Shown: piece after piece, positions 1 through 64,000 of the stretch
How positions within the stretch are numbered: the stretch's first letter is position 1
Layout of the letters: each line of letters begins with the position of its first letter
Source: Oscillospiraceae bacterium
GTDB lineage: Bacteria; Bacillota; Clostridia; Oscillospirales; SIG627
Assembly: GCA_015063605.1 (NCBI GenBank)
Contig: SVTV01000011.1
Location: 1 to 64,000 of the forward strand
Length of the DNA stretch: 64,000 nucleotides
Direction of reading: 5' to 3'
The notes under the pieces: model-generated
Told to the model about the DNA's origin: nothing
What the model saw: only the letters and a program-made list of their open reading frames with translations
Databases searched by the model: none
Position numbers and translations under genes: made by a program

Positions 1-87
1 GCAGAATATGAAAAGGATTGCATCCATCCTCTGGAAGAGGAGTTTGCTTCTTTTTTCTGCCCTACTTGTTTTTCCTTTTATTTGTTC

Positions 88-113
88 AAAACCCGCCTTT
101 TTGAGGCGGGTTT
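88..113. terminator. GC-rich hairpin AAACCCGCC-N7-GGCGGGTTT flanked by T/A runs; likely bidirectional intrinsic terminator
   Basis: Perfect 9-bp inverted repeat with 7-nt loop, T-rich flank; seen directly in sequence. Confidence 0.55.
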
Positions 114-150
114 GTCAGTAGTCTGAGTATCTCACTATCGTGAGATGCTC

Positions 151-412
151 AAAAAGTTTGCACTTGTCCGTCAAAAAGGACGACGGACAGTTTGCAAAAG
201 CAAACACGTGCAAACTTTGCACAAGTGCGTAAACCACGCCAAAAAGTTTGCACTTGTCCGCCAAAAAGGACGGCAGACAGTTTGCAAAAGCAAACACGCG
301 CAAACTTCGCATAAGTGCGCAAGCCACGCCAAAAAGTTTGCACTTGTCCGCCAAAAAGGACGGCAGACAGTTTGCAAAAGCAAACACGTGCAAACTTCGC
401 ATAAGTGCGGGT
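151..412. repeat. Tandem direct repeat, 90-bp unit x about 2.9 copies, immediately upstream of GH95 start codon
   Basis: Units at 151-240, 241-330, 331-about 412 nearly identical (AAAAAGTTTGCACTTGTCCG...GCAAAAGCAAACACGTGCAAAC...); internal short inverted repeats (TTTGC-N4-GCAAA, GTGCAAACTTTGCAC). Confidence 0.9.
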
Positions 413-446
413 TACGGTAAAAAATACGAAAGGAACGGTTAAAAAT

Positions 447-2795
447 ATGTCGGATAAGCTTTGGTACGATAAGTATTATGAGGATTGGATGAAGGCTCTG
501 CCATTGGGAAACGGACGTGTGGGAGCCATGGTATACGGAAGCCCCCACAGGGAGCGGATAGAGATGAATGAGGAATCTCTTTGGAGCGGAAAGCCTCTGG
601 AGGAGACGAATCATGCATCTCCCGAAGCATTGAAGGAGCTTCGCACTCTTCTTTTTGCGGAAAAGTATGAAGAGGCGGCACAGCTTTGCAAGGATACATT
701 TCTTGCTTCGCCCTCGAGAGTCCGCTTTTATGAAAGCTTCGGAGAGCTTTTCGTGGATATGGAGGATAAGAGCGGATATTCCGCATACAGAAAGGAGCTT
801 GATCTGAGAGACGGTATCGTCCGGGTAAGCTATGAAAAAAGCGGGATCGTATATGAAAGCGAGGCTTTGGTCAGCGACAAATACGATATATTCGCATACA
901 GGATAAAAACAGGCGGCGAGCCTTTTTCATGCTGTGTTTCTTATGTGAGGGGACAGGATGCATCCGTTTCGTCATTGGATGAAAACACACTTCTCTTAAA
1001 CGGCAGAGTCGTTTTCAAGAGCCATCCCGAAAGGGGAGATGGCGGAGAGGGTATGAGCTTCGGCGCTCTTATCAAAATAAAGTCCGACGGCGAGGTCGCC
1101 TCCGATAAGCTTTCCGTTTCCGTGAAGGACGGTACATACGTTGAGATATACACATCCTTTGCCACAAATTACGATGCGGAAAATTATTCCATAGACGAGA
1201 ATAAAAAATACAAGGAAAAGCTTTTTTCGGATATTTCCAAAGCCTTGGAAACGGGATTTGACGGAATAAGAGACGATCACATAACGGAGCACGCAAGGGT
1301 ATATGACAGAACGAGCCTTACGATAGAGGGCACGGACAGGAGCGGTATCCCCACCGATGAAAGACTGCGGCTTGCAAGAGAGGGAGAAACGGATAACGAT
1401 CTTTACACCCTTTATTTCAATTTCTGCCGCTATCTTCTTACGGAAAGCTCGGGCAAAAGAGCAGTCCTTCCCGCAAATCTTCAGGGCATCTGGTGCAGCG
1501 GATTTACGCCTCCCTGGGGAAGCGACTACCACACGAATATAAATCTGCAGATGAATTACTGGCCTGCGGACACGGTGAATATGTCCGAGACCGTCAAGCC
1601 CTTTGTTCACTTTATGAAGATGATAAGCCGTGCCGGGGTAAAGACATCAAGGGAGCTTTTCGGAACGGAGGGTTGGGTAGTGAACCACACCACCGATGTT
1701 TTCGGCAGAACGGGAGTTCATGATTCCGTCCAATGCGGATTTTTCCCCATGGCAGGACCCTGGCTGTGTCTTAACCTTTGGGAACATTACGAATTTACAA
1801 GGGATGAAAAGCTTCTCGAAGAAATATATCCCATTATGAAGGGTGCTTGCGAATTTGTTCTGGGATTTCTTACGGAAAGCGATGACGGATACCTTGTGAC
1901 AAGCCCATCCAATTCCCCGGAAAACAAGTTTTTCTATATAGATGAAAGCGGAAATAAAAAGGCGAGTATGTTTACATACGGAGCTACCGTTGATTTTGAG
2001 ATAATATACGCCCTTTTCACCCGCACCGTTTTTGCCTGCGGTAAGCTCGGCACGGATAAGGAGCTTGCGGAAAGGCTGGAAGAAACGCTGAAAAGACTTC
2101 CTCCGCTACGTATAAGCGAAAGATACGGTACGATCTGCGAATGGATACACGATTACGAGGAGACAGAGCCCTCCCACCGCCACATATCCCATTTGTTTGC
2201 ACTTTTCCCTTCGGATCAGATAAATGAAAACAGCGGTGCTCTTTATGAGGCTGCCAAAAAGACTATCGCAAGGCGTCTCGAACACGGAGGCGGTGCCACG
2301 GGATGGTCGAGAGCCTGGATAATCAATTTCTATGCAAGATTGAAGGACGGCAAAAGAGCTCTTGAGAATCTCGATCTGCTTCTTGCACGATCCACGGCGG
2401 ACAACCTTTTCGACATTCATCCTCCCTTCCAGATAGACGGAAATTTCGGAGGACTGTCGGGAATTGCGGAAATGCTTTTGCAGAGCCATGAGGGAAAGCC
2501 CGGAGAGAGGATAGTGTCTCTCCTTCCCGCACTTCCCGAAAAGTGGAAAAACGGTCATGTCAAGGGCTTGCGTACAAGAGGCGGCTATGAAGCAGATATC
2601 CGATGGGAAAACGGAAGTCCCGTTTATCTTGCGGTGAAGGCTGAAGGGGGAGGCGTATTCAGGCTTAAGCTTACGGATAAGATGAAGAGTATTGAGTGCA
2701 GCCGTGAATATAAGATCGACGGCGGCATATTGGAAATACCTCTCGGCGCAGGAGAGGAATGCGGGCTCCGTTTTGAAAAAACAAAAGAAATATGA
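447..2795 (+). CDS. Glycoside hydrolase family 95 alpha-L-fucosidase (alpha-1,2-fucosidase-like)
   Basis: N-terminal GH95 signature KLWYDKYYEDWMKALPLGNGRVGAMVYG...EESLWSG, length about 780 aa; start moved to ATG 447 (MSDKLWY) behind AAAGGAACGG SD. Confidence 0.85.
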   Translation: MSDKLWYDKYYEDWMKALPLGNGRVGAMVYGSPHRERIEMNEESLWSGKPLEETNHASPEALKELRTLLFAEKYEEAAQLCKDTFLASPSRVRFYESFGELFVDMEDKSGYSAYRKELDLRDGIVRVSYEKSGIVYESEALVSDKYDIFAYRIKTGGEPFSCCVSYVRGQDASVSSLDENTLLLNGRVVFKSHPERGDGGEGMSFGALIKIKSDGEVASDKLSVSVKDGTYVEIYTSFATNYDAENYSIDENKKYKEKLFSDISKALETGFDGIRDDHITEHARVYDRTSLTIEGTDRSGIPTDERLRLAREGETDNDLYTLYFNFCRYLLTESSGKRAVLPANLQGIWCSGFTPPWGSDYHTNINLQMNYWPADTVNMSETVKPFVHFMKMISRAGVKTSRELFGTEGWVVNHTTDVFGRTGVHDSVQCGFFPMAGPWLCLNLWEHYEFTRDEKLLEEIYPIMKGACEFVLGFLTESDDGYLVTSPSNSPENKFFYIDESGNKKASMFTYGATVDFEIIYALFTRTVFACGKLGTDKELAERLEETLKRLPPLRISERYGTICEWIHDYEETEPSHRHISHLFALFPSDQINENSGALYEAAKKTIARRLEHGGGATGWSRAWIINFYARLKDGKRALENLDLLLARSTADNLFDIHPPFQIDGNFGGLSGIAEMLLQSHEGKPGERIVSLLPALPEKWKNGHVKGLRTRGGYEADIRWENGSPVYLAVKAEGGGVFRLKLTDKMKSIECSREYKIDGGILEIPLGAGEECGLRFEKTKEI

Positions 2796-2835
2796 ATATT
2801 TTTTCATAAAAAATTAATTTTTATGCATTTTGCTA

Positions 2836-2864
2836 TTGCAAAAAATCGAAAAATATTGTATACT
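2836..2864 (+). promoter_or_regulatory. Sigma70-like promoter TTGCAA-17-TATACT for TAXI-TRAP operon
   Basis: ttgcaaaaaatcgaaaaatattgtatact, about 45 bp upstream of SBP gene. Confidence 0.45.
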
Positions 2865-2917
2865 ATTATCCACGTATTTAAGTATTTTAAAATACACTGA
2901 AAGGAATGGTTATAACC

Positions 2918-3868
2918 ATGAAGAAAATTTTAATTTCTGTATTGCTCATTGCGGCAATGGTACTTTCCCTTGTTTCCTGCGGCGCAGGTATGACAATGGG
3001 TACAGGCGGAACATCCGGTACATATTACGCTTACGGCGGAATACTCGGCAACCAGATCAAGGCTTCTGCGGGAATCACGGTTAACGTAGTTTCCACAGAC
3101 GGATCCAAGGCTAACATCCTCGGAATCGATGCAGGCAATTATCAGCTCGGTACAGTTCAGTCCGACGTTATGGCTTATGCATGGAACGGCACAAACACAT
3201 TCGCTGAAGACGGCGCAGTTAAGTCCTTCAGAGTAATCGGCGGCCTCTATGCTGAAGCTGTTCAGCTCGTTACAATGGATTCCTCCATCAAGTCCGTTAA
3301 AGACCTTAAGGGCAAGAGCGTTTCCATCGGTGCTGCAGGCTCCGGTGTTTACTTCAACGCTATAGATATTCTCGCTGCTGCAGGTCTTAAGGAAACAGAC
3401 ATCAAGGCTCAGTATCAGTCCTTCGCTGACTCTGCCGATGCTCTCAAGGATGGCAAGATCGACGCTGCTTTCATCGTTGCAGGCGCTCCCACACCCGCTA
3501 TCCAGGAACTCTGCCAGACAACAGACGCTCGCCTCGTTCCCATCGACGGCGATATCGCTGAAGCTCTTATGTCTTCCTCCGAGTACTACACAGTATACGA
3601 GGTTCCCGCTGAAACATACAAGGGTCAGACAGAAGCTGTTAAGACAGTTACAGTTAAGGCTACTCTTATAGTAAGCGCTAACTCCTCCGAAGAAGACGTT
3701 TACAACGTAACAAAGGCTATATTCGATAATGTTGATGCTATCGCAGCTGCTCACGGTAAGGGCGCAGAGCTCTCCCTCGAGAACGCTACAAGCGGTATGA
3801 CAGCTCCTTTCCACAAGGGCGCTGCTAAGTATTTCGCAGAAAAAGGCATCACTGTTACAGCCGAATAA
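2918..3868 (+). CDS. TAXI-family TRAP transporter solute-binding lipoprotein
   Basis: Lipoprotein signal MKKILISVLLIAAMVLSLVSCGAG; TAXI motifs GTGGTSGTYYAYGGILGN; alternative start 2906. Confidence 0.8.
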   Translation: MKKILISVLLIAAMVLSLVSCGAGMTMGTGGTSGTYYAYGGILGNQIKASAGITVNVVSTDGSKANILGIDAGNYQLGTVQSDVMAYAWNGTNTFAEDGAVKSFRVIGGLYAEAVQLVTMDSSIKSVKDLKGKSVSIGAAGSGVYFNAIDILAAAGLKETDIKAQYQSFADSADALKDGKIDAAFIVAGAPTPAIQELCQTTDARLVPIDGDIAEALMSSSEYYTVYEVPAETYKGQTEAVKTVTVKATLIVSANSSEEDVYNVTKAIFDNVDAIAAAHGKGAELSLENATSGMTAPFHKGAAKYFAEKGITVTAE

Positions 3869-3907
3869 TCTTTTATCAGATTTTAAGTTAATAAAAATAA
3901 TCGCTGA

Positions 3908-3944
3908 GATTGGCTGTGGCTTGATCCCCGCAGCCAATCTTCTT
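3908..3944 (+). other. Intercistronic stem-loop between SBP and permease genes
   Basis: gattggctgtgg...ccgcagccaatc inverted repeat (one mismatch), no T-run; typical stability/partial-termination element between SBP and membrane subunit. Confidence 0.4.
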
Positions 3945-3978
3945 GCGCAAATGCGCATAAAGTCCGAAAGGAGGATCT

Positions 3979-5937
3979 ATGGCATTTTTTAAGAAAAAGG
4001 ATACGCCCGAGGTGCAGGAACCCATGGACCTCGATGAGGTCATGAAAAAATTCGACCGTGAGTCGAATGTCCGTATATGGGAAGGCGTTCCCAAGATCGT
4101 TGTAACATGCATTTTGGCTGTATTTTCCGTATTGTGCATATACGTAACGCTGTGGGCGACATGGCTCGATGAGCTCCGACTCACAACATTTATGGCATTT
4201 ATCGTTTTTAACGGTTATATGATATTTCCCGCGAAAAAAGGTGTGCAGAAGGTAAACTACATACCCTGGTATGATATCGTTCTTATGGCGGCGGGAACTT
4301 GTTCTTTCTTGTATTTCGCAATCAACGCATCCACAATAGTGGCGCGATTCAATATAAATACTCTTGAGGTTATTATAGGTATAATAGGTGTTGCATGCCT
4401 TGCGGAGCTTTGCCGCAGAAGCGTCGGTTTTCCCATACTTATAGTGGCGGGTGTCCTTCTTGTCTATGCAATGATATGGGGCTCCACTAATCCCAGTATC
4501 GTTGCACGTATAACGGAAATGGTAAGAGTTCTCTTCTATTCAAAGGAAGGTATCCTTTCCACTCCCGTAAATGTATGCTCAAAGTATATCGTAATGTTCA
4601 TAATATTCGGTGCATTCCTTGAACGTACCGGTATTGCCGACTTCTTCATAGAAATAGCAAATGCTCTCGTAGGACGTTTTTCCGGCGGTCCCGCAAAGGT
4701 TGCCGTTGTTGCGTCCGCTCTTGAGGGAATGGTATCCGGCTCCTCCGTTGCAAATACGGTCGGTTCCGGCGCAGTCACCATACCGCTCATGAAGCGTACG
4801 GGCTATAAGCCCGAATTTGCCGCCGCTGCGGAAGCTTCCGCATCCACGGGCGGTCAGATCATGCCTCCCATTATGGGTGCTGCGGCGTTCCTTATGGCGG
4901 AGACCATAGGTATGCCTTATTCATCTATAGTTGTAAAGGCTATACTTCCCGCCGTTCTTTACTTTGCGGGCGTATTTATCACAGTTCACCTTGAAGCCAA
5001 AAAAGAAGGTCTGAAGGGCATGAGCAAGGATCAGCTTCCCAGATTGAAGTCCCTTATCAAGCAGACATATCTCCTTCTTCCTCTTGTTCTTCTTATTTAC
5101 CTTGTCGGTACAAGCACATACTCCATAGCTTACGCTGCCGCTATCGCAATAGTTATAGCGATCGTTGTAAGTATGTTCAAAAAAGAGACACGCATGACTC
5201 CCGCCAGACTTTTAGATGCTCTTGCGGCAGGTGCACGGGGAATGATATCCGTTGCGGTCGCCTGCGGTATAGCAGGTATCATAGCAGGTATCATCGGTGT
5301 TACGGGTCTTGCTTATATGCTCTTTAACGGTATAGTTACACTTGCGGGTAATCAGACGATAATCGCTCTCTTCCTTACAATGCTTTGCTGTATCGTTCTC
5401 GGAATGGGAGTTCCCACAACGGCAAATTACTGCATCATGGCGGCTACATGTGCTCCCATACTTGTTCAGATGGGCGTTCCGCTGGTTGCGGCTCACTTCT
5501 TCGTATTCTACTTCGGTATAGTTGCCGACCTTACTCCTCCCGTTGCTCTTGCGGCATATGCGGGCGCGGCAATCGCTCAGGCAAACCCCATGAAGACGGC
5601 TCTGACATCAACGAAGCTTGCCATAGGTGCGTTTATCGTGCCTTACGTTTTCGCATTGAATCCCGTTATGCTTCTTGAGGGTGATCCCGGATTTATTGAG
5701 GTAGCTTTGATAATTGTTACTTCTCTTGTCGGTATATTCGGCGTTTCTGCGGCTCTTGAGGGTTATGTATTCGGACGTATGAACTGGATGCAGAGAATAT
5801 TGTCCGGTGCGGGCGGTCTTCTCCTTATCATCCCCGGTCTCGTTACCGACCTTGCGGGAATAGCGCTTGTTGCTGTAGTTATAGTATGGCAGATCATTGC
5901 AAGAAAGGCTTCCGAAGGAGCAGAAGCAAAGGCGTAA
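3979..5937 (+). CDS. TRAP transporter fused permease (DctQ-DctM fusion, TAXI-associated type)
   Basis: 652 aa polytopic membrane protein immediately downstream of TAXI SBP; length and architecture typical of TAXI-TRAP permeases. Confidence 0.8.
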   Translation: MAFFKKKDTPEVQEPMDLDEVMKKFDRESNVRIWEGVPKIVVTCILAVFSVLCIYVTLWATWLDELRLTTFMAFIVFNGYMIFPAKKGVQKVNYIPWYDIVLMAAGTCSFLYFAINASTIVARFNINTLEVIIGIIGVACLAELCRRSVGFPILIVAGVLLVYAMIWGSTNPSIVARITEMVRVLFYSKEGILSTPVNVCSKYIVMFIIFGAFLERTGIADFFIEIANALVGRFSGGPAKVAVVASALEGMVSGSSVANTVGSGAVTIPLMKRTGYKPEFAAAAEASASTGGQIMPPIMGAAAFLMAETIGMPYSSIVVKAILPAVLYFAGVFITVHLEAKKEGLKGMSKDQLPRLKSLIKQTYLLLPLVLLIYLVGTSTYSIAYAAAIAIVIAIVVSMFKKETRMTPARLLDALAAGARGMISVAVACGIAGIIAGIIGVTGLAYMLFNGIVTLAGNQTIIALFLTMLCCIVLGMGVPTTANYCIMAATCAPILVQMGVPLVAAHFFVFYFGIVADLTPPVALAAYAGAAIAQANPMKTALTSTKLAIGAFIVPYVFALNPVMLLEGDPGFIEVALIIVTSLVGIFGVSAALEGYVFGRMNWMQRILSGAGGLLLIIPGLVTDLAGIALVAVVIVWQIIARKASEGAEAKA

Positions 5938-5954
5938 AATACAAATAAATTAAG

Positions 5955-5998
5955 ACTTGTCTTTTTGCTTTGATGCATGAGACAAGTCTTGTTTTTTT
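5955..5998 (+). terminator. Intrinsic terminator after TRAP permease
   Basis: AGACTTGTCT-N17-AGACAAGTCT followed by TGTTTTTTTC. Confidence 0.7.
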
Positions 5999-6035
5999 CT
6001 TTCAAAAAATGAATAAAAAAGTTTTGTTTTTTGTC

Positions 6036-6064
6036 TTGACTGAAACCGCGGGATGTGGTAATAT
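6036..6064 (+). promoter_or_regulatory. Sigma70-like promoter TTGACT-17-TAATAT
   Basis: ttgactgaaaccgcgggatgtggtaatat upstream of 6118 CDS. Confidence 0.45.
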
Positions 6065-6117
6065 ACTCTTTAACAAATGTTTTGTGATCTTTTGATCGTA
6101 CGGAAAGGGAAAAGCAA

Positions 6118-7071
6118 ATGTTAAACAATATATTCGAACAGGTTAAATACGGCTGTCAGCCCATAAAAAAGCGTCTGAAAAAATGCGGAACCGTTAAAAA
6201 AGGCATCGTAGAAGCCACACCCGTGGTATGGAAGGGAAGGCTTCTGCGTTTTGAATGGATGCGCTCCGCCGCATGGGGAATAGGAAACGAAATGAGAAAG
6301 GACGGCTATTATCATTTTGTGGATATGGAAAACGAACAGGAGGCGGGCGTTCCCTTCGCATATGCTCATTCCTTCGGCTGTGCGTATGAGGAAAACGGCA
6401 TCATGTATGTTCACGGTGTCAACGGAAGCAACGGCGGCACGAACATTATCGATGTTTGTATTTCAAGAGACCTTGTGAATTGGGATATAAAGACCGCCAT
6501 AGTCCTTCCCGAAAATTTACAGATATACAACACCTCCGTGTGCCGCGGCGACGGAAGGTATATAATGGCGATCGAAGTTGCGGGCCCCAAGGAAATGATA
6601 GGTGTACCGTTTACTGTCATATTTGCCGAATCGAATGATCTTCTGAGCTGGAAGCTTCTCCCGATGGATGAGCATATTTATCTTAAGGAAAAGTATACGG
6701 CTTGTCCGTCGATACGGTTTTATGACGGATATTATTACATGGTATATCTTGAAGCATTGCCATTTTACAGATACACACCCTATATTGTCAGATCGAAGGA
6801 TCTAAAGGATTTTGAAGCGGCTATCGTGAACCCCTTCATGATGTTTGACGATGAGGACAAGAGGATAGCCCGAGTCAATTCCCTGGATGCTCCCACTGCT
6901 CAGGCGATGATGAGAGCGGTGAACTGCAACGACAGTGACGTGGATTTCTGTGACTTCAACGGCAAGACCGTTATCCTTTACAGTTGGGGAAATCAGCGGG
7001 GAACGGAATTTCTTGCGAGGGCGGAATATGACGGCACGTTGCAGGAGCTCCTCGAATCATATTTTGAATAA
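6118..7071 (+). CDS. Beta-propeller glycoside-hydrolase-like protein (GH43/GH117/GH130-like fold; family not resolved)
   Basis: 317 aa, no signal peptide, repeated W/Y-rich blade-like segments; sits between transporter and dehydratase genes in GH-rich locus. Confidence 0.3.
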   Translation: MLNNIFEQVKYGCQPIKKRLKKCGTVKKGIVEATPVVWKGRLLRFEWMRSAAWGIGNEMRKDGYYHFVDMENEQEAGVPFAYAHSFGCAYEENGIMYVHGVNGSNGGTNIIDVCISRDLVNWDIKTAIVLPENLQIYNTSVCRGDGRYIMAIEVAGPKEMIGVPFTVIFAESNDLLSWKLLPMDEHIYLKEKYTACPSIRFYDGYYYMVYLEALPFYRYTPYIVRSKDLKDFEAAIVNPFMMFDDEDKRIARVNSLDAPTAQAMMRAVNCNDSDVDFCDFNGKTVILYSWGNQRGTEFLARAEYDGTLQELLESYFE

Positions 7072-7085
7072 TAGAGAATAGTAAA

Positions 7086-7883
7086 ATGAAACCAACATTT
7101 TTGAATCAGAACAGTCCCCTTATTACGGGAATGATATTGAAGGATACACCGGATGAAATACGCTTTGCCGTAAAGAATTCAATATATGACGGTGCGGATT
7201 GCCTCGGAATACAGCTTGAATTTCTGAAAAGAGAATACAGGACGGAGGATAATTTCAGAAGGATCTTCGCCGCCTGCTCCGGTCATCCCATATACATCAC
7301 AAATTACAGAGGCAGAGAAAATACGGGGCTTACGGATGAAGAGATATCCGAGGAGCTTCTTACCGCATTGAGGTGCGGTGCTACGCTTGCCGATGTTCCG
7401 GGAAGCTTTTTCGATGATGAAAGCGGAATGGGAATAGGTCTTGAGCTTTCACGGAAAAAAGATGCGGCGGAAAAACAGATAAGGCTTATCGAAAGGATAC
7501 ACGAAATGGGCAAGGAAGCATTGATGTCCTCCCATGTTCTGAAATTCGCATCTGCTGAGACCGTACTCGAGATTGCATTCGAGCAGCAAAGACGGGGTGC
7601 GGATGTGGTGAAGATAGTAACCGCCGCAAATTCAGACGAAGAGCAGATAGAAAATCTCAGAATAACGAATCTTTTGAAAAAGGAATTGAAGGTGCCGTTT
7701 TTGTTCCTGTCGGGAGGTACTCATTCCAAGATACACAGAATGATTGGTCCCCAGCTGGGTTGTGTCACTTATCTTGCGGTAAGAGAGCATGACGAACGTG
7801 CCGTATCCACACAGCCTACTATAAGAGCGGCAAAGGCGGTAAGAGATAATCTCGATTATTTACCCGATATTATATTGGAATAA
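7086..7883 (+). CDS. Type I 3-dehydroquinate dehydratase-like enzyme (AroD family paralog)
   Basis: AroD-like motifs: SSHVL (catalytic His region), VKIVTAANSDEE (Schiff-base Lys region), SGGTHSKIHRMIGPQLGCVTYLA (MG..G..SRi..G.S.T.A pattern). Confidence 0.5.
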   Translation: MKPTFLNQNSPLITGMILKDTPDEIRFAVKNSIYDGADCLGIQLEFLKREYRTEDNFRRIFAACSGHPIYITNYRGRENTGLTDEEISEELLTALRCGATLADVPGSFFDDESGMGIGLELSRKKDAAEKQIRLIERIHEMGKEALMSSHVLKFASAETVLEIAFEQQRRGADVVKIVTAANSDEEQIENLRITNLLKKELKVPFLFLSGGTHSKIHRMIGPQLGCVTYLAVREHDERAVSTQPTIRAAKAVRDNLDYLPDIILE

Positions 7884-7948
7884 AAAATCGATCCGCCGTA
7901 TCACGGCGGTGCCGTATAAAGTAAATTAATAGAGGTGAAGTCGAAAAA

Positions 7949-8947
7949 ATGAAAAAAGTAAAGGTAGCACAAATTGGCACGAGCAGCTACAGTCATGGCT
8001 CAGCTATATGGAAAAGTATAATAAAGCAGAAAGATGTTTTTGAGGTGGCAGGCTATGCTCTCCCCGAAAACGAGCGTGAAAAATTCTCACAGCAGATGGT
8101 CATATTTGAGGGGTATCCCGAGTTGACCGTTGAGGAGATTATAAACGATCCCGAGATTGAGGGCGTTATAGTGGAGACAGAGGAGATATATCTTACAAAG
8201 TATGCACTTATGGTTGCGGAAGCGGGTAAGCATCTTCACATGGAAAAGCCGGGAAGCGATGATATTGAAGGCTTTGAAAGACTTGTGGATATATTGAAGA
8301 GCAAGGGTCTCGTTTTTTCCACGGGATATATGTACAGATTCAATCCCACGGTAATGGAAGCTATGGAAAAGGTGAAGAACGGAGATCTCGGTAAAATATA
8401 CTCTGTGGAGGCTCACATGAGTATCCTTCACGACAATGCGCTCAGAGAATGGCTCAAGGTGTTCAATGGCGGCATGATGTTTTTCCTCGGATGCCATCTG
8501 ATAGACCTTATCTACCGTATCCAGGGCGAGCCCGACGAGGTCATTCCTCTGAATTGCTCAACGGGATGCGGGGATATCCATGTGGAGGATTATGGTATGG
8601 CAGTATACAAATATCCTAACGGTGTTTCCTTTGCGAAGACATGCGATATAGAATACGGTGGATTTTTACGCAGACAGCTCGTCATCTGCGGAGAAAAGGG
8701 CACTATTGAAATAAAGCCCCTTGAAATGGTGGCATCGGGCGGTCAGCTTACCTTCTCCAACGAATGTTACCACAGGAATATACATCAGCCGTGGGAAAGC
8801 AAGCAAAGCGGACTGTATGACCGATACGACGATATGATGAAAAACTTTGCAGAGCTTGTAAGGGGTAAGGAAAATCCTTATTCCTACGATTATGAGCTGG
8901 GACTTTATAAGCTTATCTTACGTTCCTGCGGAAAGGATATAAAATGA
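7949..8947 (+). CDS. Gfo/Idh/MocA family NAD(P)-dependent oxidoreductase
   Basis: N-terminal Rossmann MKKVKVAQIGTSSYSHG; family-typical EKP motif (HLHMEKPGS); 332 aa. Confidence 0.7.
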   Translation: MKKVKVAQIGTSSYSHGSAIWKSIIKQKDVFEVAGYALPENEREKFSQQMVIFEGYPELTVEEIINDPEIEGVIVETEEIYLTKYALMVAEAGKHLHMEKPGSDDIEGFERLVDILKSKGLVFSTGYMYRFNPTVMEAMEKVKNGDLGKIYSVEAHMSILHDNALREWLKVFNGGMMFFLGCHLIDLIYRIQGEPDEVIPLNCSTGCGDIHVEDYGMAVYKYPNGVSFAKTCDIEYGGFLRRQLVICGEKGTIEIKPLEMVASGGQLTFSNECYHRNIHQPWESKQSGLYDRYDDMMKNFAELVRGKENPYSYDYELGLYKLILRSCGKDIK

Positions 8948-9960
8948 AAACAAAGCAGATAGTTTTTACAAAGCCGTACACGGCAGAGCTTCTTGACCGT
9001 GAATGCCTTCCCCCGAAAGCGGATGAGGTAACCGTACAGCTTGAATATTCCGCGATCAGCGCAGGCACGGAGAAAGCAAATTATACGGGAATGAGAAACG
9101 GAGTAGATCAATCGGAGGACGCAGAGCCTGTATTTCCGAGAACCACTGGCTACAGTGCCGCAGGAACGGTCATAGATGTTGGAAGCGGTATTACCGATAT
9201 ATCCGTAGGCGACAGAGTAGCCGTTTATTGGGGAAACCATAAAAAGCATATCACGGTGACACGTAATAAGGTCATAAAGCTTCCCGAGAGAGTATCCTCT
9301 ATGGAAGGTTCCATGGCGCTTATCTCCACGTTCCCTCTCGGTGCCATAAGAAAAGCCCACCTTGAGATGGGCGAATCCGCATTGGTGATGGGACTTGGTA
9401 TTCTCGGGATTTTTGCGGTGCAGGAGCTTCGTGCGGCGGGAGCTTATCCCGTAATTGCCGCAGATCCCATAAAGGAGCGCCGTGAGCTTGCTTTGAAAAT
9501 GGGAGCGGACGCTGTATTCGATCCCACTGAGGGAGACTTTGCAGGAAATGTGAAGAGGCTTACGGACGGCGGTGTGGATGTCTGCATCGAGGTCACGGGA
9601 TTGGGCATCGGTCTTATTCAGGCGCTTGACTGCATGAAGGAAATGGGAAGAATATCTCTTCTCGGATGCACGAGAAGCTCAAAATTCGAAATAGACTACT
9701 ACAGCAAGGTGCATGGAAAGGGTATACAGCTTCTGGGAGCACATACGAGGGCGCGTCCGAAATTCGAATCATCTTACGGCTTATGGACGGATGCAGATGA
9801 TATGAAGACAGTTCTCGGACTTATTGAAGGAAAGAGACTCAATTTCAAGGATATGATCGGTGAGATACATTCTCCCGCAGATGCTTCCGCAGTGTATGAC
9901 AGACTTGTAAACGATAAAAAATTCCCCGTTGGAGTTTTGTTCGATTGGAGCAGAATATAA
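8944..9960 (+). CDS. Zinc-binding medium-chain dehydrogenase/reductase (sorbitol/threonine dehydrogenase-like)
   Basis: 338 aa MDR architecture; ATGA start overlap with upstream gene (translational coupling). Confidence 0.6.
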   Translation: MKTKQIVFTKPYTAELLDRECLPPKADEVTVQLEYSAISAGTEKANYTGMRNGVDQSEDAEPVFPRTTGYSAAGTVIDVGSGITDISVGDRVAVYWGNHKKHITVTRNKVIKLPERVSSMEGSMALISTFPLGAIRKAHLEMGESALVMGLGILGIFAVQELRAAGAYPVIAADPIKERRELALKMGADAVFDPTEGDFAGNVKRLTDGGVDVCIEVTGLGIGLIQALDCMKEMGRISLLGCTRSSKFEIDYYSKVHGKGIQLLGAHTRARPKFESSYGLWTDADDMKTVLGLIEGKRLNFKDMIGEIHSPADASAVYDRLVNDKKFPVGVLFDWSRI

Positions 9961-10877
9961 TGAAAAAAGCTTTACTTATAGCAGGAGGCGGAACTCTCGG
10001 TACTTACACAGCAGAGGAGCTTCTGCGTCTCGGACACAGCGTTGATATCATTTGCCTTGAGGATAAGGTATCCGATAATAAAGATCTGAGATACTATAAG
10101 GCGAATGCCACGCTGGAATTCCTTCGTGAGCTTTTCAAGGAGAACCGCTATGACGGTATAGTCAATTTTATCCATTACAAGAATCATCTCGACTATATTC
10201 CCTATCATGAATTGCTGACGGAAAACACGGATCATCTTATCTTTCTGTCCTCATACCGTGTTTATGCGGATCTTGAACATCCCGTCAGGGAAACATCCCC
10301 GCAGCTTATAGACGTTATAAAGGACGATCCCGAGTTTTTCGAAAAGGAGGATTACGCCCTGTCAAAGTCCAAGGCTGAAAGATTCCTGCGTGACAATCCG
10401 TATCCGAAAAAATGGACTATAGTCCGTCCCGTTATCTCCTTCTCGGACAGAAGACTTGATATAAATATGGTCTCCCGTCATGAAGTGATCGAAGCGGTGA
10501 AGGAGGGAAGAAAGGTCAGACTTCCCATCGAAGCAAAGCATCTTACGGCAGGTCTTGATTGGGCGGGAAACTCGGGTAAGATAATAGCCAACCTTCTCTT
10601 CAAGAAGGAATGTATAGGAGAAGCCTATACGGTATCCTCAGCTCAGAATCTCACAACGGCGGAGATCGCGGATATTTATACCGAGGTGCTGGGTGTGGAA
10701 TTCGAATGGGTTCCCGCAGACTTTAAAAGCGACAATTTCAATTGGCGCTACGACAGAATATATGACAGAACCATAGATAATTCAAAGGTGCTCGCGGCTG
10801 CGGGGCTTGAACCCTCGGATTTCAAGAGCATCAAGGAAGGCTTGATAACGGAGCTTAAAAAGCTCGGTGCTATCTGA
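9960..10877 (+). CDS. NAD(P)-binding Rossmann-fold protein (NmrA/atypical SDR epimerase-like)
   Basis: MKKALLIAGGGTLGTYTAEELLRLGHSV glycine-rich dinucleotide-binding motif; TAATG overlap with upstream gene. Confidence 0.55.
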   Translation: MKKALLIAGGGTLGTYTAEELLRLGHSVDIICLEDKVSDNKDLRYYKANATLEFLRELFKENRYDGIVNFIHYKNHLDYIPYHELLTENTDHLIFLSSYRVYADLEHPVRETSPQLIDVIKDDPEFFEKEDYALSKSKAERFLRDNPYPKKWTIVRPVISFSDRRLDINMVSRHEVIEAVKEGRKVRLPIEAKHLTAGLDWAGNSGKIIANLLFKKECIGEAYTVSSAQNLTTAEIADIYTEVLGVEFEWVPADFKSDNFNWRYDRIYDRTIDNSKVLAAAGLEPSDFKSIKEGLITELKKLGAI

Positions 10878-10897
10878 CAGAAAGGAACGATCGCAAA

Positions 10898-11872
10898 ATG
10901 AAAGCAGTACTTATAAACGATGACAAGTCATTAAGATGGGACAATGTTCCCGATCCCGTGACAGGATCCGAGGACGTACTTATAAAGGTGGAATATGCGG
11001 CTCTTAACCGTGCCGATCTTCTTCAGAGACAGGGAGATTATCCTCCCCCTCCCGGTTGCCCCGAATGGATGGGACTTGAGGTCTCGGGCGAGATAGTCGA
11101 AATGGGAGATAAGGCAAAGGAGGAGTCGGGCTACAAGATAGGTGATAAGGTCTGCGCACTTCTCGGAGGCGGCGGTTATGCGGAATACGTTTGTGTAAAG
11201 CATGATATGTGTATGCCCGTGCCGAAAAACTGCACTATGGCTGAGGCGGCGTGCATCCCCGAGGCTTTTGCCACGGCTTATCTTAAGCTTTTTGTTGAGG
11301 GGAAAGCAAAGGCGGGAGATACTCTTCTCGTTCATGCGGGAGCAAGCGGACTTTCCAGCGTCGTCATTCCCATGGCAAAGCAGTTCGGACTCAGAGTAAT
11401 TACCACAGTAAGAAGAGATCCCGAGGCGGTATCACATCTCGGAGCGGACATAGTTATAGACACAAGAAAGGACAGCCTTGCCGAATTGCTTAAGAAAGAG
11501 GAGGAAGAGGGAAGAGCGGTGGATATCGCCATCGACTGCCTCGGCGGTAAAGCCTTAGGTGAATGTCTTCCCTACGTTAAGTACGGATGCCGCTGGATAG
11601 TTATTGCGGCGCTGGCAGGCTCGGAAACCACGATCGACCTTAAGAATATTTATAAAAAGAATATAAGGATAATAGGAAGCACACTCCGTTCCCGTGCTCC
11701 CGAAATGAAGGCGCAGATATTGAAGAGCATAGTTTCCGAAATATATCCCAAGGTGGAAAGCGGACTTATCAAGCCTACGCTTTATAAGGTGTTTCCCATA
11801 ACGGAAGCGGAAAAGGCTCACGATGTGCTTTTGCACAGCGAGAACAACGGCAAGGTCGTTCTGAAGGTGTGA
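10898..11872 (+). CDS. Quinone oxidoreductase / zinc-free MDR family NADPH oxidoreductase
   Basis: 324 aa, Qor/PIG3-like layout ...VHAGASGLSS... nucleotide-binding region. Confidence 0.6.
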   Translation: MKAVLINDDKSLRWDNVPDPVTGSEDVLIKVEYAALNRADLLQRQGDYPPPPGCPEWMGLEVSGEIVEMGDKAKEESGYKIGDKVCALLGGGGYAEYVCVKHDMCMPVPKNCTMAEAACIPEAFATAYLKLFVEGKAKAGDTLLVHAGASGLSSVVIPMAKQFGLRVITTVRRDPEAVSHLGADIVIDTRKDSLAELLKKEEEEGRAVDIAIDCLGGKALGECLPYVKYGCRWIVIAALAGSETTIDLKNIYKKNIRIIGSTLRSRAPEMKAQILKSIVSEIYPKVESGLIKPTLYKVFPITEAEKAHDVLLHSENNGKVVLKV

Positions 11873-11930
11873 CAGTCTGAAACAGCGTCGATCGTTTGAT
11901 CGTTACGGTGCTTGAAGTATAAAGAAAGGT

Positions 11931-14765
11931 GTGGTTATAATTATGGCTGACAGAAGTGTTTCTTTGAGCGGAGCATGGAAAATAATAAAAGATACCGAAA
12001 ATAACGGAAAAGAAATCGGATGGCAGTACGGTATCCCCGATACGGAGGTCTTTGATGCATTTGTCCCCGCATCTCTTGCTCCGGAACAATGGATAATGAA
12101 TCTTTCCTATTCGAATGTGTTTCCGGGATATCATGGCTTTGTATGGTATTATAAGACTCTTGATACTCTGCCGAGGGTCGGCGAGGGAGAAAGATGTCTT
12201 CTTGAATTCGATCATGCGGGTCATCTTTGCAGGATATATGTGAACGGCATATTTATCGGTGAACACAGAGGTCATGAAAAGAGATTTTATTTCGATATAA
12301 CGGATGCGCTCAAGGGTGATGGAAGCGACCTTCTGGCGGTAAATTGCTTTGAGCCGCGGGCTACGGGCAGACCGATAGAGGGAATAATGCTGTCCGACCT
12401 TCCCAATGCCTGCTGGGCGAATACCCAAGGCTTTATGGCAGGAGCAGAAAACTCCTTCTGTCTTGAATGTGTGGGCGGCATTCTCGGTGAAGTAAGATTG
12501 CGCTCTGCAGGTGATATCACCATTGAGGATGTTTATATACGCCCCGATCACAAAAGCGGAGACGTAAAAGTGAAGCTTGAGGTCATAAACGCTTCCTCAG
12601 ATACAAGGCTTGAAAATGTCGGATTTGTGATATCGGATCAAAAAAGGGGTATCCCCGTAACGGAGCTTTCGAAGGTGGTAAAGATCCCTTCGGGAAGCTC
12701 CGAGGTTACTCTCGAATGTAACGTGCCGTGCCATAAGCTGTGGTCTGTGAGCGATCCATACCTATACGTTGCGAATATATCCCTCGGAAGCGGTGAAAAA
12801 TGCACTCTGCGTTTCGGATTCAAGGATTTCAGGGTGAAAAACGGTTATTTCTTTCTTAATGACAAGCGGATCTTCCTTAAGGGCGCTCACTCTCTCGTTT
12901 CCGCAGAGGCTTGTATTACAATGAAAGCGCTGGGCTTCAATGCCATACGCACCATTTCCCGTTCATTTACCGAGGAAGCTCTGAACGTATGCGACGAGAT
13001 AGGCATGCTCGTTATAGATGCCGCTCTGACGGGATGGGGTATGTTCATGCACGATAATACCCGCTCGCAGATCGAGGAGTATAATGAAAATACGATCCGT
13101 GCCCACCGCAACCATCCATGTATTGCCGCTTACGGTATCTTCAATGAGCTGGGCGGTAAACGTGATGTGTTTGAGTGCGGTGTTGAAGCGTTGCCGAAGC
13201 TTCGTGTACTTGCTCCCGATACGGTCTTTTTCCTTCACAGCGGCAGGTGGGACAGAGATATAACGCTCGGAAGCGTATCGAATCCCGGTTCGGACAGATG
13301 GGATACGTATTTCGGAGCGGAGGGCTGTCCCGATCATCCCGACAGAGAACTTCCGATGCACTTTGACGGATATCAAGATCCCGCAATGGGAGATATCCAT
13401 ATTTATATGCACGTTCCCGTAACGGGCAGAGTCAAAAATTATCTGCGGAATATCGGTCGTGACACTAATCCCGTGTTCGTCAGCGAATCGGGAATAGCAT
13501 CGCAGAACGATCCCATGCGTGATCTTCTCATTCACAGCGGCTTAAAGCTGTCTGAAGCCGTAACGGTGGAGACCGTCCGTTCAACATTGGAGGAAGCGGA
13601 AGCTTTTCTCGACTTTTACGGTCTTCGTTCCGTTTATCCCTTGATACATGATCTGAGCCGTGATACCGATAAGCTGAACGGAGCTCAAAGGTCGATGCTT
13701 TATGATATATACCGTTCAAATCCCAAGATAAACGGCTTCAGCTTTACGAGCTTCGGAATAAGTAATGAGGGCACAAATGAAAATAATTGGCTTGTGAAGG
13801 AATCCCTTGCGTATGCCTTGCAGAACGGTCATGCCCCCTTGCGTTGGGCGCTTTTCTCCGAAGAACGCACGGTATATGCCGATAAGCCCTTTACCGTGGA
13901 GGCGGTCTTGTGCAATGAGGATGTGCTTGATCCGGGTACATATAAAGCATTGGCTTATATAAAGGGAAAGAACGGCGTAGTGTGGGAAAAGAGCTTTGAT
14001 GCCGTATATCCCGAAAAAGGCTTCGGCTCAATGATGCCGCTTGCGGCACGCGTATTGAAGGAAAATGTTTCTCTTCCCGCAGGTGAGTATGTATTTACCG
14101 TAAGACTCCTTGAGGGAGGAATGGCTTGCGGCGGTGAGCTTTCCGTAACGGTGGCAAAGGCGGATGATTTCAAGGGAGACATTTACGTATGGGGAATATC
14201 GGATAAGATGCGCTCGTTTATTGAAGCCAAAGGAATATCGGTTCACGATCTGTCGGAGATCCAAAATGAAGACAGTGTATGTACGGTATTGGTGGGATGT
14301 CCCGAAAACGGAGAATACATTTCACTTCTCCGCACCATTGCGGAAAAAGGTGCATCTGTCATTTTCACCGACTTTCATTATTTACTTAAAGAAAAAGAGC
14401 TTCTTTGTAGTATAGCCGGTGAAGGTACCGCTATTGCGGATGCAATGGGAACTATATATCATTACGATCATATCGCTGCCTGCCCCGATGTGTTTGACGG
14501 AATCCAGAATATAGGCGTATTGGACTTCGACAGATACGGCGAGGTGTATCCGCAGCAGGTGATAAAGCCTTATAAAAAGCCCGATAAGACTCTTTGTGCG
14601 GGAATTCGCATAGAAACGACATTTTGCTATACGGGACTTTCTCTCGGAGAATATTCTGCGGGAAAGGGACGCTTTGTGGTAAACACCTTCAGAATTGAGG
14701 AGACCTTGGGACAGCATCCCTTCGCCGACAAGCTTCTGATGAATCTGATCAAAAAGTATAATTAA
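11931..14765 (+). CDS. Glycoside hydrolase family 2-like protein (beta-galactosidase/mannosidase/glucuronidase superfamily)
   Basis: N-terminal GH2 sugar-binding domain pattern (DHAGHLCRIYVNGIFIGEHRGHEKRFYFDITDAL), central TIM barrel with NE motif (GIFNELGG); 944 aa. Confidence 0.55.
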   Translation: MVIIMADRSVSLSGAWKIIKDTENNGKEIGWQYGIPDTEVFDAFVPASLAPEQWIMNLSYSNVFPGYHGFVWYYKTLDTLPRVGEGERCLLEFDHAGHLCRIYVNGIFIGEHRGHEKRFYFDITDALKGDGSDLLAVNCFEPRATGRPIEGIMLSDLPNACWANTQGFMAGAENSFCLECVGGILGEVRLRSAGDITIEDVYIRPDHKSGDVKVKLEVINASSDTRLENVGFVISDQKRGIPVTELSKVVKIPSGSSEVTLECNVPCHKLWSVSDPYLYVANISLGSGEKCTLRFGFKDFRVKNGYFFLNDKRIFLKGAHSLVSAEACITMKALGFNAIRTISRSFTEEALNVCDEIGMLVIDAALTGWGMFMHDNTRSQIEEYNENTIRAHRNHPCIAAYGIFNELGGKRDVFECGVEALPKLRVLAPDTVFFLHSGRWDRDITLGSVSNPGSDRWDTYFGAEGCPDHPDRELPMHFDGYQDPAMGDIHIYMHVPVTGRVKNYLRNIGRDTNPVFVSESGIASQNDPMRDLLIHSGLKLSEAVTVETVRSTLEEAEAFLDFYGLRSVYPLIHDLSRDTDKLNGAQRSMLYDIYRSNPKINGFSFTSFGISNEGTNENNWLVKESLAYALQNGHAPLRWALFSEERTVYADKPFTVEAVLCNEDVLDPGTYKALAYIKGKNGVVWEKSFDAVYPEKGFGSMMPLAARVLKENVSLPAGEYVFTVRLLEGGMACGGELSVTVAKADDFKGDIYVWGISDKMRSFIEAKGISVHDLSEIQNEDSVCTVLVGCPENGEYISLLRTIAEKGASVIFTDFHYLLKEKELLCSIAGEGTAIADAMGTIYHYDHIAACPDVFDGIQNIGVLDFDRYGEVYPQQVIKPYKKPDKTLCAGIRIETTFCYTGLSLGEYSAGKGRFVVNTFRIEETLGQHPFADKLLMNLIKKYN

Positions 14766-14796
14766 GGATCGGTTTCGGATAATGAATAATGACGGC

Positions 14797-14838
14797 GGTG
14801 CCCGCGTAAGACATGGGTACCGCTTCTTTTTTATCAGG
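14797..14838 (+). terminator. Intrinsic terminator after GH2 gene
   Basis: GCGGTGCCC-N-GGGTACCGC hairpin followed by TTCTTTTTTA. Confidence 0.65.
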
Positions 14839-14997
14839 ATCAAACGTCAATGTGAGCCGAAAACGATTATTCGTTGTAAAAAATGTAATCTGCTTACATT
14901 ATTCATTGCAAAAAGTGTGATTTGATTGCAAAATACGTTGTAATTTTTGTATTTTTATGATATACTATAATTACATAATTATTACGGAGGTGCGTAT

Positions 14998-16296
14998 ATG
15001 TATCGGATCGCCATTGAAAGGCTGTTTAAATGGAAGGAAAGCAAATACCGAAAGCCGATGATCATTGAAGGCGCCCGTCAGGTCGGTAAGACATGGCTGA
15101 TGAAGGAATTCGGCAGACAGGCGTACGAGAAGACCGTATATATCAATTTTGACTCCAATTCAAGGATGGCGGAGCTTTTCTCTTCGGATCTTGATACGGA
15201 GCGTCTGATAATGGGTCTGGAGCTGTATTCGGGACAAAGGATCGATCCGGGTAAGACCTTGCTGATATTCGATGAGGTCCAGGAGGTTCCGAGAGCGCTG
15301 TCTTCCCTTAAATACTTTTATGAAAATGCTCCGCAGTATCATATTGTGTGCGCAGGCTCATTGCTCGGGATAGCCTTGCATCAAGGTACGTCCTTTCCCG
15401 TAGGAAAGGTTGATTTTCTGAAGCTGTATCCGCTCTCCTTCAAGGAATATCTGATGGCAACGGAAAAAGAACGGTTCGCGGAATTGATAGATACGAATGA
15501 TTTCCAAATGATCACAAGCTTCAGGCAAACATATATCGATTCCCTGAAGATGTATTATTTCGTGGGCGGAATGCCCGAAGCGGTACAAAGCTTTGCGGAA
15601 AATAAAGATCTTAATGAGGTACGTGAGATACAAAAGCGGATACTCGCGGCGTATGAGCAGGATTTTTCAAAGCACGCTCCCAATGAGATCGTACCGAGGA
15701 TACGTATGCTGTGGAACAGTATACCGTCCCAGCTTGCCAAAGAAAACAAGAAGTTCATCTACGGTATTGTCCGTGAGGGCGCAAGGGCGAAGGAATACGA
15801 AAGTGCGATAATGTGGCTCAGCGACTGCGGTCTTGTCCACAAGGTCAGCCGTGTCAATGCTCCGGGTATCCCTTTGCGGGCGTATGAGGACTTGAAGGCA
15901 TTTAAGCTGTTTGCGTTGGATATAGGACTTCTCGGATGCATGGCGGGGCTGCGTAGGACGGCATTGCTTGACGGCAACGATCTTTTCGTTGAGTTCAAGG
16001 GTGCTCTTACCGAACAGTATGTATGCCAGCAGCTGAAGACCGTTGAGGGAGTGGATATTTATTACTACACCAATGACAGGGGCTCCTGCGAGGTCGATTT
16101 TGTTGTTGATACGGGCGAGCGGATAGTCCCTGTAGAAGTGAAGGCAGAGGTGAATCTCAAGGCAAAAAGCCTTAAGACATACATGGAGAAATTCTCTCCC
16201 GAAATCTCGGTACGCACATCCATGGCGGATTACAAAGTAAGCGACGGTCTTGTCGACCTTCCGTTGTATGCGGTCTGCCGCATCACCATGATATGA
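14998..16296 (+). CDS. AAA+ ATPase with DUF4143 domain (AAA_14 family ATP-binding protein)
   Basis: Walker A GARQVGKTWL near N-terminus, 432 aa, architecture typical of DUF4143 ATPases. Confidence 0.7.
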   Translation: MYRIAIERLFKWKESKYRKPMIIEGARQVGKTWLMKEFGRQAYEKTVYINFDSNSRMAELFSSDLDTERLIMGLELYSGQRIDPGKTLLIFDEVQEVPRALSSLKYFYENAPQYHIVCAGSLLGIALHQGTSFPVGKVDFLKLYPLSFKEYLMATEKERFAELIDTNDFQMITSFRQTYIDSLKMYYFVGGMPEAVQSFAENKDLNEVREIQKRILAAYEQDFSKHAPNEIVPRIRMLWNSIPSQLAKENKKFIYGIVREGARAKEYESAIMWLSDCGLVHKVSRVNAPGIPLRAYEDLKAFKLFALDIGLLGCMAGLRRTALLDGNDLFVEFKGALTEQYVCQQLKTVEGVDIYYYTNDRGSCEVDFVVDTGERIVPVEVKAEVNLKAKSLKTYMEKFSPEISVRTSMADYKVSDGLVDLPLYAVCRITMI

Positions 16297-16355
16297 AAAA
16301 GCGTGAAATGAGCTTGAAAAAGACAACTTTTTACAAAAAATTATAAAAATACCTC

Positions 16356-16384
16356 TTGACAATCACGTGACAGTGTGTTATAAT
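16356..16384 (+). promoter_or_regulatory. Consensus sigma70 promoter TTGACA-17-TATAAT
   Basis: ttgacaatcacgtgacagtgtgttataat; followed by about 110-nt leader with hairpins (aatgtcagc...gctgac). Confidence 0.6.
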
Positions 16385-16493
16385 CATAATGTCAGCGAAA
16401 GAAAATATGCTGACTGCATAATTGAAGCGAGAGCTTCGTGAATGTTGAAAGGAATGACACTTTTGTAAATATATAAAGTAAGGAAAACGGAGC

Positions 16494-17069
16494 ATGAATA
16501 TAATAAAAGGAGATCCGATGATCCCGGGTACCGTCTTTTCAAAGGAAAAGATGGGAAATGTCACGGGGATGGAGTTTTTGAATAAAATATTCTTTATATC
16601 CGACGGTATAATGTTTAATCAGGTAAAGCAGATAACGGGTCTTGATGTATCCACCATACAGAATTGGGTAAGGCGCGGATGGGTGCCCAACCCTGTGAAC
16701 AAGAGATACAGCAAGGACACCGTGGCACGTATACTTATAATCATTATGCTGAAAAAGACCATGAGTCTTGAAAGAATAGATGCACTTTTAAAATACATCA
16801 ACGGAACTATAGGTGATGTGACCGACGATATAATCCCCGAATCGAAGCTTTATGATTATATATGTCGTATAATCGATAAGCTTACTGCGGAGAGCAGTGA
16901 GTCGGGTATGGACGGTCTTGTGAAGACTATTGAGGAATGTGTTTCGGATTATGAGGAAAAATATGCGGGAGCAAGAAGAAGGCTCGAGAAGGCTCTCGAG
17001 ATAATCGTGGTATCTTATTATGCGGTGCTGCTTGCAGAGTATGCCGAAAGGTGCTTTGATGAAAGATAG
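16494..17069 (+). CDS. MerR-type HTH domain protein (DUF1836-like), function unknown
   Basis: VKQITGLDVSTIQNWVRRGWVPNP fits the MerR-family HTH pattern; first gene of NfeD/flotillin operon. Confidence 0.4.
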   Translation: MNIIKGDPMIPGTVFSKEKMGNVTGMEFLNKIFFISDGIMFNQVKQITGLDVSTIQNWVRRGWVPNPVNKRYSKDTVARILIIIMLKKTMSLERIDALLKYINGTIGDVTDDIIPESKLYDYICRIIDKLTAESSESGMDGLVKTIEECVSDYEEKYAGARRRLEKALEIIVVSYYAVLLAEYAERCFDER

Positions 17070-17106
17070 AGTATCATATATATTTTAAAGAAAGGAAGCT
17101 TGTGTT

Positions 17107-17715
17107 ATGTTTGAATGGTTTGAGGCTTTAAGCAGTATTGCGAAGATATATGCATTCATAGCCATCCCGTCTACGGTCATTCTGGTGATACAGACGGTAC
17201 TGGTGCTTTTCGGAATAGGAGATGCCGAAGCCGATGTGGAGATCGATGCGGACGGCGATCTCGGAGATGTAAGCGCCGACGTTAACGGCGACGGCGGTCT
17301 TACCTTATTCAGCGTCCGCGGGATAATGGCGTTTCTCTGCGTGGGCGGTTGGAGCGGTCTCGTCTTCGAAAAATTGGGACTTCATCTGATAGTTGTTATA
17401 GCCTTGTCCCTTATCTGCGGAAGCGCCGCACTTGTGGGAATAGCTTTTCTTGTGAGAGCTTTATTGAAGCTTCAGGATAACGGCAATACCGATATTTCCA
17501 ACGCCATAGGAAAGATAGGCGAGGTGTACATACCCATTCCCGGAGAAGGAAAGGGAAAAGGAAAAATAACGCTCGTTTTGCAGGAAAAGTTTTCCGAGGT
17601 GTATGCCATAACCCAAGAATCGGAGACTATAAAAACGGGTGAATCGGTCCGTGTGGTGTCCACAAACGGTCTCGATCTTGTTGTAGTGGAAAGGCTCAAG
17701 GGCTTTTCGAAGTAA
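17107..17715 (+). CDS. NfeD-family membrane protein (YuaF-like flotillin partner)
   Basis: N-terminal TM helices plus C-terminal OB-like soluble domain; immediately upstream of flotillin gene, as in the Bacillus yuaF-floT arrangement. Confidence 0.65.
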   Translation: MFEWFEALSSIAKIYAFIAIPSTVILVIQTVLVLFGIGDAEADVEIDADGDLGDVSADVNGDGGLTLFSVRGIMAFLCVGGWSGLVFEKLGLHLIVVIALSLICGSAALVGIAFLVRALLKLQDNGNTDISNAIGKIGEVYIPIPGEGKGKGKITLVLQEKFSEVYAITQESETIKTGESVRVVSTNGLDLVVVERLKGFSK

Positions 17716-17812
17716 TTCAGATTTTTATGCGTTAAGAACGCATTGAAATACCGATATGATCGGATAATATTTTTGTGATTTTAAAAGTAAAATCGGAAAG
17801 GCAAGGTTAAAA

Positions 17813-19210
17813 ATGGAATTGATAATTCTTTTCACCGTGATTGCGGTTCTTCTCTTTACGACGGTAATAGTTTTACTGTCAAGGTACAAAAAGTGTCCTT
17901 CTGACAAGATCATGGTAATTTACGGTAAGGTTGGCACAAACAGCGACGGAACCCAAAGAAGCGCCCGATGCATCCACGGCGGTGCGGCGTTTATATGGCC
18001 CGTGTTCCAGTCGTATCAGTATCTCGATCTTACACCCATATCCATCAGCGTAGATCTTAAGAACGCACTTTCCCGTCAGAATATCCGTATAGATGTTCCT
18101 TCACGTTTTACCGTTGGTATATCCACTGAAAGCGGTATAATGCAGAATGCTGCGGAAAGACTTTTGGGTCTCAAGATGGAAGAGGTACAGAGACTTGCCG
18201 AGGATATTATATTCGGTCAGCTCCGTCTTATCATCGCCACAATGGATATCGAAGAGATAAACACGGACAGAGATAAGTTCCTTGAAGCGGTCTCCGGAAA
18301 TGTTGAAACAGAGCTTAAGAAGATCGGTCTGCGCCTTATCAACGTTAACGTAACGGATATCGATGACGAATCCGGATATATCGTTGCTCTCGGTAAGGAA
18401 GCGGCTTCCAAGGCAATAAATGATGCGAAGGTATCCGTGGCACAGGCTGACAGAGCAGGCTCCATCGGTGCGGCAGAAGCTGAAAGAGACCAGAGAATAA
18501 ACGTATCCCGTTCAAACTCCGAGGCTATCGAGGGTGAAAACCAGGCTAAGGCGAAAATTGCGGAATCCGATGCTATCCGCCGTGAAAAGGAAGCGGAAGC
18601 CTTGAAGAGAGCTACAGCGGCTGAAAATATTCAGGCGGCAAAGGCTCAACAGGAATCCTATGCGGCTCAGCAGGAAGCGGAGCAGGCTCGTGCACTTCTT
18701 GAAAAGGCACGTCTTGAAGCCGATATCATCGTTAAGACGGAAATAGAAAAGAAACGCCTTGAGCTTCAGGCGGAAGCTGAAGCAGAACAGATACGCCGCA
18801 GAGCACGCGGTGAAGCCGATGCTATCAGAATGCGCCGTGAGGCGGAAGCTGTCGGTATGTATGAGATACTTTCAAAGCAGGCGGAAGGTTTTGCCAAGAT
18901 CGTGGATTCCGCAGACGGAAACTCCAATGCGGCTATCAAGCTTATGCTTGCCGATAAGATGGAAAAGCTCATATCCCTCCAGACAGAGGCTATAAAGAAT
19001 ATCAAGATAGACAAGGTCACCGTTTGGGACTCCGGTACGGCAGGAAAGGACGGAAAGAATTCCACAGCGGATTTCATTTCCGGAATAATGAAGTCTCTGC
19101 CTCCCATAAACGATATGCTCGATCTTGCGGGAATGCAGCTTCCCGAATATCTTGCACAGCCTAAAGGCGAAAGTGAAAATGCACCCTCTGAGGAAAACAA
19201 GGCTGAATAA
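17813..19210 (+). CDS. floT: Flotillin-like SPFH/band-7 protein (FloT/YuaG-type)
   Basis: N-terminal TM plus RYKKCPSDKIMVIYGKV SPFH start; long Ala/Glu-rich coiled-coil flotillin domain (AEAERDQRIN...EAEQARALLEKARLEAD). Confidence 0.8.
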   Translation: MELIILFTVIAVLLFTTVIVLLSRYKKCPSDKIMVIYGKVGTNSDGTQRSARCIHGGAAFIWPVFQSYQYLDLTPISISVDLKNALSRQNIRIDVPSRFTVGISTESGIMQNAAERLLGLKMEEVQRLAEDIIFGQLRLIIATMDIEEINTDRDKFLEAVSGNVETELKKIGLRLINVNVTDIDDESGYIVALGKEAASKAINDAKVSVAQADRAGSIGAAEAERDQRINVSRSNSEAIEGENQAKAKIAESDAIRREKEAEALKRATAAENIQAAKAQQESYAAQQEAEQARALLEKARLEADIIVKTEIEKKRLELQAEAEAEQIRRRARGEADAIRMRREAEAVGMYEILSKQAEGFAKIVDSADGNSNAAIKLMLADKMEKLISLQTEAIKNIKIDKVTVWDSGTAGKDGKNSTADFISGIMKSLPPINDMLDLAGMQLPEYLAQPKGESENAPSEENKAE

Positions 19211-19273
19211 TAAGAATTTATAAATCGATCCGTGATCCCCGCACAATATTGACCAATAAAATAAAGGTTTGTA

Positions 19274-19903
19274 TTGTACGGGGATCTTTTAAATGAAAAA
19301 GGTGTTATCATGAAAAATCAGAATTTCAGAATGTGGATAAATAATCTGTTGAAAGCGTTTCTTTCATTATTTATATGCGGTTTTGTGGGACAGCTTGCAT
19401 ATACCGTTTTCTTGAATACGAAGAACACAATGGCACCAAAGGAAGCGGAACCCGCTACGTCGATAGTAAGCTTTATAATATTTTTGATAGCTGTGTTCGT
19501 CATATATAAAATACAGGTTTTCGGAAGCCTTACGAATAAAGGCATTGATGAAAGAGAAATTCTTGAAAAAGCCTTTAGGGAAAATAATTACGAGATAGAC
19601 TATAATGCATATTTCAAAGATCAGGTGAAAAAGCGTCTTTGGAGTTATTACCTTGCGGCGGCGCTGGTTCAGATACCGCTGATTATAAATTATGCTCTTG
19701 TGAATGCTGTGAATATGACTCTTTACGAAGCGCCGATAGCTTTTTATAAGTTCTTCATGCCTTCACTTTTCGCATATCAGATGTGCGGAGACCTTTGGTT
19801 CTTGGGGGCATTAATATTTGTTTTGCTCTTCAGCGTTGTTTTCACAGCTCTTGTATACATAGAGCAAAAAAAGTGGCTTGTAAAACCGAGTTATCTGGAG
19901 TGA
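19274..19903 (+). CDS. Polytopic membrane protein, unknown function
   Basis: About 4 predicted TM helices; first gene of AT-rich island; probable start at 19311 (MKNQNF). Confidence 0.45.
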   Translation: MYGDLLNEKGVIMKNQNFRMWINNLLKAFLSLFICGFVGQLAYTVFLNTKNTMAPKEAEPATSIVSFIIFLIAVFVIYKIQVFGSLTNKGIDEREILEKAFRENNYEIDYNAYFKDQVKKRLWSYYLAAALVQIPLIINYALVNAVNMTLYEAPIAFYKFFMPSLFAYQMCGDLWFLGALIFVLLFSVVFTALVYIEQKKWLVKPSYLE

Positions 19904-20104
19904 ACCGGAAGAGATTCTTATTGTCCATATTGCAAAAAAAATTACGTGGTGTTCTTATAAAGATAATGAGTGAACAGAAAACTGTGGGTTTACATTATTG
20001 TGTTTTCTGTGGAATTTGAATTTTTAGAAAATTTAAAGAAGCGTATTTAAAATTTGTTGAGGAAAATAAAAAGCTGACAAGGGAATATACAGGGTAAGCA
20101 TCAG

Positions 20105-20701
20105 ATGAAAATAGAAGAAGTATTGATATTGCCGTCAATAGTATTGCTTATCATAGCATTGGCGCTTTATTACAGAGCATCATACACGCGCATATTTATA
20201 AAAAGATTAACTATGCGCAAGAAAATTAAAAAGCTCTGTAAAAAGAAAGGGTATAAATTACATCCTGCCCGTACTTTATGGTGGTTGGGAAGAAACAGCG
20301 GTACACGACCCGATTTTTATATAGCAACTAAGGAATATATAGTATCTGTTAAGCTTTTTGCATCGAAAACACGGCACGGTATTTTGATATTTGAACAAAA
20401 CGGAAGTTTTTACTTAAGAAAGTATATCGGTATCAGAATGTTGGGTAATTCATTTATTACACCGTATAAATCTATGCCGGGGAAATTACATAAGATATTT
20501 TTTAATTACGGTTTTAAGGATGAATGGTATACAAAAACTCCTATTAAGATAATGCTTTTGAATCCTACCCCTATGGAAGTAAGGGTTACGGGGGAAAACG
20601 GAAAAGAAAATGTTGTATCATCTTCACAGCAGTTATTCGGTGCATATATTTACTCACTCACGGGATTTTTATCCCGATTGGAAGCTATTGATGAAATCTG
20701 A
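20105..20701 (+). CDS. N-terminally membrane-anchored protein, possible PD-(D/E)xK / NERD-like nuclease fold (weak)
   Basis: Single N-terminal TM (ILPSIVLLIIALALYY) then soluble domain with ...RPDFYIATKEYIVSVKLF... D/E/K arrangement; very AT-rich coding sequence. Confidence 0.3.
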   Translation: MKIEEVLILPSIVLLIIALALYYRASYTRIFIKRLTMRKKIKKLCKKKGYKLHPARTLWWLGRNSGTRPDFYIATKEYIVSVKLFASKTRHGILIFEQNGSFYLRKYIGIRMLGNSFITPYKSMPGKLHKIFFNYGFKDEWYTKTPIKIMLLNPTPMEVRVTGENGKENVVSSSQQLFGAYIYSLTGFLSRLEAIDEI

Positions 20702-20746
20702 AAGCAACTTTTCGGCATGTAATGACCGAAAGAAAAGTACATTGAT

Positions 20747-22195
20747 ATGGAAAATCTCCACTTTTTAAATTACAATGAGACAGGTGCAAACAGTTCGGAA
20801 ATAATAGAGGATTGCTTTGCCGACGGAATGTTCAATGAAAATTTTTATAAAATTCTTTTATCCTCTGCGGGAAAAAGAGAGATCCTTAAACGTCAAAGTG
20901 TTTTCAGAGAAGCGGAAAACGAAGAATGCCTTTTGAAGCTTAGAAATGTTTATGAAGGAAGCATCGGAGTAAAGACAGCGTTAAAATGGGTTGAGCGGGC
21001 AAAAGGGGATTTGGAAAAGCAATGTATGCATCTGAAATTTTTGGATAGCTTTCTCAAGTCCGCTCGGACGCTTGCCGAGTTTTCCCAAAGCTCATGCGAG
21101 CCACTAAGAGAGATAGGCACTTTCTGGGATAATGAACTTAAAAAATATCCGCAGCTTTCAGATGATGTGAAGCGTATATCGGAAGGAATGAAAGAGTTTT
21201 TGACGGTCAATTTGGTGGAAAATGATGAACTTTGGATAACTCCCGATTACGGCAGTGTGTTTTATGTGGATATATTGAAGGATTGTGCCGATGCTCTCGG
21301 AGTTGAATGTCAATTACCTTTCGGAAAAGGAAGCATCAGAAGCCCATATTCTGATTTCCTTTCTCTCTTCGGCGGAAAAAGCGAGGCTGTCAGAGAGACT
21401 TTGGATAAATACACTTTTCTTTTGAAGGACAGCTCCGCAGAGCTTTTGGTGTCTTACGGAAGTGAGATAGATTTTTACCTGACATTTATTGATTTTAAAG
21501 AAAACAAAGGAAGCGCTCTGCCACTTTGCTATCCCGAAATATCTCACGAAAAGAAATTTTATGCAAAGGATGCTGCAGATATATCCCTTGTAGTTCAGAA
21601 CATACCGAAAATTGTGACTAACGATATATATATCGATGAAAGCGAACCGTTTTTCTTCATAGTAGGTGCCAACGGCGGAGGAAAGACATCCTATATTCGT
21701 GCTGTGGGAATAAATCTTCTTTTGTTTTTGGCGGGTTGTCCCATATTCGCAAGAGAAGCGCAAATATATCCGTTTGATAATGTGTTTACGCATTTTCCGA
21801 GAAACGAAAAGGAAGAAACCAAGGGCAGACTCAACGAGGAAACAGTCCGCATACAAAACTTATATGACGGCATGGGAAGAAATTCCGTCATTCTTCTTAA
21901 CGAGACTTTCTCTTCCGTGAGCGAGGAAAACGGTACGGAGCTTTCGTTGGATGCGGCGGAGAAAATACGTAATTCCGGCTGTTTCGGACTTTTTGTAACC
22001 CACTACAGAGATGTATGCTTCTCGGAATATCCCTATTTATCGGCGGAAATACAGAAAGGGAATGATAATAACGGCAGAACATTCAAAATAGTCAGAGAAA
22101 ATCGTGATCCGGAAGCGTATATCAATGATATATTGAGAAGATATCGTCTTGATGAAGAATCCTTGAATGTGAGAATTGCGGCGGAGGTAGAGTAA
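20747..22195 (+). CDS. MutS-core ATPase paralog 1 (MutS domains III-V only; no mismatch-binding, connector or Smr domains)
   Basis: MutS domain V Walker A FFFIVGANGGGKTSYIRAVGINLLLFLAGCPIFA (cf. MutS ITGPNMGGKSTYMRQ...AQIGSFVPA); MutS Walker B/signature region LLNETFSSVSEENGTELSLDAAEKIRNSGCFGLFVTHY. Confidence 0.7.
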   Translation: MENLHFLNYNETGANSSEIIEDCFADGMFNENFYKILLSSAGKREILKRQSVFREAENEECLLKLRNVYEGSIGVKTALKWVERAKGDLEKQCMHLKFLDSFLKSARTLAEFSQSSCEPLREIGTFWDNELKKYPQLSDDVKRISEGMKEFLTVNLVENDELWITPDYGSVFYVDILKDCADALGVECQLPFGKGSIRSPYSDFLSLFGGKSEAVRETLDKYTFLLKDSSAELLVSYGSEIDFYLTFIDFKENKGSALPLCYPEISHEKKFYAKDAADISLVVQNIPKIVTNDIYIDESEPFFFIVGANGGGKTSYIRAVGINLLLFLAGCPIFAREAQIYPFDNVFTHFPRNEKEETKGRLNEETVRIQNLYDGMGRNSVILLNETFSSVSEENGTELSLDAAEKIRNSGCFGLFVTHYRDVCFSEYPYLSAEIQKGNDNNGRTFKIVRENRDPEAYINDILRRYRLDEESLNVRIAAEVE

Positions 22196-23646
22196 TGGAA
22201 TTGAGCTTGATGAATCTTGCGGGAAACGAAGCGCCGAAATCTTGTATGACATTGTGTGATGCAACGAAAAGCGATATTTTGTTTTACAGATTTTTTGAAG
22301 CGCTGTCATGTGTCAACGGCAGAAAAGTAAGCGAACGTGAAGTGTTTTCCGATGCTTTGCGTAAATTGATGACACATCCTCTTTGTACAAAAGAAGAGAT
22401 AGTATACAGACAGGATGTTATTTGCGACTTTATTTCCGACAGAGCACTTTGGGACGGGTTTTATTCCTGCTTTTACCATTTGAATGAATGCAGAGAAGAG
22501 CTCAATGTAAAACTGAAAGAAAATATGGGAGCTTACAGAAACGCTTCAAATGCTATATTCAATGCATGCGGATATCTCAGAAGTGTAAGCTTTATATTGA
22601 AAAGAATACTTCTTATCATGAAAAGGCTTAAAAACGTTCTGGATAGCGGAAATTACAGGAGTGAAGGCTTGAAGCGTTTGCACGAATACGTTATTCCTTT
22701 TGATGACGGGAATGAAAAGCTCAAAGAACTTATTTCTGTTTGCGGAAGATTTGAAATGTTTACTTCCGAAGAAGAACGTGACCTACGCTTGGAGTTTGAC
22801 GATCAGGGATGCATACAAAAATTCGGACTTATAAACGAAAAATACGTAAAATTTACCGATCCCCGTTTGAAAGAGAAGAAGAGCTTTTTCAGGAAAAACA
22901 GCATCGGTGAAGTGTATCCTTCTGTGCGGGTTTCTCTTAACGAAGAAAAAGGCTGTGATGTAAAAGCAGTATCGGATATTTCCGATATGATGCAGGATAT
23001 ATCAAGAAGCATATTTGAATCCGTGGGAACTGTTTGCGACGAGAGAGATGTTTTTAAAGCAGTGCTGTTTTTGTATGATCTTCTTTCGGGTAAAAATATT
23101 CCCCTTTGCTTCCCGGAAGTCAACGAAGGCGAGTGTATATTGTACGAAAATCTTTACGACCCTTTTTTATCTCTTGACGGCGGTATAGAAGTGAAGCCGA
23201 GAACTTTTGCTTTTTCACGCAAAAAGGGGCTTATAGTTTGCGGAGATAACGGAAGCGGAAAGACATTTTTGCTCCGTTCTCTCGGAATGGCTCAGGTCAT
23301 GGCACAAAGCGGATTGTTTGTTACGGCGGAAAATGCCTGTATTAACCTGACAGAATGTGTGAAGACCATCTTTGCCGGCAAAGAAAACGAGAGAGTTAAA
23401 ACGGCAAATAAAGGCAGATTCGAACAGGAAGTCAAGCTCCTTTCCGATGCCGCAAGTGAGGATTCTCCGAGATCGCTTTTGCTTATAAATGAGATATTCC
23501 AATCTACGGATTATAAATTGGCTTCGAAAGCGATGGTTCCTATTTTGGGATTTTTGGCAAAAAAGGGGAACTGCTGTGCTATGGCTACACACCTTGATGA
23601 ACTGAAAATAAATTCCGCTTTTGATAATATAGAATTAAGGAGTTGA
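22195..23646 (+). CDS. MutS-core ATPase paralog 2 (domains III-V only)
   Basis: LIVCGDNGSGKTFLLRSLGMAQVMAQSGLFVTA Walker A; LLINEIFQSTDYKLASKAMVPILGFLAKKGNCCAMATHLDEL; lever-like region EEIVYRQDVICDFISD; TAATG start overlap with paralog 1. Confidence 0.7.
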   Translation: MELSLMNLAGNEAPKSCMTLCDATKSDILFYRFFEALSCVNGRKVSEREVFSDALRKLMTHPLCTKEEIVYRQDVICDFISDRALWDGFYSCFYHLNECREELNVKLKENMGAYRNASNAIFNACGYLRSVSFILKRILLIMKRLKNVLDSGNYRSEGLKRLHEYVIPFDDGNEKLKELISVCGRFEMFTSEEERDLRLEFDDQGCIQKFGLINEKYVKFTDPRLKEKKSFFRKNSIGEVYPSVRVSLNEEKGCDVKAVSDISDMMQDISRSIFESVGTVCDERDVFKAVLFLYDLLSGKNIPLCFPEVNEGECILYENLYDPFLSLDGGIEVKPRTFAFSRKKGLIVCGDNGSGKTFLLRSLGMAQVMAQSGLFVTAENACINLTECVKTIFAGKENERVKTANKGRFEQEVKLLSDAASEDSPRSLLLINEIFQSTDYKLASKAMVPILGFLAKKGNCCAMATHLDELKINSAFDNIELRS

Positions 23647-23652
23647 ATTATT

Positions 23653-24273
23653 ATGTCGAAAATACCAAATGATTTAAAACGTTTTTCTGTCAAGTGTGTA
23701 TTGAAAAGAGTAATTCCGTGCATTCTCGGAGAAATAGTATTGGGGATAATACTTTTTCTTTGGGGCGACAGAATATTTATGACGGATATTACTGAATTTA
23801 AGATAAGCTGTTATATCGTTGTTATGTGCATTCCTTTCGTGCTGACCGGTGTTCCGTTCAAACTTTTTGACCGAACCTTTTTCGGTAAGGTAAATAAAGT
23901 CAAGGTTGAAAGCGAACTGACTTCAACGGGAGTAAGTGCAGTCGAAATGAGAGGCTCGAAGGTTACCTTTTATGCAATACTTCAAATTACAGATGAGAAT
24001 GGAAATATATTCGACCGTAAGGTGAAGCTTGATAATTTGGATTCTGAGAGAAACAAAGATATTTTCGGAAAAAAATTAAGCGGAAATGGTGTAGACGTCA
24101 GCTTCAAAGCCGGGGACAGAGTGTTTCACTTGTTTGGAACAAACAATTTAGTTGTTTTACCCGAAGCGTCGGATACTACTGTTAAATGTGCGGTTTGCGG
24201 TCGTATCAATCCCGTGGAAAATAACGAATGCAGTAAATGCGGGCATACTTTGGTTAAAGAATTGCCGTTGTGA
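23653..24273 (+). CDS. Two-TM membrane protein with C-terminal CxxC-x12-CxxC zinc ribbon
   Basis: TM helices IPCILGEIVLGIILFLWG and YIVVMCIPFVLTGVPF; C-terminal KCAVCGRINPVENNECSKCGHTL; 7 bp downstream of MutS paralog 2. Confidence 0.55.
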   Translation: MSKIPNDLKRFSVKCVLKRVIPCILGEIVLGIILFLWGDRIFMTDITEFKISCYIVVMCIPFVLTGVPFKLFDRTFFGKVNKVKVESELTSTGVSAVEMRGSKVTFYAILQITDENGNIFDRKVKLDNLDSERNKDIFGKKLSGNGVDVSFKAGDRVFHLFGTNNLVVLPEASDTTVKCAVCGRINPVENNECSKCGHTLVKELPL

Positions 24274-24297
24274 CATATAAATCAATACTATCAATGT

Positions 24298-24420
24298 GAT
24301 TTTGTCGAAGGTTTCGATGAAAAAACGTCGAAGGTTTCGATAAAATTGTGTCAAAAACGTCGAAGGGTTCGACAAAATTGCGTCGAAAGCTTCGATAAAA
24401 TTGTGTCGAAGGTTTCGATA
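24298..24420. repeat. Array of five palindromic sites GTCGAAGGTTTCGA(T/C) (TCGAA-N3-TTCGA) with A-rich spacers, period about 23 bp
   Basis: Copies begin at about 24301, 24324, 24356, 24379, 24402; candidate operator array for a dimeric DNA-binding protein. Confidence 0.8.
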
Positions 24421-24489
24421 TTTCCCGGAATGCTTTGAATCGGTTAAATTTATTTACAACCCCGTTACAAAAAGTTTACAATTTTTCTG

Positions 24490-24518
24490 TTGACAAAAAC
24501 AAGTCCGTATGATACTAT
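24490..24518 (+). promoter_or_regulatory. Sigma70-like promoter TTGACA-17-TACTAT
   Basis: ttgacaaaaacaagtccgtatgatactat upstream of structured leader. Confidence 0.55.
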
Positions 24519-24567
24519 ATAGATGTAAGCTCAAATGCACTTTTGAGTTTTGGATCGGCATCATTTA

Positions 24568-24652
24568 CGAGATATTATCGCGCAAAGAGGTCAGGGTATA
24601 AGCAGAGAGAAAGTATCTCGTTTATGCAGTGTCTCTTTGCGCATTTTTGTAT
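24568..24652 (+). promoter_or_regulatory. Structured 5-prime leader with intrinsic-terminator-like hairpin immediately upstream of RBS (candidate riboswitch/attenuator)
   Basis: ATCGCGCAAAGAG (24577-24589) pairs with CTCTTTGCGCAT (24633-24644) followed by TTTTTGTATT; RBS GAAAGGGG lies downstream of the T-run; additional pairing CGAGATA / TATCTCG. Confidence 0.45.
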
Positions 24653-24669
24653 TATGAAAGGGGATTATT

Positions 24670-25401
24670 ATGAAAGATGACCTTAAACAGTTTTTAAAGA
24701 ATTTTTTGAAAAAGCTTCTTATATTCCTTGCCGTTGCAGGCGGCATAGTGCTTTTCTTTGTGATCTTTTATGCCATATTCCCAAGCGACGGAGGAAAAGG
24801 TGGCTGGGGATTTAAAAAGCCATCGGGGGGAGAAGCAATTTTAGCCAAGCCCGTTATATACCTCTATCCCGAAGAAACCACAGACGTAAAGGTTGAGCTT
24901 GATATAAGCGGAGAGCTTTACTGTACATATCCGAAGTATGAAGACGGTTGGGAAGTAACGGCGTACCCCGACGGTACTCTTGAAGATAAGAAGGACGGGA
25001 ATGAGTATTCATATCTCTTCTGGGATGCATACAGCGATATCGACTTCGATCTTTCCCGTGGATTTGTTGTAAAGGGAGAAGATACGGCGGAGTTTTTACG
25101 TGATACTTTAAGTAAAATGGGACTTTTGCCGAAGGAATACAATGAATTTATAGTATATTGGCTTCCCTTAATGGAGAAAAACGATTATAATTTTATTACG
25201 TTCCAGAAAGAAGCGTATACGGATAATGCAAAGCTTGATATAACGCCCGCACCCGACAGTATTCTTCGTGTTTACATGGTTTATACTGCCGTTGATGAAG
25301 ATGACGTTAAGAAATACGAGGGAATTGAAGCTCCCAAAATAAAAGGCTTTGAGCGTAAAGGCTTTACGGTAGTTGAATGGGGCGGTTCCGAAATTAAGTA
25401 A
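24670..25401 (+). CDS. N-terminally membrane-anchored extracytoplasmic protein, unknown function
   Basis: Single TM LLIFLAVAGGIVLFFVIFYAIF then Gly-rich linker and soluble domain. Confidence 0.5.
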   Translation: MKDDLKQFLKNFLKKLLIFLAVAGGIVLFFVIFYAIFPSDGGKGGWGFKKPSGGEAILAKPVIYLYPEETTDVKVELDISGELYCTYPKYEDGWEVTAYPDGTLEDKKDGNEYSYLFWDAYSDIDFDLSRGFVVKGEDTAEFLRDTLSKMGLLPKEYNEFIVYWLPLMEKNDYNFITFQKEAYTDNAKLDITPAPDSILRVYMVYTAVDEDDVKKYEGIEAPKIKGFERKGFTVVEWGGSEIK

Positions 25402-25424
25402 TACTGTTTGCAAGGAAGGATCAT

Positions 25425-26921
25425 ATGTATAAGGTGCGGTCATCGTCGGAAGCCGAAACGCTTTTTGAAAAAAGAAAAAACGATATATTGAATGCGGCGG
25501 ATGAAATAAGCTTTTCGGGGGACTCATATTATGTGTCTGCGGAGGGAAGCGACGACAATGACGGAATGTCGCCCTCGTCACCGTGGAAGACACTTTCCAA
25601 GGTGTCGGAATCAAAGCTTTCAAGGGGTGATGCGGTACGCTTTCGCCGCGGAGATGTGTTCCGCGGATATGTTCGTACTTGCCCCGGTGTCACATATTGT
25701 GCCTACGGAGAGGGCGAAAAGCCGAAGCTTTACGGCTGGGATAAAGATCTGTCGGGTAAGGGAATGTGGACTCTTTACGATAAGGAGAACATGATATGGA
25801 AGCTTAATGACGCTATCCTCGATTGCGGAACTCTCGTGTTCGATCACGGAGCATTGCACAGCAGAAAGCTCATACCGTCATATATAAACGGAAAGTATGT
25901 TTGCAGAGATGATGAAAGCAAGGATTTTCACATGGAAAATGAAATGACGGAGGACCTTGATATTTTCTGCCGTTACACGGAAAGAATGACGGAATCTCCG
26001 TCAAAGGGCGAAAGCTTTCCCGTTCCCGTCATAGATGAAAAAAGCTTCGGTGAGCTTTACCTGAGATGCGATAAAGGCGATCCTTCCGAGGTCTTTTCTT
26101 CCATAGAAGCATTGCCGAAGAGGAACATGATATATGTGGGCGGTAATGAAAACGTGACTGTTGATAATCTTTGTCTGAAGTATATCGGCGCTCATGCCAT
26201 AGGTGCGGGCGGTGTATCTGTTAAGGGGCTTACGGTAAGAAACTGCGAGATAGGCTGGATAGGAGGCTCCGTTCAGCATTATCTCGGAACAGACCCCAAT
26301 TATCCCCAAGGCGGCAGAGGTACTGTGACAAGGTACGGAAACGGCGTTGAGATATACGGCGGGTGCGACGGTTACACGGTGGAGAATTGTTATATATATC
26401 AATGCTATGATGCCGCAATAACTCATCAGGTGACTACCGACAAAACAAGATTTGAAATGAAGAATATACGCTATCGCGGTAATATTGTGGAGAATTGCGT
26501 TTATTCCGTTGAATATTTTCTCGAGAAGCTTAATGGCGAAAGGGATAGCTTTATCGGTGATTGCGTTATTGAGGAAAATATTCTTCGTCTTTGCGGTTAC
26601 GGTTGGGGACAGCAGCGCCACAACAAAGAGACCCCTGCCCATATAAAGGGCTGGGATTACGAGAATACCGCCGAAGGATCTGTTATCCGCAATAATATTT
26701 TTGACCGCTCCGCTTACCGTATGGTGCATATTACCGCAAAAAGCGCGGAAAGTCTTCCCGATATATATGATAACGTATATATTCAGACCGATGGCATGAG
26801 TCTCGGACGTTTCGGTTCTCATGATATCGGTGCTTGGGAGTTTGCTTTCGATCGTGACGGAATAAAACGCTTTTCAAAGCTTACGGGCGAAACGGAAGGA
26901 AATTTTATTATAAGGGTATAG
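25425..26921 (+). CDS. Right-handed parallel beta-helix repeat protein (pectate-lyase-fold; polysaccharide lyase/hydrolase-like)
   Basis: Repeats such as VRNCEIGWIGGS, GNGVEIYGGCDGYTVENCYIYQCYDAAITHQ, NCVYSVEYF typical of PbH1 beta-helix; no obvious signal peptide. Confidence 0.5.
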   Translation: MYKVRSSSEAETLFEKRKNDILNAADEISFSGDSYYVSAEGSDDNDGMSPSSPWKTLSKVSESKLSRGDAVRFRRGDVFRGYVRTCPGVTYCAYGEGEKPKLYGWDKDLSGKGMWTLYDKENMIWKLNDAILDCGTLVFDHGALHSRKLIPSYINGKYVCRDDESKDFHMENEMTEDLDIFCRYTERMTESPSKGESFPVPVIDEKSFGELYLRCDKGDPSEVFSSIEALPKRNMIYVGGNENVTVDNLCLKYIGAHAIGAGGVSVKGLTVRNCEIGWIGGSVQHYLGTDPNYPQGGRGTVTRYGNGVEIYGGCDGYTVENCYIYQCYDAAITHQVTTDKTRFEMKNIRYRGNIVENCVYSVEYFLEKLNGERDSFIGDCVIEENILRLCGYGWGQQRHNKETPAHIKGWDYENTAEGSVIRNNIFDRSAYRMVHITAKSAESLPDIYDNVYIQTDGMSLGRFGSHDIGAWEFAFDRDGIKRFSKLTGETEGNFIIRV

Positions 26922-26929
26922 GATCAATT

Positions 26930-27817
26930 ATGAAACACATAAAAAAAGCTTTTGGAATAATATCTCTTTTGTTGACCGCATTAATGGTATTTTTATCCTG
27001 CGCTCCTGCAGGTGCGCCCCTTTCGGGTACATCCGATATAGGGATAAGCTTAAACAATACGGCAACGGGAGAAAAACCGAGCCAAGCAGAGCCGATAGCT
27101 CCCGGAGAGGGCTGGCAGGTCACAGCCGAGACCTCTTTCAAGGTCAGTCTTATGAATAAAAGCGGAGAGGGAACAGGTATCGCAAGAGTAGCGGCTATAA
27201 CCTCTTCCGAGGGTGAGCATTCTATATATATTGATATTCTCGATGAAGATGGAAAGGTGCTTCACAGCTTAATGCAAAGGGGCAGAGGATTTGTGTTCGC
27301 TTTGGGAGAAGAACCCTCGGCGATCGCCGTTCTTACAACAAATGTTTTGAAGGATAAGAGACTTGCTTCTCAGATCATGTATTATTCTTTCGGAGATTCT
27401 GTGGTAAACAGAATAGCATCCGACGGAAGAATGGGTGTTTCCGATGAAAAAGCCGAGCCTGCGGGGATAGCTGTGCGGAGGATCAAAAACGGAAGCCGTC
27501 AAGGCGGCGGATGGGTATCTCTCGGAAATGCCAACGTTGCCGACAAGGCGGGAGTGGCGTTTTCTCAAAACAATTATGCTCATTATACTTCTCAGCTTCA
27601 GGAGCTGCTTTATAATGAAAGTAAAAACGGCAGTACGTATTTTTATACCTTACTTGATTCCTATACGGAAAAGGATACCGTTAAGGTATACACTCCCCAT
27701 GATAAGGTCATAGCTCTTGAACCCGGAAAGGATCATATTTCCGATCCTATGGAAAAGCACCTTTTTGATGATGAAATAGACGGAATTTACGAAAAATACC
27801 TTAACGGATGGTTCTGA
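26930..27817 (+). CDS. Lipoprotein, unknown function
   Basis: Signal peptide with lipobox LLTALMVFLSCAPAG. Confidence 0.5.
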   Translation: MKHIKKAFGIISLLLTALMVFLSCAPAGAPLSGTSDIGISLNNTATGEKPSQAEPIAPGEGWQVTAETSFKVSLMNKSGEGTGIARVAAITSSEGEHSIYIDILDEDGKVLHSLMQRGRGFVFALGEEPSAIAVLTTNVLKDKRLASQIMYYSFGDSVVNRIASDGRMGVSDEKAEPAGIAVRRIKNGSRQGGGWVSLGNANVADKAGVAFSQNNYAHYTSQLQELLYNESKNGSTYFYTLLDSYTEKDTVKVYTPHDKVIALEPGKDHISDPMEKHLFDDEIDGIYEKYLNGWF

Positions 27818-27873
27818 AAGGCGAATAAATGCGAAAGCGGCTCGGAAAAATCGAGCCGCTTTTTTTGGGTGCG

Positions 27874-29235
27874 TTATATTGATATCGTTCCGTCCGAAAG
27901 GTCTTTTGCCGCAAAGGATACAAAGTAAAACGGTATTGTAAGAAGCTTCTGCTCGTTATCGTAACCGTAATTGTTTTTGGAGATCTTTATGGCAAATTCA
28001 AATTTGTTGTGATTGGAGAACTTTTCAAGAGAATTTAAAGTGCCTCTGCCCTTTTTGACATCTATCGGATAAAGCTTGTTATCCGATTCTATGATAAATT
28101 CAAGCTCTGCCGAGGATTTTCCGCGCCAATAAAACAACTTCAGGTCTTTGGCTACCAGCTCATTGGCAACAAAATTTTCGAAAAAGATGCCTGACAGAGT
28201 GTTTTCTCTGCTGCTTGATATGAAGGATGATGCATTGATACCGCTCTGATATGAGAACATGCCGATGTCTCCGAGAAAAAGACGGAAATTACTTTCATTA
28301 TCAGCCATAAGAGGCATCGAAACATGCTCTTTGAGCTGAAATGACTGATTCACAATGTGCGCTAATGTGAGCCACTGAACAGAGGTGGCAAAATCTCTTG
28401 TCCTGCTGTTTTCCTCGATCAGCCCGGGAGAAAAATTCTTCGATTCTTTGTTGAGCTCTTTGAAAATATTCTCGAATAAGGTGCGAGAGCGCAATACCGA
28501 TTCTCTGCTCGCTTGATACAGCTCCATATCCGAAAGGTAATTATCATATAAAGACTTCAATATCTCTCTTGCTTCGAAAAGATCGCCATCGCTTATATAA
28601 GCGTCTACCGCTTCGGGCATTCCGCCTACAAGCAAGTATCTGTATACTTGCTCCATTGCCAGCTCATGGATATTTGCATCCGGAGGTGTTTTTGTATCGT
28701 ACGCTTTTTTTACGGCGTCATAAAGAGGCGTGTTGGAGTTCAGTAAGAATTCGTCAAAGGTCAACGGATACACGGTTATCTGATTTATTTTTCCTACGGG
28801 AAAAAGAAACTTACCGGTCTCCTCGGAGCCCTTTTTTCGTGTCTCCCTTTGGAGCTTGATCCTTACCATAGAACCTGTTGCGATGACGGGGATATCTCTG
28901 AGATCCTGACAAAAGTATTTCAGAGATGATATTATATTCGGACACTCCTGGATCTCATCGAAGATCAAAAGAACGCTTTCGTCTATTCTTCTTCCTTTTG
29001 AAAGAGAAATATATTCTACGATCTTCTCGGCATTTGCGGTCTCGGAGCAAAATTCCCGTATATCGTCTTCCTTCTTCAGATCGATATAGATATAGCTGTT
29101 CTTGTAATACCTTTCGGCAAATATTTTTTGAACAAGGTAAGTCTTTCCGACCTGTCTTGCTCCCCACACGATCAGAGGCTTTTTTCTTTTATTATTATTC
29201 CAGGCTATTAATGATTGCAAAGCAATTCGTTCCAT
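27874..29235 (-). CDS. AAA+ ATPase with DUF4143 domain (second, diverged copy)
   Basis: Walker A WGARQVGKTYLVQ; 453 aa; same architecture as 14998-16296 but low sequence identity. Confidence 0.7.
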   Translation of the reverse strand: MERIALQSLIAWNNNKRKKPLIVWGARQVGKTYLVQKIFAERYYKNSYIYIDLKKEDDIREFCSETANAEKIVEYISLSKGRRIDESVLLIFDEIQECPNIISSLKYFCQDLRDIPVIATGSMVRIKLQRETRKKGSEETGKFLFPVGKINQITVYPLTFDEFLLNSNTPLYDAVKKAYDTKTPPDANIHELAMEQVYRYLLVGGMPEAVDAYISDGDLFEAREILKSLYDNYLSDMELYQASRESVLRSRTLFENIFKELNKESKNFSPGLIEENSRTRDFATSVQWLTLAHIVNQSFQLKEHVSMPLMADNESNFRLFLGDIGMFSYQSGINASSFISSSRENTLSGIFFENFVANELVAKDLKLFYWRGKSSAELEFIIESDNKLYPIDVKKGRGTLNSLEKFSNHNKFEFAIKISKNNYGYDNEQKLLTIPFYFVSFAAKDLSDGTISI

Positions 29236-29285
29236 ACAATAACCGTTCCTTTCTGTGCGTTTTTTGCCTTTACGATATATTATAA

Positions 29286-29420
29286 CATGACTTTCACATT
29301 TTTACAAGTTTTTTCGAAGCTTGTTTTCACATTTTTCGATGTTTTTTAAGATACGATCTTCACGTTTTTAGACACTTTTGAAGCCATGACTTTCACGTTT
29401 TGCTGTGTAAGGCGAGAAAA
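29286..29420. repeat. Four copies of (T)TTCAC(A/G)TTTTT at exact 33-bp periodicity (starts about 29292, 29325, 29359, 29391) upstream of DUF4143 ATPase gene
   Basis: Direct inspection; outer units also share CATGACTTTCAC. Confidence 0.75.
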
Positions 29421-29431
29421 GGTGTGGAATA

Positions 29432-31114
29432 TCAAGCTTTTTCGGAAAATTGATTCTGCGTGTTCTTCGGGAATCTGACCGTTATTTTTGTGCCCTTGCC
29501 CACGGTGCTGTCAAGGCTTATCTTCGCATCGTGAAGCCGTGCGGCACGCTTGACTATAGACAAGCCGAGACCTGTGCCTCCCACCTGCTTTGAGTGGCTC
29601 TTATCTATTCTGTAAAAGCGTTCGAATATCCTTTCCTTGTATTCCGCAGGGATACCTATGCCCGTATCGGTCACGGTGAGGATCACGGTGTCTCCCGCAT
29701 TTCTCGTTTCGATACGCACACTTCCGTCGGGAACATTATATTTGATCGCATTTTCGCAGAGGTTATATATAATACACTCTATAAGATATGGAATTCCGTT
29801 TATAATGCAGGTTTCGCCTCCGAGAAAGAGAGTGATACCGAAGTGTTCTGCTTGGACCCTGAGGGAAGAGATTACGCCTGCCGAGATCTCGTGAATATCG
29901 GTTTCCGTTCTGTTTTTCTCTGCCGCACCCTCGTCAAGCATTGAAAGCTTGATTATATCGTTGACGAGGCTTATCATCCTCTTTGCCTCGGAATAGATCT
30001 GCCTTGAAAATTCGGGAACGTCTTCAGCTTTGACAAGACCGTTGGAAAGAAGCTCCGCGCATCCCGATATCGAATGGAGAGGCGTTTTTAATTCATGAGA
30101 AACATTGGCTGTGAATTCCCGTCTCATTTTTTCGGAGTTTACCTTTTCGGTTATATCAAAAACGATGATGACCGCACCGATATTTTCTCTGTCGGAAATG
30201 ACGGGACTTGCATTGAATTGGTATATGCGGTCGTTTTTCTCAATGAGTGTTTCCGAGTGAGCACCCGTCTTCGTTTTAGACAAAATATCGGAAAGATCGG
30301 CTTCGGTAACTGCTGCGGTAAGCTCAAGTCCTGTGCAGTATTTGCCCGTATTGAGTATTTCGGCGGCGGCACGGTTTATGCTTACGATACGATCCTTTTC
30401 ATTTGTTATGATAAGCCCCTCGGTCATTTTATCCGTTGCGGCGTTGAATTCATCACGTCTGCGTCTCAATTCCTCCGATTGTCCCGCCAGCTGATTCTGC
30501 TGGCTTTGTATTCTCTGCATCAACGGAAGAAGTTCCTTATATTCCACATTTGCCATGGGACGGTTAAGGTCAATCTCATTAAGAGGCTTGACAAGCTTTT
30601 TTGCAACGCCCGAAGCAAGAACGGCTGACAATATAAGCGCCGCTGCAATAACTACGGTAATGGGCTGAGCCATACTTAATATTATTGTAAGAAGTGTGAG
30701 CTGTGAATCGGCAAGACGGATAACGGAGCCGTCGGGAAGCTTTTTTGCGGAATATATCATATCCTGCATTATTTCTTCGGAAAATCGAGAGGATTCTCCG
30801 TATCCGTTTTCGATCGCTTCGCGTATTTCTTCCGCTTCAAGGGGGTCTGTGTTTTCCGCTGTTTTCCGGGAATCGAACAGTATAGTTCCGTCCCTGCTTA
30901 TCCATGTTATTCTGTTGTCGTTTGTTGAGAGTCCGTCGAAGTATGCCATACCCTCATTAGCTACCGCCTGGCTTGCAAGAAGAGTCTGGGTTTTGAGCTG
31001 ATCCTTCTGCATTTTAAAGAGATAATCGTAAAGTATTCCTATGGTTATGGCGATAGAGGCAAGGAGAACAGTGACGGCGACGAGCAGTATCGATCTGAAG
31101 ATCTTGTTTGTCAT
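29432..31114 (-). CDS. Sensor histidine kinase, PhoR-like (TM - PAS - HisKA - HATPase)
   Basis: H-box VSHELKTPLHSI, N/G boxes (NLCENAIKYN, DTGIGIP, GGTGLGLSIVK); start set to ATG 31114 (MTNKIF) giving 4-bp overlap with upstream RR. Confidence 0.8.
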   Translation of the reverse strand: MTNKIFRSILLVAVTVLLASIAITIGILYDYLFKMQKDQLKTQTLLASQAVANEGMAYFDGLSTNDNRITWISRDGTILFDSRKTAENTDPLEAEEIREAIENGYGESSRFSEEIMQDMIYSAKKLPDGSVIRLADSQLTLLTIILSMAQPITVVIAAALILSAVLASGVAKKLVKPLNEIDLNRPMANVEYKELLPLMQRIQSQQNQLAGQSEELRRRRDEFNAATDKMTEGLIITNEKDRIVSINRAAAEILNTGKYCTGLELTAAVTEADLSDILSKTKTGAHSETLIEKNDRIYQFNASPVISDRENIGAVIIVFDITEKVNSEKMRREFTANVSHELKTPLHSISGCAELLSNGLVKAEDVPEFSRQIYSEAKRMISLVNDIIKLSMLDEGAAEKNRTETDIHEISAGVISSLRVQAEHFGITLFLGGETCIINGIPYLIECIIYNLCENAIKYNVPDGSVRIETRNAGDTVILTVTDTGIGIPAEYKERIFERFYRIDKSHSKQVGGTGLGLSIVKRAARLHDAKISLDSTVGKGTKITVRFPKNTQNQFSEKA

Positions 31115-31118
31115 ATTG

Positions 31119-31808
31119 TTACCCTTTATGTTTTTTATCGGGAGCGACAAGCTTGTATCCCACACCTCGGACAGTTTCGATATGATCCTTGGCGCTTCCC
31201 AGCTTATCACGAAGCGTTCCTATATGTACATCGACAGTTCTCGTTTCCCCCGAGAAATCCGTTCCCCATACGAAGGAAAGAAGCTGATCTCGTGTAAATA
31301 CTCGCTGAGGATTGGAAGCCAGAATACGAAGCAGCTCGAATTCTTTCAAGGTAAGCTGTAACGCTTCGCCGCATACGCTTGCGGTGTGCTTTTCGGTGTC
31401 TATGAATATATTTCCTGCGTTTACCGTATTGTCTTTTTTCTTTGTTCCCGTTCTTCTTAAGACAGCCTTGACACGGGAGACCATTTCCATCATTCCGAAG
31501 GGCTTAGCGAGATAATCGTCTGCACCTGCATCAAGTCCCGTTACCTTGTCGTATTCCGTGGATCTTGCGGTTGCCATTATAATGGGTACATCGGCGGTCT
31601 TGGGATCTGAGCGGAGGCGCTTCAGAATAGATGTTCCGTCTTCGCCGGGAAGCATTATGTCAAGTAGTATAAGCTCGGGTATTTCCGACAAAAGAGCAGC
31701 GGAAAGCTCTTTTCCGTCATTCAGTCCCCTGGCTTCAAATCCCGATGCCTTCAGGGTGTATATCATCATGTTTCGTATTCCGCTGTCGTCTTCAACACAG
31801 TAGATCAT
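31119..31808 (-). CDS. OmpR/PhoB-family response regulator
   Basis: Receiver domain with phospho-acceptor D (ILLDIMLPGEDG) and winged-helix C-terminus (TVDVHIGTLRDKL). Confidence 0.85.
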   Translation of the reverse strand: MIYCVEDDSGIRNMMIYTLKASGFEARGLNDGKELSAALLSEIPELILLDIMLPGEDGTSILKRLRSDPKTADVPIIMATARSTEYDKVTGLDAGADDYLAKPFGMMEMVSRVKAVLRRTGTKKKDNTVNAGNIFIDTEKHTASVCGEALQLTLKEFELLRILASNPQRVFTRDQLLSFVWGTDFSGETRTVDVHIGTLRDKLGSAKDHIETVRGVGYKLVAPDKKHKG

Positions 31809-31974
31809 TTGTTTCTCCTATGTATTGTATTTATTCGTAAACGGTTTTTATGTGCCTATGCCGGCACCGTACCCCAATATTATACACCATATTTTTATTA
31901 ATGTCACCGATTTTTAAGAAAAAGCAGAGAAATTTGTTCTCTGCTTTTAGAATTGTGTTTATAAAGCGATGCGG

Positions 31975-33720
31975 TCAGTTAAGAGAATACTTTCTCGCAT
32001 AGCTTTCGTATTTTGTTTTGAAATCGGAGCTTGTGTTTCTGACCTCACGGAGATACTCGTGAAGGTCGAGCTTTTTGTGCGCCATATCAAGTATGCATCC
32101 CGCTATGTTGGAGCAATGATCTGCCGTGCGCTCGAAGTCCGCAAGAAGATCGGACCATACAAAGCCTGCTTCAATGGTGCAGTAGCCCTTCTGCATACGC
32201 AGAATATGGTTAGCTCTGAGATTTTCCTTGAGACCGTCTATTACCTGCTCAAGAGGCTCTACTAAAGTTGCCGATTCAAGGTCGTCATGAAGAAAGGCGT
32301 TGAGGGAGAGGCTGAGGATCTCATCAACAGCCGCTGAGATAACGGATATCTCTCTGAGTGCCTGCTCTGTAAAGTTCAGCTTCTTTTCCTTCATTTCCTC
32401 TACAGCCTCAAGAATGTTGACTCCGTGGTCTGATATTCTTTCGAAGTCGCCTATCATTCTGAGAAGCATTGCGGCTTCGGAACTGTTTTCTTCGCTCAAT
32501 TGCTGTGTGCTGAGATGAACAAGGTATGTTCCGAGAAGGTCCTCATATTTATCGGATCTTTCTTCGCCATCGCGGATCTTTGCTGCAAGCTCGGGATTGT
32601 AGGAGCCTATTGCTTTGAGGCTTTCCTTCAAGGTTTCAACGGAAAGCTTTGCCATTTCCAATGTGGTGTGGCGGCTCTGCTCAAGAGCGATGGCGGGAGT
32701 CGCGAAAAGTCTTTCGTCAAGCTCAACGACCTTTTCGGGAGCTTTTCCTTCGGGAACAAGAACGAAAGCAAGCTTTTCAAGAAGCGATGTCATGGGGAGA
32801 AGAAGTGCCGTGCAAGCTATATTGAAAAGAGAATGAGCAACGGCGATACCGGCATGATCTGCCGCCTGTGAGAAGAGAAGAGGAGAGAATACCGCATCGA
32901 TGATACAGAATGCGGAAAGCCATACGATAGTACCTATAACGTTAAAGGAAAGATGGACAAGCGCCGCACGCTTTGCGTTTTTGTTAGTTCCGAAGGAGGA
33001 GAGGAGCGCTGTTATACATGTACCGATATTTTGTCCCATTATGATGGGAACAGCGGCGCCGTAGGAGATCTGACCCGTTACGGTGAGAGCCTGAAGAATA
33101 CCGACGGAGGCGGAGCTTGATTGAATGACTGCCGTAAGAACAGCACCTGCAAGCATTCCGAGAATGGGATTTTCAAATGCCACGAAGAGCTCTCTGAATG
33201 CGGGAATGTCCTTGAGCCCCGAAACGGATGCGGACATCGTGTCCATTCCGTACATCAATGTAGCAAAGCCCAGAAGGATCGTTCCGGTGTCTTTCTTTGT
33301 ACTGCTCTTTGTGAACATCAAAAACGCCGTTCCGATGAGAGCCAATACGGGGGTAAAGGATGTGGGCTTAAGAAGGGAAAGGATTATATTGTCGCTTTCG
33401 ATTCCGCCCAAGGAAAGTATCCATGCGGTGACCGTCGTACCGACGTTTGCACCCATGATAACGTTTATCGACTGTCCCAGCGACATGATACCGGAGTTTA
33501 CAAATCCGACTACCATGACGGTGGTGGCAGATGAGCTTTGTATTATTGCCGTAACGCCGAGACCCATAAGGAAGCCCGCCATTTTCTTCGTCGTAAGCTT
33601 ACTTAATATGGTTCGCAGTCCGTTTCCTGCGCGTCTTTCCAACGCCTGACCCATCAGTGTCATTCCGAACAGGAAAAGACAAAGACCGCCTATAAGGTTT
33701 AAAATGTCAAAAATATCCAT
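31975..33720 (-). CDS. Na+/phosphate cotransporter family protein with C-terminal PhoU-like repeats
   Basis: MDIFDILNLIGGLCLFLFGMTLMGQALE is a typical NptA/YjbB N-terminus; C-terminal PhoU-like helical repeats; start chosen at ATG 33720 behind AAGAAAGG SD (ORF track begins at TTG 33765). Confidence 0.75.
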   Translation of the reverse strand: MDIFDILNLIGGLCLFLFGMTLMGQALERRAGNGLRTILSKLTTKKMAGFLMGLGVTAIIQSSSATTVMVVGFVNSGIMSLGQSINVIMGANVGTTVTAWILSLGGIESDNIILSLLKPTSFTPVLALIGTAFLMFTKSSTKKDTGTILLGFATLMYGMDTMSASVSGLKDIPAFRELFVAFENPILGMLAGAVLTAVIQSSSASVGILQALTVTGQISYGAAVPIIMGQNIGTCITALLSSFGTNKNAKRAALVHLSFNVIGTIVWLSAFCIIDAVFSPLLFSQAADHAGIAVAHSLFNIACTALLLPMTSLLEKLAFVLVPEGKAPEKVVELDERLFATPAIALEQSRHTTLEMAKLSVETLKESLKAIGSYNPELAAKIRDGEERSDKYEDLLGTYLVHLSTQQLSEENSSEAAMLLRMIGDFERISDHGVNILEAVEEMKEKKLNFTEQALREISVISAAVDEILSLSLNAFLHDDLESATLVEPLEQVIDGLKENLRANHILRMQKGYCTIEAGFVWSDLLADFERTADHCSNIAGCILDMAHKKLDLHEYLREVRNTSSDFKTKYESYARKYSLN

Positions 33721-33818
33721 AAAATGCCTTTCTTTTTGCGTATATCCCATACGCATTACTTTCAAAATCTTATTCTACAGCTATATGATACAATAAATAC
33801 ATCAAGAAAAATGCGGTG

Positions 33819-33862
33819 GTTTTGTAAAGTTTTTGTAAAGTTTTGAATTTGATTGTAATGGA
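33819..33862 (-). promoter_or_regulatory. Pho-box-like direct repeats (TTTACA-N5-TTTACA plus flanking TTACAA/TTCAAA at about 11-bp spacing) upstream of Na/Pi cotransporter
   Basis: On minus strand: ccaTTACAAtcaaaTTCAAAacTTTACAaaaacTTTACAaaacc; resembles Gram-positive PhoP-box TT(A/T/C)ACA direct repeats with 11-bp periodicity. Confidence 0.45.
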
Positions 33863-33917
33863 TAAATTTATATTTAACGGCAAAAAGTGTTGAAATATGA
33901 GGAGATAAAACAAAAGG

Positions 33918-34110
33918 GGGGCGTCGCATTAAGCGACGCCCCCGCTAAAACAGCGGACGAAAATAGGGGACGGGAAGCCGCTATTTTCGGAAACTTGAAC
34001 GTTTTTGGCGTGCTTTAGTACGAATTTTTACGTAATTTCGGTGCCAAAACGATGAATTTTATTCATCGAGTTCAATTTCAGGGCTTGGCTCACGTTAGTG
34101 AGACAGCCCC
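33918..34110. repeat. 193-bp structured repeat element, copy A (candidate small RNA or MITE)
   Basis: About 97 percent identical to 52171-52363; starts with hairpin GGGGCGTCGC-ATTAA-GCGACGCCCC, contains CGCTAAAACAGCG and GAAAATAG...CTATTTTC hairpins, ends with GGGCTTGGCTCAC-GTT-AGTGAGACAGCCCC followed by TTTGTTTTC. Confidence 0.8.
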
Positions 34111-34117
34111 TTTGTTT

Positions 34118-34432
34118 TCATTGCCTTTTATTTTCTTTTATTTTTAATACAGCGAAAATGCATACGGATACAAATAATACCACGCCGTACAAAACAGATG
34201 CTCCGAGGCTGAAGAATACCTCACCGAAGTAGGTAAGTCCCGGCATAAAGCCGTATCCCGGAAGGCTGTCAAAGTATCTCATCAGCAAAAACGATACGAC
34301 AAGCGGTAGGAGCTCGGATAAAAGCAAGCTTATCCAAAGCTTTGCCGTATTTTTGCGGATGCATGAGATGAGCAGTAATATCTGTAAAACAAATATCGCA
34401 ATGTATGCTATGAGAAGCAATGTCTGCATCAT
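34118..34432 (-). CDS. Small three-TM membrane protein, unknown function
   Basis: 104 aa, hydrophobic segments; no homology recognised. Confidence 0.35.
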   Translation of the reverse strand: MMQTLLLIAYIAIFVLQILLLISCIRKNTAKLWISLLLSELLPLVVSFLLMRYFDSLPGYGFMPGLTYFGEVFFSLGASVLYGVVLFVSVCIFAVLKIKENKRQ

Positions 34433-34441
34433 GGCAAAGGA

Positions 34442-35542
34442 TTATTTCTTCGACAGCTCGAATTCTCTGTCTGCCTGAGCGCAGAGGCGCTTGATAAGCT
34501 CTATCTCCTTGGGATCGTAAGGATGGTGGTTGGGTCTGTAAAGATCGTGGAACCATTTTGTAAAGTCTATATCGTAGTGAGGATCCTTTTCATATGCCTG
34601 CCATGAACCGTTCCAAGGCTCATATGTCTGATAAAGTCCCGCAACGAAGCCCCAGTTGAAGCATCCGATCTTTTCGCAGTAGAAGAGAGGGAATATTTCC
34701 TGGACTGTATTGTGGAGACATCTTCCCAGCCACTCTGTGTTGACTATAGGTCTGCCGTAGGATTTAAGGCGTCTTATGAAAAGAGCCGTTGTCTCAAGGT
34801 TTGAGTATGTGTGGAAGGAAACGATATCGGAATTGTCGATAGCGAACTGCTCGACCTCGGTGTATGCTCTGTTGTTTTCGTTGAGCAAATGCCATACACA
34901 GCAGGTAAGGGGCTGAATGGGATCTATTTCACGGGCGATCTCGAAGAATTTCTTCAGGTGAGGCTTTGTTACCTCTGCACGCTTAGAAGCGCCGACCTCG
35001 TTGTACATATCCCACATGATTATTCTGTCGTCGTTTCTGTACTTCGTCATTATCTCACGTACCATTTCATAATGGCGCTCAGCAACACCGGGCTCGTCCA
35101 TGATATGGTATCCCATGCCTACGAACTGGGAGTGCTGAGACATCTTTCTTCCGCCGTGATATCCCCAATCGTAATGCTGTACGCCAAGCTTGAGAGGTCT
35201 CCACGCTTCGTTCTTGGGAGGCATGCAGTCGTTTCCGAAAACTACCATGGCTCTGATTCCGTGCTTGTACATGGTGTCGAGATATCTGTCGAAGCGCTCC
35301 ATGAAGCCGTCATGCTCCTGATCCCAAACGATAAACTCAAGTATTATTCTCATGGCGTTGAAGCCCGTCTTTGCGGCAAGCTCCAATTCCTCGTCGGCTG
35401 TCTTGAGTCTCTCCTCAAAGCCAAGCTCCTGCCACTGGTCTATTCTGTTGGCGCAGTCGCTTCCCATGAAGTTACAGCCTCTTATCCATGTGTGGTTGTT
35501 ATACCATTCCCACGCTTTTTCTTTACTCCAAACTCCGTTCAT
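34442..35542 (-). CDS. Clan GH-A (beta/alpha)8 glycoside hydrolase (GH5/GH113-like), intracellular
   Basis: GFNAMRI and WDMYNEV (NE acid/base) motifs typical of GH-A TIM-barrel glycosidases; no signal peptide. Confidence 0.45.
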   Translation of the reverse strand: MNGVWSKEKAWEWYNNHTWIRGCNFMGSDCANRIDQWQELGFEERLKTADEELELAAKTGFNAMRIILEFIVWDQEHDGFMERFDRYLDTMYKHGIRAMVVFGNDCMPPKNEAWRPLKLGVQHYDWGYHGGRKMSQHSQFVGMGYHIMDEPGVAERHYEMVREIMTKYRNDDRIIMWDMYNEVGASKRAEVTKPHLKKFFEIAREIDPIQPLTCCVWHLLNENNRAYTEVEQFAIDNSDIVSFHTYSNLETTALFIRRLKSYGRPIVNTEWLGRCLHNTVQEIFPLFYCEKIGCFNWGFVAGLYQTYEPWNGSWQAYEKDPHYDIDFTKWFHDLYRPNHHPYDPKEIELIKRLCAQADREFELSKK

Positions 35543-35643
35543 ACTGATTTTCCTTTCAATAAGTTATATTTTTATTTGTTTTTGAAATTGATCTTACACA
35601 ATTCAAGCCTCTCCCTCCGGGAGGCGGAGAGGGCCAAATTACC

Positions 35644-38600
35644 TTATAATATTTCAAGCATTCCGAAAAATGCAAAGGGTGTTCCGTAGGGGTCGATCTC
35701 TCTGAGAGCCGATGCGGCTTTTTCCGATTCCTCACGGTTTCCGAGACCCTTGTATGCAAGGGCCTTCAAAAGAAGAGCGTCGATAGTGTTTCTCTTTACG
35801 ATATCAAGCTCAAAGGGAAGGGGAGAAGCCATTCCCACGCCGAAATATCCGTGAAGGTCGGCATTTTCAAGTTTTGCTTCGCCTGCTTTAAGCATAGCGT
35901 TGAGCATTTCCTTCGCCTTTTCCTCTTCTCCGAGGCGGATAAGCGCCAATGCGGCAAAGTATGTGATCTCCGTGATATGGGTGGGCTGATTTGCGGCAGC
36001 GTTGAATTTTTCCTTTGCTGTTTTGATGTCGCCCAGGGATTCGTAAAGAAGACCCGCAAAATAATTTATATTGGCTTCTTGTGCGCTGTAATGACGTCCT
36101 TCACCGTAATTAGCAGGGAAGATGAATGCATTATCAAAATAGTATTTTGCTTTTTCGATGTTTCCTTTTTTAATCTCTTCCTCTGCGAGAAGTGTGTAGA
36201 GCCAGCCGTGATGCTTTGTAAGCTTACCTTCGCCGCCTTCATATATATTGAAGCGCTTGCTTAAAAGCAATTCCTTCGCCTTTTCCAACTCTCCCACCTG
36301 AGTGTAGAGGATGCCCAATTCAAGGAAGCAGTCGTCACGTCTCTTGCAAAGCTCGAAATTCTTTTCAAGAAGCGCAATTCTTTCCTCGGGAGAAGCTCCC
36401 GTATTCTTGTAAATCTGCAAAAGCTCGTAAAGTATACGTGCGTTATCGGGTGCGTATACAAGCGCCTTTTCAAGAAGCGCTCTTGCTTCTTCCTTTTTGT
36501 TTGAATGGTTGAAGTATGAGCCCGCAAGGTTTCTCATGGCGAATGCATGGCAGGGATCCTTTGCGAGAGTCTTTTCCCATGATCTTTCCGCATCGTGATA
36601 ATTTCTTCTGTCGTAGTAGAGACAGCCCAAAAGGTACTGAGCGTCGCCGTCATCTATATCGAGAGTCTTTATATCCGTAAGTCTGTTGGGGAAGCAGCGT
36701 ACAAGAGTTGCCTTTTCGTATTCGCCCGTAAGTCTCTTCAGGGTGAAGGCTGTAAGAGCGTTTTTGTTTGTGCACATCGTAAGGCATTTTACCGCTTCGT
36801 CGATGAATCCCGCATTTTCGAAATCGATCGATGCATCGAGACAGTTTTCGGGGCGTTCAAGCGTGTAGCCGTCAATTGGAGTACCGTTAAGGAAATTGAG
36901 AGCGAAGGAAGCGAATGTATCGGTGGGTACTTCCTTGAGCACGCCTTCGATTCCGCTTATGTCCTTTTCAATGTACGCCTTGAGAGTTCTTGCACCGTAG
37001 TGGCGGCCGTTTGTGATAAGACACTCGGTAAGCTCCTCGAGAGCCTTTTCCTTTTCACCGTTCTTCATATCGATGAGAGCCATTTCGTAAAGAGCGGGGG
37101 AGCGGTAAGCGTACTGCCATGAAGCATCGGAGAATAGCTTGTATGCCTTATCCGTTTCGCCCTTGAGCTTCTTCACAAGACCGAGCGTGTAAAGAGCCTC
37201 CGTGTTTTCGGGATTGTCGTTTCTCATCTTTATGCGGTCAACCGCTTTTGTAAGATAAGCTTCCGCTTTGTCGAATTCGCCCTTTTCCATCGAAAAGCGT
37301 CCCATTTCAAGGTTGCATCTGTAATCCTCGGGATCACGTCTGAGAGCTTCTGCAAAGTACGCATCTGCCTCATATGTGTGGTGCTTGTACTGTGTAAGGT
37401 GCTTGCCGTGTATGTAAAGCTCCTCGAGAGAATCTATTTCGGAGGGACGGGGAGGTATGGGTCTTGCCTTGGGAGGCGTTTTTTCGCCCTTCTTTGAAGG
37501 TGTGTAGGAAATGAGCTCCTTGCCGCTTTCGTCGGTGAGGGAAAGGGTGAATTCATATTCCTTTGCACCCTCGATCATATCGGCAGTAAGGGATATTATG
37601 CTTTCGGGCGAAGCAGTACCCTTCTTGCTTTCAATGAGCATGCCGTTTCTGTAAAGAGAAAGAACGGCATTCTCACGAACGGATGTTGCCATTGCGGCGC
37701 AATTTATCTTGCCTTCTGTGATCTCGAAGGACAAAGCACCGTTCCGGGATGCATTTGCAGGTGCTCCGATATCTCTTATGGGGAACCACAGGTGGGTGAA
37801 CTTTCTTGTTTCACCGGGAGCAATATACGTAAAGTCGGGCTGATTGTCGGTATAGCTGCCCGTCATAAGCTCAATGTATCTGTCGCCGTTATCGGTAAGG
37901 TTTGCACACCATGTGTGACCGAATACTCCGTCGCCCCATGTCCACATCTTCTTACCGGGGGACATTCTGTGGTCGCATACCGTTACCGTTCCCGCATTTG
38001 CGCTGAAATCGTATCCGCCGAGAAAATCCATATCGCTCTGTCCCTTGGATACCATTACGGAGGTGGGAAGCTTTACGTTGCTGTACCATGTTACATCTGT
38101 TCCTTCGCCGTAGTCAAAGGGGCGGGCTGTTTTGTATATGCCCTTCATGACGGGGAAGGATATAACGGCACGTCTGTCGTGGTCGTTGCCCCATTCGATA
38201 TCCGGAGGGAAGCAAGCCTTATATTTTCCGTGAACTCTTACCGCAAGGTTGTTCCACCACATAAAGGGAAGAGGCTTGTCTGTTCTGTTGTATACGGTGA
38301 CCTCGCCTTCGAGAACGGAGGAGCCGGGACGGACTGTTATCGCTATCTGTCCTCTGAGTCTGTTGAAAAGATCGGTCTCACTCATTATGCATGTTTTTGA
38401 GCCGTCGCTGTTTTCTCTTACTGTGCAATCCGAGGGCATATATGTTGTGGGACGGTGGTGTTGAGGAAAGTTGAACTCAACTCCGCCGGATACCCAGGGA
38501 CCTGCCAAACCTACCATAGCAGGCTTTATGACCGTGTTGCCGTAAATGAATTCGTATCCGTTGTGAAGGTCGGTGGCTTTATGTATCTTTCCGCCTATTT

Positions 38601-38820
38601 CGGGAAGGAGCACTGCCTCGATATGCTCATTTTTAAGGATAACGGCGTCATATTCTTTATCCTTGGGCTCGTTTGTCAATCTGTCGGTATAAGGTATGGG
38701 ATATACTCTGCCTTCCGCACCCTGGTAGGGACGCTTCTCGAAAAACATGGGAAGCTCCTCCGAGGGGTAAGGCTCATATGTCGGTATATTTAGTTTTATT
38801 CGCTTTATCTCTGCAGACAT
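35644..38820 (-). CDS. Large DUF5107-domain protein with C-terminal TPR repeats
   Basis: 1058 aa; N-terminal about 450 aa matches my recollection of DUF5107 proteins; C-terminal half is serial TPR-like helical repeats (AEALRRDPEDYRCNLEMGRFSMEKGEFDKAEAYLTKA...). Confidence 0.45.
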   Translation of the reverse strand: MSAEIKRIKLNIPTYEPYPSEELPMFFEKRPYQGAEGRVYPIPYTDRLTNEPKDKEYDAVILKNEHIEAVLLPEIGGKIHKATDLHNGYEFIYGNTVIKPAMVGLAGPWVSGGVEFNFPQHHRPTTYMPSDCTVRENSDGSKTCIMSETDLFNRLRGQIAITVRPGSSVLEGEVTVYNRTDKPLPFMWWNNLAVRVHGKYKACFPPDIEWGNDHDRRAVISFPVMKGIYKTARPFDYGEGTDVTWYSNVKLPTSVMVSKGQSDMDFLGGYDFSANAGTVTVCDHRMSPGKKMWTWGDGVFGHTWCANLTDNGDRYIELMTGSYTDNQPDFTYIAPGETRKFTHLWFPIRDIGAPANASRNGALSFEITEGKINCAAMATSVRENAVLSLYRNGMLIESKKGTASPESIISLTADMIEGAKEYEFTLSLTDESGKELISYTPSKKGEKTPPKARPIPPRPSEIDSLEELYIHGKHLTQYKHHTYEADAYFAEALRRDPEDYRCNLEMGRFSMEKGEFDKAEAYLTKAVDRIKMRNDNPENTEALYTLGLVKKLKGETDKAYKLFSDASWQYAYRSPALYEMALIDMKNGEKEKALEELTECLITNGRHYGARTLKAYIEKDISGIEGVLKEVPTDTFASFALNFLNGTPIDGYTLERPENCLDASIDFENAGFIDEAVKCLTMCTNKNALTAFTLKRLTGEYEKATLVRCFPNRLTDIKTLDIDDGDAQYLLGCLYYDRRNYHDAERSWEKTLAKDPCHAFAMRNLAGSYFNHSNKKEEARALLEKALVYAPDNARILYELLQIYKNTGASPEERIALLEKNFELCKRRDDCFLELGILYTQVGELEKAKELLLSKRFNIYEGGEGKLTKHHGWLYTLLAEEEIKKGNIEKAKYYFDNAFIFPANYGEGRHYSAQEANINYFAGLLYESLGDIKTAKEKFNAAANQPTHITEITYFAALALIRLGEEEKAKEMLNAMLKAGEAKLENADLHGYFGVGMASPLPFELDIVKRNTIDALLLKALAYKGLGNREESEKAASALREIDPYGTPFAFFGMLEIL

Positions 38821-38996
38821 TTTTACAGATCCTTTCGATTTTTCTTCTATTGCTTATTGTATTTTACTGTACAATAAGTATACAATACTTATTCTTTTCC
38901 GTCAATACAAAAAGCTCTCGGAAAACAAGACGAAATTTGTGCTTGACTTACAGAGAGCCGTGATGTATAATATATAAGTTAGTGTCGAATATAAAC

Positions 38997-40112
38997 TTAC
39001 TTGTTTGACAGATACTTTCCCACAAGAGCGAGAAGCTCTTTTTTTGTTTGGCATTCCGAAAGCTCAAGCATACGCTTCAGGCGGTATTTCAATGTGTTTT
39101 CCGCTATGTACAATCGGCTTGCCGCATCGGAGTAGGAAATGTCCTCAAGCAATGCACGCAGTATCTCGATATCTATGGGAAGGCAATGGGAAATCACCTT
39201 TTCCGCACGGAATATTTCCCTGATCTGTCCGTCCTCGTAAAAGCCGTTTTTGAAATCCTTGCCCGTCTCCTCTTTTTTCTCCTTTTCGGGAAGAGGGAGA
39301 GGGACTTTTTTGTTTTCGTCGGCAGGAAGGCTTGCCTTGATCTTCAGATGTACGGATGTTATTTCCGGATCCTTCATAAGCATATTGCATATTTTTACCG
39401 AGGAAGTGCCCATGCTGAAGAAATCCAGGGAAGCGGTCGTTATCACATTCCTCATCATATGAGAAATATGTGTCTGACCGACAGCGCATATCTCGATACC
39501 GCCGGGAACGGAAACTCCTCTTTCCGTCAGGTATTCGTAAAGCCTCAGAGCGATTATATCGTTTGCGCAGATAACGCCGTCAAGCTCATCGGAAGCGGTA
39601 AAAAAGTCTTCACATACCTTTTCCGTGTCGCCGTAATTGAAAAACACATTTACGGAATTCTCCTTGCCCGCACAGGAAAGAAATGCACGGAGCTTGTCCT
39701 TATCGTTTACGGAATTGGGATGAGCGCCGAAAAAACCGATCCGTTTCTTACCTCGGGAGTACATATCCGTCATCATATCGGAAAACGCCTTTTCATAATC
39801 CGCGGAAACGGTGCTTACCGAGGCTGACGGAATATCGTCTATGGGTGCTGTCATCATTATGCAGTGGATACCGTATCCGCTGACAGCCTGTACGGCTCTT
39901 GTCATCCAATCTACAAGAGAGCCCACAAGAATGAGAACGGGACGTTCCTCCAGGGAAAGAAGCTTCATATCCTCATGGGAAAAGGGATCGGCGTATTTTA
40001 CCGATTTCTTTGCTTTCGATGCTTCCTTTTGTATTCCGTTAAGACAATCGGTGCACCAATGGGTGCCGACGAAATCAGGCTCTGCGGCAATTGTATAGAA
40101 AAGGTCCTTCAT
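38997..40112 (-). CDS. Transcriptional regulator with sugar-binding (LacI/PBP-like) N-domain and PucR-type C-terminal HTH
   Basis: C-terminal LYIAENTLKYRLKRMLELS matches the PucR C-terminal HTH pattern (L.iHrNTLrYRLkki); start set at MKDLFY (40112). Confidence 0.5.
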   Translation of the reverse strand: MKDLFYTIAAEPDFVGTHWCTDCLNGIQKEASKAKKSVKYADPFSHEDMKLLSLEERPVLILVGSLVDWMTRAVQAVSGYGIHCIMMTAPIDDIPSASVSTVSADYEKAFSDMMTDMYSRGKKRIGFFGAHPNSVNDKDKLRAFLSCAGKENSVNVFFNYGDTEKVCEDFFTASDELDGVICANDIIALRLYEYLTERGVSVPGGIEICAVGQTHISHMMRNVITTASLDFFSMGTSSVKICNMLMKDPEITSVHLKIKASLPADENKKVPLPLPEKEKKEETGKDFKNGFYEDGQIREIFRAEKVISHCLPIDIEILRALLEDISYSDAASRLYIAENTLKYRLKRMLELSECQTKKELLALVGKYLSNK

Positions 40113-40164
40113 GACACTGTTCTTTCGGTTATCTTTTGATCTGCTTCTTACAGTTTGTCGAAAA

Positions 40165-40848
40165 TTACTCCGCAGGTTGGGATGTGTTACCGGATTTGAA
40201 GGATTCGATAACGCTCTTCTTTGCGTTGATAAGATGCTCCTCCGCCGATTTGCGTGCGGCAAAGCCGTCCTTTGCCTTTATCGCTTCATATATCTTTCTG
40301 TGCTCTTCCACAGATGCCAGAAGACGTGCAGGGGAATGGATGGAAAGCTCTCTTGCACGGGAGGCGTAGGTGTGGAAATCCACCAGAAGATGCTGAAGCA
40401 TACGGCTCTTGCATGCGGTGTATATGACATTGTGGAATTTGGCGTCGTATTGCCATACCTGCAGAAAATCGTTCTTCTTGGCGAAAAATTCCTGAAGCTC
40501 CACGATCTCACCGAGCTGATCCAGCTCTTCCTTCGTTATATGCACTATTGCCCATTCGGCGGCAACGCTTTCCGCAAATATGCGGATGGTGTACATGTCA
40601 TCTATATCGGCTTCGGATATACCTATGACTACAGCTCCCTTGTTGGGTACGGAGCGCACGAGTCCGTCGTGCTCCAATTGGCGTATCGCTTCTCTTACGG
40701 GAGTGCGGCTGACACCCAATTCGGTGGATATCTTTACCTCCGTAAGGCTTTCTCCCGGCTTTAAGTGGCCTGCCAGAATATCATCACGTATTTCGTTGTA
40801 TACCAATGTAAAAAGTGAACTTGTGTTGCTGTTTCCTATATATTTCAT
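40165..40848 (-). CDS. GntR-family transcriptional regulator (FadR/FCD subfamily)
   Basis: N-terminal wHTH ESLTEVKISTELGVSRTPVREAIRQLEHDGLV; helical FCD C-domain. Confidence 0.8.
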   Translation of the reverse strand: MKYIGNSNTSSLFTLVYNEIRDDILAGHLKPGESLTEVKISTELGVSRTPVREAIRQLEHDGLVRSVPNKGAVVIGISEADIDDMYTIRIFAESVAAEWAIVHITKEELDQLGEIVELQEFFAKKNDFLQVWQYDAKFHNVIYTACKSRMLQHLLVDFHTYASRARELSIHSPARLLASVEEHRKIYEAIKAKDGFAARKSAEEHLINAKKSVIESFKSGNTSQPAE

Positions 40849-40992
40849 CTTTAAGACCATTCCTTTTCTGTAAGGCGGGATGACTTTTTATATCATTACT
40901 CCGTGCCTCATATAATTATACACAAAATAAACGGGAAAGTCAATCGAGGTTTGTTATAACGTAAAAAAAATTGCAAATTTTTTTGAAAAACA

Positions 40993-41024
40993 TGTCACAA
41001 AATGCCTTCCTGAATTGTATATAT
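40993..41024 (+). promoter_or_regulatory. Candidate ECF-sigma-type promoter, copy 1: TGTCACAAA-N11-AATTGTATATAT
   Basis: tgtcacaaaatgccttcctgaattgtatatat, about 120 bp upstream of the sigma factor gene; same motif with identical 20-bp spacing recurs at 42440. Confidence 0.5.
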
Positions 41025-41144
41025 ATACAGAAGCGGAAAACTATTTTCGATAAATGCAATATTCACAGTATCTACATTGATTTTCTAATGTTATTGCGTT
41101 ATAATTTAACCGAGACCTTTAATACTTGTCAAACCGAGGGAACG

Positions 41145-41720
41145 ATGTTACTGTTTTTATTGCTTTTGGAAGAATCGGAAAGAAAGCCCGTGGAGTTTCT
41201 TTACAACAAATACTGCAGATATATGTATCAGACAGCATACAACATTTTGGGTAATAATATTGCTGCGGAGGATGCGGTGCATAACGCTTTTGTCGCCATA
41301 ATTAATAATTTGGACGGAATAAAATACGGACTTGAAAAGGAGCTTGAAGATCCGGATTCCGACTATCTTTTGGGATACGTTTGCCGTGCCGCTAAAAATT
41401 GCGCTTTGAATATTAAAGCGAAAAAAGACAAGATATCCCGCCGTGAAACATCGTATCCGGAGGATGATACTCTCCTCGGCGATATTGAAATGTGCGATAA
41501 AATAATAGCCGATGAAAGCGTTATGCGTATAAAAAATTGCATAAAAAAGCTTCCCGAAATATACAGGGACATTTTCGTTATGCACTTTATCGGAGAAATG
41601 TCCTATAAAGAAATAGGAAAATTGCTTTCACTTCCCCAAGCAACAATAAGAAAACGCATCGAGCGCGGCAAAGTAAAGCTTGCGGAAGAATTGAAAAAGG
41701 AAGGGTTTGATATAAAATGA
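41145..41720 (+). CDS. ECF-subfamily RNA polymerase sigma-70 factor
   Basis: Region 2 (AEDAVHNAFVAIINN) and region 4 HTH (MSYKEIGKLLSLPQATIRKRIERGKVKL); start at ATG 41145 behind GAGGGA SD. Confidence 0.8.
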   Translation: MLLFLLLLEESERKPVEFLYNKYCRYMYQTAYNILGNNIAAEDAVHNAFVAIINNLDGIKYGLEKELEDPDSDYLLGYVCRAAKNCALNIKAKKDKISRRETSYPEDDTLLGDIEMCDKIIADESVMRIKNCIKKLPEIYRDIFVMHFIGEMSYKEIGKLLSLPQATIRKRIERGKVKLAEELKKEGFDIK

Positions 41721-42403
41721 ACAAAGCTGATGAAAAAATAGCCTTAGCTTTGGCGCAGGTGGATGCGGAAGAGTTTAAAAATATGGATATGACCGCCGCC
41801 GATAATTGGGTACCGTCGGAAAAGTTTGAAAAGAAGATAGGAAAGCTTCTGAAACATCGGAAAGAACCGTTTATTAAAATTGCGGGTAACGCAAGAAAAC
41901 GCTTTGCGGCTGTAGCATGTGCGTTTCTTGTTTTTTTCGGTGCCGCCATGAGCGTGGAGGCGTCGAGGGAGTTTATAGTGGGATTTGTTGTTGATATATA
42001 TGAAAATATATCTAAGTTTGCATTCGAAAATCCGGAAGGAGCAAATGCTCCCAAAGAAATAGAAATAAGATACTATCCGGAATATATTCCGGACGAATAT
42101 GAATTGAGAGAAACGAAAGAGTCAAGATTTCGCAATGAAATTGTATTTTATAACAAGAAAGATCAAGCTTTGATATATACACAATATTTGATTGATTCAA
42201 TTTCGATCTCGCTTGATACAGAGGATGTTAACATAAATGAAATAAAAATCGGTGATTATTCCGGGTATTACTATATAAGTAAAGAATTAATAAATATTAT
42301 ATGGAAAACTGATGAGTATGTTTTCTATATCAGCGGCGATGAAAATATAACTTTAGATGCGCTTATTGAGATGGCTGAAAGCTTAAAGGCGGAAGAAAAA
42401 TAA
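41717..42403 (+). CDS. Membrane-anchored anti-sigma-factor-like protein (DUF4367-type)
   Basis: ATGA overlap with sigma gene; single TM (FAAVACAFLVFFGAAMSV) followed by extracytoplasmic domain; classic Clostridial ECF partner layout. Confidence 0.55.
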   Translation: MNKADEKIALALAQVDAEEFKNMDMTAADNWVPSEKFEKKIGKLLKHRKEPFIKIAGNARKRFAAVACAFLVFFGAAMSVEASREFIVGFVVDIYENISKFAFENPEGANAPKEIEIRYYPEYIPDEYELRETKESRFRNEIVFYNKKDQALIYTQYLIDSISISLDTEDVNINEIKIGDYSGYYYISKELINIIWKTDEYVFYISGDENITLDALIEMAESLKAEEK

Positions 42404-42439
42404 TTTTTTTCAAAAAAATTGAAATTTTTTCTAAAAATA

Positions 42440-42471
42440 TGTCACAAACTGTTTTTCGTAATTGTATATAT
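42440..42471 (+). promoter_or_regulatory. Candidate ECF-sigma-type promoter, copy 2
   Basis: tgtcacaaactgtttttcgtaattgtatatat, about 90 bp upstream of secreted-protein gene 42562. Confidence 0.5.
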
Positions 42472-42561
42472 GGTTAGAGGGACAAAAAATGCTTTTGAAT
42501 TGTTTTTTCAATGAACAAGTATATATGTTTCCTCTAATACATAGCAAAGGAGGAAAACGTT

Positions 42562-43008
42562 ATGCGCACAAGAAAAAGAATTCTGTTTCTGGCTATGGCA
42601 GTTTTTATGATTGCAAACTGCTTTTTGCCGTTTACGGTAAATGCGGCACTTCCGGAAGATAATCTTGTATCGCCTTTGGCAAACAATGTTCGTAATGTCT
42701 CATCATCATTTGATATAATGAACGGAGTTGCTGAAATCGAAGCATCTTACATAGGTTATCAAGGAACAACAACGGGAGCTACTATTACGGTCAAGTTACA
42801 GAAAAAGTTTTTGTTCTGGTGGAATGACGTTGACAACGGTCAACCCGATGACACTTGGACAGCAAACTTAACGGGATGGAAAAATTCTGTCTCATACTCT
42901 CTCGCGTTGAGCAATACGGGAGATTACCGCGCAGTGTTTACGTACACTATCCGCGGTACGGGTGGAGCGGACGATGAAATATCGGATACTCTTGAGTATA
43001 CTTATTAA
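42562..43008 (+). CDS. Small secreted protein, unknown function
   Basis: Signal peptide MRTRKRILFLAMAVFMIANCFLPFTVNA. Confidence 0.5.
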   Translation: MRTRKRILFLAMAVFMIANCFLPFTVNAALPEDNLVSPLANNVRNVSSSFDIMNGVAEIEASYIGYQGTTTGATITVKLQKKFLFWWNDVDNGQPDDTWTANLTGWKNSVSYSLALSNTGDYRAVFTYTIRGTGGADDEISDTLEYTY

Positions 43009-43110
43009 AAGTCCGAAAAATGAATTTTTTGGATGAAGGCTTGAGCATTGCGCTCAAAAACAGCAGTTTTTGCATTTGCAAAAAAAACAAAAAGAAAGGA
43101 CAAACAAAAC

Positions 43111-43575
43111 ATGAAAAAATCAGTAAGATTTATTGCAATCGCACTTGCGTTTTGCACGGTTTTCAGTATAGTGGCATTTGCTATACAGGTAGATGGGGTA
43201 CACAGTTATGGTGTATTTGTGAACAATGGTACTTCGGTAGATTGCCACGGATATTTGTATTCTAACATTATCCATTTCCCCGAAGACGATGAAATGGTTG
43301 AAGTTTGGGCTTCTACAGAGGTTTCCCAAAGAACGGCTAATATGGGGACAATATCGGTGAGCTGCACTTTCCACACGGTTGGTGGTGCTGTTATTGATAC
43401 ACATAATGCCTCAACAACCCAAAACCGTATAGCGAGTACTCTTAATGATCCTGTAGTAGGTCCGCTTCTTGCATTGGCGGAAGCTGTACACAAAGTGGAA
43501 TATATTAATGACGCTGATGTTTCTTTGATTTGGAGCGGGGAAACTTCAAAGCAACTTAGAGATTACTTAGTATAA
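43111..43575 (+). CDS. Small secreted protein, unknown function
   Basis: Signal peptide MKKSVRFIAIALAFCTVFSIVAFA; start moved to ATG 43111. Confidence 0.5.
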   Translation: MKKSVRFIAIALAFCTVFSIVAFAIQVDGVHSYGVFVNNGTSVDCHGYLYSNIIHFPEDDEMVEVWASTEVSQRTANMGTISVSCTFHTVGGAVIDTHNASTTQNRIASTLNDPVVGPLLALAEAVHKVEYINDADVSLIWSGETSKQLRDYLV

Positions 43576-43684
43576 TGTATTGACCTTATTAAGTAACTAA
43601 AGGTATAATACACTTTGGACTTGCCGACAAGTTAGTCGGCAAGTCCTTGGTTGTAACAATTATAGAAAGGGGAGTGAATTACCC

Positions 43685-44962
43685 ATGAAAAGAACATTTT
43701 TGATTTGTATTTCTATGATGTTTATATTCTCATGCTTTTCTTGCACGAGGCAGGAGCTGCCGTATATTTCGGAAGAAGCACCAAAAACACTAGATACCGA
43801 TGTTGTACAAGTATATTCATACGATCCGACAGATGACGGACTTGAAAACGTAAGATTTCCTGAGGTGTATATTACCAATGCAGGATTGTATTACAGTGAC
43901 GGTGAGTTGTATTTCAGATCAAGCGATATGTATTATAAATATAATAAAGAAACAGGAGATTTTTTGCCTTTTTGTAAGGATCCCGTATGCGATCATAGAA
44001 CGCTTGAGTGTCCATTTTATGGTAATACATTTTCGTGCTTTTACATTCATGACGAAAATATTATTTATTTGCAAGACACTCCCGATTTGGAGCACATTTC
44101 CGGATCCAATACGCTTAACATATATGATGTTGAAAAAGACAAAAGAAGAATACTGCATTACTATGACTCTGACTCAAATATGATGAGCTCGAATATGACC
44201 TTCTATAAGGATGAATTGTTATTTACCGATATAGTAAAAGATGAAAAAACAGAAGAATATATATATTCGCTGTGCGCAGTAAACTTAAAAACGGGTAAAA
44301 AACGTATTTTGTTGAGTGAAGCGTGGATGATAGCAGCACTAATGTCAGATGATGGCGGCGTTTACTATACGGACTTAAAGGAACAAAAAAATATATATGC
44401 CAAAAATAATGATCTAAAAGATACGGAAGAACTTCCGTTTTACAATACAAGATTCTTTTTTGTTGGTGATAAAGTTATCTACGTAGATAATAATGGATAC
44501 TTAACTTCTTCTGATAGGTACGGAAATAACAAAAAGAGTTTGGGGATATCCGATATAGACAGTTTCTTTGTAACGGATAAATATATATATTACAGGCACA
44601 ACGGTACCACAAATATAGGAAAAACAATTGAACAGACGGGAAGAGGAGAAAAAATAGAACAAACTATGGAGTTGAATGTCAATTCCATATACAGATGTAA
44701 TCACGACGGAAGCAATATTGAAGAAGTGATAAAGTTCTATGACGGCGAACCTCTTGAAGCGGGGGAAAGTGTGTACTATTCTCAAAGAATGTTTATACTT
44801 TCCGGTTATTATTATACTAAGTATGATCGTCTTATAATGGGTGAAGACGGATATCTTGTGTCTGACACCGGCGATAAAAAGTTCAATAATTATCTCCGTA
44901 TAAACATTGAAACCGGCGAAAAGTATATTATAAAGGTTCCGAATATTTACGTTAACCATTAA
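43685..44962 (+). CDS. Paralogous Cys-motif lipoprotein family member 1 (possibly beta-propeller, DUF5050-like)
   Basis: Lipobox FSCFSC; conserved CKDPVCDHRTLECPF, YSLCAVNLKTGKKR, YRCNHDGSNIEEVIKFYDGEPLEAG, NYLRINIETGEKYIIKVPNIYVNH. Confidence 0.7.
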   Translation: MKRTFLICISMMFIFSCFSCTRQELPYISEEAPKTLDTDVVQVYSYDPTDDGLENVRFPEVYITNAGLYYSDGELYFRSSDMYYKYNKETGDFLPFCKDPVCDHRTLECPFYGNTFSCFYIHDENIIYLQDTPDLEHISGSNTLNIYDVEKDKRRILHYYDSDSNMMSSNMTFYKDELLFTDIVKDEKTEEYIYSLCAVNLKTGKKRILLSEAWMIAALMSDDGGVYYTDLKEQKNIYAKNNDLKDTEELPFYNTRFFFVGDKVIYVDNNGYLTSSDRYGNNKKSLGISDIDSFFVTDKYIYYRHNGTTNIGKTIEQTGRGEKIEQTMELNVNSIYRCNHDGSNIEEVIKFYDGEPLEAGESVYYSQRMFILSGYYYTKYDRLIMGEDGYLVSDTGDKKFNNYLRINIETGEKYIIKVPNIYVNH

Positions 44963-45224
44963 AAGTAAGGCTTGCCGATTTGCGGCAAGCCTTTGAAAAA
45001 ATCGGCTTTGGATTATCAAGAAAAGTGAAACAAAAGTAGTTTTCGATTTGTTATATACATATAAGTGAATTGAATTATAAAATAATCAAAAAACGGCAAG
45101 GTTTACAAATTGTTCATTGACTGTATTTGCGATATATAGTATAATGATACTATGGTATAATAACACATCCGGTATTTGTGCGTCGGTAAAACCATTCAAT
45201 ACTATCGGAGCGAAAGGAGTTACT

Positions 45225-46487
45225 ATGAAAAGAACAATATTAATAGTTATCAGCGCAATATTTGTCTTATCCTGCTTTTCCTGCACTAGGCAGGAATTAC
45301 CGTATCTTTCAGAAGAGATGACGAAAAATGACGGTTTTTCACAAGTATATTCATACACCCCGACCGATGACGGACTTGAAAACGTAATTTTCAGCGGCGT
45401 GTATATGGCATCGAACGATTTATACTACAATGATGGTAATATGTATTTGTGTTCGGCAGATATGTACTACAAAATTGACCTTGAAACGGGAAGACTTACA
45501 ACATTGTGTAAAGACCCGGTGTGCAATCATAAAACATGGGAGTGTCCTTTGCACGGGCAAACCTCGTATTTTTACGTTTTCGGAAAAGATTTTATTTCCA
45601 GACAGTACACATTGATCGGAGGAGAGCGTTTGTTAACGCTTAATCACTTTGATATCGAAAAATCAGTAAGAAAAGTGCTGCATAACTTTAATATGAATTC
45701 AAGTAAACTGATCGAGAACAGGACACTTTACAATGATGAATTATTATTCGTAGATGTTATAAAGGATGAAAAAACAGAAGAGTACATATATTCACTCTGT
45801 GCCGTAAATATAAGAACCGGAAAAAAACGTGTAATGGTACGTGATGCATGGAGAATAACACCTTTAATGGCTGACGAGGGCGGTGTGTACTACTCCGACT
45901 TGAAGGAACAATATTATTTTTATGCAAGAAACAACGATCTTGACGACAGAGAGATACTTCCTTTCTATGCAGTGGCGTTTTATTTAGTGGGGGATAAGAT
46001 AATTTACGAAGACAAAGATGGCTGCCTGATATATTCTGACAGAGACGGAAAAAACAAGATTAATTTGAATATAAAGGGTGTAGACGATTTCTTTGTAACC
46101 GATAACTACGTATATTACCGATATGAGGGAAAAACAAATATTGGAAAAATGCTAACACGAACAGGTCCGGGAAAAACAGAAGAAGTAACGATAGAATTGA
46201 ATATGAATTCCATATACAGATGCAGTCACGACGGAAGCAATGTTGAAGAAGTGATAAGGTTCCATGACGGCGAACCTCTTGAAGCAGGGGAGACCGTGTA
46301 CTATTCTCAAAATATGTTTATACTTTCCGGTTATTACTATACCGGGCTTTTAAGTTATACAATGGGTGAAGACGGATATCTTACAGGAGACCGAGGCGAT
46401 GACAAATGTCGCAATTATCTCCGTATAAACATTGAAACCGGCGAAAAGTATATTATAAAAGTACCGAATATTTACGTTAACCATTAA
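45225..46487 (+). CDS. Paralogous Cys-motif lipoprotein family member 2
   Basis: MKRTILIVISAIFVLSCFSCTRQELPY; CKDPVCNHKTWECPL; same C-terminal motifs; start at ATG 45225 behind AAAGGAG. Confidence 0.7.
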   Translation: MKRTILIVISAIFVLSCFSCTRQELPYLSEEMTKNDGFSQVYSYTPTDDGLENVIFSGVYMASNDLYYNDGNMYLCSADMYYKIDLETGRLTTLCKDPVCNHKTWECPLHGQTSYFYVFGKDFISRQYTLIGGERLLTLNHFDIEKSVRKVLHNFNMNSSKLIENRTLYNDELLFVDVIKDEKTEEYIYSLCAVNIRTGKKRVMVRDAWRITPLMADEGGVYYSDLKEQYYFYARNNDLDDREILPFYAVAFYLVGDKIIYEDKDGCLIYSDRDGKNKINLNIKGVDDFFVTDNYVYYRYEGKTNIGKMLTRTGPGKTEEVTIELNMNSIYRCSHDGSNVEEVIRFHDGEPLEAGETVYYSQNMFILSGYYYTGLLSYTMGEDGYLTGDRGDDKCRNYLRINIETGEKYIIKVPNIYVNH

Positions 46488-46687
46488 AAGTAAGGCTTGC
46501 CGATTTGCGGCAAGCCTTTGAATGAACATTTAAACAATCAAAAAGAACAGAAAAACGGCAAAGTTTACAAATTGTTCATTGATTTTCTTTGCATAATGTT
46601 GTAAAATGATAATGAGATGTTAAAGCACATCCAAATTTTGCACATCGGCAAAAATATCAGAAGCCATTGAAGCGAAAGGAGACCCCC

Positions 46688-47956
46688 ATGAAAAAAATAT
46701 TTTTAATTCTTGTTAGTGTAATACTTGTGTTTTCTTGCGTTTCATGCAAGAGAGAAGAATTGCCGTATTTAACGGAACCTGTAAAAATAGGTGATAATTT
46801 TTCCGAGGTATATACATACGCACCAAATGATGATTCATTAATGAATGTTACATTTCCGGAGTCATTCATACACAATTTAGGATTAGCGTACTACGAAGAT
46901 GAATTGTATCTTGAGTCTCATGACATGGTATACAAAATCAATCTTGAAACCGGAAAACTTACGACCTTGTGTAAAGATCCTATATGCAATCATAGAACAA
47001 AAGAATGTCCTTTTTTTGATTTGTATTCTTATTTTTACATTTTTGATAATAATGTGATTTATTATAGAGATAACACTGTAGTTGAAAAAAATAATATTAC
47101 CAGCAATCTCACAATCGCTTTCTATGATATTAAGAAAAGTAAGTTTTACACACTTTACGAATTTAGCTCCAAACAAAATACTTTCTCGTACAATATGACG
47201 TTATATAATGATGAACTGATGTTTACTGATATAATCCGTGACGAAAAAACAAACGAAAGGACCCATACTTTGTATGCTTTGAACGTAAAAACACGTAAAA
47301 AGAGAGTATTATACAAAGGAGTTCCGCGATACTCCGCTATAACTGCCGATGAAAACGGAGTTTATTATTCTGACAGAGTGAGCGGAAAACATTTGTATGC
47401 CAAAGATAACGATTTGAAAAAAGCTGTAGAGCTTCCTTATAGTTTAGGGTTCACGATAAACGGAAAGATTATTCACAAGACAGACCACACAACTCTTTCT
47501 TCTACACTTGCTTCATATGATTTGAAAACAAATGAATCCAAAGACCTTGGATTAGGTGAAGTAGAGACGTACTTTGTGACAGACAAATACATATATTTCA
47601 GACCGACAGGGGAAATTGATATAGGAAAATTGAAAACCCAGAGCGGGCCGGATCGTGTTTACATAGATCCTTTGATAGATAACTTTAATTCCATTTACAG
47701 ATGTAATCATGATGGAAGTAATGTTGAAGAAGTGATAAAGTTCTATGACGGGGATGTTCAGACGGGAGAGAGTGTGTACTATATTTCGGGAATATTCGTT
47801 TTGGACGGATACTTATATTCGCCTTACTTTAAGTACACCAAACAGGAGGACGGATATTTCACTAATAAGGATGAAGACCCGGATAATGACAAGTACCTCA
47901 GAATAAATATCGAAACAGGAGAAAGATATATAATAAAAACGCCGAGAATGTTTTAA
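46688..47956 (+). CDS. Paralogous Cys-motif lipoprotein family member 3 (most diverged)
   Basis: MKKIFLILVSVILVFSCVSCKREELPY; CKDPICNHRTKECPF; YRCNHDGSNVEEVIKFYDG; ends ...LRINIETGERYIIKTPRMF. Confidence 0.7.
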   Translation: MKKIFLILVSVILVFSCVSCKREELPYLTEPVKIGDNFSEVYTYAPNDDSLMNVTFPESFIHNLGLAYYEDELYLESHDMVYKINLETGKLTTLCKDPICNHRTKECPFFDLYSYFYIFDNNVIYYRDNTVVEKNNITSNLTIAFYDIKKSKFYTLYEFSSKQNTFSYNMTLYNDELMFTDIIRDEKTNERTHTLYALNVKTRKKRVLYKGVPRYSAITADENGVYYSDRVSGKHLYAKDNDLKKAVELPYSLGFTINGKIIHKTDHTTLSSTLASYDLKTNESKDLGLGEVETYFVTDKYIYFRPTGEIDIGKLKTQSGPDRVYIDPLIDNFNSIYRCNHDGSNVEEVIKFYDGDVQTGESVYYISGIFVLDGYLYSPYFKYTKQEDGYFTNKDEDPDNDKYLRINIETGERYIIKTPRMF

Positions 47957-48069
47957 TATGCGATTTTGAAAAAATCGGCTTTGGATTTTCAAGAAAAGTG
48001 AAACATAACACATCCGGTATTTGTGCGTCGGTAAAACTATTCAATACTATCGGAGCGAAAGGAGTTACT

Positions 48070-49341
48070 ATGAAAAGAGCATTATTAATACTCATCAGCG
48101 CAATATTTGTCTTATCCTGCTTTTCTTGCACAAGGCAAGAGCTGCCGTATCTTTCGGAAGAAGCACCAAAAACACTAAATACCGATGTTGTACAAGTATA
48201 TTCATACGATCCGACAGATGACGGACTTGAAAACGTAAGATTTCCTGAGGTGTATATTACCAATGCAGGATTGTATTACAGTGACGGTGAGTTGTATTTC
48301 AAATCAAGCGATATGTATTATAAATATAATATAGAAAGGGGAAATATGTCACCTTTTTGTAAGGATCCTATATGCAATCACAAAACATCGGAGTGTCCTT
48401 TTTACGGTTATATATTTGACGGTTTTTACATTTACGAAGGTAACATTATTTATACACAAAGAGTTCCGATTGGTGAAGATCGTTCCGAAACTCTAAACAT
48501 ATATGATGTAGAGAAAGACGAAAGAAGAATATTGCATCATTTTGATATGAAATCAAGCAGAAGAACTACCAATATGACTTTTTATAACGGAGAATTGTTA
48601 TTTACCGATATAGTAAAAGATGAAAAAACGGAAGAATATATATATTCGCTGTGCGCAGTAAACTTAAAAACGGGTAAAAAACGTATTTTATTAAGTGAGG
48701 GATGGCAGATGTCTGCGCTTATGTCAGATGAAAACGGTGTGTATTACGGAGATGTAAAAAATAAGAAGCTGATATATGCGAGAAATAATGATTTTAATGA
48801 CACAGAAGAGCTTCCGTTTTACAATACACAATTTTATTTTGTCGGGGATAAAGTTATCTACGTAGATAATAATGGATACTTAACTTCTTCTGATAGGTAC
48901 GGAAATAACAAAAAGAATTTGGGGATATCCGATATAGACAGTTTCTTTGTAACGGATAAATATATATATTACAGGCACAACGGTACCACAAATATAGGAA
49001 AAACAATTGAACAGACGGGACGAGGAGAAAAAATAGAACAAACTATGGAGTTGAATGTCAATTCCATATACAGATGCAGCCACGACGGAAGCAATATTGA
49101 AGAAGTGATAAAGTTCTATGACGGTGAACCTCTTGAAGCGGGGGAAAGTGTGTACTATTCTCAAAGTATGTTTATACTTTCCGGATATTATTATACTAAG
49201 TATGATCGTCTTATAATGGGCGAAGACGGATATCTTGTGTCTGACACCGGCGATAAAAAGTTCAATAATTATCTCCGTATAAACATTGAAACCGGCGAAA
49301 AGTATATTATAAAAGTGCCGAATATATACGTAAATCATTGA
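48070..49341 (+). CDS. Paralogous Cys-motif lipoprotein family member 4 (near-identical to member 1 at both ends)
   Basis: MKRALLILISAIFVLSCFSCTRQELPY; about 500 bp at the 3-prime end and about 270 bp at the 5-prime end are about 97 percent identical to member 1 at DNA level. Confidence 0.7.
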   Translation: MKRALLILISAIFVLSCFSCTRQELPYLSEEAPKTLNTDVVQVYSYDPTDDGLENVRFPEVYITNAGLYYSDGELYFKSSDMYYKYNIERGNMSPFCKDPICNHKTSECPFYGYIFDGFYIYEGNIIYTQRVPIGEDRSETLNIYDVEKDERRILHHFDMKSSRRTTNMTFYNGELLFTDIVKDEKTEEYIYSLCAVNLKTGKKRILLSEGWQMSALMSDENGVYYGDVKNKKLIYARNNDFNDTEELPFYNTQFYFVGDKVIYVDNNGYLTSSDRYGNNKKNLGISDIDSFFVTDKYIYYRHNGTTNIGKTIEQTGRGEKIEQTMELNVNSIYRCSHDGSNIEEVIKFYDGEPLEAGESVYYSQSMFILSGYYYTKYDRLIMGEDGYLVSDTGDKKFNNYLRINIETGEKYIIKVPNIYVNH

Positions 49342-49466
49342 TTTTGAATAATGACCGTTGTGACACTATAAAACAAACCGGCAGCACTACCGTTTTTGGT
49401 ATTGCTGCCGATCTGCTTGTTTTCAGGAGTGATTATTTATATTGAGAAATTACCGTGATAAGATCA

Positions 49467-50906
49467 TCAGCCGTTGAGACCGAGAATGTTTTCCGTGTCG
49501 CTTGCCTTTATCATGGCGATAAGCTCATTTGTGCTCATTACCGTCTGGCGGTCGTTTTTGTATTCAGCATCGACGAGAGCCTTGACCTTCAGAACGAGAT
49601 CGGATTTCTTGTCAAGCTCCTTTTCCTCGGGAAGGTTGAAGTGAGCGTTTATCCAATAGGCGATACCGGCAGTACCGGAATTTCCGGAAATGGCGACCTC
49701 GGGACGGCGGTTGAGTATCTTTTTTGTGTCGAAGATATTGTATATCTCCTCGTCCTTGAGAAGTCCGTCCGCATGGATGCCCGCCTTTGTAAGGTTGAAG
49801 TTACTGCCTACAAAGGGAGTCATGGGAGGAATGTCGTAGCCTATTTCGTTTCTGTAATAATCCGCGATCTCCGTAATAACGGAGGTATCCATTCCGTCTG
49901 TGGTTCCGCGGATGGATGCATATTCGAATACCATTGCCTCAAGAGGCACGTTGCCCGTTCTTTCGCCTATTCCGAGAAGGGAGCAGTTTACGGCGCCCGC
50001 ACCGTAAAGCCATGCGTATGTGGCGTTTGTAACGCCCTTGTAGAAATCGTTGTGACCGTGCCACTCTATCATTTCGGAGGGAACGGAGGAATAATGCTTC
50101 AAGCCGTAGATTATGCCGGGAACGCTTCGGGGAAGGGAAGCACCGGGATAGGGTACGCCGTAGCCCATGGTATCGCAGGCACGGATCTTTATGGGAATAC
50201 CCGATTCACGTGAAAGATCCATGAGGGCGTTTGCAAAGGGAACAACGAAGCCGTAGTAATCGGCACGTGTTATATCTTCAAAGTGGCATCTGGGACGCAG
50301 TCCCGCTTCCAATGCATCGTGAACAACGAAGAGATAATGAGTCAGCGCCTGCTGACGTGTCATTCCCAGCTTTTTGAATATATGATAGTCGGAGCAGCTT
50401 ACGAGAATACCCGTTTCCTTTATTCCGATGTCTCTTACCAATTTAAAATCGTTTTTGTTTGCTCTTATCCATGTGGTTATCTCGGGAAATTCGTAACCCA
50501 ATTCCATGCACTTTTCGAGAGCCGCCCTGTCCTTTTCGCTGTAAACGAAAAATTCCGTCTGTCTTATTATACCGTTAGGACCACTGAGGCGGTGGAGCAT
50601 CTTGTATATATCCACTATTTGCTCGGGAGAATAGGGCTTCAATGACTGCTGACCGTCACGGAACGTGGTATCCGTAATAAATATGTTGTCGGGAGTTTCC
50701 ATCGGAACATGTCTGAAATTGAAGGGAACCTTCGGAACCTCGCTGTAAGGATATACATCTCTGTACAATTCCGGTATCTGTACATCCTGTAATCTGTATT
50801 TATAAGTATCCTGTTCAAGTACGTTCGACTTCTTTGATAATTCTATCATGGGGCATGTCCTTTCTTTAAAAAAATGATACATGCGTTCATGTATCATTGT
50901 ATACAA
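49467..50906 (-). CDS. DRE-TIM metallolyase family synthase (2-isopropylmalate / homocitrate / Re-citrate synthase-like)
   Basis: FITDTTFRDGQQS (cf. LeuA DTTLRDGEQ) and HGHND metal-binding motif (EWHGHNDF). Confidence 0.6.
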   Translation of the reverse strand: MYTMIHERMYHFFKERTCPMIELSKKSNVLEQDTYKYRLQDVQIPELYRDVYPYSEVPKVPFNFRHVPMETPDNIFITDTTFRDGQQSLKPYSPEQIVDIYKMLHRLSGPNGIIRQTEFFVYSEKDRAALEKCMELGYEFPEITTWIRANKNDFKLVRDIGIKETGILVSCSDYHIFKKLGMTRQQALTHYLFVVHDALEAGLRPRCHFEDITRADYYGFVVPFANALMDLSRESGIPIKIRACDTMGYGVPYPGASLPRSVPGIIYGLKHYSSVPSEMIEWHGHNDFYKGVTNATYAWLYGAGAVNCSLLGIGERTGNVPLEAMVFEYASIRGTTDGMDTSVITEIADYYRNEIGYDIPPMTPFVGSNFNLTKAGIHADGLLKDEEIYNIFDTKKILNRRPEVAISGNSGTAGIAYWINAHFNLPEEKELDKKSDLVLKVKALVDAEYKNDRQTVMSTNELIAMIKASDTENILGLNG

Positions 50907-51145
50907 TTCGATGCTCTATATTATACACGAAAAAAAATATTTTTCAATAGTATAAACATAAAAAATTGTGTGAATTTTAAAAGTTTTACAAAAATATTTT
51001 GTGCGCTTTGCTTATGTGGAGAAAAGAGAGTGAAAAAACCATTGACAAATCCTTCCCGTTGTGATATCATGTATCTGTTATCACTGACGTGAAGTATATG
51101 AAAGGGCTCCGCATACAAAAATGTGCGGAGAAAAGGATAAATTAT

Positions 51146-52138
51146 ATGATAAATATAGCTTTTGTGGGATTCCGTCACGGACATATCAACGCTTTCTATA
51201 AGATGGCGCAGGAAAACCCCGATGTTAATATCGTTGCCGCTTGTGAAGAGAATGCTGAAGCCCGTGCAGCTGCTGAAGCCGCTCTCGGTGTAAAGTTTAC
51301 ACATGACACATATGAAGCAATGCTTGCCGAAAAGGATATCGACGTTGTTGCTATCGGTGATTACTTCGGTATAAGAGGCTCCAGAGCCATTGAAGCATTG
51401 AAGGCAGGCAAGAACGTATATTCCGATAAGCCTCTCTGCACATCTCTCGATGAATTGGCTGCTATCGAAAAGCTTTCCACAGAAAAGGGACTCAAGGTCG
51501 GCTGTATGCTGGACGTAAGATATGCTCCCTGGGTTGCTACAGCGAAGGCATTCCTCGATTCCGGTAAGCTCGGTAAGATAAATAATGTAAGCTTCGGCGG
51601 ACAGCATCCTCTTCTTTGGGGAAGCCGAGCAGGCTGGTATTTTGAAGAAGGCAAGCATGGCGGAACGATAAACGACATAGCTATCCACGGTATCGATATT
51701 ATAGAATACCTTACAGGCCTCACAATGAAGCGCGTTGTATCCGCTCGCTGCTGGAATGCATACGCTAAGGAGGTTCCCTTCTTCGAGGATTGCGGACAGT
51801 TTATGATCGAAATGTCAAACGGATGCGGACTTATGGCTGACGTTTCCTACGCCGCTCCCGACAGCTGCGGATACGGTCTCCACCTCTACTGGAGATTCAA
51901 CATCTGGGGTGAAAACGGTGTTATGGAAATTACACATACAGACAATGCCGTTAAGGTTGCTATGAACGGTTCTGCGGGATTCGAGCTTCTCGAGCAGGCT
52001 CCCGTTACAACAGACGATTGCCTTAAGGTATTCCTCAGAGAGCTTGCAGGCGAAAAGACACCTATCGATACAGCTTCTACAATAGCTGTTTCCAGAGAAA
52101 ATCTTCTCATTCAGGCTGCTGCCGATGCCGCTAAATAA
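51146..52138 (+). CDS. Gfo/Idh/MocA-family oxidoreductase
   Basis: MINIAFVGFRHGHINAF...; LKAGKNVYSDKPLCTS (EKP-type motif region); start moved to ATG 51146. Confidence 0.65.
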   Translation: MINIAFVGFRHGHINAFYKMAQENPDVNIVAACEENAEARAAAEAALGVKFTHDTYEAMLAEKDIDVVAIGDYFGIRGSRAIEALKAGKNVYSDKPLCTSLDELAAIEKLSTEKGLKVGCMLDVRYAPWVATAKAFLDSGKLGKINNVSFGGQHPLLWGSRAGWYFEEGKHGGTINDIAIHGIDIIEYLTGLTMKRVVSARCWNAYAKEVPFFEDCGQFMIEMSNGCGLMADVSYAAPDSCGYGLHLYWRFNIWGENGVMEITHTDNAVKVAMNGSAGFELLEQAPVTTDDCLKVFLRELAGEKTPIDTASTIAVSRENLLIQAAADAAK

Positions 52139-52170
52139 TTAAACGGAATAATTTGATATTTTTCGGGGTG

Positions 52171-52363
52171 GGGGCGTCGCAATAAGCGACGCCCCCGCTA
52201 AAACAGCGGACGAAAATAGGGGACGGGAACCCGCTATTTTCGGAAACTTGAACGTTTTTGGCGTGTTTTAGTACGAATTTTTACGTAGTTTCGGTGCCAA
52301 AACGATGAATTTTATTCATCGAGTTCAATTTCAGGGCTTGGCTCACGTTAGTGAGACAGCCCC
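52171..52363. repeat. 193-bp structured repeat element, copy B
   Basis: Near-identical to 33918-34110 (about 6 substitutions). Confidence 0.8.
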
Positions 52364-52532
52364 ATCTCTTGTTTTGTTTGTCTTGTTAAAAGGATTGAAC
52401 CTTCTTTTTGAAAAATTCGGCGTTTTTAAGCTTTTGTGTTGCAAAATAAGGCAAATCATGATGTTGAGTTACGGACTTTGTATTTTTTTAAAATAAATTG
52501 TAAATAAATTAAGAAAAATTATTAAAAAAGTA

Positions 52533-52561
52533 TTGACACAAGAGAAAACATATTGTATAAT
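52533..52561 (+). promoter_or_regulatory. Consensus sigma70 promoter TTGACA-17-TATAAT
   Basis: ttgacacaagagaaaacatattgtataat upstream of zinc-ribbon gene. Confidence 0.6.
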
Positions 52562-52612
52562 GTTTTTGACACAAAGTAAGAAATTTTTGTGCAAATCAGA
52601 AAGAGGTATCTA

Positions 52613-52909
52613 ATGTATACAGACAAGACCATCGTCTGCAAGGATTGCGGACAAGAATTCACCTTCACTGCGGGAGAGCAGGAATTTTATGCCGAGAGAG
52701 GCTACAACGAACCGCAGAGATGTAAGTCCTGCAGAATGGCAAAGAAAAACAATATGCAGCAGAACAATGAAGAGGGCGCAGAAAAGACACGCCATCCCGC
52801 TGTTTGCGCAGAGTGTGGAAAGGATTGCGAGGTTCCCTTTATACCCCGTGGCGATAAGCCCGTTTATTGCTCCGATTGCTTCAGAAAGATCAAAGAGAAC
52901 AAAGAATAA
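52613..52909 (+). CDS. Double zinc-ribbon protein (two CxxC-x17/18-CxxC units; zf-trcl-like)
   Basis: CKDCGQEF...RCKSCR and CAECGKDCE...YCSDCF; start at ATG 52613 behind AGAAAGAGG SD. Confidence 0.6.
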   Translation: MYTDKTIVCKDCGQEFTFTAGEQEFYAERGYNEPQRCKSCRMAKKNNMQQNNEEGAEKTRHPAVCAECGKDCEVPFIPRGDKPVYCSDCFRKIKENKE

Positions 52910-53062
52910 TAAACAAGTTTATAATTGCCGTTATGCAAGGCTGTCTTTTGATTAAGGCAGTCTTGTTCGTTTTTTTGCGTTATTATTGCAATCAAAGAAA
53001 AAATGGTGTATAATAATGTAAAAATTACGGCTCGGTGTTTGTGAAAATAAAGGCAGGTCAAT

Positions 53063-54049
53063 ATGGAATCGTTTGTTTTTGCTTTGAATGCAGTTCTTCC
53101 CATAATTCTGATGATAGTTATGGGATATATTTTGAAGAAGAAGGGGTATATGAACCTGACGTTTGCCAAGGCGGCAAACAAGCTGGTGTTTCACTTCTTT
53201 CTTCCCACCATGCTCTTTCTCAATGTTTACAATATAGATAATGTGGGCGGAATAGACTTGGGGTACGTTGTATATGTAACGGTTGCTCTCCTTATAATAT
53301 TCGTGCTGTCCATTCCCGTTGTCAGGATGCTGACGAAGAAAAGCGAGCGCAGAGGCGCTCTTCTTCAGGCGGGCTTCAGATCGAATTACGCTCTAATCGG
53401 AATTCCGTTGGCAAAATCGCTTTTCGGTGACGAGGGTGTTGCAGTGGCTACACTTCTCTCCATCGTGGTGATCCCTCTTCTCAATGCCCTTGCGGTGGTA
53501 AGCCTTTCCATGTTCAGCGACGGAGGAGAAAAGGTAAGCGTAAAAAAAATATTGACAGGCGTCGTAAAAAATCCCCTTATACAAAGCGTTACGCTGGGAC
53601 TTGTCGTTCTCGGCATACGTGCACTGTTCGTCAATTTCGGTATAGAGTTCAGACTATCGGATATAACGCCTCTTTTTAAGGTGCTTACATACCTTTCCAA
53701 TCTTGCAACACCTCTTGCACTTCTCGTTCTCGGTGCGCAGTTTGAGTTTTCCGCAGTTGCCGAGCTTAAAAGGGAGATACTTTTCGGTACCCTGATGCGT
53801 ACCGTGATAGTACCCGTTCTCGGTATCGGTACGGCGTACGTTTTCTTCGGTGACATTTTCGGCGGTGCTCATTTTGCATCCTTCGTTGCGGTATTTGCAA
53901 CACCCGTATCTGTTTCAAGTGTTCCCATGGCTCAGGAAATGGGTGCTGATTCCACCTTGGCAGGTCAGCTCGTCATATGGACTACCATGTGTGCGGCTTT
54001 GTCCGTATTCATTACTTCATTCTTACTTAAAGCGGGAGGTATATTCTGA
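53063..54049 (+). CDS. AEC-family transporter (auxin efflux carrier / malate permease-like)
   Basis: MESFVFALNAVLPIILMIVMGYILKKKGYM is a typical AEC N-terminus; about 10 TM. Confidence 0.7.
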   Translation: MESFVFALNAVLPIILMIVMGYILKKKGYMNLTFAKAANKLVFHFFLPTMLFLNVYNIDNVGGIDLGYVVYVTVALLIIFVLSIPVVRMLTKKSERRGALLQAGFRSNYALIGIPLAKSLFGDEGVAVATLLSIVVIPLLNALAVVSLSMFSDGGEKVSVKKILTGVVKNPLIQSVTLGLVVLGIRALFVNFGIEFRLSDITPLFKVLTYLSNLATPLALLVLGAQFEFSAVAELKREILFGTLMRTVIVPVLGIGTAYVFFGDIFGGAHFASFVAVFATPVSVSSVPMAQEMGADSTLAGQLVIWTTMCAALSVFITSFLLKAGGIF

Positions 54050-54885
54050 TGACATCCGACAAGCTTTGCTCACCCTTCAAAGGGCTTTATGAAACGCTTT
54101 CCGAGGATAAAACGCTTCTTTATCTTGAACGCATAGGCGTGAAGGATGCGGATGTGTCGGAAAAGAGCTTAGGGCTTTTAATGAAATGCCATCTTGAAAG
54201 CGTTCCCTTTGAGAATTTCGATGTGTTCCATGCTCATTCGGAGCCTTCACTTGATATTAACGATCTTTTTGAGAAGATAGTAATAAAGCGCCGCGGCGGT
54301 TATTGCTTTGAATTGAACGGTCTTTTCTGCGCTCTGCTTGATTCCTTGGGATTTAAAGCGGAGAGCCGTACCGCAAGGATACCATACGGAAAGAATTTTC
54401 CTGCTCCGAAGGCACACCGCATAATAATTGCCGATACGGGAGAAAGAAAATATTTCTGCGATATCGGCTTCGGCGGTCCCGTTCCCTATTCTCCCATTCC
54501 CTTGGAATTCGGTAAGACATTTGTCTGCGATGCAGGCAGAAGCTACCGCTTCGAGGAAAGAGAGGACGGTATCCTTCTTGAAACGGAAAAGGACGGAGAA
54601 TATGTTCCTCTTCTTTTCTTTTCATCAAAGGCGTCCGATCCCGTTGATTTTTTACCGCTGAACGCATTTTGCTCAAGGTCTTGCCATGAGCCTTTTCTGA
54701 AAAAGCAGATGATGTGGCGGCTTACAAGGGAAGGAATAAAGTATTCTCTTAACGGCGGTCTTTTGAAGATCACGGGCGGTGAAAGGGATGAGGAATACAT
54801 CCTTGACACCGAGGATGCTCTCAGAGAAGCCTTGGATAAGTATTTCGGCGTAAAATATGACGGAAGCCTTCGGGCTTGGTTATAA
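54049..54885 (+). CDS. Arylamine N-acetyltransferase (NAT family)
   Basis: Conserved active-site motif RGGYCFELN (catalytic Cys) plus downstream His/Asp region; start ATG overlaps stop of AEC gene (TGATG). Confidence 0.8.
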   Translation: MTSDKLCSPFKGLYETLSEDKTLLYLERIGVKDADVSEKSLGLLMKCHLESVPFENFDVFHAHSEPSLDINDLFEKIVIKRRGGYCFELNGLFCALLDSLGFKAESRTARIPYGKNFPAPKAHRIIIADTGERKYFCDIGFGGPVPYSPIPLEFGKTFVCDAGRSYRFEEREDGILLETEKDGEYVPLLFFSSKASDPVDFLPLNAFCSRSCHEPFLKKQMMWRLTREGIKYSLNGGLLKITGGERDEEYILDTEDALREALDKYFGVKYDGSLRAWL

Positions 54886-54927
54886 ATAATTCGGTAAATT
54901 GTATTTTCCCAATAAAGGAGATTTGTT

Positions 54928-56748
54928 ATGAAAATGAGAATGTTATCCGCAAGAAAACGCTTTATTAAAGTGCTATCGGCAATCACAGCACTTTTGTTCA
55001 TCCTTTGCGGATGTGCATCAGCTCCCGTTGTCACAACATCGGAGGTGACTGCGGAGAATTTCTCGGCAACCGCCGAGACGGCAGAGGAGAACGACGGTAT
55101 CATACGTTTTATCAAGGATGGTGCTCCCGCCGTAAGGCTCGTCGCTTCGGGTACGGGCGGAGGCATCAACGATACCTCAAGAGAGCTTGTTGTAAGATTG
55201 GGTAAATATCTCAATGAGAAAACAGGCCTTGATTTCGATAAATACCGCGATACAAGAAAGCTTACGGAAGAAGAGGAGAAAATGGCGGAGATAGTTATCG
55301 GTATCACGAACCGCGAGGAGAGCATTGAGGCTTACGAAGCTATCGGATACGATGATTGCTCCATTACCGTTTCGGGAAACAAGATCCTTTTGTCAGCCTA
55401 TACGGACGATAATCTCTTAAAGGTATACAACGCTTTTATAACCCGCATATCGAAAGCGGAAAAAGAGCACGGAGAGTATTGCTTCAGTGAGGAGCAGACT
55501 GTTGTAAGCACTCCGAAGAATGCATCGGGAGAGCTTCCCAAATATACAAGCGGTAAGTATGCGGGCATTTACGATGCGGGTGGAAAAACGGAGCTTCTGC
55601 TTGTGAAAGCCACGGATAAGGATGAGTTTATGGAATATCTTGAGCTTCTTGAAAAAAGCGGCTTCGAAAAATATTCCGTGCGTGAGGTCAACGGAAATGT
55701 TTTTTCCATATACAACAGTGAAAAATATACGGTCAATGCGGGCTTTTACGATTATGAGGATTCCGCAAGGATACTTATAGAGCCTCTTGCACCGCTTACC
55801 GGTCTTGAAGAAGATGATAAGGATCATAAAAAGATCTGCGAGCCCATGATAACCATGCTTGGCCTTGATACCGAGGACGGCAGTAATGCCAACGGACTTT
55901 CCGTTCTGATACGTCTTGAAGACGGAAGATTCATAATTTTCGACGGCGGTCATAACAGCTCCACCAATTCTATAAATCTCCTTGAGGAAATGAAGAGGCA
56001 GTCGGCTGATTATGTTTCCTCCGAAGACAAGATAACGGTTGCCGCATGGGTGGTCACCCATGTTCACGGAGACCATTCGGGAATGATGACACATAATATG
56101 GGAAGATTTTCAGGCATCAATATAGAAAAGGTGCTTATGAATACCATATCCCGTGAGGCTCTCGATGCGGCTAAGGCATCAAATGAATATAAAGACAATT
56201 TTGATGCGGGCGAAGGAACGGGCGATACATCCCTTATGAATACCCTTGATAAAGCGGGTATAGAGTACCGCAGAGTACATACGGGGCAAGTGTTCTTTAT
56301 GGGCGGTGCGAAGATGGAGATACTGTATACTCTCGACAGCTTCACCCCGAAACTTCTCAATGCCTTCAATACTACATCTCTTGTAGTGGGGCTTGAAATT
56401 GCGGGACAGAAGATAATCATAACGGGAGACGCTACAGGCGATGCCATGCAGATATGCGCCAATATGTACGGCGACTATCTCAAGTGCGATATAGCATCGG
56501 TAGCACATCACGGCTATACCACCTGGGGCAACAATCAGGGAATGATAAATGCATATAATCTTATGCGCCCTGCGGTAGTTCTCTGGTGTCAGGGAAGCAA
56601 GGCGTATCCCTCCTATAAGGATAAGGTGTATAATAAGCCCCTTTTCGAATCGGAGGAATACCGCGAGGTATTCGTAGCGGGCTTCAGAGGTGAATTCCAC
56701 CGTCTTAGCCTGCCTTATACCCCGAATGAGCAGAAAGCGGCGGCGTAA
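54928..56748 (+). CDS. Lipoprotein with C-terminal MBL-fold metallo-hydrolase domain
   Basis: Lipobox LFILCGCASA; HxHxDH motif VVTHVHGDHSG; additional His further C-terminal (VAHHGY). Confidence 0.6.
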   Translation: MKMRMLSARKRFIKVLSAITALLFILCGCASAPVVTTSEVTAENFSATAETAEENDGIIRFIKDGAPAVRLVASGTGGGINDTSRELVVRLGKYLNEKTGLDFDKYRDTRKLTEEEEKMAEIVIGITNREESIEAYEAIGYDDCSITVSGNKILLSAYTDDNLLKVYNAFITRISKAEKEHGEYCFSEEQTVVSTPKNASGELPKYTSGKYAGIYDAGGKTELLLVKATDKDEFMEYLELLEKSGFEKYSVREVNGNVFSIYNSEKYTVNAGFYDYEDSARILIEPLAPLTGLEEDDKDHKKICEPMITMLGLDTEDGSNANGLSVLIRLEDGRFIIFDGGHNSSTNSINLLEEMKRQSADYVSSEDKITVAAWVVTHVHGDHSGMMTHNMGRFSGINIEKVLMNTISREALDAAKASNEYKDNFDAGEGTGDTSLMNTLDKAGIEYRRVHTGQVFFMGGAKMEILYTLDSFTPKLLNAFNTTSLVVGLEIAGQKIIITGDATGDAMQICANMYGDYLKCDIASVAHHGYTTWGNNQGMINAYNLMRPAVVLWCQGSKAYPSYKDKVYNKPLFESEEYREVFVAGFRGEFHRLSLPYTPNEQKAAA

Positions 56749-56894
56749 TATAAATTTCGATGAAATCATCTGCAAGGCGGTAAGACTGCGTATCCTCGAT
56801 CTGCCCCGCGGCATAACTCCCGGCGTTATCGACTTTACCGTATTCGGCAGAAGATATACAGAGGGAAAATAAAAGCAGGAAAGGAACAAATGAT

Positions 56895-57560
56895 ATGAAG
56901 ATAGTATTTTTCGGAGACAGTGTAACGGAGGGCTGCTTTGAATTGAGCTTCAGTGATACACAAGGCGGTATAGATATAATCAGGGATAAAAGATCGGTAT
57001 ATCATAATCTCCTGAAGGAAAGGATAGAAAAAGAGCATCCCGAATTGAATGTTGAGTTTATAAATGCGGGCATCAGCGGAAATTCCTCCGCAGACGGTGT
57101 TGCCCGTCTGGAGAAGGATGTAATATCCCATGGACCCGATATAGTCGTCGTATGCTTCGGATTGAACGATATTGCGGGAAGGTCTCTGCATGAATACGTA
57201 TCGAATATGGAGCAGATATTCCGCACTCTCAGAGACAAGGGAATACAGGTGATCCTTCTGACGCCAAACATGTTCAATACCTATGTGCACGGAGACGTGC
57301 TTCCGGGCTTTGAGGAATTGGCTTCCCGCCTTGCAAGAATTCAGAATGAGAACCGCCCCGATACCTACTATGAGGAAGCAAAGAAGAAAGCGTTGGAATT
57401 CGGCTGCATCATAGCGGATTGCTACAGCGCATGGAAGAAGCTTTATGAATACGGGATCGATGTTACGGAGCTTCTCAGCAACAGGCTTAATCATCCCACA
57501 AGAGCCATGCATAAGCTTTTTGCGGATATGCTCTATGACAAGATCGTTGACCTGTTATGA
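56895..57560 (+). CDS. SGNH/GDSL-family hydrolase (lipase/esterase/acylhydrolase)
   Basis: Block I FFGDSVTEG, block III GLNDIAG, block V near C-terminus; no signal peptide. Confidence 0.7.
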   Translation: MKIVFFGDSVTEGCFELSFSDTQGGIDIIRDKRSVYHNLLKERIEKEHPELNVEFINAGISGNSSADGVARLEKDVISHGPDIVVVCFGLNDIAGRSLHEYVSNMEQIFRTLRDKGIQVILLTPNMFNTYVHGDVLPGFEELASRLARIQNENRPDTYYEEAKKKALEFGCIIADCYSAWKKLYEYGIDVTELLSNRLNHPTRAMHKLFADMLYDKIVDLL

Positions 57561-57633
57561 ATACTTGTTCGGCGAAGCCGTGGTAAGGGAATTGACCGAT
57601 ATGCGCTGAGAAAACGCATACATATAAAGATAA

Positions 57634-57682
57634 TAAGGGCTTGCTTAAAATGCTTTTTACGGCATTCAAGGCAAGCCCTTGT
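57634..57682. terminator. Bidirectional intrinsic terminator between convergent SGNH and PBP-like genes
   Basis: GGGCTTGCTTAAAATGC-N8-GCATTCAAGGCAAGCCC followed by TTGTCGTTTATTTTTTC. Confidence 0.65.
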
Positions 57683-57685
57683 CGT

Positions 57686-59344
57686 TTATTTTTTCTTTTT
57701 TGATGTGCTTGATGAAGTCTTTCGTGACGAAGCTCCCGAGGATGGGCCCGCGTGCCTCTTAACTGAGGATGCAGACTTAACGGAAGAGGAGCTTGAGGAT
57801 GAAGAGGGACGTTTTTTCGGCTGTCTTCTTTTCTGAGCCTCAATTACACGCTGTGCCCGTTCATTTTGAGTCTCTCTGTAGGCGGTGCGTACTCTGCGTG
57901 CTGTTGCCTGAAATTTTTGGCTTCTTTCATGGCGCTTTGCTTTTCTCTCACGCTTTTCCTCTGCAGTCCTTTCGTCAAGGGAGCGGTAGTAATCCTTTAT
58001 CTCATCCTTCATGGAACGAACCTCGATGATAGTTCGTACCACCGATCTTATGACGATGAATAAAATGAAAACGGCGATCAGAGTAAGCAGTATTCCCACG
58101 GTAACGTAGATTACCGTCTGTACTTCCTTTTTATGAAGGAATTCATTGAGATCCTTCAATACATGAAGAAAAATGCTCTTTGATATATCGCTGTCGGCAA
58201 TAACATCAACGGAGGCGGTCAGAACGTCGTTGTAATAAATATCGAGAGTGCCGCATACCTGTCCCTTTCTTACGGGAGCGGTAAGATAGTCGGAGGTGAG
58301 CCTGAGATCCGTGGTTATTGCCGATGAATCGAAATCTGCGGAAACAAGTATCTCCGCAGAATCGGATGTCACTATGACAACGTGGTCGGAGTCGGCGCCC
58401 AATTCCACGGGAAGCTCGCACATTACGCTGTTATCATATATGACGGTCTCCTCATGAAAGTTGCTTTTGCCGTAGTTCAGAAGCTTTTTTACATCACGGA
58501 AATGCTCGTATGTGTTGCCCGTTACCGTTGCACCGGAAAGGATGACGATATTGGTAAGACCCATATATTCCATTGCGGAGGCAGCGCAGTAGCCCGATTG
58601 GGCGGTAAATCCCGCCGCCATGCCCTGGGCTCCGTCAACGTAATATCCCAATGCGGGGTTGGGATTTATTACGTAATTTCTGTTTGTAAGGGTGCGCTTC
58701 GCTTTTTTGTTTGTTGCGGGAATGGAATGGCTTATCTTCGATGACATACGCATGAAATCATCGTGCTTGTAAAGCTCACGGCAAATCTTAAGAAGATCCT
58801 CCATGGTGGTGTACATGAGAGAGGAATGGATGCCCGTTGTGTTATCAAAGTATGTGTTGGTGCATCCCAGCTCCGCCGCACGTGATGTCATTCTCTCGAT
58901 GAAAATGTCGATACTTCCGCACACCGTCTCCGCAAGGGCGTTTGCCGCATCGTTGGCACCGTGTATGACCATGGCATAAAGAAGAGATTCGTATGATATG
59001 ACTTCCCCCTCCGTGAGACCGATATTCGTTCCTCCCGAACGGGAAAGAACCATGTCGGAGATGACAACATCGGGAACGAGATGCTCTTTTTCATCCCAAT
59101 ATTCAAATGCAAGGAGAGCCGTCATAAGCTTTGTCAATGCGGCGGGATATATTTTTTCCGTGGAGTTTCTTTCGAAAAGAACCCTGTCGTGCTCCAAGTT
59201 GTAAAGTATTACAGATGTGGCATTGACCTGCGGCTCGGTATTTTCCGCCGATACCAAAGGAGAAAAACATATGCCGAAAATCAAGACGAGCGCCGTTAAG
59301 GAAACTGTAAAACGGTGCAGGCTGTCAAAGCGAGGAGTTTTCAA
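57686..59344 (-). CDS. D-Ala-D-Ala carboxypeptidase (S11/DacB-type PBP) homolog with substituted catalytic motifs, C-terminal TM and basic Ser/Lys-rich tail
   Basis: Signal peptide; PBP fold motifs present but read PAALTK (expected SxxK), GANDAA (expected S[GA]NDA), AAGFT (expected KTGFT); TM VIYVTVGILLTLIAVFILFIVI then RK-rich tail ending SSSSSSSSVKSASS...KKKK. Confidence 0.6.
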   Translation of the reverse strand: MKTPRFDSLHRFTVSLTALVLIFGICFSPLVSAENTEPQVNATSVILYNLEHDRVLFERNSTEKIYPAALTKLMTALLAFEYWDEKEHLVPDVVISDMVLSRSGGTNIGLTEGEVISYESLLYAMVIHGANDAANALAETVCGSIDIFIERMTSRAAELGCTNTYFDNTTGIHSSLMYTTMEDLLKICRELYKHDDFMRMSSKISHSIPATNKKAKRTLTNRNYVINPNPALGYYVDGAQGMAAGFTAQSGYCAASAMEYMGLTNIVILSGATVTGNTYEHFRDVKKLLNYGKSNFHEETVIYDNSVMCELPVELGADSDHVVIVTSDSAEILVSADFDSSAITTDLRLTSDYLTAPVRKGQVCGTLDIYYNDVLTASVDVIADSDISKSIFLHVLKDLNEFLHKKEVQTVIYVTVGILLTLIAVFILFIVIRSVVRTIIEVRSMKDEIKDYYRSLDERTAEEKRERKAKRHERSQKFQATARRVRTAYRETQNERAQRVIEAQKRRQPKKRPSSSSSSSSVKSASSVKRHAGPSSGASSRKTSSSTSKKKK

Positions 59345-60254
59345 AATAAGCTCTCGCCTCCTTTATATCCGATTCGATCTTGTCACGAAGCTCATCCACA
59401 GAGGAAAACTTCTGCTCGTCTCTGAGGCGCTTCACAAAAAGCACTCGTATCTCTTTTCCAACCAATTCACCGCTGAAATCGAGGATATGCGTTTCACAGT
59501 TGACGAGATCCTCCGATGAGACCGTGGGACGTGTTCCCACATTGGAAACACCGTTGTATACCTTTCCGTCAAAGGCTACCTTCACGGCATACACGCCCTT
59601 CTTTGGGATTATATGCTCGGGAGGGAAGTTCTGATTTATGGTGGGTGCACCTATGCACCGTCCCAATCTGTTTCCCGTTACAACGGGGAAGGTGATGAAA
59701 AAGTGTCTTCCCAAGAATGCTCTTGTCTGCTCCATGTCTCCCGATTCGATAAGATATCTTATGAATGTACTGCTTACGACCACTTCTCCGCAGATTATGG
59801 GAGGAATGACGGAGGTTGATATACCCTTTTCTTCAAGAAGCCTTGTGAGTATATCGGCATTTCCCAATCCTCCTGCGGCAAAGGTGAAATTGAATCCGCA
59901 TACAACGTGCTTTGCATTGAATTTCTTGATTAGTATCTCTTCAACGAAGCTTTCGGGGGAAAGATGACGTACCTTGTTGAAATCGGCATAGTATGCGCAG
60001 TCGATACCCATGGATTCAAGTATCTCGGTTTTTTCTTCAAGCGTTGTGATACTCTTTACCTTGACGGTGTCGTTCAATATATTTTCGGGATGTGTTTCGA
60101 AGCTCCATACGAGGCAGCGGCATCCCATTTGTTTTGAGTAAGCTTTTATAGAGTCAAATAATTTTGTATGACCGATGTGCGCTCCGTCAAAATTTCCGAT
60201 GGCTATTACCGTAGGATAATCGAGAGGGAGCATATTGTCTTTGATAAGGAGCAT
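59325..60254 (-). CDS. ribF: Bifunctional riboflavin kinase / FMN adenylyltransferase
   Basis: IAIGNFDGAHIGHTKLF nucleotidyltransferase motif; C-terminal riboflavin kinase domain (PTINQNFP...GVSNVGTRPT). Confidence 0.85.
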   Translation of the reverse strand: MLLIKDNMLPLDYPTVIAIGNFDGAHIGHTKLFDSIKAYSKQMGCRCLVWSFETHPENILNDTVKVKSITTLEEKTEILESMGIDCAYYADFNKVRHLSPESFVEEILIKKFNAKHVVCGFNFTFAAGGLGNADILTRLLEEKGISTSVIPPIICGEVVVSSTFIRYLIESGDMEQTRAFLGRHFFITFPVVTGNRLGRCIGAPTINQNFPPEHIIPKKGVYAVKVAFDGKVYNGVSNVGTRPTVSSEDLVNCETHILDFSGELVGKEIRVLFVKRLRDEQKFSSVDELRDKIESDIKEARAYFENSSL

Positions 60255-60315
60255 TTTTGTCTTCTTTCTTTATACTGTCAAGAGGGGTTTGAATGATTGA
60301 AATGATCTTAAGACG

Positions 60316-61293
60316 TTATTCGTCCTTGTCTTTCGCTTCGTCTTCGGCTTCGGAAGCTTCGCTTTCCTCTATTATGATATCGGAGGGAGCACTTTCATTA
60401 TCGGAATCATCGTTACCGCTTTCCGATATATCCGAGGGCATTTTCGGCTGTGAGAATATTTCCGCATAGCTTTCGGCGGAGGCTGTTTCCTGAGCCTTTG
60501 CTCTGAGGACGAAGAAGAGAATGACGGAGGCGATCACGGATATAACGCCCACAAGAGCGGATACACGTACATCGTTTCCGAAAAGCTCGATATAGAGGCT
60601 GTCCGTACGGAGCTGCTCGATAAGAGATCTGCCGAAGCCGTACCAGCCGAGATAGAAGCAGAATACCGTACCGTTGAATTTCTTTATCTTGGAAATTATA
60701 AAGTGGATAAGAAGGAATCCGAGGAGATTCCAAAGGGATTCGTAAAGAAACGTGGGGTGGACGTATATGGATTCTCCGCCTTCGGTGTATGCGATGCCCA
60801 TTCTCCAGGGAAGGTCGGTAAGACCGCCGTGGGCTTCCGCATTGGTGAAGTTGCCCCATCTGCCTATCATCTGACCGATCATAACACCGGGGGCGGCGCA
60901 ATCGAGGATGGTGAGAAGATCGAGCTTTTTGATCTTTACGAAGATGATGACCGTAATAAGTCCCGCTATGATACCGCCGTATATGGCAAGTCCGCCGTTC
61001 CATATGGCGATCATGTCCATAAAGGAATCAAAGGTATCCCATTCCATTATTACAAAATAAGCTCTTGCACCCACTATTCCTATGGGAATGGCAAAAAGCA
61101 TCATATCAAGGAAGGTGTCGGGGTTTATTCCGCTGTCCTTCGCTTTTTTTGTGGCGTAGGTAACACCGAGTATCATGCCCGTGCAGATTATAAGGGCGTA
61201 CCATACGATGTCTTTGCCGAATACCGTAAATGCTACTCTGTTAAGCTCAAAGGGCTCAATGCCGAGCCCGGGGAAAGATATCCAATGTGACAT
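60316..61293 (-). CDS. lgt: Prolipoprotein diacylglyceryl transferase with acidic C-terminal extension
   Basis: Lgt signature GQMIGRWGNFTNAEAHGG; polytopic; tail SDNESAPSDIIIEESEASEAEDEAKDKDE. Confidence 0.85.
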   Translation of the reverse strand: MSHWISFPGLGIEPFELNRVAFTVFGKDIVWYALIICTGMILGVTYATKKAKDSGINPDTFLDMMLFAIPIGIVGARAYFVIMEWDTFDSFMDMIAIWNGGLAIYGGIIAGLITVIIFVKIKKLDLLTILDCAAPGVMIGQMIGRWGNFTNAEAHGGLTDLPWRMGIAYTEGGESIYVHPTFLYESLWNLLGFLLIHFIISKIKKFNGTVFCFYLGWYGFGRSLIEQLRTDSLYIELFGNDVRVSALVGVISVIASVILFFVLRAKAQETASAESYAEIFSQPKMPSDISESGNDDSDNESAPSDIIIEESEASEAEDEAKDKDE

Positions 61294-61330
61294 TTTTCAG
61301 ATTTCCTTTAAGTTTATTTTTACCAAAAAT

Positions 61331-62242
61331 TCAGATGAGCACGGCTTTTGCAAAATATCCCTGCTCCTTCATGCATTTTTCTGCATTGCTTGCATCCGCT
61401 TCATTTTTGAAGATCCCGAATACCGCAGATCCCGAGCCTGTCATAACCGCATTGAGAGCGCCGAGAGACTTCAATTCCGATATTCCCCTTGATACCGAGG
61501 GGACGAGAGATTCCGTAACCTCGGACAGATCGTTTCGCAGGATATCCGCAATACGTAATACCGATCCCGATGAAAATATATCGGGGGAATTTTCTATGAT
61601 ATCAAGCTTTAAGCTTTTTGACGGATCATGCGATTTTTCGTACAGATCATCGAAAAGGGTGAAGATCTCCTTTGTGGATGCACTTCCGTTTCCTTTGGCT
61701 ATACACGCATTTACGAGAGGACGGTGGATCGGTATATCCGTCATTATATCTCCGATACCCTCACAGAGACAGCAATCGGAGGTGTGATTCACGAAAACGG
61801 GAACATCCGCACCCAAAGAGGCGGATTCCTTTATAAGTATATCCGTATTTTTGCCGTTATTGAAAAGCATATCGAGGGCAAGAAGTACGGCGGCGCAGTC
61901 GGAGCTTCCTCCGCCCATTCCCGCACCGTGGGGGATCCCCTTATGAAGCTCAATGCTTATGCCGTCAAAGCTTCCGGGAAAAAGGGAAAGATATTTCATT
62001 GCCGCCTTGTAGGCGAGATTCTTTTCATTGCAGGGAATGGAAGGAACATTGCAGGAGAGAAAAATGCCTTTTTCTTCCGTTTTATATACGTTTACCCTGT
62101 CGTATACGGGGACTTTTCTCATTATTGTTCTGAGAAGATGATATCCGTCGTTTCTTTTTCCCGTAACGTAAAGATCAATATTGATCTTTGCGGGTGTGTA
62201 TACGGACACTCCGTTATCTGTGATTTCTATTGTTGTTAGCAT
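61331..62242 (-). CDS. ispE: 4-diphosphocytidyl-2-C-methyl-D-erythritol kinase
   Basis: PAKINIDLYVTGKRNDGYHLL N-terminus and GHMP kinase motif PHGAGMGGGSSDCAA. Confidence 0.8.
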   Translation of the reverse strand: MLTTIEITDNGVSVYTPAKINIDLYVTGKRNDGYHLLRTIMRKVPVYDRVNVYKTEEKGIFLSCNVPSIPCNEKNLAYKAAMKYLSLFPGSFDGISIELHKGIPHGAGMGGGSSDCAAVLLALDMLFNNGKNTDILIKESASLGADVPVFVNHTSDCCLCEGIGDIMTDIPIHRPLVNACIAKGNGSASTKEIFTLFDDLYEKSHDPSKSLKLDIIENSPDIFSSGSVLRIADILRNDLSEVTESLVPSVSRGISELKSLGALNAVMTGSGSAVFGIFKNEADASNAEKCMKEQGYFAKAVLI

Positions 62243-62246
62243 ATTA

Positions 62247-62891
62247 TTACATGATGCGGAAATAGCTGAGCTTCTTTTCTATGTATCCGAAGAGAAGAGT
62301 GAGAAGTCCGCAGAATACAAGGTAGAATACGCCCGAATAGAAAAGGGGCCATATAAGACCTACGGAAACGAAGTTCTGTGCTTCTCTGATAAGCTCCGTT
62401 ACCGCTATAGTACGTGCAAGGGAGGTATCCTTGACGAGTGTGATTATTTCATTGCTCATTGGAGCAAGGATGCGCTTGATGATCTGAAGAAGGACGACGT
62501 TAAAGAAAATCTGAGTCTTGGTCATTCCAAGGACCTGACCCGCTTCATACTGTCCCTTTGATATGCTTTCTATACCGCCGCGGAAGATCTCCGAAAAATA
62601 AGCGGAATAATTTATTACAAAGGCAATAAGAACTGCCGTTATTCTCGATTGCATGGGATGGTTGAATACAAGACCGGGAACGTAGAATACAACTATGAGC
62701 TGAAGCATGAGAGGTGTTCCGCGGATGACCCATACGAAAGCTCTCGTGAGAAGCTTTATGGGCTTGAATTTTGTCATTGAGCCGAAGGATACGATAAGTC
62801 CCAAGGGGAGAGACATTACAAGGGTTAGAAGGAAGAGGAGACATGTTACTCCGAATCCCGAAAAAAGTTTTAATGTTACTTCTGCGAACAT
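62247..62891 (-). CDS. Polar amino acid ABC transporter permease (HisM/GlnP type)
   Basis: 214 aa, 5 TM, EAA-like loop region (EAGQVLGMTKTQIFFNVVLLQ). Confidence 0.75.
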   Translation of the reverse strand: MFAEVTLKLFSGFGVTCLLFLLTLVMSLPLGLIVSFGSMTKFKPIKLLTRAFVWVIRGTPLMLQLIVVFYVPGLVFNHPMQSRITAVLIAFVINYSAYFSEIFRGGIESISKGQYEAGQVLGMTKTQIFFNVVLLQIIKRILAPMSNEIITLVKDTSLARTIAVTELIREAQNFVSVGLIWPLFYSGVFYLVFCGLLTLLFGYIEKKLSYFRIM

Positions 62892-63139
62892 GAAAAAAGC
62901 TCCGTTTTATATGTACTGTGGTTGATATTGTTGGATGCGTTCACACGGATAAGACGATGTGTCCCCCGCGCCGCTCAAAATGGAAGCATTCCGGGCATAC
63001 GCGGGGGGAACTCTGCGATTTCTTTCGGTAAAAGATCGGGAGAACCCTTATATCATTTTACCATATTTTTATGAAAAAGTAAATACCCGTTGTGAAGGTA
63101 TATCGACTTTATCAAGGTGAAAAGACAAAGTCGGTGCGA

Positions 63140-63949
63140 TTATTTCTTAACGCCGGGAGCGAGCTGATCTGTAAGACCGTACTTTTCAGCGATCTCAGCC
63201 ATCTTGCCATTTTCTACTATTGCCTTAATAGCTTCGTTTACCTTGGCAACCGTGTCGGGGCAGTTCTTTCTGAAGCCGATAGCGTATTCTTCGGGAGGAA
63301 GCTCGATAGACTCGATCATTACGAGGCTTTCGTAGTCTGTGCCCGCACCGATCATAGCGCGAACCATTATGTAGTCGAGAACGCCGAATTCGACAGTTCC
63401 GGAGAGGATCTCTGTGAGAACGTCTGTCTGCTTGTCGCAGGGGATATATTCGTTGCTCTTTATAGCATCTGTTGTGAGGATAGCGGTTTCGCCTGCGGAC
63501 TTCTTCTCGGCGGCACACTTAGCACCTGCGAGGGAAGCGAGGTCTGTATACTTGGAAGCGTTGTCCTTCTTAACAACTACTACCTGCTTGTTTGCAACGT
63601 AGGAGGTGGAGAAAGCGAACTGTTCTTTTCTTTCGGCATCAACTGTAAAGCCGTTCCATACAGCGTCGATGTTCTTTGCGTTGAGTTCTGTTTCCTTGGT
63701 TTCCCAGTTGATCTCAACGAATTCGGGTGTGAGGCCGAGCTGTGCACATACAGCTTCTGCGAATTCTGTGTCAAATCCGACGAGCTTGCCGTCAGCATCC
63801 TTATAGTTCATGGGCTCGTAAAGTGTGTAGCCGATGATCATCTTGCCTTTTTCTGTGAGGTAATCCCAATCTCCGGGGTCGGAGCTGCAGGAGCAGAGGA
63901 GGGAAACGCACATAATAAGAGCCATAGCCAATGTTAAAATCTTCTTCAT
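63140..63949 (-). CDS. Amino acid ABC transporter substrate-binding lipoprotein (SBP family 3)
   Basis: Lipobox LLCSCSS; 269 aa PBP type II fold pattern. Confidence 0.7.
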   Translation of the reverse strand: MKKILTLAMALIMCVSLLCSCSSDPGDWDYLTEKGKMIIGYTLYEPMNYKDADGKLVGFDTEFAEAVCAQLGLTPEFVEINWETKETELNAKNIDAVWNGFTVDAERKEQFAFSTSYVANKQVVVVKKDNASKYTDLASLAGAKCAAEKKSAGETAILTTDAIKSNEYIPCDKQTDVLTEILSGTVEFGVLDYIMVRAMIGAGTDYESLVMIESIELPPEEYAIGFRKNCPDTVAKVNEAIKAIVENGKMAEIAEKYGLTDQLAPGVKK

Positions 63950-64000
63950 GATGTGTTCCTTTCGGTTTTATGCCTTTGCGGCTTTTTAGCGTAAGTATTT

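What the first reader, a model, noticed from the sequence alone, without database searches (positions are those of the whole stretch)
24490..24669. Promoter followed by structured leader whose terminator hairpin sits directly upstream of the RBS (riboswitch/attenuator candidate)
A TTGACA-17-TACTAT promoter is followed by an about 150-nt leader. In it, ATCGCGCAAAGAG (24577-24589) pairs with CTCTTTGCGCAT (24633-24644) and is followed by a U-run. The Shine-Dalgarno GAAAGGGG for the 24670 gene lies downstream of that U-run. Additional complementary segments (CGAGATA/TATCTCG and CTCAAA/TTTGAG) allow alternative folds. This is the classic geometry of a transcription-attenuation switch controlling the three-gene operon of a membrane protein, a beta-helix protein and a lipoprotein.
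Basis: seen in the sequence. Interest (0 to 1): 0.5.

Follow-up and report, generated by a model that had tools for sequence, protein, structure and literature searches.

The report
Conserved terminator leader before envelope operon
A strong promoter is followed by a roughly 125-nt structured RNA leader that ends in a transcription terminator just before the first gene of a small envelope-protein operon; it is real and is conserved in one distant relative, so it is probably an attenuator, but it matches no known riboswitch and nothing yet shows that it switches.

Summary
An extended-10 promoter (TTGACA-17-TGaTACTAT, 24490-24518) precedes a 5' hairpin (24527-24550). A 63-nt imperfect hairpin (24580-24642) follows, then UUUUU (24644-24648), the SD GAAAGGGG (24656-24663) and ATG 24670. 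The leader folds far better than shuffles (z -5.6).

The same architecture sits upstream of the only distant true orthologue found (L081, 63% aa identity). There the core 24564-24649 is the best-conserved stretch of the whole alignment. Four-fold degenerate sites are near saturation (43% identical), and the 5' hairpin keeps its structure but not its sequence.

A conserved upstream block (TTTACGAGATATT) can pair with the 3' strand of the upper terminator stem. It is nearly isoenergetic with that stem before the terminator base is transcribed.

No Rfam family matches either leader. Pairs vary on one side only (mostly C to U giving G.U), never on both. A closer relative (L211, 82% aa) lacks the leader. 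None of 79 genome loci of the wider protein family has it.

Best reading: a lineage-restricted, unclassified transcription-attenuator leader with an unknown effector. The riboswitch label is not supported; a constitutive leaky terminator or a small RNA remain live rivals. Interest is modest.

The parts
24490..24495 (+). -35 hexamer TTGACA
   Evidence: Identical in L081.
24510..24518 (+). Extended -10, TGaTACTAT. The predicted TSS is about 24523-24525.
   Evidence: L081 has TGgTAAAAT after an 18-nt spacer. L080 and L210 have TATTAT. The TSS is inferred from the spacing.
24527..24550 (+). 5'-terminal hairpin A: a 9-bp stem (AAGCUCAAA / UUUGAGUUU) with hexaloop UGCACU
   Evidence: L081 has a 10-bp hairpin with a 6-nt loop at the same place but an unrelated sequence. 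A likely 5' stabiliser; this is inference.
24564..24576 (+). Conserved block 1, TTTACGAGATATT: the 5' arm of the alternative (candidate antiterminator) helix
   Evidence: 13/13 identical in L081. Pairs with 24612-24621 (I3, 39, 59).
24580..24642 (+). Long terminator hairpin. Lower stem 24580-24593 / 24630-24642, G+C-rich at its base. Purine-rich internal loop. Upper stem 24596-24608 / 24616-24627. Apical loop 24609-24615.
   Evidence: -32.0 kcal/mol; the L081 equivalent is -25.5. Both strands are sequence-conserved in L081. Variants C24581U, C24640U and C24642U (L081) all give G.U.
24609..24626 (+). 3' arm of the alternative helix (core UAUCUCGU 24614-24621). It is shared with the 3' strand of the upper terminator stem.
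   Evidence: I3. This helix is the MFE when the transcript ends at 24621. In L081 it stays the MFE until the terminator's 3' strand appears.
24644..24648 (+). U-tract: 5 U here, 6 in L210, 7 in L081
24656..24672 (+). SD GAAAGGGG (24656-24663) and the ATG at 24670; unpaired in the MFE fold
24670..27817 (+). Downstream operon. Gene 1: N-terminally anchored protein of a very large uncharacterised family (24670-25401). Gene 2: beta-helix protein (25425-26921). Gene 3: lipoprotein (26930-27817).
   Evidence: L081 has gene 1 plus the lipoprotein but no beta-helix gene.

Best explanation
This is a lineage-restricted, unclassified cis-acting leader RNA that attenuates transcription of the envelope-protein operon.

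1. A sigma-70-type extended -10 promoter fires at about 24524.
2. A 5'-terminal hairpin forms first and probably stabilises the transcript.
3. The polymerase then makes a 63-nt hairpin whose G+C-rich base is followed directly by a U-tract, 8 nt before the SD. By default most transcripts should therefore end near 24648 as a roughly 125-nt RNA, and the operon is off or low.
4. Read-through would need the conserved block 24564-24576 to capture the segment 24612-24621. That removes the upper half of the hairpin.
5. The captured helix also crosses the lower-stem helix topologically, with a linker of only 0-5 nt.
6. An unknown effector (protein, small molecule or other factor) would tip this balance.
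7. The SD is free in either state, so control would be transcriptional.

Shown here: the sequence features, the fold statistics, conservation in one distant orthologue, and the near-isoenergetic competition before the terminator's 3' strand is made.

Inferred: the TSS, actual termination, the existence of a switch, and any effector.
For: - The promoter, hairpin, U-tract and SD are at the stated coordinates.
- Leader fold z = -5.6 in the window and -3.9 in L081.
- L081 is the only distant relative sharing gene 1's N-terminal anchor and the rare lipoprotein. It has the same order: TTGACA, extended -10, 5' hairpin, block 1, long hairpin, U7, RBS.
- Against L081, the core 24564-24649 is 83% identical, with perfect runs of 13, 13, 17 and 11 nt. 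CDS nucleotide identity is 69% and four-fold sites are 43% identical.
- The bin 24610-24639 (28/30) is the best conserved of the whole alignment. The flanks are at 43-53%.
- Hairpin A is conserved as structure only.
- All four single-sided changes seen in terminator pairs keep a G.U pair.
- Duplex energies: alternative helix -14.4 / -15.1 kcal/mol, upper stem -12.0 / -10.1 kcal/mol (window / L081).
- The alternative helix is the MFE, or tied for it, until the 3' strand of the base is transcribed. After that the terminator wins by 18 (window) or 8.6 (L081) kcal/mol.
- The orientation is specific: there is no T-run on the minus strand.
Against: - There are only two independent lineages and no pair changed on both sides, so no structure is proven by covariation.
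- The alternative helix does not overlap the 11-13-bp base of the terminator. An H-type pseudoknot containing both helices is sterically conceivable, so capture of 24612-24621 may not prevent termination.
- No candidate regulator gene is conserved next to both loci.
- L211 (82% aa identity in gene 1) has no leader at all, so the operon works without it.
- The near-identity of the leader in close relatives carries no weight. Those strains are 96-100% identical over most of the locus.
- Segmental transfer of the core between lineages cannot be strictly excluded.
Confidence: 0.5

Rival explanations
1. Constitutive leader with no switch. The 5' hairpin stabilises the mRNA and the long hairpin plus U-tract is a fixed, leaky terminator (or a processing/stability element). 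It merely sets a low basal level of operon expression. Regulation, if any, acts at the promoter, for example through the TTACA boxes upstream.
For: - The terminator is far more stable than any alternative: -46 against -27.7 kcal/mol in the window, -46.9 against -38.3 in L081.
- The alternative helix leaves the terminator base free.
- There is no aptamer-like conserved domain outside the hairpin.
- Three TTACA repeats at 11-bp spacing abut the -35, and a PhoR/PhoB-like system lies nearby.
- L211 does without the leader.
Against: - A plain terminator or stabiliser needs structure, not sequence. Hairpin A shows that structure-only drift happens at this divergence.
- Both strands of the long hairpin and the unpaired block 1 are nevertheless frozen in sequence. 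That points to extra constraints such as alternative partners or a binding factor.
Confidence: 0.25
2. An independent small RNA gene. The promoter and terminator delimit a roughly 125-nt trans-acting sRNA. Its conserved single-stranded stretch UUUACGAGAUAUU is a seed for pairing with other mRNAs. The operon is expressed by terminator read-through or is only a neighbour.
For: - It has its own strong promoter and a strong terminator.
- A 13-nt perfectly conserved segment is unpaired or only weakly paired in the MFE of both lineages.
- A 5' hairpin and a 3' terminator hairpin are a typical sRNA layout (general knowledge).
Against: - In both lineages the element sits directly upstream of, and co-oriented with, the same orthologous gene. 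The upstream neighbours differ.
- No other promoter lies between the U-tract and the SD (8 nt apart), so the operon depends on read-through.
- No complementary target was found in the 64-kb window beyond chance-level matches; this is a weak test.
Confidence: 0.12
3. A new metabolite- or ion-sensing riboswitch class. The conserved core (24564-24645) folds into a pseudoknotted aptamer: helix ACGAGAUA/UAUCUCGU interleaved with GCGCAAAGAGG/UCUCUUUGCGC. Ligand occupancy decides whether the long terminator hairpin forms.
For: - Interleaved A-B-A'-B' complementarity with every block sequence-conserved in L081.
- The sequence is frozen on both strands.
- The two folds compete nearly isoenergetically during transcription.
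Against: - No Rfam match.
- Only two lineages are known, whereas riboswitch classes are usually widespread.
- The CM built from the two leaders finds nothing in 79 genome loci of the gene family, in 80 viral loci, or elsewhere in the window.
- There is no covariation.
- The regulated genes give no hint of a ligand.
Confidence: 0.1
4. DNA-level operator. The inverted repeats ACGAGATA...TATCTCGT and GCGCAAAGAG...CTCTTTGCGC are binding sites for a repressor that blocks elongation or initiation from +40 to +120.
For: Conserved inverted repeats.
Against: - The half-sites are 39-43 bp apart and interleaved, which is atypical for operators.
- The repeats are followed by a strand-specific T-run.
- The RNA fold is highly significant.
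- The observed changes are C to U, which keep G.U pairs. That matters for RNA, not DNA.
Confidence: 0.03

Closest known systems
Intrinsic-terminator attenuators / terminator-antiterminator leaders of Firmicutes (the expression-platform logic of riboswitches, and of PyrR-, LicT/SacY- and T-box-type leaders)
   Same: - Promoter, then a leader ending in a G+C-based hairpin plus U-tract immediately upstream of the RBS.
- An upstream conserved segment can pair with one strand of the terminator hairpin.
- The SD is left free, so control would be transcriptional.
   Different: - No sensor domain is recognisable.
- No match to Rfam's models of T-box, PyrR or any riboswitch.
- The alternative helix competes only with the upper stem, not with the terminator base.
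- Known from two lineages only.
Small H-type pseudoknot riboswitches whose aptamer overlaps the expression platform (preQ1-I, SAM-II, fluoride, guanidine-III)
   Same: - Compact conserved core of about 80 nt.
- Interleaved A-B-A'-B' complementary blocks.
- Conserved nucleotides on both strands.
   Different: - The stems here are much longer (8-12 and 11-13 bp), with a 23-nt insert.
- Helix B is itself the terminator base.
- No sequence or structure match in Rfam.
- The resemblance is topological only and the pseudoknot is untested.
5'-terminal stabilising stem-loops of Gram-positive mRNAs (e.g. the B. subtilis aprE leader and ermC; recalled from the literature)
   Same: Hairpin A starts about 3-5 nt from the predicted 5' end in both lineages. 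It is conserved in structure but not in sequence.
   Different: This explains only hairpin A, not the sequence-conserved core. The TSS has not been mapped.
Terminator-bounded 5'-UTR-derived sRNAs
   Same: The default product would be a roughly 125-nt RNA with a 5' hairpin, a conserved unpaired stretch and a terminator hairpin.
   Different: There is no evidence of trans targets. The element is syntenic with one gene in both lineages.

Membership tests
Intrinsic (Rho-independent) terminator | Stable hairpin with G+C-rich base pairs at its foot | tested here: met
   GCGC/GCGC at the base. Hairpin energy -32.0 kcal/mol (window) and -25.5 (L081). The simple scanner missed it only because its loop limit is 3-8 nt.
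Intrinsic (Rho-independent) terminator | U-tract directly 3' of the stem, on the transcribed strand only | tested here: met
   A + UUUUU at 24643-24648. U6 in L210 and U7 in L081. The complementary strand has no T-run.
Intrinsic (Rho-independent) terminator | Transcripts actually end there | not testable with these tools
   Needs Term-seq, 3'-RACE or in vitro transcription.
Known riboswitch or cis-regulatory RNA families (Rfam 15) | Match to a family covariance model | tested here: not met
   No hit at gathering score in the 64-kb window. No hit inside the leader at E <= 10 in the window or in L081.
Riboswitch (generic) | Conserved aptamer whose helices are supported by covariation | tested here: inconclusive
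   Only two independent lineages. 27 predicted pairs, none with changes on both sides. Four one-sided changes keep G.U, and one pair is broken in L081.
Riboswitch (generic) | Direct binding of a small ligand | not testable with these tools
   Needs in-line probing or ITC. The downstream genes are uncharacterised and suggest no ligand.
Terminator/antiterminator attenuator | Conserved alternative helix that shares a strand with the terminator and excludes it | tested here: inconclusive
   The helix 24562-24579 / 24609-24626 exists, is conserved in L081 and is energetically competitive before the 3' strand is made. It shares only the upper-stem strand. Exclusion of the base helix rests on topology, not on overlap.
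Leader-peptide (ribosome-mediated) attenuation | Conserved short ORF with an SD upstream of the terminator | tested here: not met
   Window: AUG-UAA and MHF*. L081: MQGAISPCI*. There is no SD and no conservation. The ORF starting at 24625 differs from L081 only by non-synonymous changes.
T-box leader | Specifier loop plus T-box sequence in a leader of about 200 nt or more | tested here: not met
   The leader is about 125 nt. No T-box hit in Rfam scans.
ANTAR-type two-hexaloop antiterminator target | Two tandem hairpins with hexaloops carrying A at position 1 and G at position 4, the second overlapping the terminator (criterion recalled from the literature) | tested here: not met
   Hairpin A's hexaloops are UGCACU (window) and CGAUCU (L081). 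There is no second hexaloop hairpin.
Trans-acting sRNA | Own promoter and terminator, a conserved unpaired seed, and identifiable targets | tested here: inconclusive
   The promoter, terminator and a conserved 13-nt stretch are present. No target could be assessed beyond the window.

The most novel reading that the evidence does not exclude
The conserved, interleaved core (24564-24645) is the aptamer of a new, very rare riboswitch, or the binding site of a new RNA-binding antiterminator. It would control an operon whose first gene belongs to a huge, completely uncharacterised family of Clostridia envelope proteins. That family has more than 7,700 homologues and no Pfam, NCBIfam or PDB relative. 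Identifying the effector would give the first functional handle on the family.
Probability: 0.12. Interest if true: 0.6.

Novelty: new member of a known kind. Interest (0 to 1): 0.33.

Why it matters
If the leader is a genuine conditional attenuator, it is an orphan regulatory RNA absent from Rfam. It sits in uncultured rumen/gut Oscillospiraceae. It controls an operon whose first gene belongs to a very large protein family with a confidently predicted fold, no annotation and no solved relative.

The effector would hint at what that family does. Even so, the element is known from only two lineages, its kind (terminator-based leader) is well known, and many such orphan leaders exist. Its general importance is therefore modest.

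Tried and rejected
1. Rfam at gathering score on the whole window, and at E <= 10 on both leaders: nothing in the leader. The weak hits fall in the upstream repeat array or the CDS and are eukaryotic snoRNA/miRNA models.
2. Genome scan with a profile of the gene-1 family: 79 loci, none with a related leader by blastn or by a covariance model built from the two leaders.
3. Metagenome pattern scan (GCAAAGAGG-N15-45-CTCGTTTATGCAG): a single hit inside a VirB4-like CDS, i.e. chance. That collection evidently lacks the JGI samples that hold the window and L081 sequences.
4. Viral-contig pattern scan: 114 hits, and none of the 80 returned loci is recognised by the model.
5. Plasmid and phage blastn in distant mode: no match.
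6. Look-ups of other full-length-like homologues (P0005, P0009, P0038, P0046): short or unrelated upstream regions.
7. Using the lipoprotein as an anchor: the family has only four members. The one extra locus is cut 62 nt upstream.
8. Purifying-selection argument from close relatives: withdrawn. Those strains are 96-100% identical outside hypervariable patches of gene 1, so an unchanged leader is uninformative.
9. K-turn, PyrR-box, TRAP-triplet and ANTAR readings of the internal and apical loops were checked by eye. The candidate nucleotides are not conserved in L081 or do not fit the consensus.
10. Leader peptide: no conserved ORF.
11. Block1:block2 mini-hairpin as antiterminator: only -1.2 / -1.9 kcal/mol.
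12. Function of gene 1: no Pfam, NCBIfam, PDB sequence or Foldseek-PDB match.

Full report
**1. What is in the sequence.**

- TTGACA lies at 24490-24495, followed by a 17-nt spacer and TACTAT at 24513-24518.
- TG at 24510-24511 makes this an extended -10 promoter (10/12 plus TG).
- A transcript starting near 24524 folds at once into a 9-bp hairpin with a hexaloop (24527-24550).
- After a 13-nt linker comes TTTACGAGATATT (24564-24576).
- A long imperfect hairpin spans 24580-24642. Its base is GCGCAAAGAGG / UCUCUUUGCGC and it is followed by A-UUUUU-G (24643-24649).
- GAAAGGGG (24656-24663) and ATG 24670 follow.

ViennaRNA gives -48.8 kcal/mol for 24520-24672. The z-score is -5.6 and none of 200 dinucleotide shuffles folds as well. 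The hairpin alone is -32 kcal/mol.

CTCAAA/TTTGAG is the separate 5' hairpin, not an alternative fold. CGAGATA/TATCTCG is real. It is the core of an 18-nt, 78%-complementary helix between 24562-24579 and 24609-26 (I3).

The downstream genes form a tight operon with gaps of 23 and 8 nt. They encode an N-terminally anchored protein, a beta-helix protein (weak PF13229 match) and a lipoprotein.

**2. Known families.**

Rfam 15 gives nothing at gathering score anywhere in the 64-kb window. It gives nothing inside the leader at E <= 10, either for the window or for the orthologous leader in L081.

T-box, PyrR, every riboswitch class and the 2017-era candidate motifs in Rfam are therefore excluded at this sensitivity.

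**3. Comparative evidence.**

The gene-1 family is huge:
- more than 7,700 proteins among the candidates scored;
- at least 590 hits in GTDB representative genomes.

Only one distant relative, P0004 (63% identity), shares the N-terminal anchor MK[DE][DE].KQF.K.FLKKLLI. Its contig (L081/L082) carries gene 1 followed by the orthologue of the lipoprotein, with no beta-helix gene. The lipoprotein family has only four members among 5.8 billion proteins.

Upstream of L081's gene 1 the architecture recurs:
- TTGACA, an 18-nt spacer and TGgTAAAAT;
- a 5' hairpin of unrelated sequence but the same size and position;
- four perfectly conserved runs: TTTACGAGATATT, TCGCGCAAAGAGG, GTATCTCGTTTATGCAG and GTCTCTTTGCG;
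- U7 and then the RBS.

Quantitatively, the core is 83% identical, against 69% for the CDS and 43% at four-fold degenerate sites. In 30-nt bins:

| Region | Identical positions |
|---|---|
| 24610-24639 (leader core) | 28/30, the best bin in the alignment |
| Best CDS bins | 26/30 |
| 24520-24549 (flank) | 13/30 |
| 24640-24669 (flank) | 17/32 |

This blocky pattern, with diverged loops and flanks, argues for constraint rather than recent transfer. It still rests on a single pair of lineages.

**4. A correction.**

I first took the unchanged leader in closer relatives (L080, L086) as strong purifying selection, because third-codon positions of gene 1 differ by 14-20%.

Identity profiles show this is wrong. 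L210, L080 and L086 are 96-100% identical to the window across the intergenic region, the beta-helix gene and the lipoprotein gene. Only patches within gene 1 (about 24756-25356) fall to 68-90%. The leader's identity there is what background divergence predicts.

The few variants are still worth listing:
- C24581U (L086), C24640U (L210) and C24642U (L081) each turn a G-C pair of the lower stem into G.U.
- A24598G (L081) turns an A-U pair of the upper stem into G.U.
- L210 adds a U to the U-tract.
- U24576C (L210) breaks a peripheral pair of the alternative helix.
- A24593-U24630 becomes A/A in L081.

No pair changes on both sides. The structure is compatible with the data but not proven.

**5. 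Distribution.**

The leader is absent from the following:
- L211, a relative with 82% aa identity in gene 1. Homology to the window starts about 10 nt before the ATG, and a divergent gene lies upstream.
- All 79 genome loci of the wider family and the extra look-ups, tested by blastn and by a covariance model built from the two leaders.
- The rest of the window.
- Plasmid and phage collections.
- Viral contigs.

A metagenome pattern scan returned only a chance hit in a CDS.

The element is therefore rare: ancestral to a small clade, and lost by rearrangement in at least one member.

**6. Mechanism.**

Folding of growing transcripts gives the following picture.
- When the RNA ends at 24621, the helix block 1 : 24612-24621 is the MFE.
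- In the window it is then roughly tied with the local upper stem (-26.1 against -25.9 kcal/mol at 24633).
- In L081 it remains the MFE until the 3' strand of the terminator base emerges.
- Duplex energies are -14.4 / -15.1 kcal/mol for the alternative helix and -12.0 / -10.1 for the upper stem (window / L081).
- Once the 3' strand is made, the full hairpin wins by 18 kcal/mol (window) or 8.6 (L081).

This is the energetic profile of a kinetically controlled terminator/antiterminator pair whose default is termination.

The weak point is that the alternative helix does not overlap the terminator base. It excludes the base only because the two helices cross, with a 0-5-nt linker. A pseudoknot holding a shortened version of both is conceivable.

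The frozen sequence of both hairpin strands and of block 1, beside a 5' hairpin that drifted freely, suggests extra constraints. These could be a three-way pairing (block 1 and the inner 5' strand both pair with UAUCUCG) and/or a bound factor.

No conserved leader peptide, K-turn, PyrR box, TRAP triplets or ANTAR hexaloops are present, judged by eye against L081. No regulator gene is conserved beside both loci.

**7. Verdict.**

| Reading | Probability |
|---|---|
| Conditional transcription attenuator, unknown effector | about 0.5 |
| Constitutive leaky terminator or stabilising leader | about 0.25 |
| Independent sRNA | about 0.12 |
| New riboswitch class | about 0.1 |
| DNA operator | about 0.03 |

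This is a new, unclassified member of a well-known kind of element, restricted to a rare clade. Interest is modest.

**8. Side observations.**

Directly upstream of the -35 are three (T/G)TTACA repeats at exact 11-bp spacing, 24453-24480. The exact match is unique in the window, and 0.18 matches are expected even when two mismatches are allowed.

[quoted passage not shown] The -35 TTGACA would be a fourth box, offset by 15 bp rather than 11.

A PnpS/PhoR-like kinase, a PhoB-like regulator and a NaPi-cotransporter/PhoU fusion lie 2-6 kb downstream. The same neighbours sit next to the lipoprotein paralogues in L095.

The operon may therefore be controlled by a response regulator at initiation, independently of the leader. 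The boxes are not conserved in L081.

Further upstream, at 24304-24419, are five copies of the palindrome GTCGAAGGTTTCGAT at 23-, 32-, 23- and 23-bp spacing. They are unique in the window and unexplained.

Noticed in passing
window 24304-24419: Five copies of a palindromic 15-mer, GTCGAAGGTTTCGAT (TCGAA-N3-TTCGA), at start-to-start spacings of 23, 32, 23 and 23 bp. They lie between the upstream gene's stop (24273) and the promoter. They are found nowhere else in the window (12 matches at up to 2 mismatches against 4.1 expected, 10 of them in this array). The array is identical in L087-L089, one base (24420) flanking it differs in L210, and it is absent in L081. Possibly an operator or iteron-like array; unexplained.
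   Followed up: partly
window 24453-24480 (and 29432-33765, minus strand): Three (T/G)TTACA direct repeats at exact 11-bp spacing abut the -35 TTGACA. They resemble Bacillus-type PHO boxes / OmpR-PhoB-family sites (PMC11870197). A PnpS/PhoR-like kinase, a PhoB-like regulator and a NaPi-cotransporter-PhoU fusion lie 2-6 kb downstream, and also next to the lipoprotein paralogues in L095. This suggests the operon could be phosphate- or response-regulator-controlled at initiation. The boxes are not conserved in L081.
   Followed up: partly
window 24670-25401: Gene 1 belongs to a very large Clostridia family: more than 7,700 homologues and at least 590 hits in representative genomes. It has about 70 invariant residues (KPVIYLYPE..., EYNEFIVYWLP..., VEWGG). 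It has no Pfam, NCBIfam or PDB sequence match. The AlphaFold model is confident (pLDDT 88) and has no Foldseek match in the PDB. This is an uncharacterised extracytoplasmic domain.
   Followed up: partly
window about 24756-25356, against L210, L080 and L086: Strains that are 96-100% identical over the rest of the locus differ by 10-32% in patches inside gene 1's ectodomain. The pattern is mosaic and hypervariable, suggesting recombination or diversifying selection on this surface protein.
   Followed up: partly
window 26930-27817; L081 4754-5680; L095 63-1991: The lipoprotein of the operon belongs to an extremely rare family. Only four members were found among 5.8 billion proteins: the window, L081, and two tandem paralogues in GCA_054293825.1.
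   Followed up: yes
L095 23-51: A terminator-like hairpin, GGTCTGAAAATGAATTTTCAGAC plus TTTTT, sits directly upstream of the RBS of the first lipoprotein paralogue. The contig ends 62 nt upstream of the gene, so it cannot be told whether this is an internal attenuator or the end of the preceding gene.
   Followed up: no
L211 1-146: In a relative with 82% aa identity, gene 1 has no leader and no obvious SD. A possible TTGAAT-17-TTTAAT promoter ends about 15 nt before the ATG, so the mRNA may be nearly leaderless.
   Followed up: partly
window 24650-24660 and 24666-24676: An exact 11-nt duplication, TATTATGAAAG, brackets the SD. It gives a second, out-of-frame AUG at 24654. It is not present in L081.
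   Followed up: no
window 20747-24273: Two adjacent, overlapping genes encode roughly 480-aa proteins that match only MutS domain V (ATPase). A 206-aa membrane protein with a C-terminal zinc ribbon follows. This is an unusual trio directly upstream of the finding; its function was not examined.
   Followed up: no
L090 / L091 1664-4900: In another branch of the gene-1 family, the homologue is flanked on both sides by Exo_endo_phos (PF03372) phosphoesterase genes and an LRR protein. This is a possible hint of a link to phosphoester scavenging.
   Followed up: no

What the first reader, a model, noticed from the sequence alone, without database searches (positions are those of the whole stretch)
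33918..34110. 193-bp highly structured element present in two near-identical copies (second copy 52171-52363): small RNA or MITE
The two copies differ at only about 6 positions and both are intergenic. Each begins with a perfect GC hairpin (GGGGCGTCGC-loop-GCGACGCCCC), contains two further hairpins, and ends with a bulged hairpin GGGCTTGGCTCAC-GTT-AGTGAGACAGCCCC. Copy A is followed by a T-run on the plus strand. Its first hairpin is also followed by a T-run on the minus strand, giving terminator-like ends in both orientations. Termini GGGGC(G/T)GTC form an imperfect terminal inverted repeat. This could be a miniature transposable element, a duplicated sRNA gene, or a REP-like regulatory/terminator module. 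Copy A lies between the Na/Pi transporter promoter region and a convergent gene. Copy B lies between an oxidoreductase and the zinc-ribbon protein promoter.
Basis: seen in the sequence. Interest (0 to 1): 0.6.

Follow-up and report, generated by a model that had tools for sequence, protein, structure and literature searches.

The report
Hairpin-rich interspersed repeat in gut Clostridia
The two 194-bp copies are real and belong to a small, previously undescribed family of non-coding, hairpin-packed interspersed repeats in an uncultured goat-gut Oscillospiraceae bacterium; it is most likely selfish mobile DNA that sits where transcription terminators belong, so it is a modest rather than a surprising find.

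Summary
A 194-bp sequence occurs at 33917-34110 and 52170-52363, on the same strand, with 4 mismatches and unrelated flanks. It folds far better than shuffles on either strand (z about -8).

It is more than a duplicated terminator:
- Eight or nine of about 15 independent metagenome contigs of the same species break inside it, and one continues into a third, different flank.
- No copy was detected at either site in the nearest relatives for which sequence is held. The closest one covers only 84 nt past the gene.
- A diverged 3' fragment lies at a non-orthologous site in a related MAG.
- A related array was found at 123-419 on the minus strand: an H5-like hairpin plus three tandem 90-nt units.

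No Rfam family, internal promoter or target-site duplication was found, and the window encodes no transposase. The two terminal hairpins are weakly related to each other in inverted orientation.

Best reading: a new family of modular, BOX/MITE-like interspersed repeats, spread by an unidentified mechanism. Copies A and B lie at operon ends, where their GC hairpins probably act as terminators or RNA 3' protectors. A stand-alone sRNA gene is not excluded without RNA data. Interest is modest.

The parts
33917..34110 (+). Copy A of the 194-nt repeat. It lies 7 nt downstream of the stop codon of the minus-strand 104-aa ORF and about 150 nt upstream of the minus-strand Na/Pi-PhoU gene.
33917..33943 (+). 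H1: perfect 11-bp GC hairpin GGGGGCGTCGC-ATTAA-GCGACGCCCCC. Read on the minus strand and followed by the flanking CTTTTGTTTT, it scores as an intrinsic terminator.
33944..33989 (+). H2 (33944-33954, small) and H3 (33958-33989; 9-bp AU-rich stem with a GC tip). The A/B difference at 33977 lies next to the H3 loop.
33990..34079 (+). H4: 90-nt three-way junction. The outer stem is GAAACTTGAAC/GTTCAATTTC, arm H4a is 34003-34049 (it contains TTTTTGGCGTG) and arm H4b is 34050-34068.
34081..34109 (+). H5: bulged terminal hairpin GGGCTTGGCTCAC-GTTA-GTGAGACAGCCC with apex CTCACGTTAGTGAGA. It is followed by a T-rich flank.
33907..33916 (-). Flank of copy A: AAAACAAAAG on the + strand, which reads CTTTTGTTTT on the minus strand and supplies the U-tract for H1. 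Its first 8 nt (AAAACAAA) are the inverted complement of the right flank TTTGTTTT (34111-34118), like the A- and T-tracts of a bidirectional terminator.
52170..52363 (+). Copy B of the repeat (4 mismatches to A, at element positions 13, 61, 97 and 119). It lies 31 nt downstream of the stop codon of the + strand GFO/IDH/MocA oxidoreductase gene and about 170 nt upstream of the consensus promoter of the zf_Tbcl gene.
123..150 (-). H5-like terminal hairpin of a related array (D). On the minus strand it reads GAGCATCTCACGATAGTGAGATACTC. Its apex matches the element's H5 apex at 14 of 15 positions.
150..419 (-). Array D: about 2.9 tandem 90-nt units. On the minus strand each unit folds into a three-way junction (outer stem plus two hairpins), and the units carry TTTTTGGCG(TG) blocks shared with H4a. 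The array lies directly upstream of the GH95 gene, whose ATG is near 447 on the + strand.

Best explanation
The element is a member of a small family of non-coding, modular, hairpin-rich interspersed repeats in an uncultured goat-gut Oscillospiraceae ('Ruminococcaceae') bacterium. In kind it resembles pneumococcal BOX elements, MITEs and terminator-like repeats.

The 194-nt form is made of five modules:
- a GC-clamp hairpin (H1);
- two small hairpins (H2, H3);
- a 90-nt three-way-junction module (H4);
- a bulged terminal hairpin (H5) that is weakly related to H1 in inverted orientation.
A diverged relative at 123-419 carries three tandem 90-nt units, each holding a smaller three-way junction, next to an H5-like hairpin.

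Shown here: the element has been copied recently (98-99.5% identity) into at least three unrelated intergenic sites. No copy was detected at those sites in the nearest relatives held.

Inferred:
- Copying is done in trans by an unidentified recombinase or transposase that recognises the terminal hairpins and does not duplicate the target.
- Insertions survive at operon boundaries, in or beside intrinsic terminators.
- Once transcribed with the upstream gene, the GC hairpins stop transcription or protect the mRNA 3' end, in either orientation.
For: Shown:
- Two full copies share 98% identity with sharp ends and unrelated flanks.
- A third variant in contig L003 (99.5% to A) continues into a flank that is absent from the window.
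- Eight or nine of about 15 same-species contigs from independent assemblies end inside the element, the usual sign of a repeat longer than the assembler's k-mer.
- At the copy B site, the 93%-identity relative L023 has an ordinary terminator hairpin plus T-tract and no copy in the 84 nt available. The 82% relative has a Flg_new gene there and no copy.
- At the copy A site, the relatives L027 (89%) and L028 (82%) have other upstream neighbours and no copy.
- L027 carries a diverged homologue of element positions 122-194 in a different intergenic region (nhmmer E = 0.006, local alignment z about 6). Its H5 keeps pairing through two compensatory changes.
- Covariance model R1 finds a third locus in the window, 280-123 on the minus strand (31.7 bits, E about 1e-7). 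It shares two colinear same-strand blocks with the element (15/16 and 14/15) and a three-way junction plus terminal hairpin layout. Six of the seven TTTTTGGCG words in the window lie in A, B and D on the same sense strand.
- The terminal hairpins are related in inverted orientation (p about 0.008).
- Copy A's H1 plus flank is a canonical minus-strand terminator directly after the 104-aa ORF. Both copies start 7 and 31 nt after a stop codon, and no other terminator-like site was reported between that gene and the next promoter.
Against: - There is no target-site duplication at A or B and no shared target motif to the left of the three copies (AAAAG, GGGGT, CTATG). The classical DDE-MITE route and the IS200/IS605 route both fail.
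- No transposase, integrase or reverse transcriptase is encoded in the 64-kb window, and no IS with matching ends was seen.
- Copy number is known only as 'at least 3 plus one diverged array'.
- Collection scans found nothing: genome collection (chance hits only), metagenome contigs, viral contigs, plasmids and phages. No true empty site with intact flanks is therefore available.
- The relatives' sites are rearranged or only 84 nt long, so absence there is weaker than a clean empty site.
- Terminator function is only predicted. Copy B's H5 has its T-run 5 nt away and did not pass the terminator scan.
- The relation of array D to A/B is mosaic, not end to end. Global sequence similarity is only z = 3.3. 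The shared TTTTTGGCGTG block lies inside the junction in A/B but in the inter-unit linker in D.
Confidence: 0.6

Rival explanations
1. Multi-copy small-RNA gene. The + strand of the 194-nt unit is a stable trans-acting or protein-sponging RNA ending at H5 plus a U-tract, and the copies are paralogous genes.
For: - Folding is extreme.
- The sense strand folds better than the antisense strand in A, B and D (-84.9 vs -78.3, -85.1 vs -81.9, -136.4 vs -122.3). This is partly through G-U pairs that would be A-C mismatches on the other strand.
- H5 keeps its pairs through two compensatory changes in L027.
- A T-rich tract follows H5 in A and B.
Against: - No promoter-like site lies inside the repeat on either strand, and the upstream flanks are unrelated.
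- At A the sense strand is antisense to both neighbours, at B it is co-directional with the upstream gene, and at D it is antisense to GH95. No consistent transcription unit exists.
- There is no Rfam match.
- Nothing similar was found in any collection scanned or in the relatives' loci held.
- The strand asymmetry rests on only two independent observations, and G-T pairs also stabilise single-stranded DNA.
Confidence: 0.12
2. Not mobile. A structured terminator region was copied once or twice by segmental duplication, gene conversion or recombination between terminators, and is kept because it terminates transcription.
For: - Both copies sit exactly where a terminator is expected.
- Copy A's flanks are the A- and T-tracts of a bidirectional terminator.
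- At B the element occupies the place of the terminator hairpin seen in L023.
- There is no target-site duplication.
- Copy number appears low.
Against: - The element is in opposite orientation relative to the terminated gene at A and B.
- A third flank and widespread assembly breaks are seen.
- A fragment lies in a 5' UTR of a related species, and a diverged tandemised relative lies upstream of GH95. These show the sequence turns up at varied, non-terminator sites.
- The boundaries are base-exact at the hairpin feet, and no flanking sequence was co-duplicated.
Confidence: 0.15
3. A non-autonomous derivative of a single-strand (HUH) transposon or REP-type element, that is an IS200/IS605 'PATE' or a RAYT-mobilised REPIN. 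It would be moved as folded single-stranded DNA through its subterminal hairpins.
For: - Hairpins sit at both ends.
- H5 has a bulge and a mismatch.
- There is no target-site duplication.
- Folding is strand-asymmetric.
Against: - The bases 5' of the left end differ at all three copies (AAAAG, GGGGT, CTATG), whereas IS200/IS605 elements insert 3' of one fixed tetra- or pentanucleotide (my own knowledge of the family).
- Orientation relative to the leading strand is mixed: A and B are on +, D is on -, and GC skew is positive throughout.
- At 194 nt it is much longer than a REP, and it has no GTAG head.
- No tnpA or RAYT gene was seen in the window.
Confidence: 0.08
4. The two direct repeats are attL and attR of an 18-kb integrated island.
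For: Two same-orientation copies lie 18,253 bp apart.
Against: - GFO (inside the supposed island) and zf_Tbcl (outside it) lie on the same contig in the 82% relative, separated only by a Flg_new gene and with no copy of the element. The B junction is therefore ancestral gene order, not an island edge.
- No integrase lies between the copies.
- A third flank exists.
Confidence: 0.02

Closest known systems
BOX elements of Streptococcus pneumoniae and S. suis (boxA-boxB(n)-boxC)
   Same: - Both are small, non-coding, intergenic and tightly folded.
- Both are modular, with distinct terminal modules and an internal module that can be present once or as several tandem copies. Here that is one junction module in A/B and three tandem 90-nt units in D. 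For BOX see PMC3049150.
- BOX elements are co-transcribed with neighbouring genes and are thought to affect their expression.
   Different: - No sequence similarity to BOX was tested or expected, since the host is a different order.
- BOX elements have clear TIRs that pair with each other and make TSDs (PMC3049150). Here no TSD is seen, and the ends fold on themselves rather than with each other.
- Copy number seems far lower here.
[quoted passage not shown]
   Same: - Both carry a GC stem next to T-rich sequence.
- Both lie at 3' ends of genes.
- No TSD could be demonstrated for either, and neither has a matching IS (PMC3049150).
   Different: - SPRITE is a single long stem plus a U-tract.
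- This element has five structured modules, including a three-way junction.
- Its T-tracts are flank, not element, at least at copy A.
Bacterial MITEs (for example Correia elements, RUP, ERIC, Nezha)
   Same: - Size under 500 bp, no ORF, several dispersed near-identical copies and strong secondary structure.
- Weak terminal inverted similarity.
- A likely effect on transcripts.
   Different: - There is no TSD.
- It is not AT-rich relative to the genome.
- The TIR is only about 11 of 16.
- No parent IS was identified.
ssr9 sRNA module mobilised by the IS110-family ISPpu9 in Pseudomonas putida
   Same: A structured non-coding module is found both inside and apart from its IS. It is propagated in trans by a transposase via circular intermediates, without a classical TSD, into palindromic extragenic sequences (PMC12288879).
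   Different: - No IS110-type (DEDD) transposase and no companion IS were seen here.
- The targets at A, B and the third flank share no obvious sequence.
- This is an analogy only, with no test of relatedness.

Membership tests
MITE (miniature inverted-repeat transposable element) | Short (under about 500 bp), non-coding, several dispersed near-identical copies | tested here: met
   The element is 194 nt and no frame is open across it. There are two copies in the window, a third flank in L003, and repeated assembly breaks.
MITE (miniature inverted-repeat transposable element) | Terminal inverted repeats | tested here: inconclusive
   The first 30 nt against the reverse complement of the last 30 nt give 11 of the first 16 ungapped and about 18 of 24 gapped. 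The score is 10 against shuffles of 5.6 +/- 1.2 (p about 0.008). This is real but weak, and each end is itself a hairpin.
MITE (miniature inverted-repeat transposable element) | Target-site duplication flanking each copy | tested here: not met
   No direct repeat of 3 nt or more abuts the ends of A (AAAAG|...|TTTGT) or B (GGGGT|...|ATCTC).
MITE (miniature inverted-repeat transposable element) | AT-rich relative to the host genome | tested here: not met
   The element has GC 0.48 against 0.4375 for the window.
MITE (miniature inverted-repeat transposable element) | A parent IS in the same host with matching ends | not testable with these tools
   No transposase is encoded in the window and no other occurrence of the end sequences was found. 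The rest of the genome is not available, and the one genome-collection scan gave only chance hits.
BOX-type modular repeats | Distinct end modules plus an internal module of variable tandem copy number | tested here: met
   A/B have H1-H3, one junction module (H4) and H5. Array D has about 2.9 tandem 90-nt units plus an H5-like hairpin. The modules of D and A/B are only mosaically similar.
BOX-type modular repeats | Sequence homology to boxA, boxB or boxC | not tested
   No BOX models are available in the tools. Rfam gave no hit of any kind.
IS200/IS605-derived PATE | Subterminal imperfect hairpins at both ends and no TSD | tested here: met
   H1 and H5 lie at the very ends and there is no TSD.
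IS200/IS605-derived PATE | Insertion 3' of one fixed tetra- or pentanucleotide | tested here: not met
   The left flanks are AAAAG (A), GGGGT (B) and CTATG (L003 copy).
Intrinsic (Rho-independent) terminator | GC-rich stem-loop directly followed by a T-run on the transcribed strand | tested here: inconclusive
   At copy A on the minus strand H1 plus CTTTTGTTTT passes the scan, with 11 pairs of which 10 are GC. At copy B on the + strand H5 is followed by ATCTCTTGTTTTG and does not pass.
Any Rfam RNA family | Score at or above the family's gathering threshold | tested here: not met
   There were 0 matches in the whole window at gathering thresholds. E-value scans of A, B and D gave only sub-threshold noise.
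Stand-alone sRNA gene | Own promoter conserved with the RNA, a discrete transcript and conservation in relatives | tested here: not met
   No promoter-like site lies within the repeat and the upstream flanks are unrelated. No copy was detected at the corresponding sites in relatives. The transcript itself cannot be tested with these tools.

The most novel reading that the evidence does not exclude
The family may be a new type of structure-guided mobile module. It would be a non-autonomous element whose terminal hairpins and three-way-junction RNA or ssDNA are used by an as yet unseen recombinase (HUH-, IS110/bridge-like, or other) to insert without target duplication into terminator-like sites. 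Alternatively, the sense-strand RNA could itself be a functional multi-copy regulator with an iterated protein-binding module marked by the TTTTTGGCG and CTCACGWTAGTGAGA motifs.
Probability: 0.1. Interest if true: 0.65.

Novelty: new member of a known kind. Interest (0 to 1): 0.35.

Why it matters
Small interspersed repeats are poorly catalogued in uncultured gut Clostridia, yet they have practical consequences. They break metagenome assemblies; here 8-9 of about 15 contigs end inside this 194-bp element. They also mark rearrangement points and can rewire transcription at operon boundaries.

A defined model of this family (ends, modules, covariance model) would help MAG finishing and annotation for this lineage. 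It is also a candidate for a transposition route that leaves no target duplication. Beyond that it is an ordinary kind of feature: no new biology is demonstrated.

Tried and rejected
Searches that found nothing useful:
- Rfam at gathering thresholds on the whole window, and at E-value thresholds on A, B and D, gave nothing meaningful.
- Exact-pattern scans: metagenome contigs twice, 0 hits; viral contigs four times, 0 hits.
- The genome-collection 20-mer scan gave 3 hits. All were chance matches of 20-29 nt with no further similarity.
- Distant-mode blastn against plasmids and phages gave no match.
- A protein search with concatenated six-frame peptides of the element, meant to catch spurious ORF calls on other copies, gave no hit at E <= 10.
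- Look-ups meant to extend beyond the window or approach the copies from the other side failed or gave only short contigs.

Hypotheses rejected:
- attL/attR of an 18-kb island. GFO and zf_Tbcl lie on the same contig in a relative, separated only by a Flg_new gene.
- A tracrRNA-like or CRISPR link, retron, group II intron or integron attC. No Cas, reverse transcriptase or integrase gene is in the window and there is no Rfam hit.
- A Tn3-type TIR (GGGG...). No 5-bp TSD is present.
- A small protein gene. The only ATG-started frame (MNFIHRVQFQGLAHVSETAP...) runs out into unrelated flank in each copy.

Not used as evidence of homology: the covariance model's alignment of 'H1' in L027 falls on the Na/Pi gene's own terminator. 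Only element positions 122-194 are treated as homologous there.

Full report
**1. Observation**

The window holds a 194-nt sequence twice, at 33917-34110 (copy A) and 52170-52363 (copy B). Both are on the + strand, 18,253 bp apart, with 4 mismatches. Similarity ends abruptly on both sides. No further full copy is in the window by word-7 blastn or nhmmer.

The sequence folds far better than dinucleotide shuffles on either strand: -84.9 and -78.3 kcal/mol, z = -8.0 and -8.2. The fold is a chain of modules:
- H1, a perfect 11-bp GC hairpin.
- H2, a small hairpin.
- H3, an AU-rich stem with a GC tip.
- H4, a 90-nt three-way junction with an outer stem GAAACTTGAAC/GTTCAATTTC and arms H4a and H4b.
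- H5, a bulged hairpin with apex CTCACGTTAGTGAGA.

The corrections are listed in the observation check.

**2. Context and organism**

Neighbouring proteins identify an uncultured Oscillospiraceae ('Ruminococcaceae bacterium') MAG. Identical genes occur in goat-gut metagenomes from JGI and ENA.

Copy A lies 7 nt after the stop codon of a minus-strand 104-aa ORF, the last gene of a GH/DUF5107 cluster. It is about 150 nt upstream of a minus-strand Na/Pi-PhoU gene that has Pho-box-like repeats. Copy B lies 31 nt after the stop codon of a plus-strand GFO/IDH/MocA oxidoreductase gene. It is about 170 nt upstream of a perfect TTGACA-17-TATAAT promoter for a zf_Tbcl gene.

Both copies therefore sit at operon ends, but in opposite orientation relative to the gene they follow. 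Pfam scans of essentially all ORFs in the window show ordinary chromosomal genes. No transposase, integrase, reverse transcriptase or Cas protein is present. GC skew is positive throughout, so the + strand is the leading strand.

**3. Evidence that it is a dispersed repeat, not a one-off duplication**

(a) Exact-protein look-ups returned about 15 independent contigs of the same species that reach one of the copies. Six span it, and eight or nine end inside it. This is the behaviour of a multi-copy repeat in short-read assembly.

(b) Contig L003 crosses the element from the copy A side and continues past H1 into a flank (CATAGTTGAGTTTTGC...) found nowhere in the window or in other loci. Its copy is a third sequence variant, 99.5% identical to A.

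(c) No copy was detected in relatives at either site.
- The 93%-identity GFO homologue (L023) is followed by an ordinary terminator hairpin and a T-tract, with no copy in the 84 nt available. The window's flanks align to that T-tract with the element in place of the hairpin.
- The 82% relative has a Flg_new gene between GFO and zf_Tbcl and no copy.
- Relatives with 89% and 82% Na/Pi proteins have other upstream neighbours and no copy.
- These are not clean empty sites, so the evidence is good but not decisive.

(d) In L027, the 89% relative, a diverged homologue of element positions 122-194 sits in the 5' UTR of the phoP-like regulator gene. It comprises AGTTCAATTTC plus an H5 hairpin. The window and L028 lack about 70 nt at that position (nhmmer E = 0.006). 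Its H5 keeps 10 of 11 pairs, with two double (compensatory) changes and one wobble.

**4. A related array in the window**

A covariance model built from the three copies (R1) finds, besides A and B, one more locus: 280-123 on the minus strand (31.7 bits, E about 1e-7). The hit also appears with filters off. It lies in a 90-bp x 2.9 tandem array at 150-409, next to a hairpin at 123-150.

On the minus strand each unit folds as a 64-nt three-way junction: outer stem AAGUUUGCAC/GUGCAAACUU, hairpin GUUUGC-UUUU-GCAAAC and hairpin UGUCCGUCG...CGACGGACA. A roughly 26-nt linker completes the 90-nt unit. The last unit is followed by GAGCAUCUCACGAUAGUGAGAUACUC.

The links to A/B are these:
- The hairpin apex matches H5 at 14 of 15 positions. 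A 15-mer with two or fewer mismatches is expected 0.1 times per window.
- A second block, TTTTTGGCGTGnTTTA, matches H4a at 15 of 16 positions. It is on the same strand, colinear, and at similar spacing.
- Six of the seven TTTTTGGCG words in the window lie in A, B and this array, all on the same sense strand.

Global sequence similarity is weak (z = 3.3), and the shared blocks are in a different register relative to the junction. I therefore call this array (D) a mosaic relative. Together the loci indicate a modular family: end hairpins plus an internal module that can be iterated.

**5. What it is not**

- No Rfam family matches.
- No promoter-like site lies inside the repeat on either strand, and the upstream flanks are unrelated.
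- No frame is open across the element.
- There is no target-site duplication at A or B, and no common motif left of the three copies. This argues against a classical DDE-type MITE and against IS200/IS605-type insertion.
- The termini are weakly related in inverted orientation (p about 0.008).
- The element is not AT-rich (0.48 against 0.4375).
- The two copies are not island boundaries, because GFO and zf_Tbcl lie on one contig in a relative, separated only by a Flg_new gene.

**6. How it most likely works**

Shown: recent copying to unrelated intergenic sites, base-exact ends at the hairpin feet, no copy detected at those sites in relatives, and related pieces elsewhere.

Inferred: movement in trans by an unidentified enzyme that recognises the two related terminal hairpins and leaves no duplication.

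Also inferred: survival at, and perhaps preference for, terminator positions. Copy A is bracketed by AAAACAAAAG and TTTGTTTT, the A- and T-tracts of a bidirectional terminator. With the flank, H1 is a canonical minus-strand terminator directly after the 104-aa ORF. Copy B occupies the place of the hairpin seen in L023 and is followed by the T-rich tail, although it does not pass the terminator scan. Once co-transcribed, the GC hairpins would terminate transcription or protect 3' ends in either orientation.

In A, B and D the model's sense strand folds better than its complement by 3-14 kcal/mol. This is a weak hint, from two independent observations, of selection on one strand as RNA or ssDNA.

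**7. Comparison with known elements**

The closest in organisation are the pneumococcal and S. suis BOX elements (A-B(n)-C modules) and the terminator-like SPRITE repeats (PMC3049150). The closest in general kind are bacterial MITEs. A possible mechanistic analogue for TSD-free spread of a structured module is the ssr9 module moved by the IS110-family ISPpu9 (PMC12288879). Membership in MITE or PATE fails on tested defining features (TSD and fixed target respectively). The BOX likeness is architectural only.

**8. Verdict**

This is a real, previously uncatalogued family of structured interspersed repeats: a new member of a known kind. Confidence is about 0.6 for the dispersed or mobile repeat reading. 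Lower-weight rivals are passive duplication (0.15), an sRNA gene (0.12) and an HUH-type element (0.08). Interest is modest at 0.35. The mechanism of spread without TSD, and the iterated junction module, are the only unusual points. Both need the full genome and RNA data to pursue.

Noticed in passing
window 123-419: A 90-bp x 2.9 tandem array plus an adjacent hairpin lies directly upstream of the GH95 gene and folds with z about -10 on both strands. It turned out to be a mosaic relative of the reported element (an H5-like apex matching 14/15, a shared TTTTTGGCGTG block, and a covariance-model hit of 31.7 bits).
   Followed up: yes
window 33820-33844 (also L027 about 5700-5735 and L028 about 7930-7960): A direct repeat TTTTGTAAAGT x 2.3 (CTTTACAAAAACTTTACAAAA on the gene strand) lies upstream of the Na/Pi-PhoU gene. 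It is conserved in two related species, and a PhoR/PhoP-like two-component system sits just downstream, so these are probably Pho boxes.
   Followed up: partly
L027 7674-7752: A related MAG (GCA_054293825.1) has a roughly 70-nt insertion in the 5' UTR of its phoP-like response-regulator gene. The insertion carries AGTTCAATTTC plus an H5-like hairpin. The gene caller's start at 7767 is probably 13 codons too early; MIYCVEDD starts at 7806.
   Followed up: partly
window 24281-24433: An array of five or six palindromic boxes GTCGAAGGnTTCGAC, at periods of 23/32/55 nt, lies upstream of an unannotated 243-aa ORF (24670-25401). It looks like an operator or iteron array.
   Followed up: no
window 43685-49341: Four tandem paralogous genes of 425-456 aa with weak DUF5050 matches lie in a low-GC stretch (0.35). 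They follow a sigma-factor/DUF4367 anti-sigma pair.
   Followed up: no
window 40965-41024 and 42412-42471: A 60-nt repeat (80% identity) lies in front of the sigma-factor operon and of a 148-aa ORF. It may be a duplicated sigma-dependent promoter.
   Followed up: no
window 14998-16296 (+) and 27874-29235 (-): Two AAA_14/DUF4143 ATPase genes in inverted orientation bracket a lower-GC segment. That segment contains two adjacent MutS_V-domain ORFs (20747-23646) and several ORFs with no Pfam match.
   Followed up: no
window 16494-19210 compared with L020 8044-10795: Gene order differs from the 82% relative. There zf_Tbcl is followed directly by the DUF1836/Band_7 cluster, which in the window lies about 35 kb away. 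Both element copies sit where gene order differs from relatives (a Flg_new gene is absent at B, and the upstream neighbour differs at A).
   Followed up: partly
window 14866-14943: A 32-nt x 2.4 imperfect tandem repeat lies in the intergenic region upstream of the first AAA_14 gene.
   Followed up: no

Follow-up and report, generated by a model that had tools for sequence, protein, structure and literature searches.

Our analysis indicates, with a probability of roughly 80%, that the ECF-type sigma factor encoded at 41145-41720 recognises as its cognate promoters the two copies of a 32-bp bipartite motif in the window (the whole stretch of DNA analysed, 64,000 nucleotides). One copy, P1, would serve the sigma/anti-sigma operon itself, and the other, P2, a small secreted-protein gene behind it. 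The features of the locus are as follows.

40965-40992, + strand: A/T-rich block upstream of copy 1, with phased A- and T-tracts
40993-41024, + strand: P1, predicted autoregulatory sigma-dependent promoter, exact motif with ECF41-like geometry; -35 TGTCACAAA at 40993-41001, -10 TGTATA at 41016-41021
41077-41105, + strand: sigma-A-like TTGATT-17-TATAAT, 10/12 to consensus, lying after P1 and ahead of the sigma gene; candidate basal promoter
41145-41720, + strand: ECF-type sigma factor gene, 191 aa (Sigma70_r4_2, TIGR02937)
41717-42403, + strand: putative anti-sigma gene, 228 aa (DUF4367)
42412-42439, + strand: A/T-rich block upstream of copy 2, conserved in two relatives
42440-42471, + strand: P2, predicted sigma-dependent promoter of the secreted-protein gene(s), exact motif; -35 at 42440-42448, -10 TGTATA at 42463-42468
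42562-43008, + strand: predicted target gene 1, encoding a secreted protein of 148 aa (signal peptide, 8-strand beta-sandwich)
43111-43575, + strand: gene 2, 102 nt downstream of gene 1; its secreted product of 154 aa is not related to that of gene 1
43617-43646, + strand: hairpin with a 12-bp stem containing 8 G-C pairs, terminator-like site

The pattern TGTCACAAA-N11-AATTGTATATAT had exactly two exact matches in the window, both on the + strand, and this agrees with the original prediction of a motif repeated at equal spacing. No third match was found in the 64-kb window even when 3 mismatches were allowed, and none of 100 dinucleotide shuffles of the window matched. The word "regulon" therefore means two promoters here. 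The positions given for the copies were also confirmed: 120 nt lie between copy 1 and the sigma ATG, while copy 2 begins 37 nt past the anti-sigma stop codon and ends 90 nt before the secreted-protein ATG.

The likeness between the two copies extends over 60 nt (40965-41024 and 42412-42471, 80% identity), the A/T-rich upstream blocks included, which would allow the repeat to be read as a functionless neutral remnant of a local duplication. However, the identity lies mainly in two blocks: the copies agree at 22/28 positions in the upstream segment, 9/9 in the -35 block, only 5/11 in the spacer and 12/12 in the -10 block, and then at 8/16 in the 16 nt beyond. This bipartite match indicates a two-element promoter footprint and not a plain duplication. 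In addition, copy 2 is perfectly kept (32/32) in two relatives, L095 and L097 (overall identity 83-86%), despite an 18-21-nt deletion just downstream of it. Around copy 2 these relatives are 65-84% identical in the anti-sigma 3′ coding sequence, 59-65% in the remaining 5′UTR and 88-89% in the target coding sequence; the preceding block 42409-42439 is kept at 94-97%, against 59-89% in the flanks. Since the bipartite motif also occurs in distant loci (below), a neutral remnant is scarcely credible. For copy 1, comparison was limited to strain-identical contigs (L098-L100, 99.97-100% identity), so that it has no footprint of its own. Closer sigma orthologues for footprinting it were not found in a collection of 5.8 billion proteins, where the next sigma factor after the identical protein is 37% identical; the best match among GTDB representatives is 36%.

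Both copies read TGTCACA-N16-TGTA, and their -35 heptamer and spacing are identical to those of the ECF41 signature TGTCACA-n16-CGTC. Their -10 elements have T before GT, where C is commoner, but this has precedents in the ECF41 promoter PydfG (TGTT) and in the related loci L005 and L071. Setting G41017 as -12, after the -13C/-12G/-11T convention used for a characterised ECF promoter in the T. tengcongensis RpoE1 paper, would place the P1 transcription start at about 41029-41030; that of P2 is predicted at about 42476-42477. The same paper was rejected as a precedent for TGTCACA, which appears there only in a primer. The A/T-rich block at 40965-40992 is UP-element-like and may act as such, and comparable A/T tracts lie upstream of the motif at homologous loci. 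An Rfam search of 40700-49600 returned only a sub-threshold GlmZ match, which is a chance hit.

The recurrence of the motif at homologous loci, which the original prediction had made its test, was looked for, and the motif was found in the same two places around distant sigma/anti-sigma pairs. The consensus TGTCACAAA-N14-YGTTAT recurs beside sigma genes only 25-37% identical to the window sigma, most of which have a DUF4367-type anti-sigma partner, and lies upstream of sigma and/or directly 3′ of the anti-sigma gene. In 80 independently fetched sigma-homologue loci, TGTC(C)ACA-N15-17-[CTG]GT gave 27 matches. Of these, seventeen share the strand of sigma and fall into three narrow classes of position, which together cover 3% of the sequence (binomial P ~1e-19). 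The upstream-of-sigma copy is present in 12 other loci, and the post-anti-sigma copy in 15 of the 27 classifiable related loci. The -35 varies by lineage (TGTCAGGA, TGTCCCAAA, TGTCCACAAA or TGTCCGRAA) and is common to the copies within one locus: in 8 of 23 loci the copies differ at no more than one position in 10, as against 0.25% of cross-locus pairs. A metagenome scan with the strict pattern TGTCACAAANVN11TTGTATATAT, which requires a 10-nt -10 block and excludes T at motif position 11, gave 13 matches; only one (L114) precedes another ECF sigma gene, and the other 12 look like chance.

These results bear on two other readings of the motif. The copies might be duplicated ordinary sigma-A promoters with UP elements, in view of the A/T-rich upstream tracts, the TATATA-like -10 and a -35 that agrees with TTGACA at 4/6 positions. 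But the best sigma-A-like reading of either copy, GTCACA-18-TATATA, scores a weak 8/12, and neither copy is listed in a sigma-70 consensus scan (at least 9/12 to TTGACA-17±1-TATAAT). Moreover, in homologous loci the -10 core YGTTAT is conserved while the -35 shifts with the sigma lineage and keeps its position, which is not the behaviour of a housekeeping promoter. Promoters of this ordinary kind are thus highly unlikely.

Operators of the GntR/FCD family are often of the T-GT-N-AC-A type. TGTCACA has inverted TGT-C-ACA arms, and copy 1 is located in the intergenic region between the sigma gene and a divergent GntR/FCD regulator gene (40165-40860), about 50 nt from the sigma-A-like promoter of the latter at 40943-40915. 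That TGTCACA is an operator for this regulator is nevertheless very improbable: copy 2 sits 1.4 kb off, behind the anti-sigma gene, and the motif is always paired with a YGT element at a fixed distance. The other motif-bearing loci have unrelated neighbours with no GntR gene among them, and the motif tracks the sigma genes rather than GntR genes. Motif, geometry, recurrence, co-variation, conservation and target identity together support in silico both autoregulation, as originally proposed, and control of the secreted-protein gene by the ECF sigma factor.

The identities of the two regulatory proteins were upheld by profile searches. The sigma protein matched Sigma70_r4_2 (E 2e-15) and TIGR02937 sigma70-ECF (73.7 bits, cut-off 42.9), and scored 22 bits against Sigma70_r2, slightly below the cut-off of 24; no region 3 or region 1 match was found. 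It thus has the sigma-2/sigma-4 domain layout and the size (~170-200 aa) of the ECF (group 4) family, ends about 10 residues past region 4.2 and carries no additional Pfam domain. Its start codon at 41145 was set by aligning the N-termini of 26 homologues. The start of the anti-sigma gene overlaps the sigma stop codon, and its product begins with a short cytoplasmic segment, followed by a single hydrophobic helix at residues ~58-80 and, at the C-terminus, a DUF4367 domain (E 3e-17). The sigma/DUF4367 pairing is found in 50 of 87 related loci, and this recurrence suggests that the DUF4367 protein acts as the anti-sigma factor. No known anti-sigma domain model matches its N-terminus, and the one paper found to mention DUF4367 does so only for B. 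subtilis SsdC, in which it is an additional domain. A structural model built from only 2 sequences (pLDDT 53) gave weak Foldseek matches to TM1622 (E 2e-4) and RseB (E 0.04), and this likeness was set aside as the matches are weak.

The product of target gene 1 belongs to no Pfam or NCBIfam family. Its AlphaFold model (pLDDT 84) matches only generic Ig-like or GH2-type sandwiches (TM ~0.4). In at least six other loci (L007, L062, L009, L058, L026 and L005), the gene that comes first after the post-anti-sigma promoter encodes a homologue of this protein (phmmer E 6e-11 to 2e-7), and the closest non-strain homologues of the window protein (45% identity) again adjoin sigma/DUF4367 pairs. The family comprises 949 clusters at 50% identity, and 20 of 50 sigma/DUF4367 loci have a ~145-aa member, mostly right after the anti-sigma gene. 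These data support in silico the ~145-aa secreted family as the predicted conserved first target of post-anti-sigma promoters. Genes 1 and 2 are on the same strand with neither a motif nor a strong terminator in between, and gene 2 is always adjacent to gene 1 in strain variants; gene 2 is probably co-transcribed with gene 1. The hairpin at 43617-43646 probably ends the P2 transcript, and its T-tail (TTGGTTG) is weak.

The proposal that the sigma factor drives the genes downstream is supported in silico for the secreted protein, given the conservation of copy 2 and of the target family, but not for the lipoprotein array. Four DUF5050 lipoprotein genes (43685-49341) lie contiguously on the same strand as P2, and the weak T-tail may permit some read-through, so that the P2 regulon could reach them by this route or through unrecognised sites. 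We consider this unlikely. The + strand from 42990 to 49500 contains no motif, even when TGTCACA is allowed 1 mismatch and GT is required at the correct distance. Each of lipoprotein genes 1 and 2 has its own 11/12 sigma-A-like promoter (43580-43609 and 45117-45145), that of gene 1 being TTGACC-18-TATAAT ahead of the hairpin; for gene 3 the site is weaker (9/12, 46579-46607). The 12-bp hairpin separates the secreted-protein genes from the array, and hairpins also follow lipoprotein genes 1 and 2. In the homologous sigma/DUF4367 loci with Pfam gene tables, there are zero DUF5050 genes among the called neighbours; as targets, the homologous loci have either the small secreted protein or vWA, C39-like or other secreted proteins. 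The lipoprotein array is thus most likely outside the ECF sigma regulon.

We propose the following model of the locus. At rest, the membrane anti-sigma factor, with its DUF4367 domain outside the cytoplasm, would hold the sigma factor. An envelope or extracellular cue would inactivate the anti-sigma factor and free sigma. Free sigma would act at P1 (start near 41029) to yield more sigma and anti-sigma, a positive feedback with a built-in reset, and at P2 (start near 42476) to yield the 148-aa beta-sandwich protein and probably also the 154-aa protein, the transcript stopping at the hairpin. The sigma-A-like site at 41077-41105, proposed from its consensus match only, probably supplies basal expression of the operon. 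We infer the start sites, the sigma dependence in vivo, the mechanism of anti-sigma release and the inducing signal in this model; membership of the family likewise suggests, as originally proposed, an envelope stress role.

A different arrangement was observed in sister loci. At least 16-19 of these carry the cognate motif within the coding sequence of sigma, at a fixed position 69 nt past the codons for AEDAV. The embedded motif spans the codons Cys-x-x-Thr-Lys...Val-Ile-Ile, forces the Val codon to GTT, and varies in step with the target promoter of its own locus. Carriers of the embedded form that are in culture include Tissierella praeacuta (L058), Pseudoflavonifractor sp. 524-17 (L028) and Anaerotruncus sp. 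G3 (L038). No locus of the sigma family examined was found to have both an upstream and an internal copy, and the window locus has the upstream form only.

It is possible, though we hold this only tentatively and with some doubt, that the large family of sigma/DUF4367/secreted modules has two alternative wirings and that the ~145-aa Ig-like protein is a ligand of DUF4367 or a shield against what DUF4367 senses. If so, the upstream promoter of the window type would give positive feedback together with anti-sigma resupply, and the embedded promoter, whose transcript would include only the 3′ portion of sigma together with the anti-sigma gene, would give pure negative feedback. The ~145-aa Ig-like protein, as the only conserved output, would then be a DUF4367 ligand or a shield against the sensed agent.

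For an uncharacterised family of ECF sigma/anti-sigma pairs, the locus offers a promoter that can be tested and a minimal regulon. This family is widespread among Clostridia of the gut and rumen (Oscillospiraceae, Acutalibacteraceae, Lachnospiraceae and others) and is tied to an unannotated secreted-protein family of ~950 clusters.

The classical autoregulated ECF operons of Bacillota include sigW-rsiW, sigX-rsiX and sigM-yhdLK of B. subtilis. As in the window, sigma and a membrane anti-sigma factor are co-transcribed in such operons from a promoter read by the sigma factor itself, often with an extra sigma-A promoter and with regulon members nearby. They differ in the -35, which is of the TGAAAC type for sigW and sigX, in the anti-sigma sensor domain, and in the size of the regulon, which is apparently tiny in the window. 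SigV-RsiV of Bacillota combines a single-pass anti-sigma factor having an extracytoplasmic ligand-binding domain with a sigma factor that induces few envelope-protective products. This pair is a possible functional analogue of the sigma/DUF4367 pair, but RsiV has other domains than the DUF4367 protein and a known ligand, lysozyme. Autoregulation of ECF operons has been stated as a general feature (Casas-Pastor et al. 2021, PMC7826278).

The wiring of the window is itself textbook, and the embedded promoter of the sister loci is more unusual. A precedent for the latter is the rseA promoter P3 of E. coli rpoE-rseABC, which is read by RpoE, lies inside the rpoE coding region and serves the anti-sigma genes alone (PMC8595263, citing Rhodius et al. 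2006). In E. coli, however, P3 coexists with an upstream autoregulated promoter, whereas the two forms were never found together in the sister-locus family.

The closest likeness in promoter sequence is to ECF41, whose mapped promoter is TGTCACA-n16-CGTC/TGTT with a spacer of 16±1 (Wecke et al. 2012, PMC3426412). The likeness covers the -35 TGTCACA, the spacer and the type of -10 (CGTC or TGTT in ECF41, TGTA in the window), and the B. licheniformis PydfG promoter, TGTCACAAACTCCGTTTCTCTCTTGTT, starts with TGTCACAAA (PMC3426412). The ECF41 sigma factor also controls essentially one neighbouring gene or operon (PMC3426412). In contrast, ECF41 sigma factors carry a ~100-aa SnoaL-like C-terminal extension and have no anti-sigma factor, while the 191-aa window sigma is without the extension and is paired with the membrane DUF4367 anti-sigma protein. 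Their targets differ as well, being a carboxymuconolactone decarboxylase, oxidoreductase or epimerase gene in ECF41 and a small secreted protein here. TGTCACA was termed "specific for group ECF41" by Wecke et al. (PMC3426412). Our sequence comparisons show a TGTCACA -35 apparently used by a second group, one with a classical membrane anti-sigma factor, and this sharing matters for promoter-based regulon prediction and for the use of ECF sigma factors as orthogonal parts.

Our search found the 32-base pattern TGTCACAAA-N11-AATTGTATATAT exactly twice in the window, as originally noted, at 40993-41024 (copy 1, P1) and 42440-42471 (copy 2, P2), both on the + strand. No further match was present in the 64 kb when 3 mismatches were allowed, and none of 100 dinucleotide shuffles of the window contained one. 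The duplicated motif is thus correct as observed and highly non-random. The genes of the locus are as follows.

40165-40860, - strand: GntR/FCD regulator (domain match)
41145-41720, + strand: ECF-type sigma, 191 aa (Sigma70_r4_2 E 2e-15; TIGR02937 sigma70-ECF 73.7 bits vs 42.9; Sigma70_r2 slightly under cut-off)
41717-42403, + strand: predicted anti-sigma, 228 aa, with a DUF4367 domain (E 3e-17) and a single hydrophobic helix
42562-43008, + strand: signal-peptide protein of no family, first gene behind copy 2
43111-43575, + strand: signal-peptide protein of no family, second gene behind copy 2
43685-49341, + strand: four paralogous DUF5050 lipoprotein genes (domain matches)

The sigma frame has no stop codon in the 58 codons that precede the ATG at 41145 (40971-41144), and the NCBI and JGI gene calls lengthen the ORF to 245 and 242 aa, so that the annotated CDS includes copy 1. 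Alignment with 26 homologues beginning MLL/MLI set the start at 41145, which leaves 120 nt between the end of copy 1 and the sigma ATG. Copy 2 starts 37 nt past the stop codon of the anti-sigma gene, and its end is 90 nt from the ATG that follows. A repeat finder aligned 40965-41024 with 42412-42471 (60 nt, 80% identity). Identity between the copies is complete in TGTCACAAA (9/9) and AATTGTATATAT (12/12) and 5/11 in the spacer that separates them; the A/T-rich block upstream scores 22/28 and the 16 nt after AATTGTATATAT score 8/16. Such a footprint is bipartite, whereas a plain duplication would decay evenly.

The motif can be read as TGTCACA-N16-TGTA. This is the geometry of the experimentally mapped ECF41 promoters, TGTCACA-n16-CGTC, in which B. 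licheniformis PydfG has TGTT as the last element; the PydfG sequence also opens with TGTCACAAA (Wecke et al. 2012, PMC3426412). In a characterised clostridial-type ECF promoter, the C, G and T of the -10 element are positions -13, -12 and -11. With G41017 and G42464 as -12, transcription would start at about 41029 and 42476. Neither copy passed a sigma-70 consensus scan, which returned, as a candidate basal promoter, a sigma-A-like site (10/12) in the stretch from P1 to the sigma gene (41077-41105).

The window sigma has no close relatives: an identical protein was found in a Ruminococcaceae MAG, and the next best match is 37% identical. We compared the loci of six sigma homologues and of 80 more from species-representative genomes, found with a profile (L-numbers denote comparison loci or contigs from other genomes or metagenomes). 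The pattern TGTC(C)ACA-N15-17-[CTG]GT, set beforehand for the 80 independent loci, gave 27 matches there, of which 17 had the same strand as sigma and fell into three tight position classes that together cover about 3% of the sequence (binomial P ~1e-19). A weight matrix built from the strict matches gave 51 matches when both strands of 849 kb were scanned. Nearly all of them took one of three positions relative to the AEDAV codons of sigma region 2: upstream of sigma, at -134 to -350 (12 loci besides the window); inside the sigma gene at exactly +69 (16 loci); or directly past the anti-sigma gene, at +1085 to +1232. The motif thus recurs around other sigma genes, as the original prediction needed, with the consensus TGTCACAAA-N14-YGTTAT.

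A DUF4367-type anti-sigma lies directly 3' of sigma in 50 of the 87 loci (local HMM). TGTCACAAA-N14-CGTTAT also stands upstream of sigma in three Bacillus sp. (L055, L057, L075) and in L046, L071 and L072, whose anti-sigmas are different and larger (380-475 aa, with a weak DUF4179 match in one), so the motif extends beyond loci with the DUF4367 pairing. In L002, a related locus, the duplicated motif is a different one, TGTAAGAT-N17-GTTTCTATTAT, placed before sigma and past the anti-sigma (3934-3969 and 5192-5227), where it would drive a vWA/YfbK_C lipoprotein-like gene; the twin-promoter layout is retained there with a changed specificity.

The -35 element varies by lineage and is common to the copies of one locus:

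TGTCACAAA: L005, L040, L058 and the window
TGTCAGGA: L018, L025
TGTCCCAAA: L065, three copies
TGTCCACAAA: L011
TGTCCGAAA and TGTCCGGAA: L034

The downstream copy differed from the other copy at no more than 1 of 10 bases, at correct spacing, in 8 of 23 loci, vs 0.25% of cross-locus comparisons. Such co-variation would be expected if the sigma of each locus reads both of its sites. It is not expected if the copies are housekeeping promoters, nor if they are operators of a GntR regulator like that encoded at 40165-40860, and the other loci have no GntR neighbour. Three copies of the own promoter variant, with very similar spacers, precede successive secreted-protein genes in L026 (2173, 3610, 4204), L053 (2827, 3740, 4848) and L065 (5193, 6209, 6693), which suggests spread of the promoter by local copying.

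Copy 2 is conserved beyond its surroundings. Three short contigs, L095-L097, encode homologues 89% identical to the 148-aa protein of the first gene behind it; over their whole length, their DNA shares 83-86% identity with the window. Comparison with L097 and L095, in that order, gave 32/32 for the core motif in both, and 30/31 and 29/31 for the A/T block. Identity was 84% and 65% over the 3' part of the anti-sigma coding sequence, 59% and 65% over the remaining 5'UTR, where an 18-21-nt deletion occurs, and 89% and 88% over the coding sequence of the target. For copy 1 the comparison covered near-identical strains only.

The first gene behind the post-anti-sigma promoter is homologous to 42562-43008 in L007, L062, L009, L058, L026 and L005 (phmmer E 6e-11 to 2e-7). 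A family member is present in 20 of the 50 DUF4367 loci, in most of them directly 3' of the anti-sigma gene. The closest non-strain homologues (45% identity) adjoin, in divergent orientation, sigma/DUF4367 pairs with an ECF-like promoter variant. With a profile search the family came to 949 clusters (50% identity), almost all of them single-domain proteins of 135-150 aa. The AlphaFold model (pLDDT 84) consists of a signal helix and an eight-strand beta-sandwich, and Foldseek matched it to generic Ig-like or GH2 sandwich domains only (TM ~0.4). The protein of 43111-43575 is unrelated to it. The two genes are likely co-transcribed, since they are adjacent in all strain variants and no motif or strong terminator was found between them. 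In L005, MobL, Toprim and TraG/T4SS-coupling genes (1-3715) directly precede the sigma/anti-sigma/secreted-protein module, which therefore lies on a conjugative element; a third, near-identical target promoter stands at 7833, before a secreted C39-like protein gene.

The suggestion that the lipoprotein array might also belong to the regulon is not supported, though some read-through may occur. A search of the + strand across 42990-49500 for TGTCACA, with up to 1 mismatch, and a correctly spaced GT found no site. The signals in and before the array are these:

43580-43609, + strand: sigma-A-like promoter, lipoprotein gene 1 (11/12)
43617-43646, + strand: 12-bp hairpin, 3' of the secreted-protein genes
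45117-45145, + strand: sigma-A-like promoter, lipoprotein gene 2 (11/12)
46579-46607, + strand: weaker sigma-A-like site, lipoprotein gene 3 (9/12)

No DUF5050 gene was found among the called neighbours at the homologous loci that have Pfam gene tables. The intergenic regions of the array are modular: genes 1 and 2 are each followed by the same hairpin, AAGGCTTGCCGATTTGCGGCAAGCCTT (44967-44993 and 46492-46518), and a conserved leader, CACATCCGGTATTTGTGCGTCGGTAAAAC, precedes genes 2 and 4. A sub-threshold GlmZ_SraJ match (44962-45106, - strand; Rfam 25.9 bits vs gathering score 60, E 0.004) overlaps the hairpin after gene 1 and was judged to be chance. A metagenome scan excluding the two known copies gave 13 motif matches, one before another ECF sigma gene and the rest chance-like. 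The former match, TGTCACAAATATAAAGTTCCAATTGTATATAT in L114 (678-709), stands before the sigma gene 758-1327 and shares its -10 block with the window. As far as the evidence goes, the regulon consists of two promoters.

Both other parts of the original prediction are well supported in silico: autoregulation of sigma through copy 1, by motif geometry, recurrence upstream of sigma and co-variation, and the secreted protein as target through copy 2, by co-variation, the 32/32 conservation and target homology. The steps of the proposed mechanism at the level of sequence are shown here; how the sigma is released, by what signal, and where transcription starts are inferred from general knowledge of ECF sigmas. 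The anti-sigma would hold sigma sequestered until an extracytoplasmic cue acts on the DUF4367 domain; the freed sigma, as holoenzyme, would then fire P1, giving more sigma and anti-sigma, and P2, giving the secreted proteins, while the sigma-A-like site would provide basal expression of the operon. The wiring of the locus is a well-known kind of arrangement. The interest lies in a promoter and an output defined for an unstudied, widespread family, and in an embedded-promoter variant in relatives of the window locus.

In 16-19 sister loci the cognate motif lies inside the sigma coding sequence instead of upstream, and the two placements were never found together in one locus. It starts exactly 69 nt past the AEDAV codons (L005 4193-4225; L007, L009 and L011 4196-4228; L018 and L036 5187; L025 5196; L040, L058 and L065 5193), reads Cys-x-x-Thr-Lys/Arg-x-Phe/Tyr-x-Val-Ile-Ile and co-varies with the target promoter of its own locus. 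Its Val codon is GTT in 15/15 loci; where the TGTC start is absent, the count is 3/13 (Fisher P = 2e-5). At exactly this place the aligned window sigma carries 8 inserted residues and no embedded motif. The embedded motif resembles E. coli rseA P3, a sigma-E-dependent promoter inside rpoE that transcribes the anti-sigma genes only (PMC8595263), and is probably, like it, an internal promoter for the anti-sigma.
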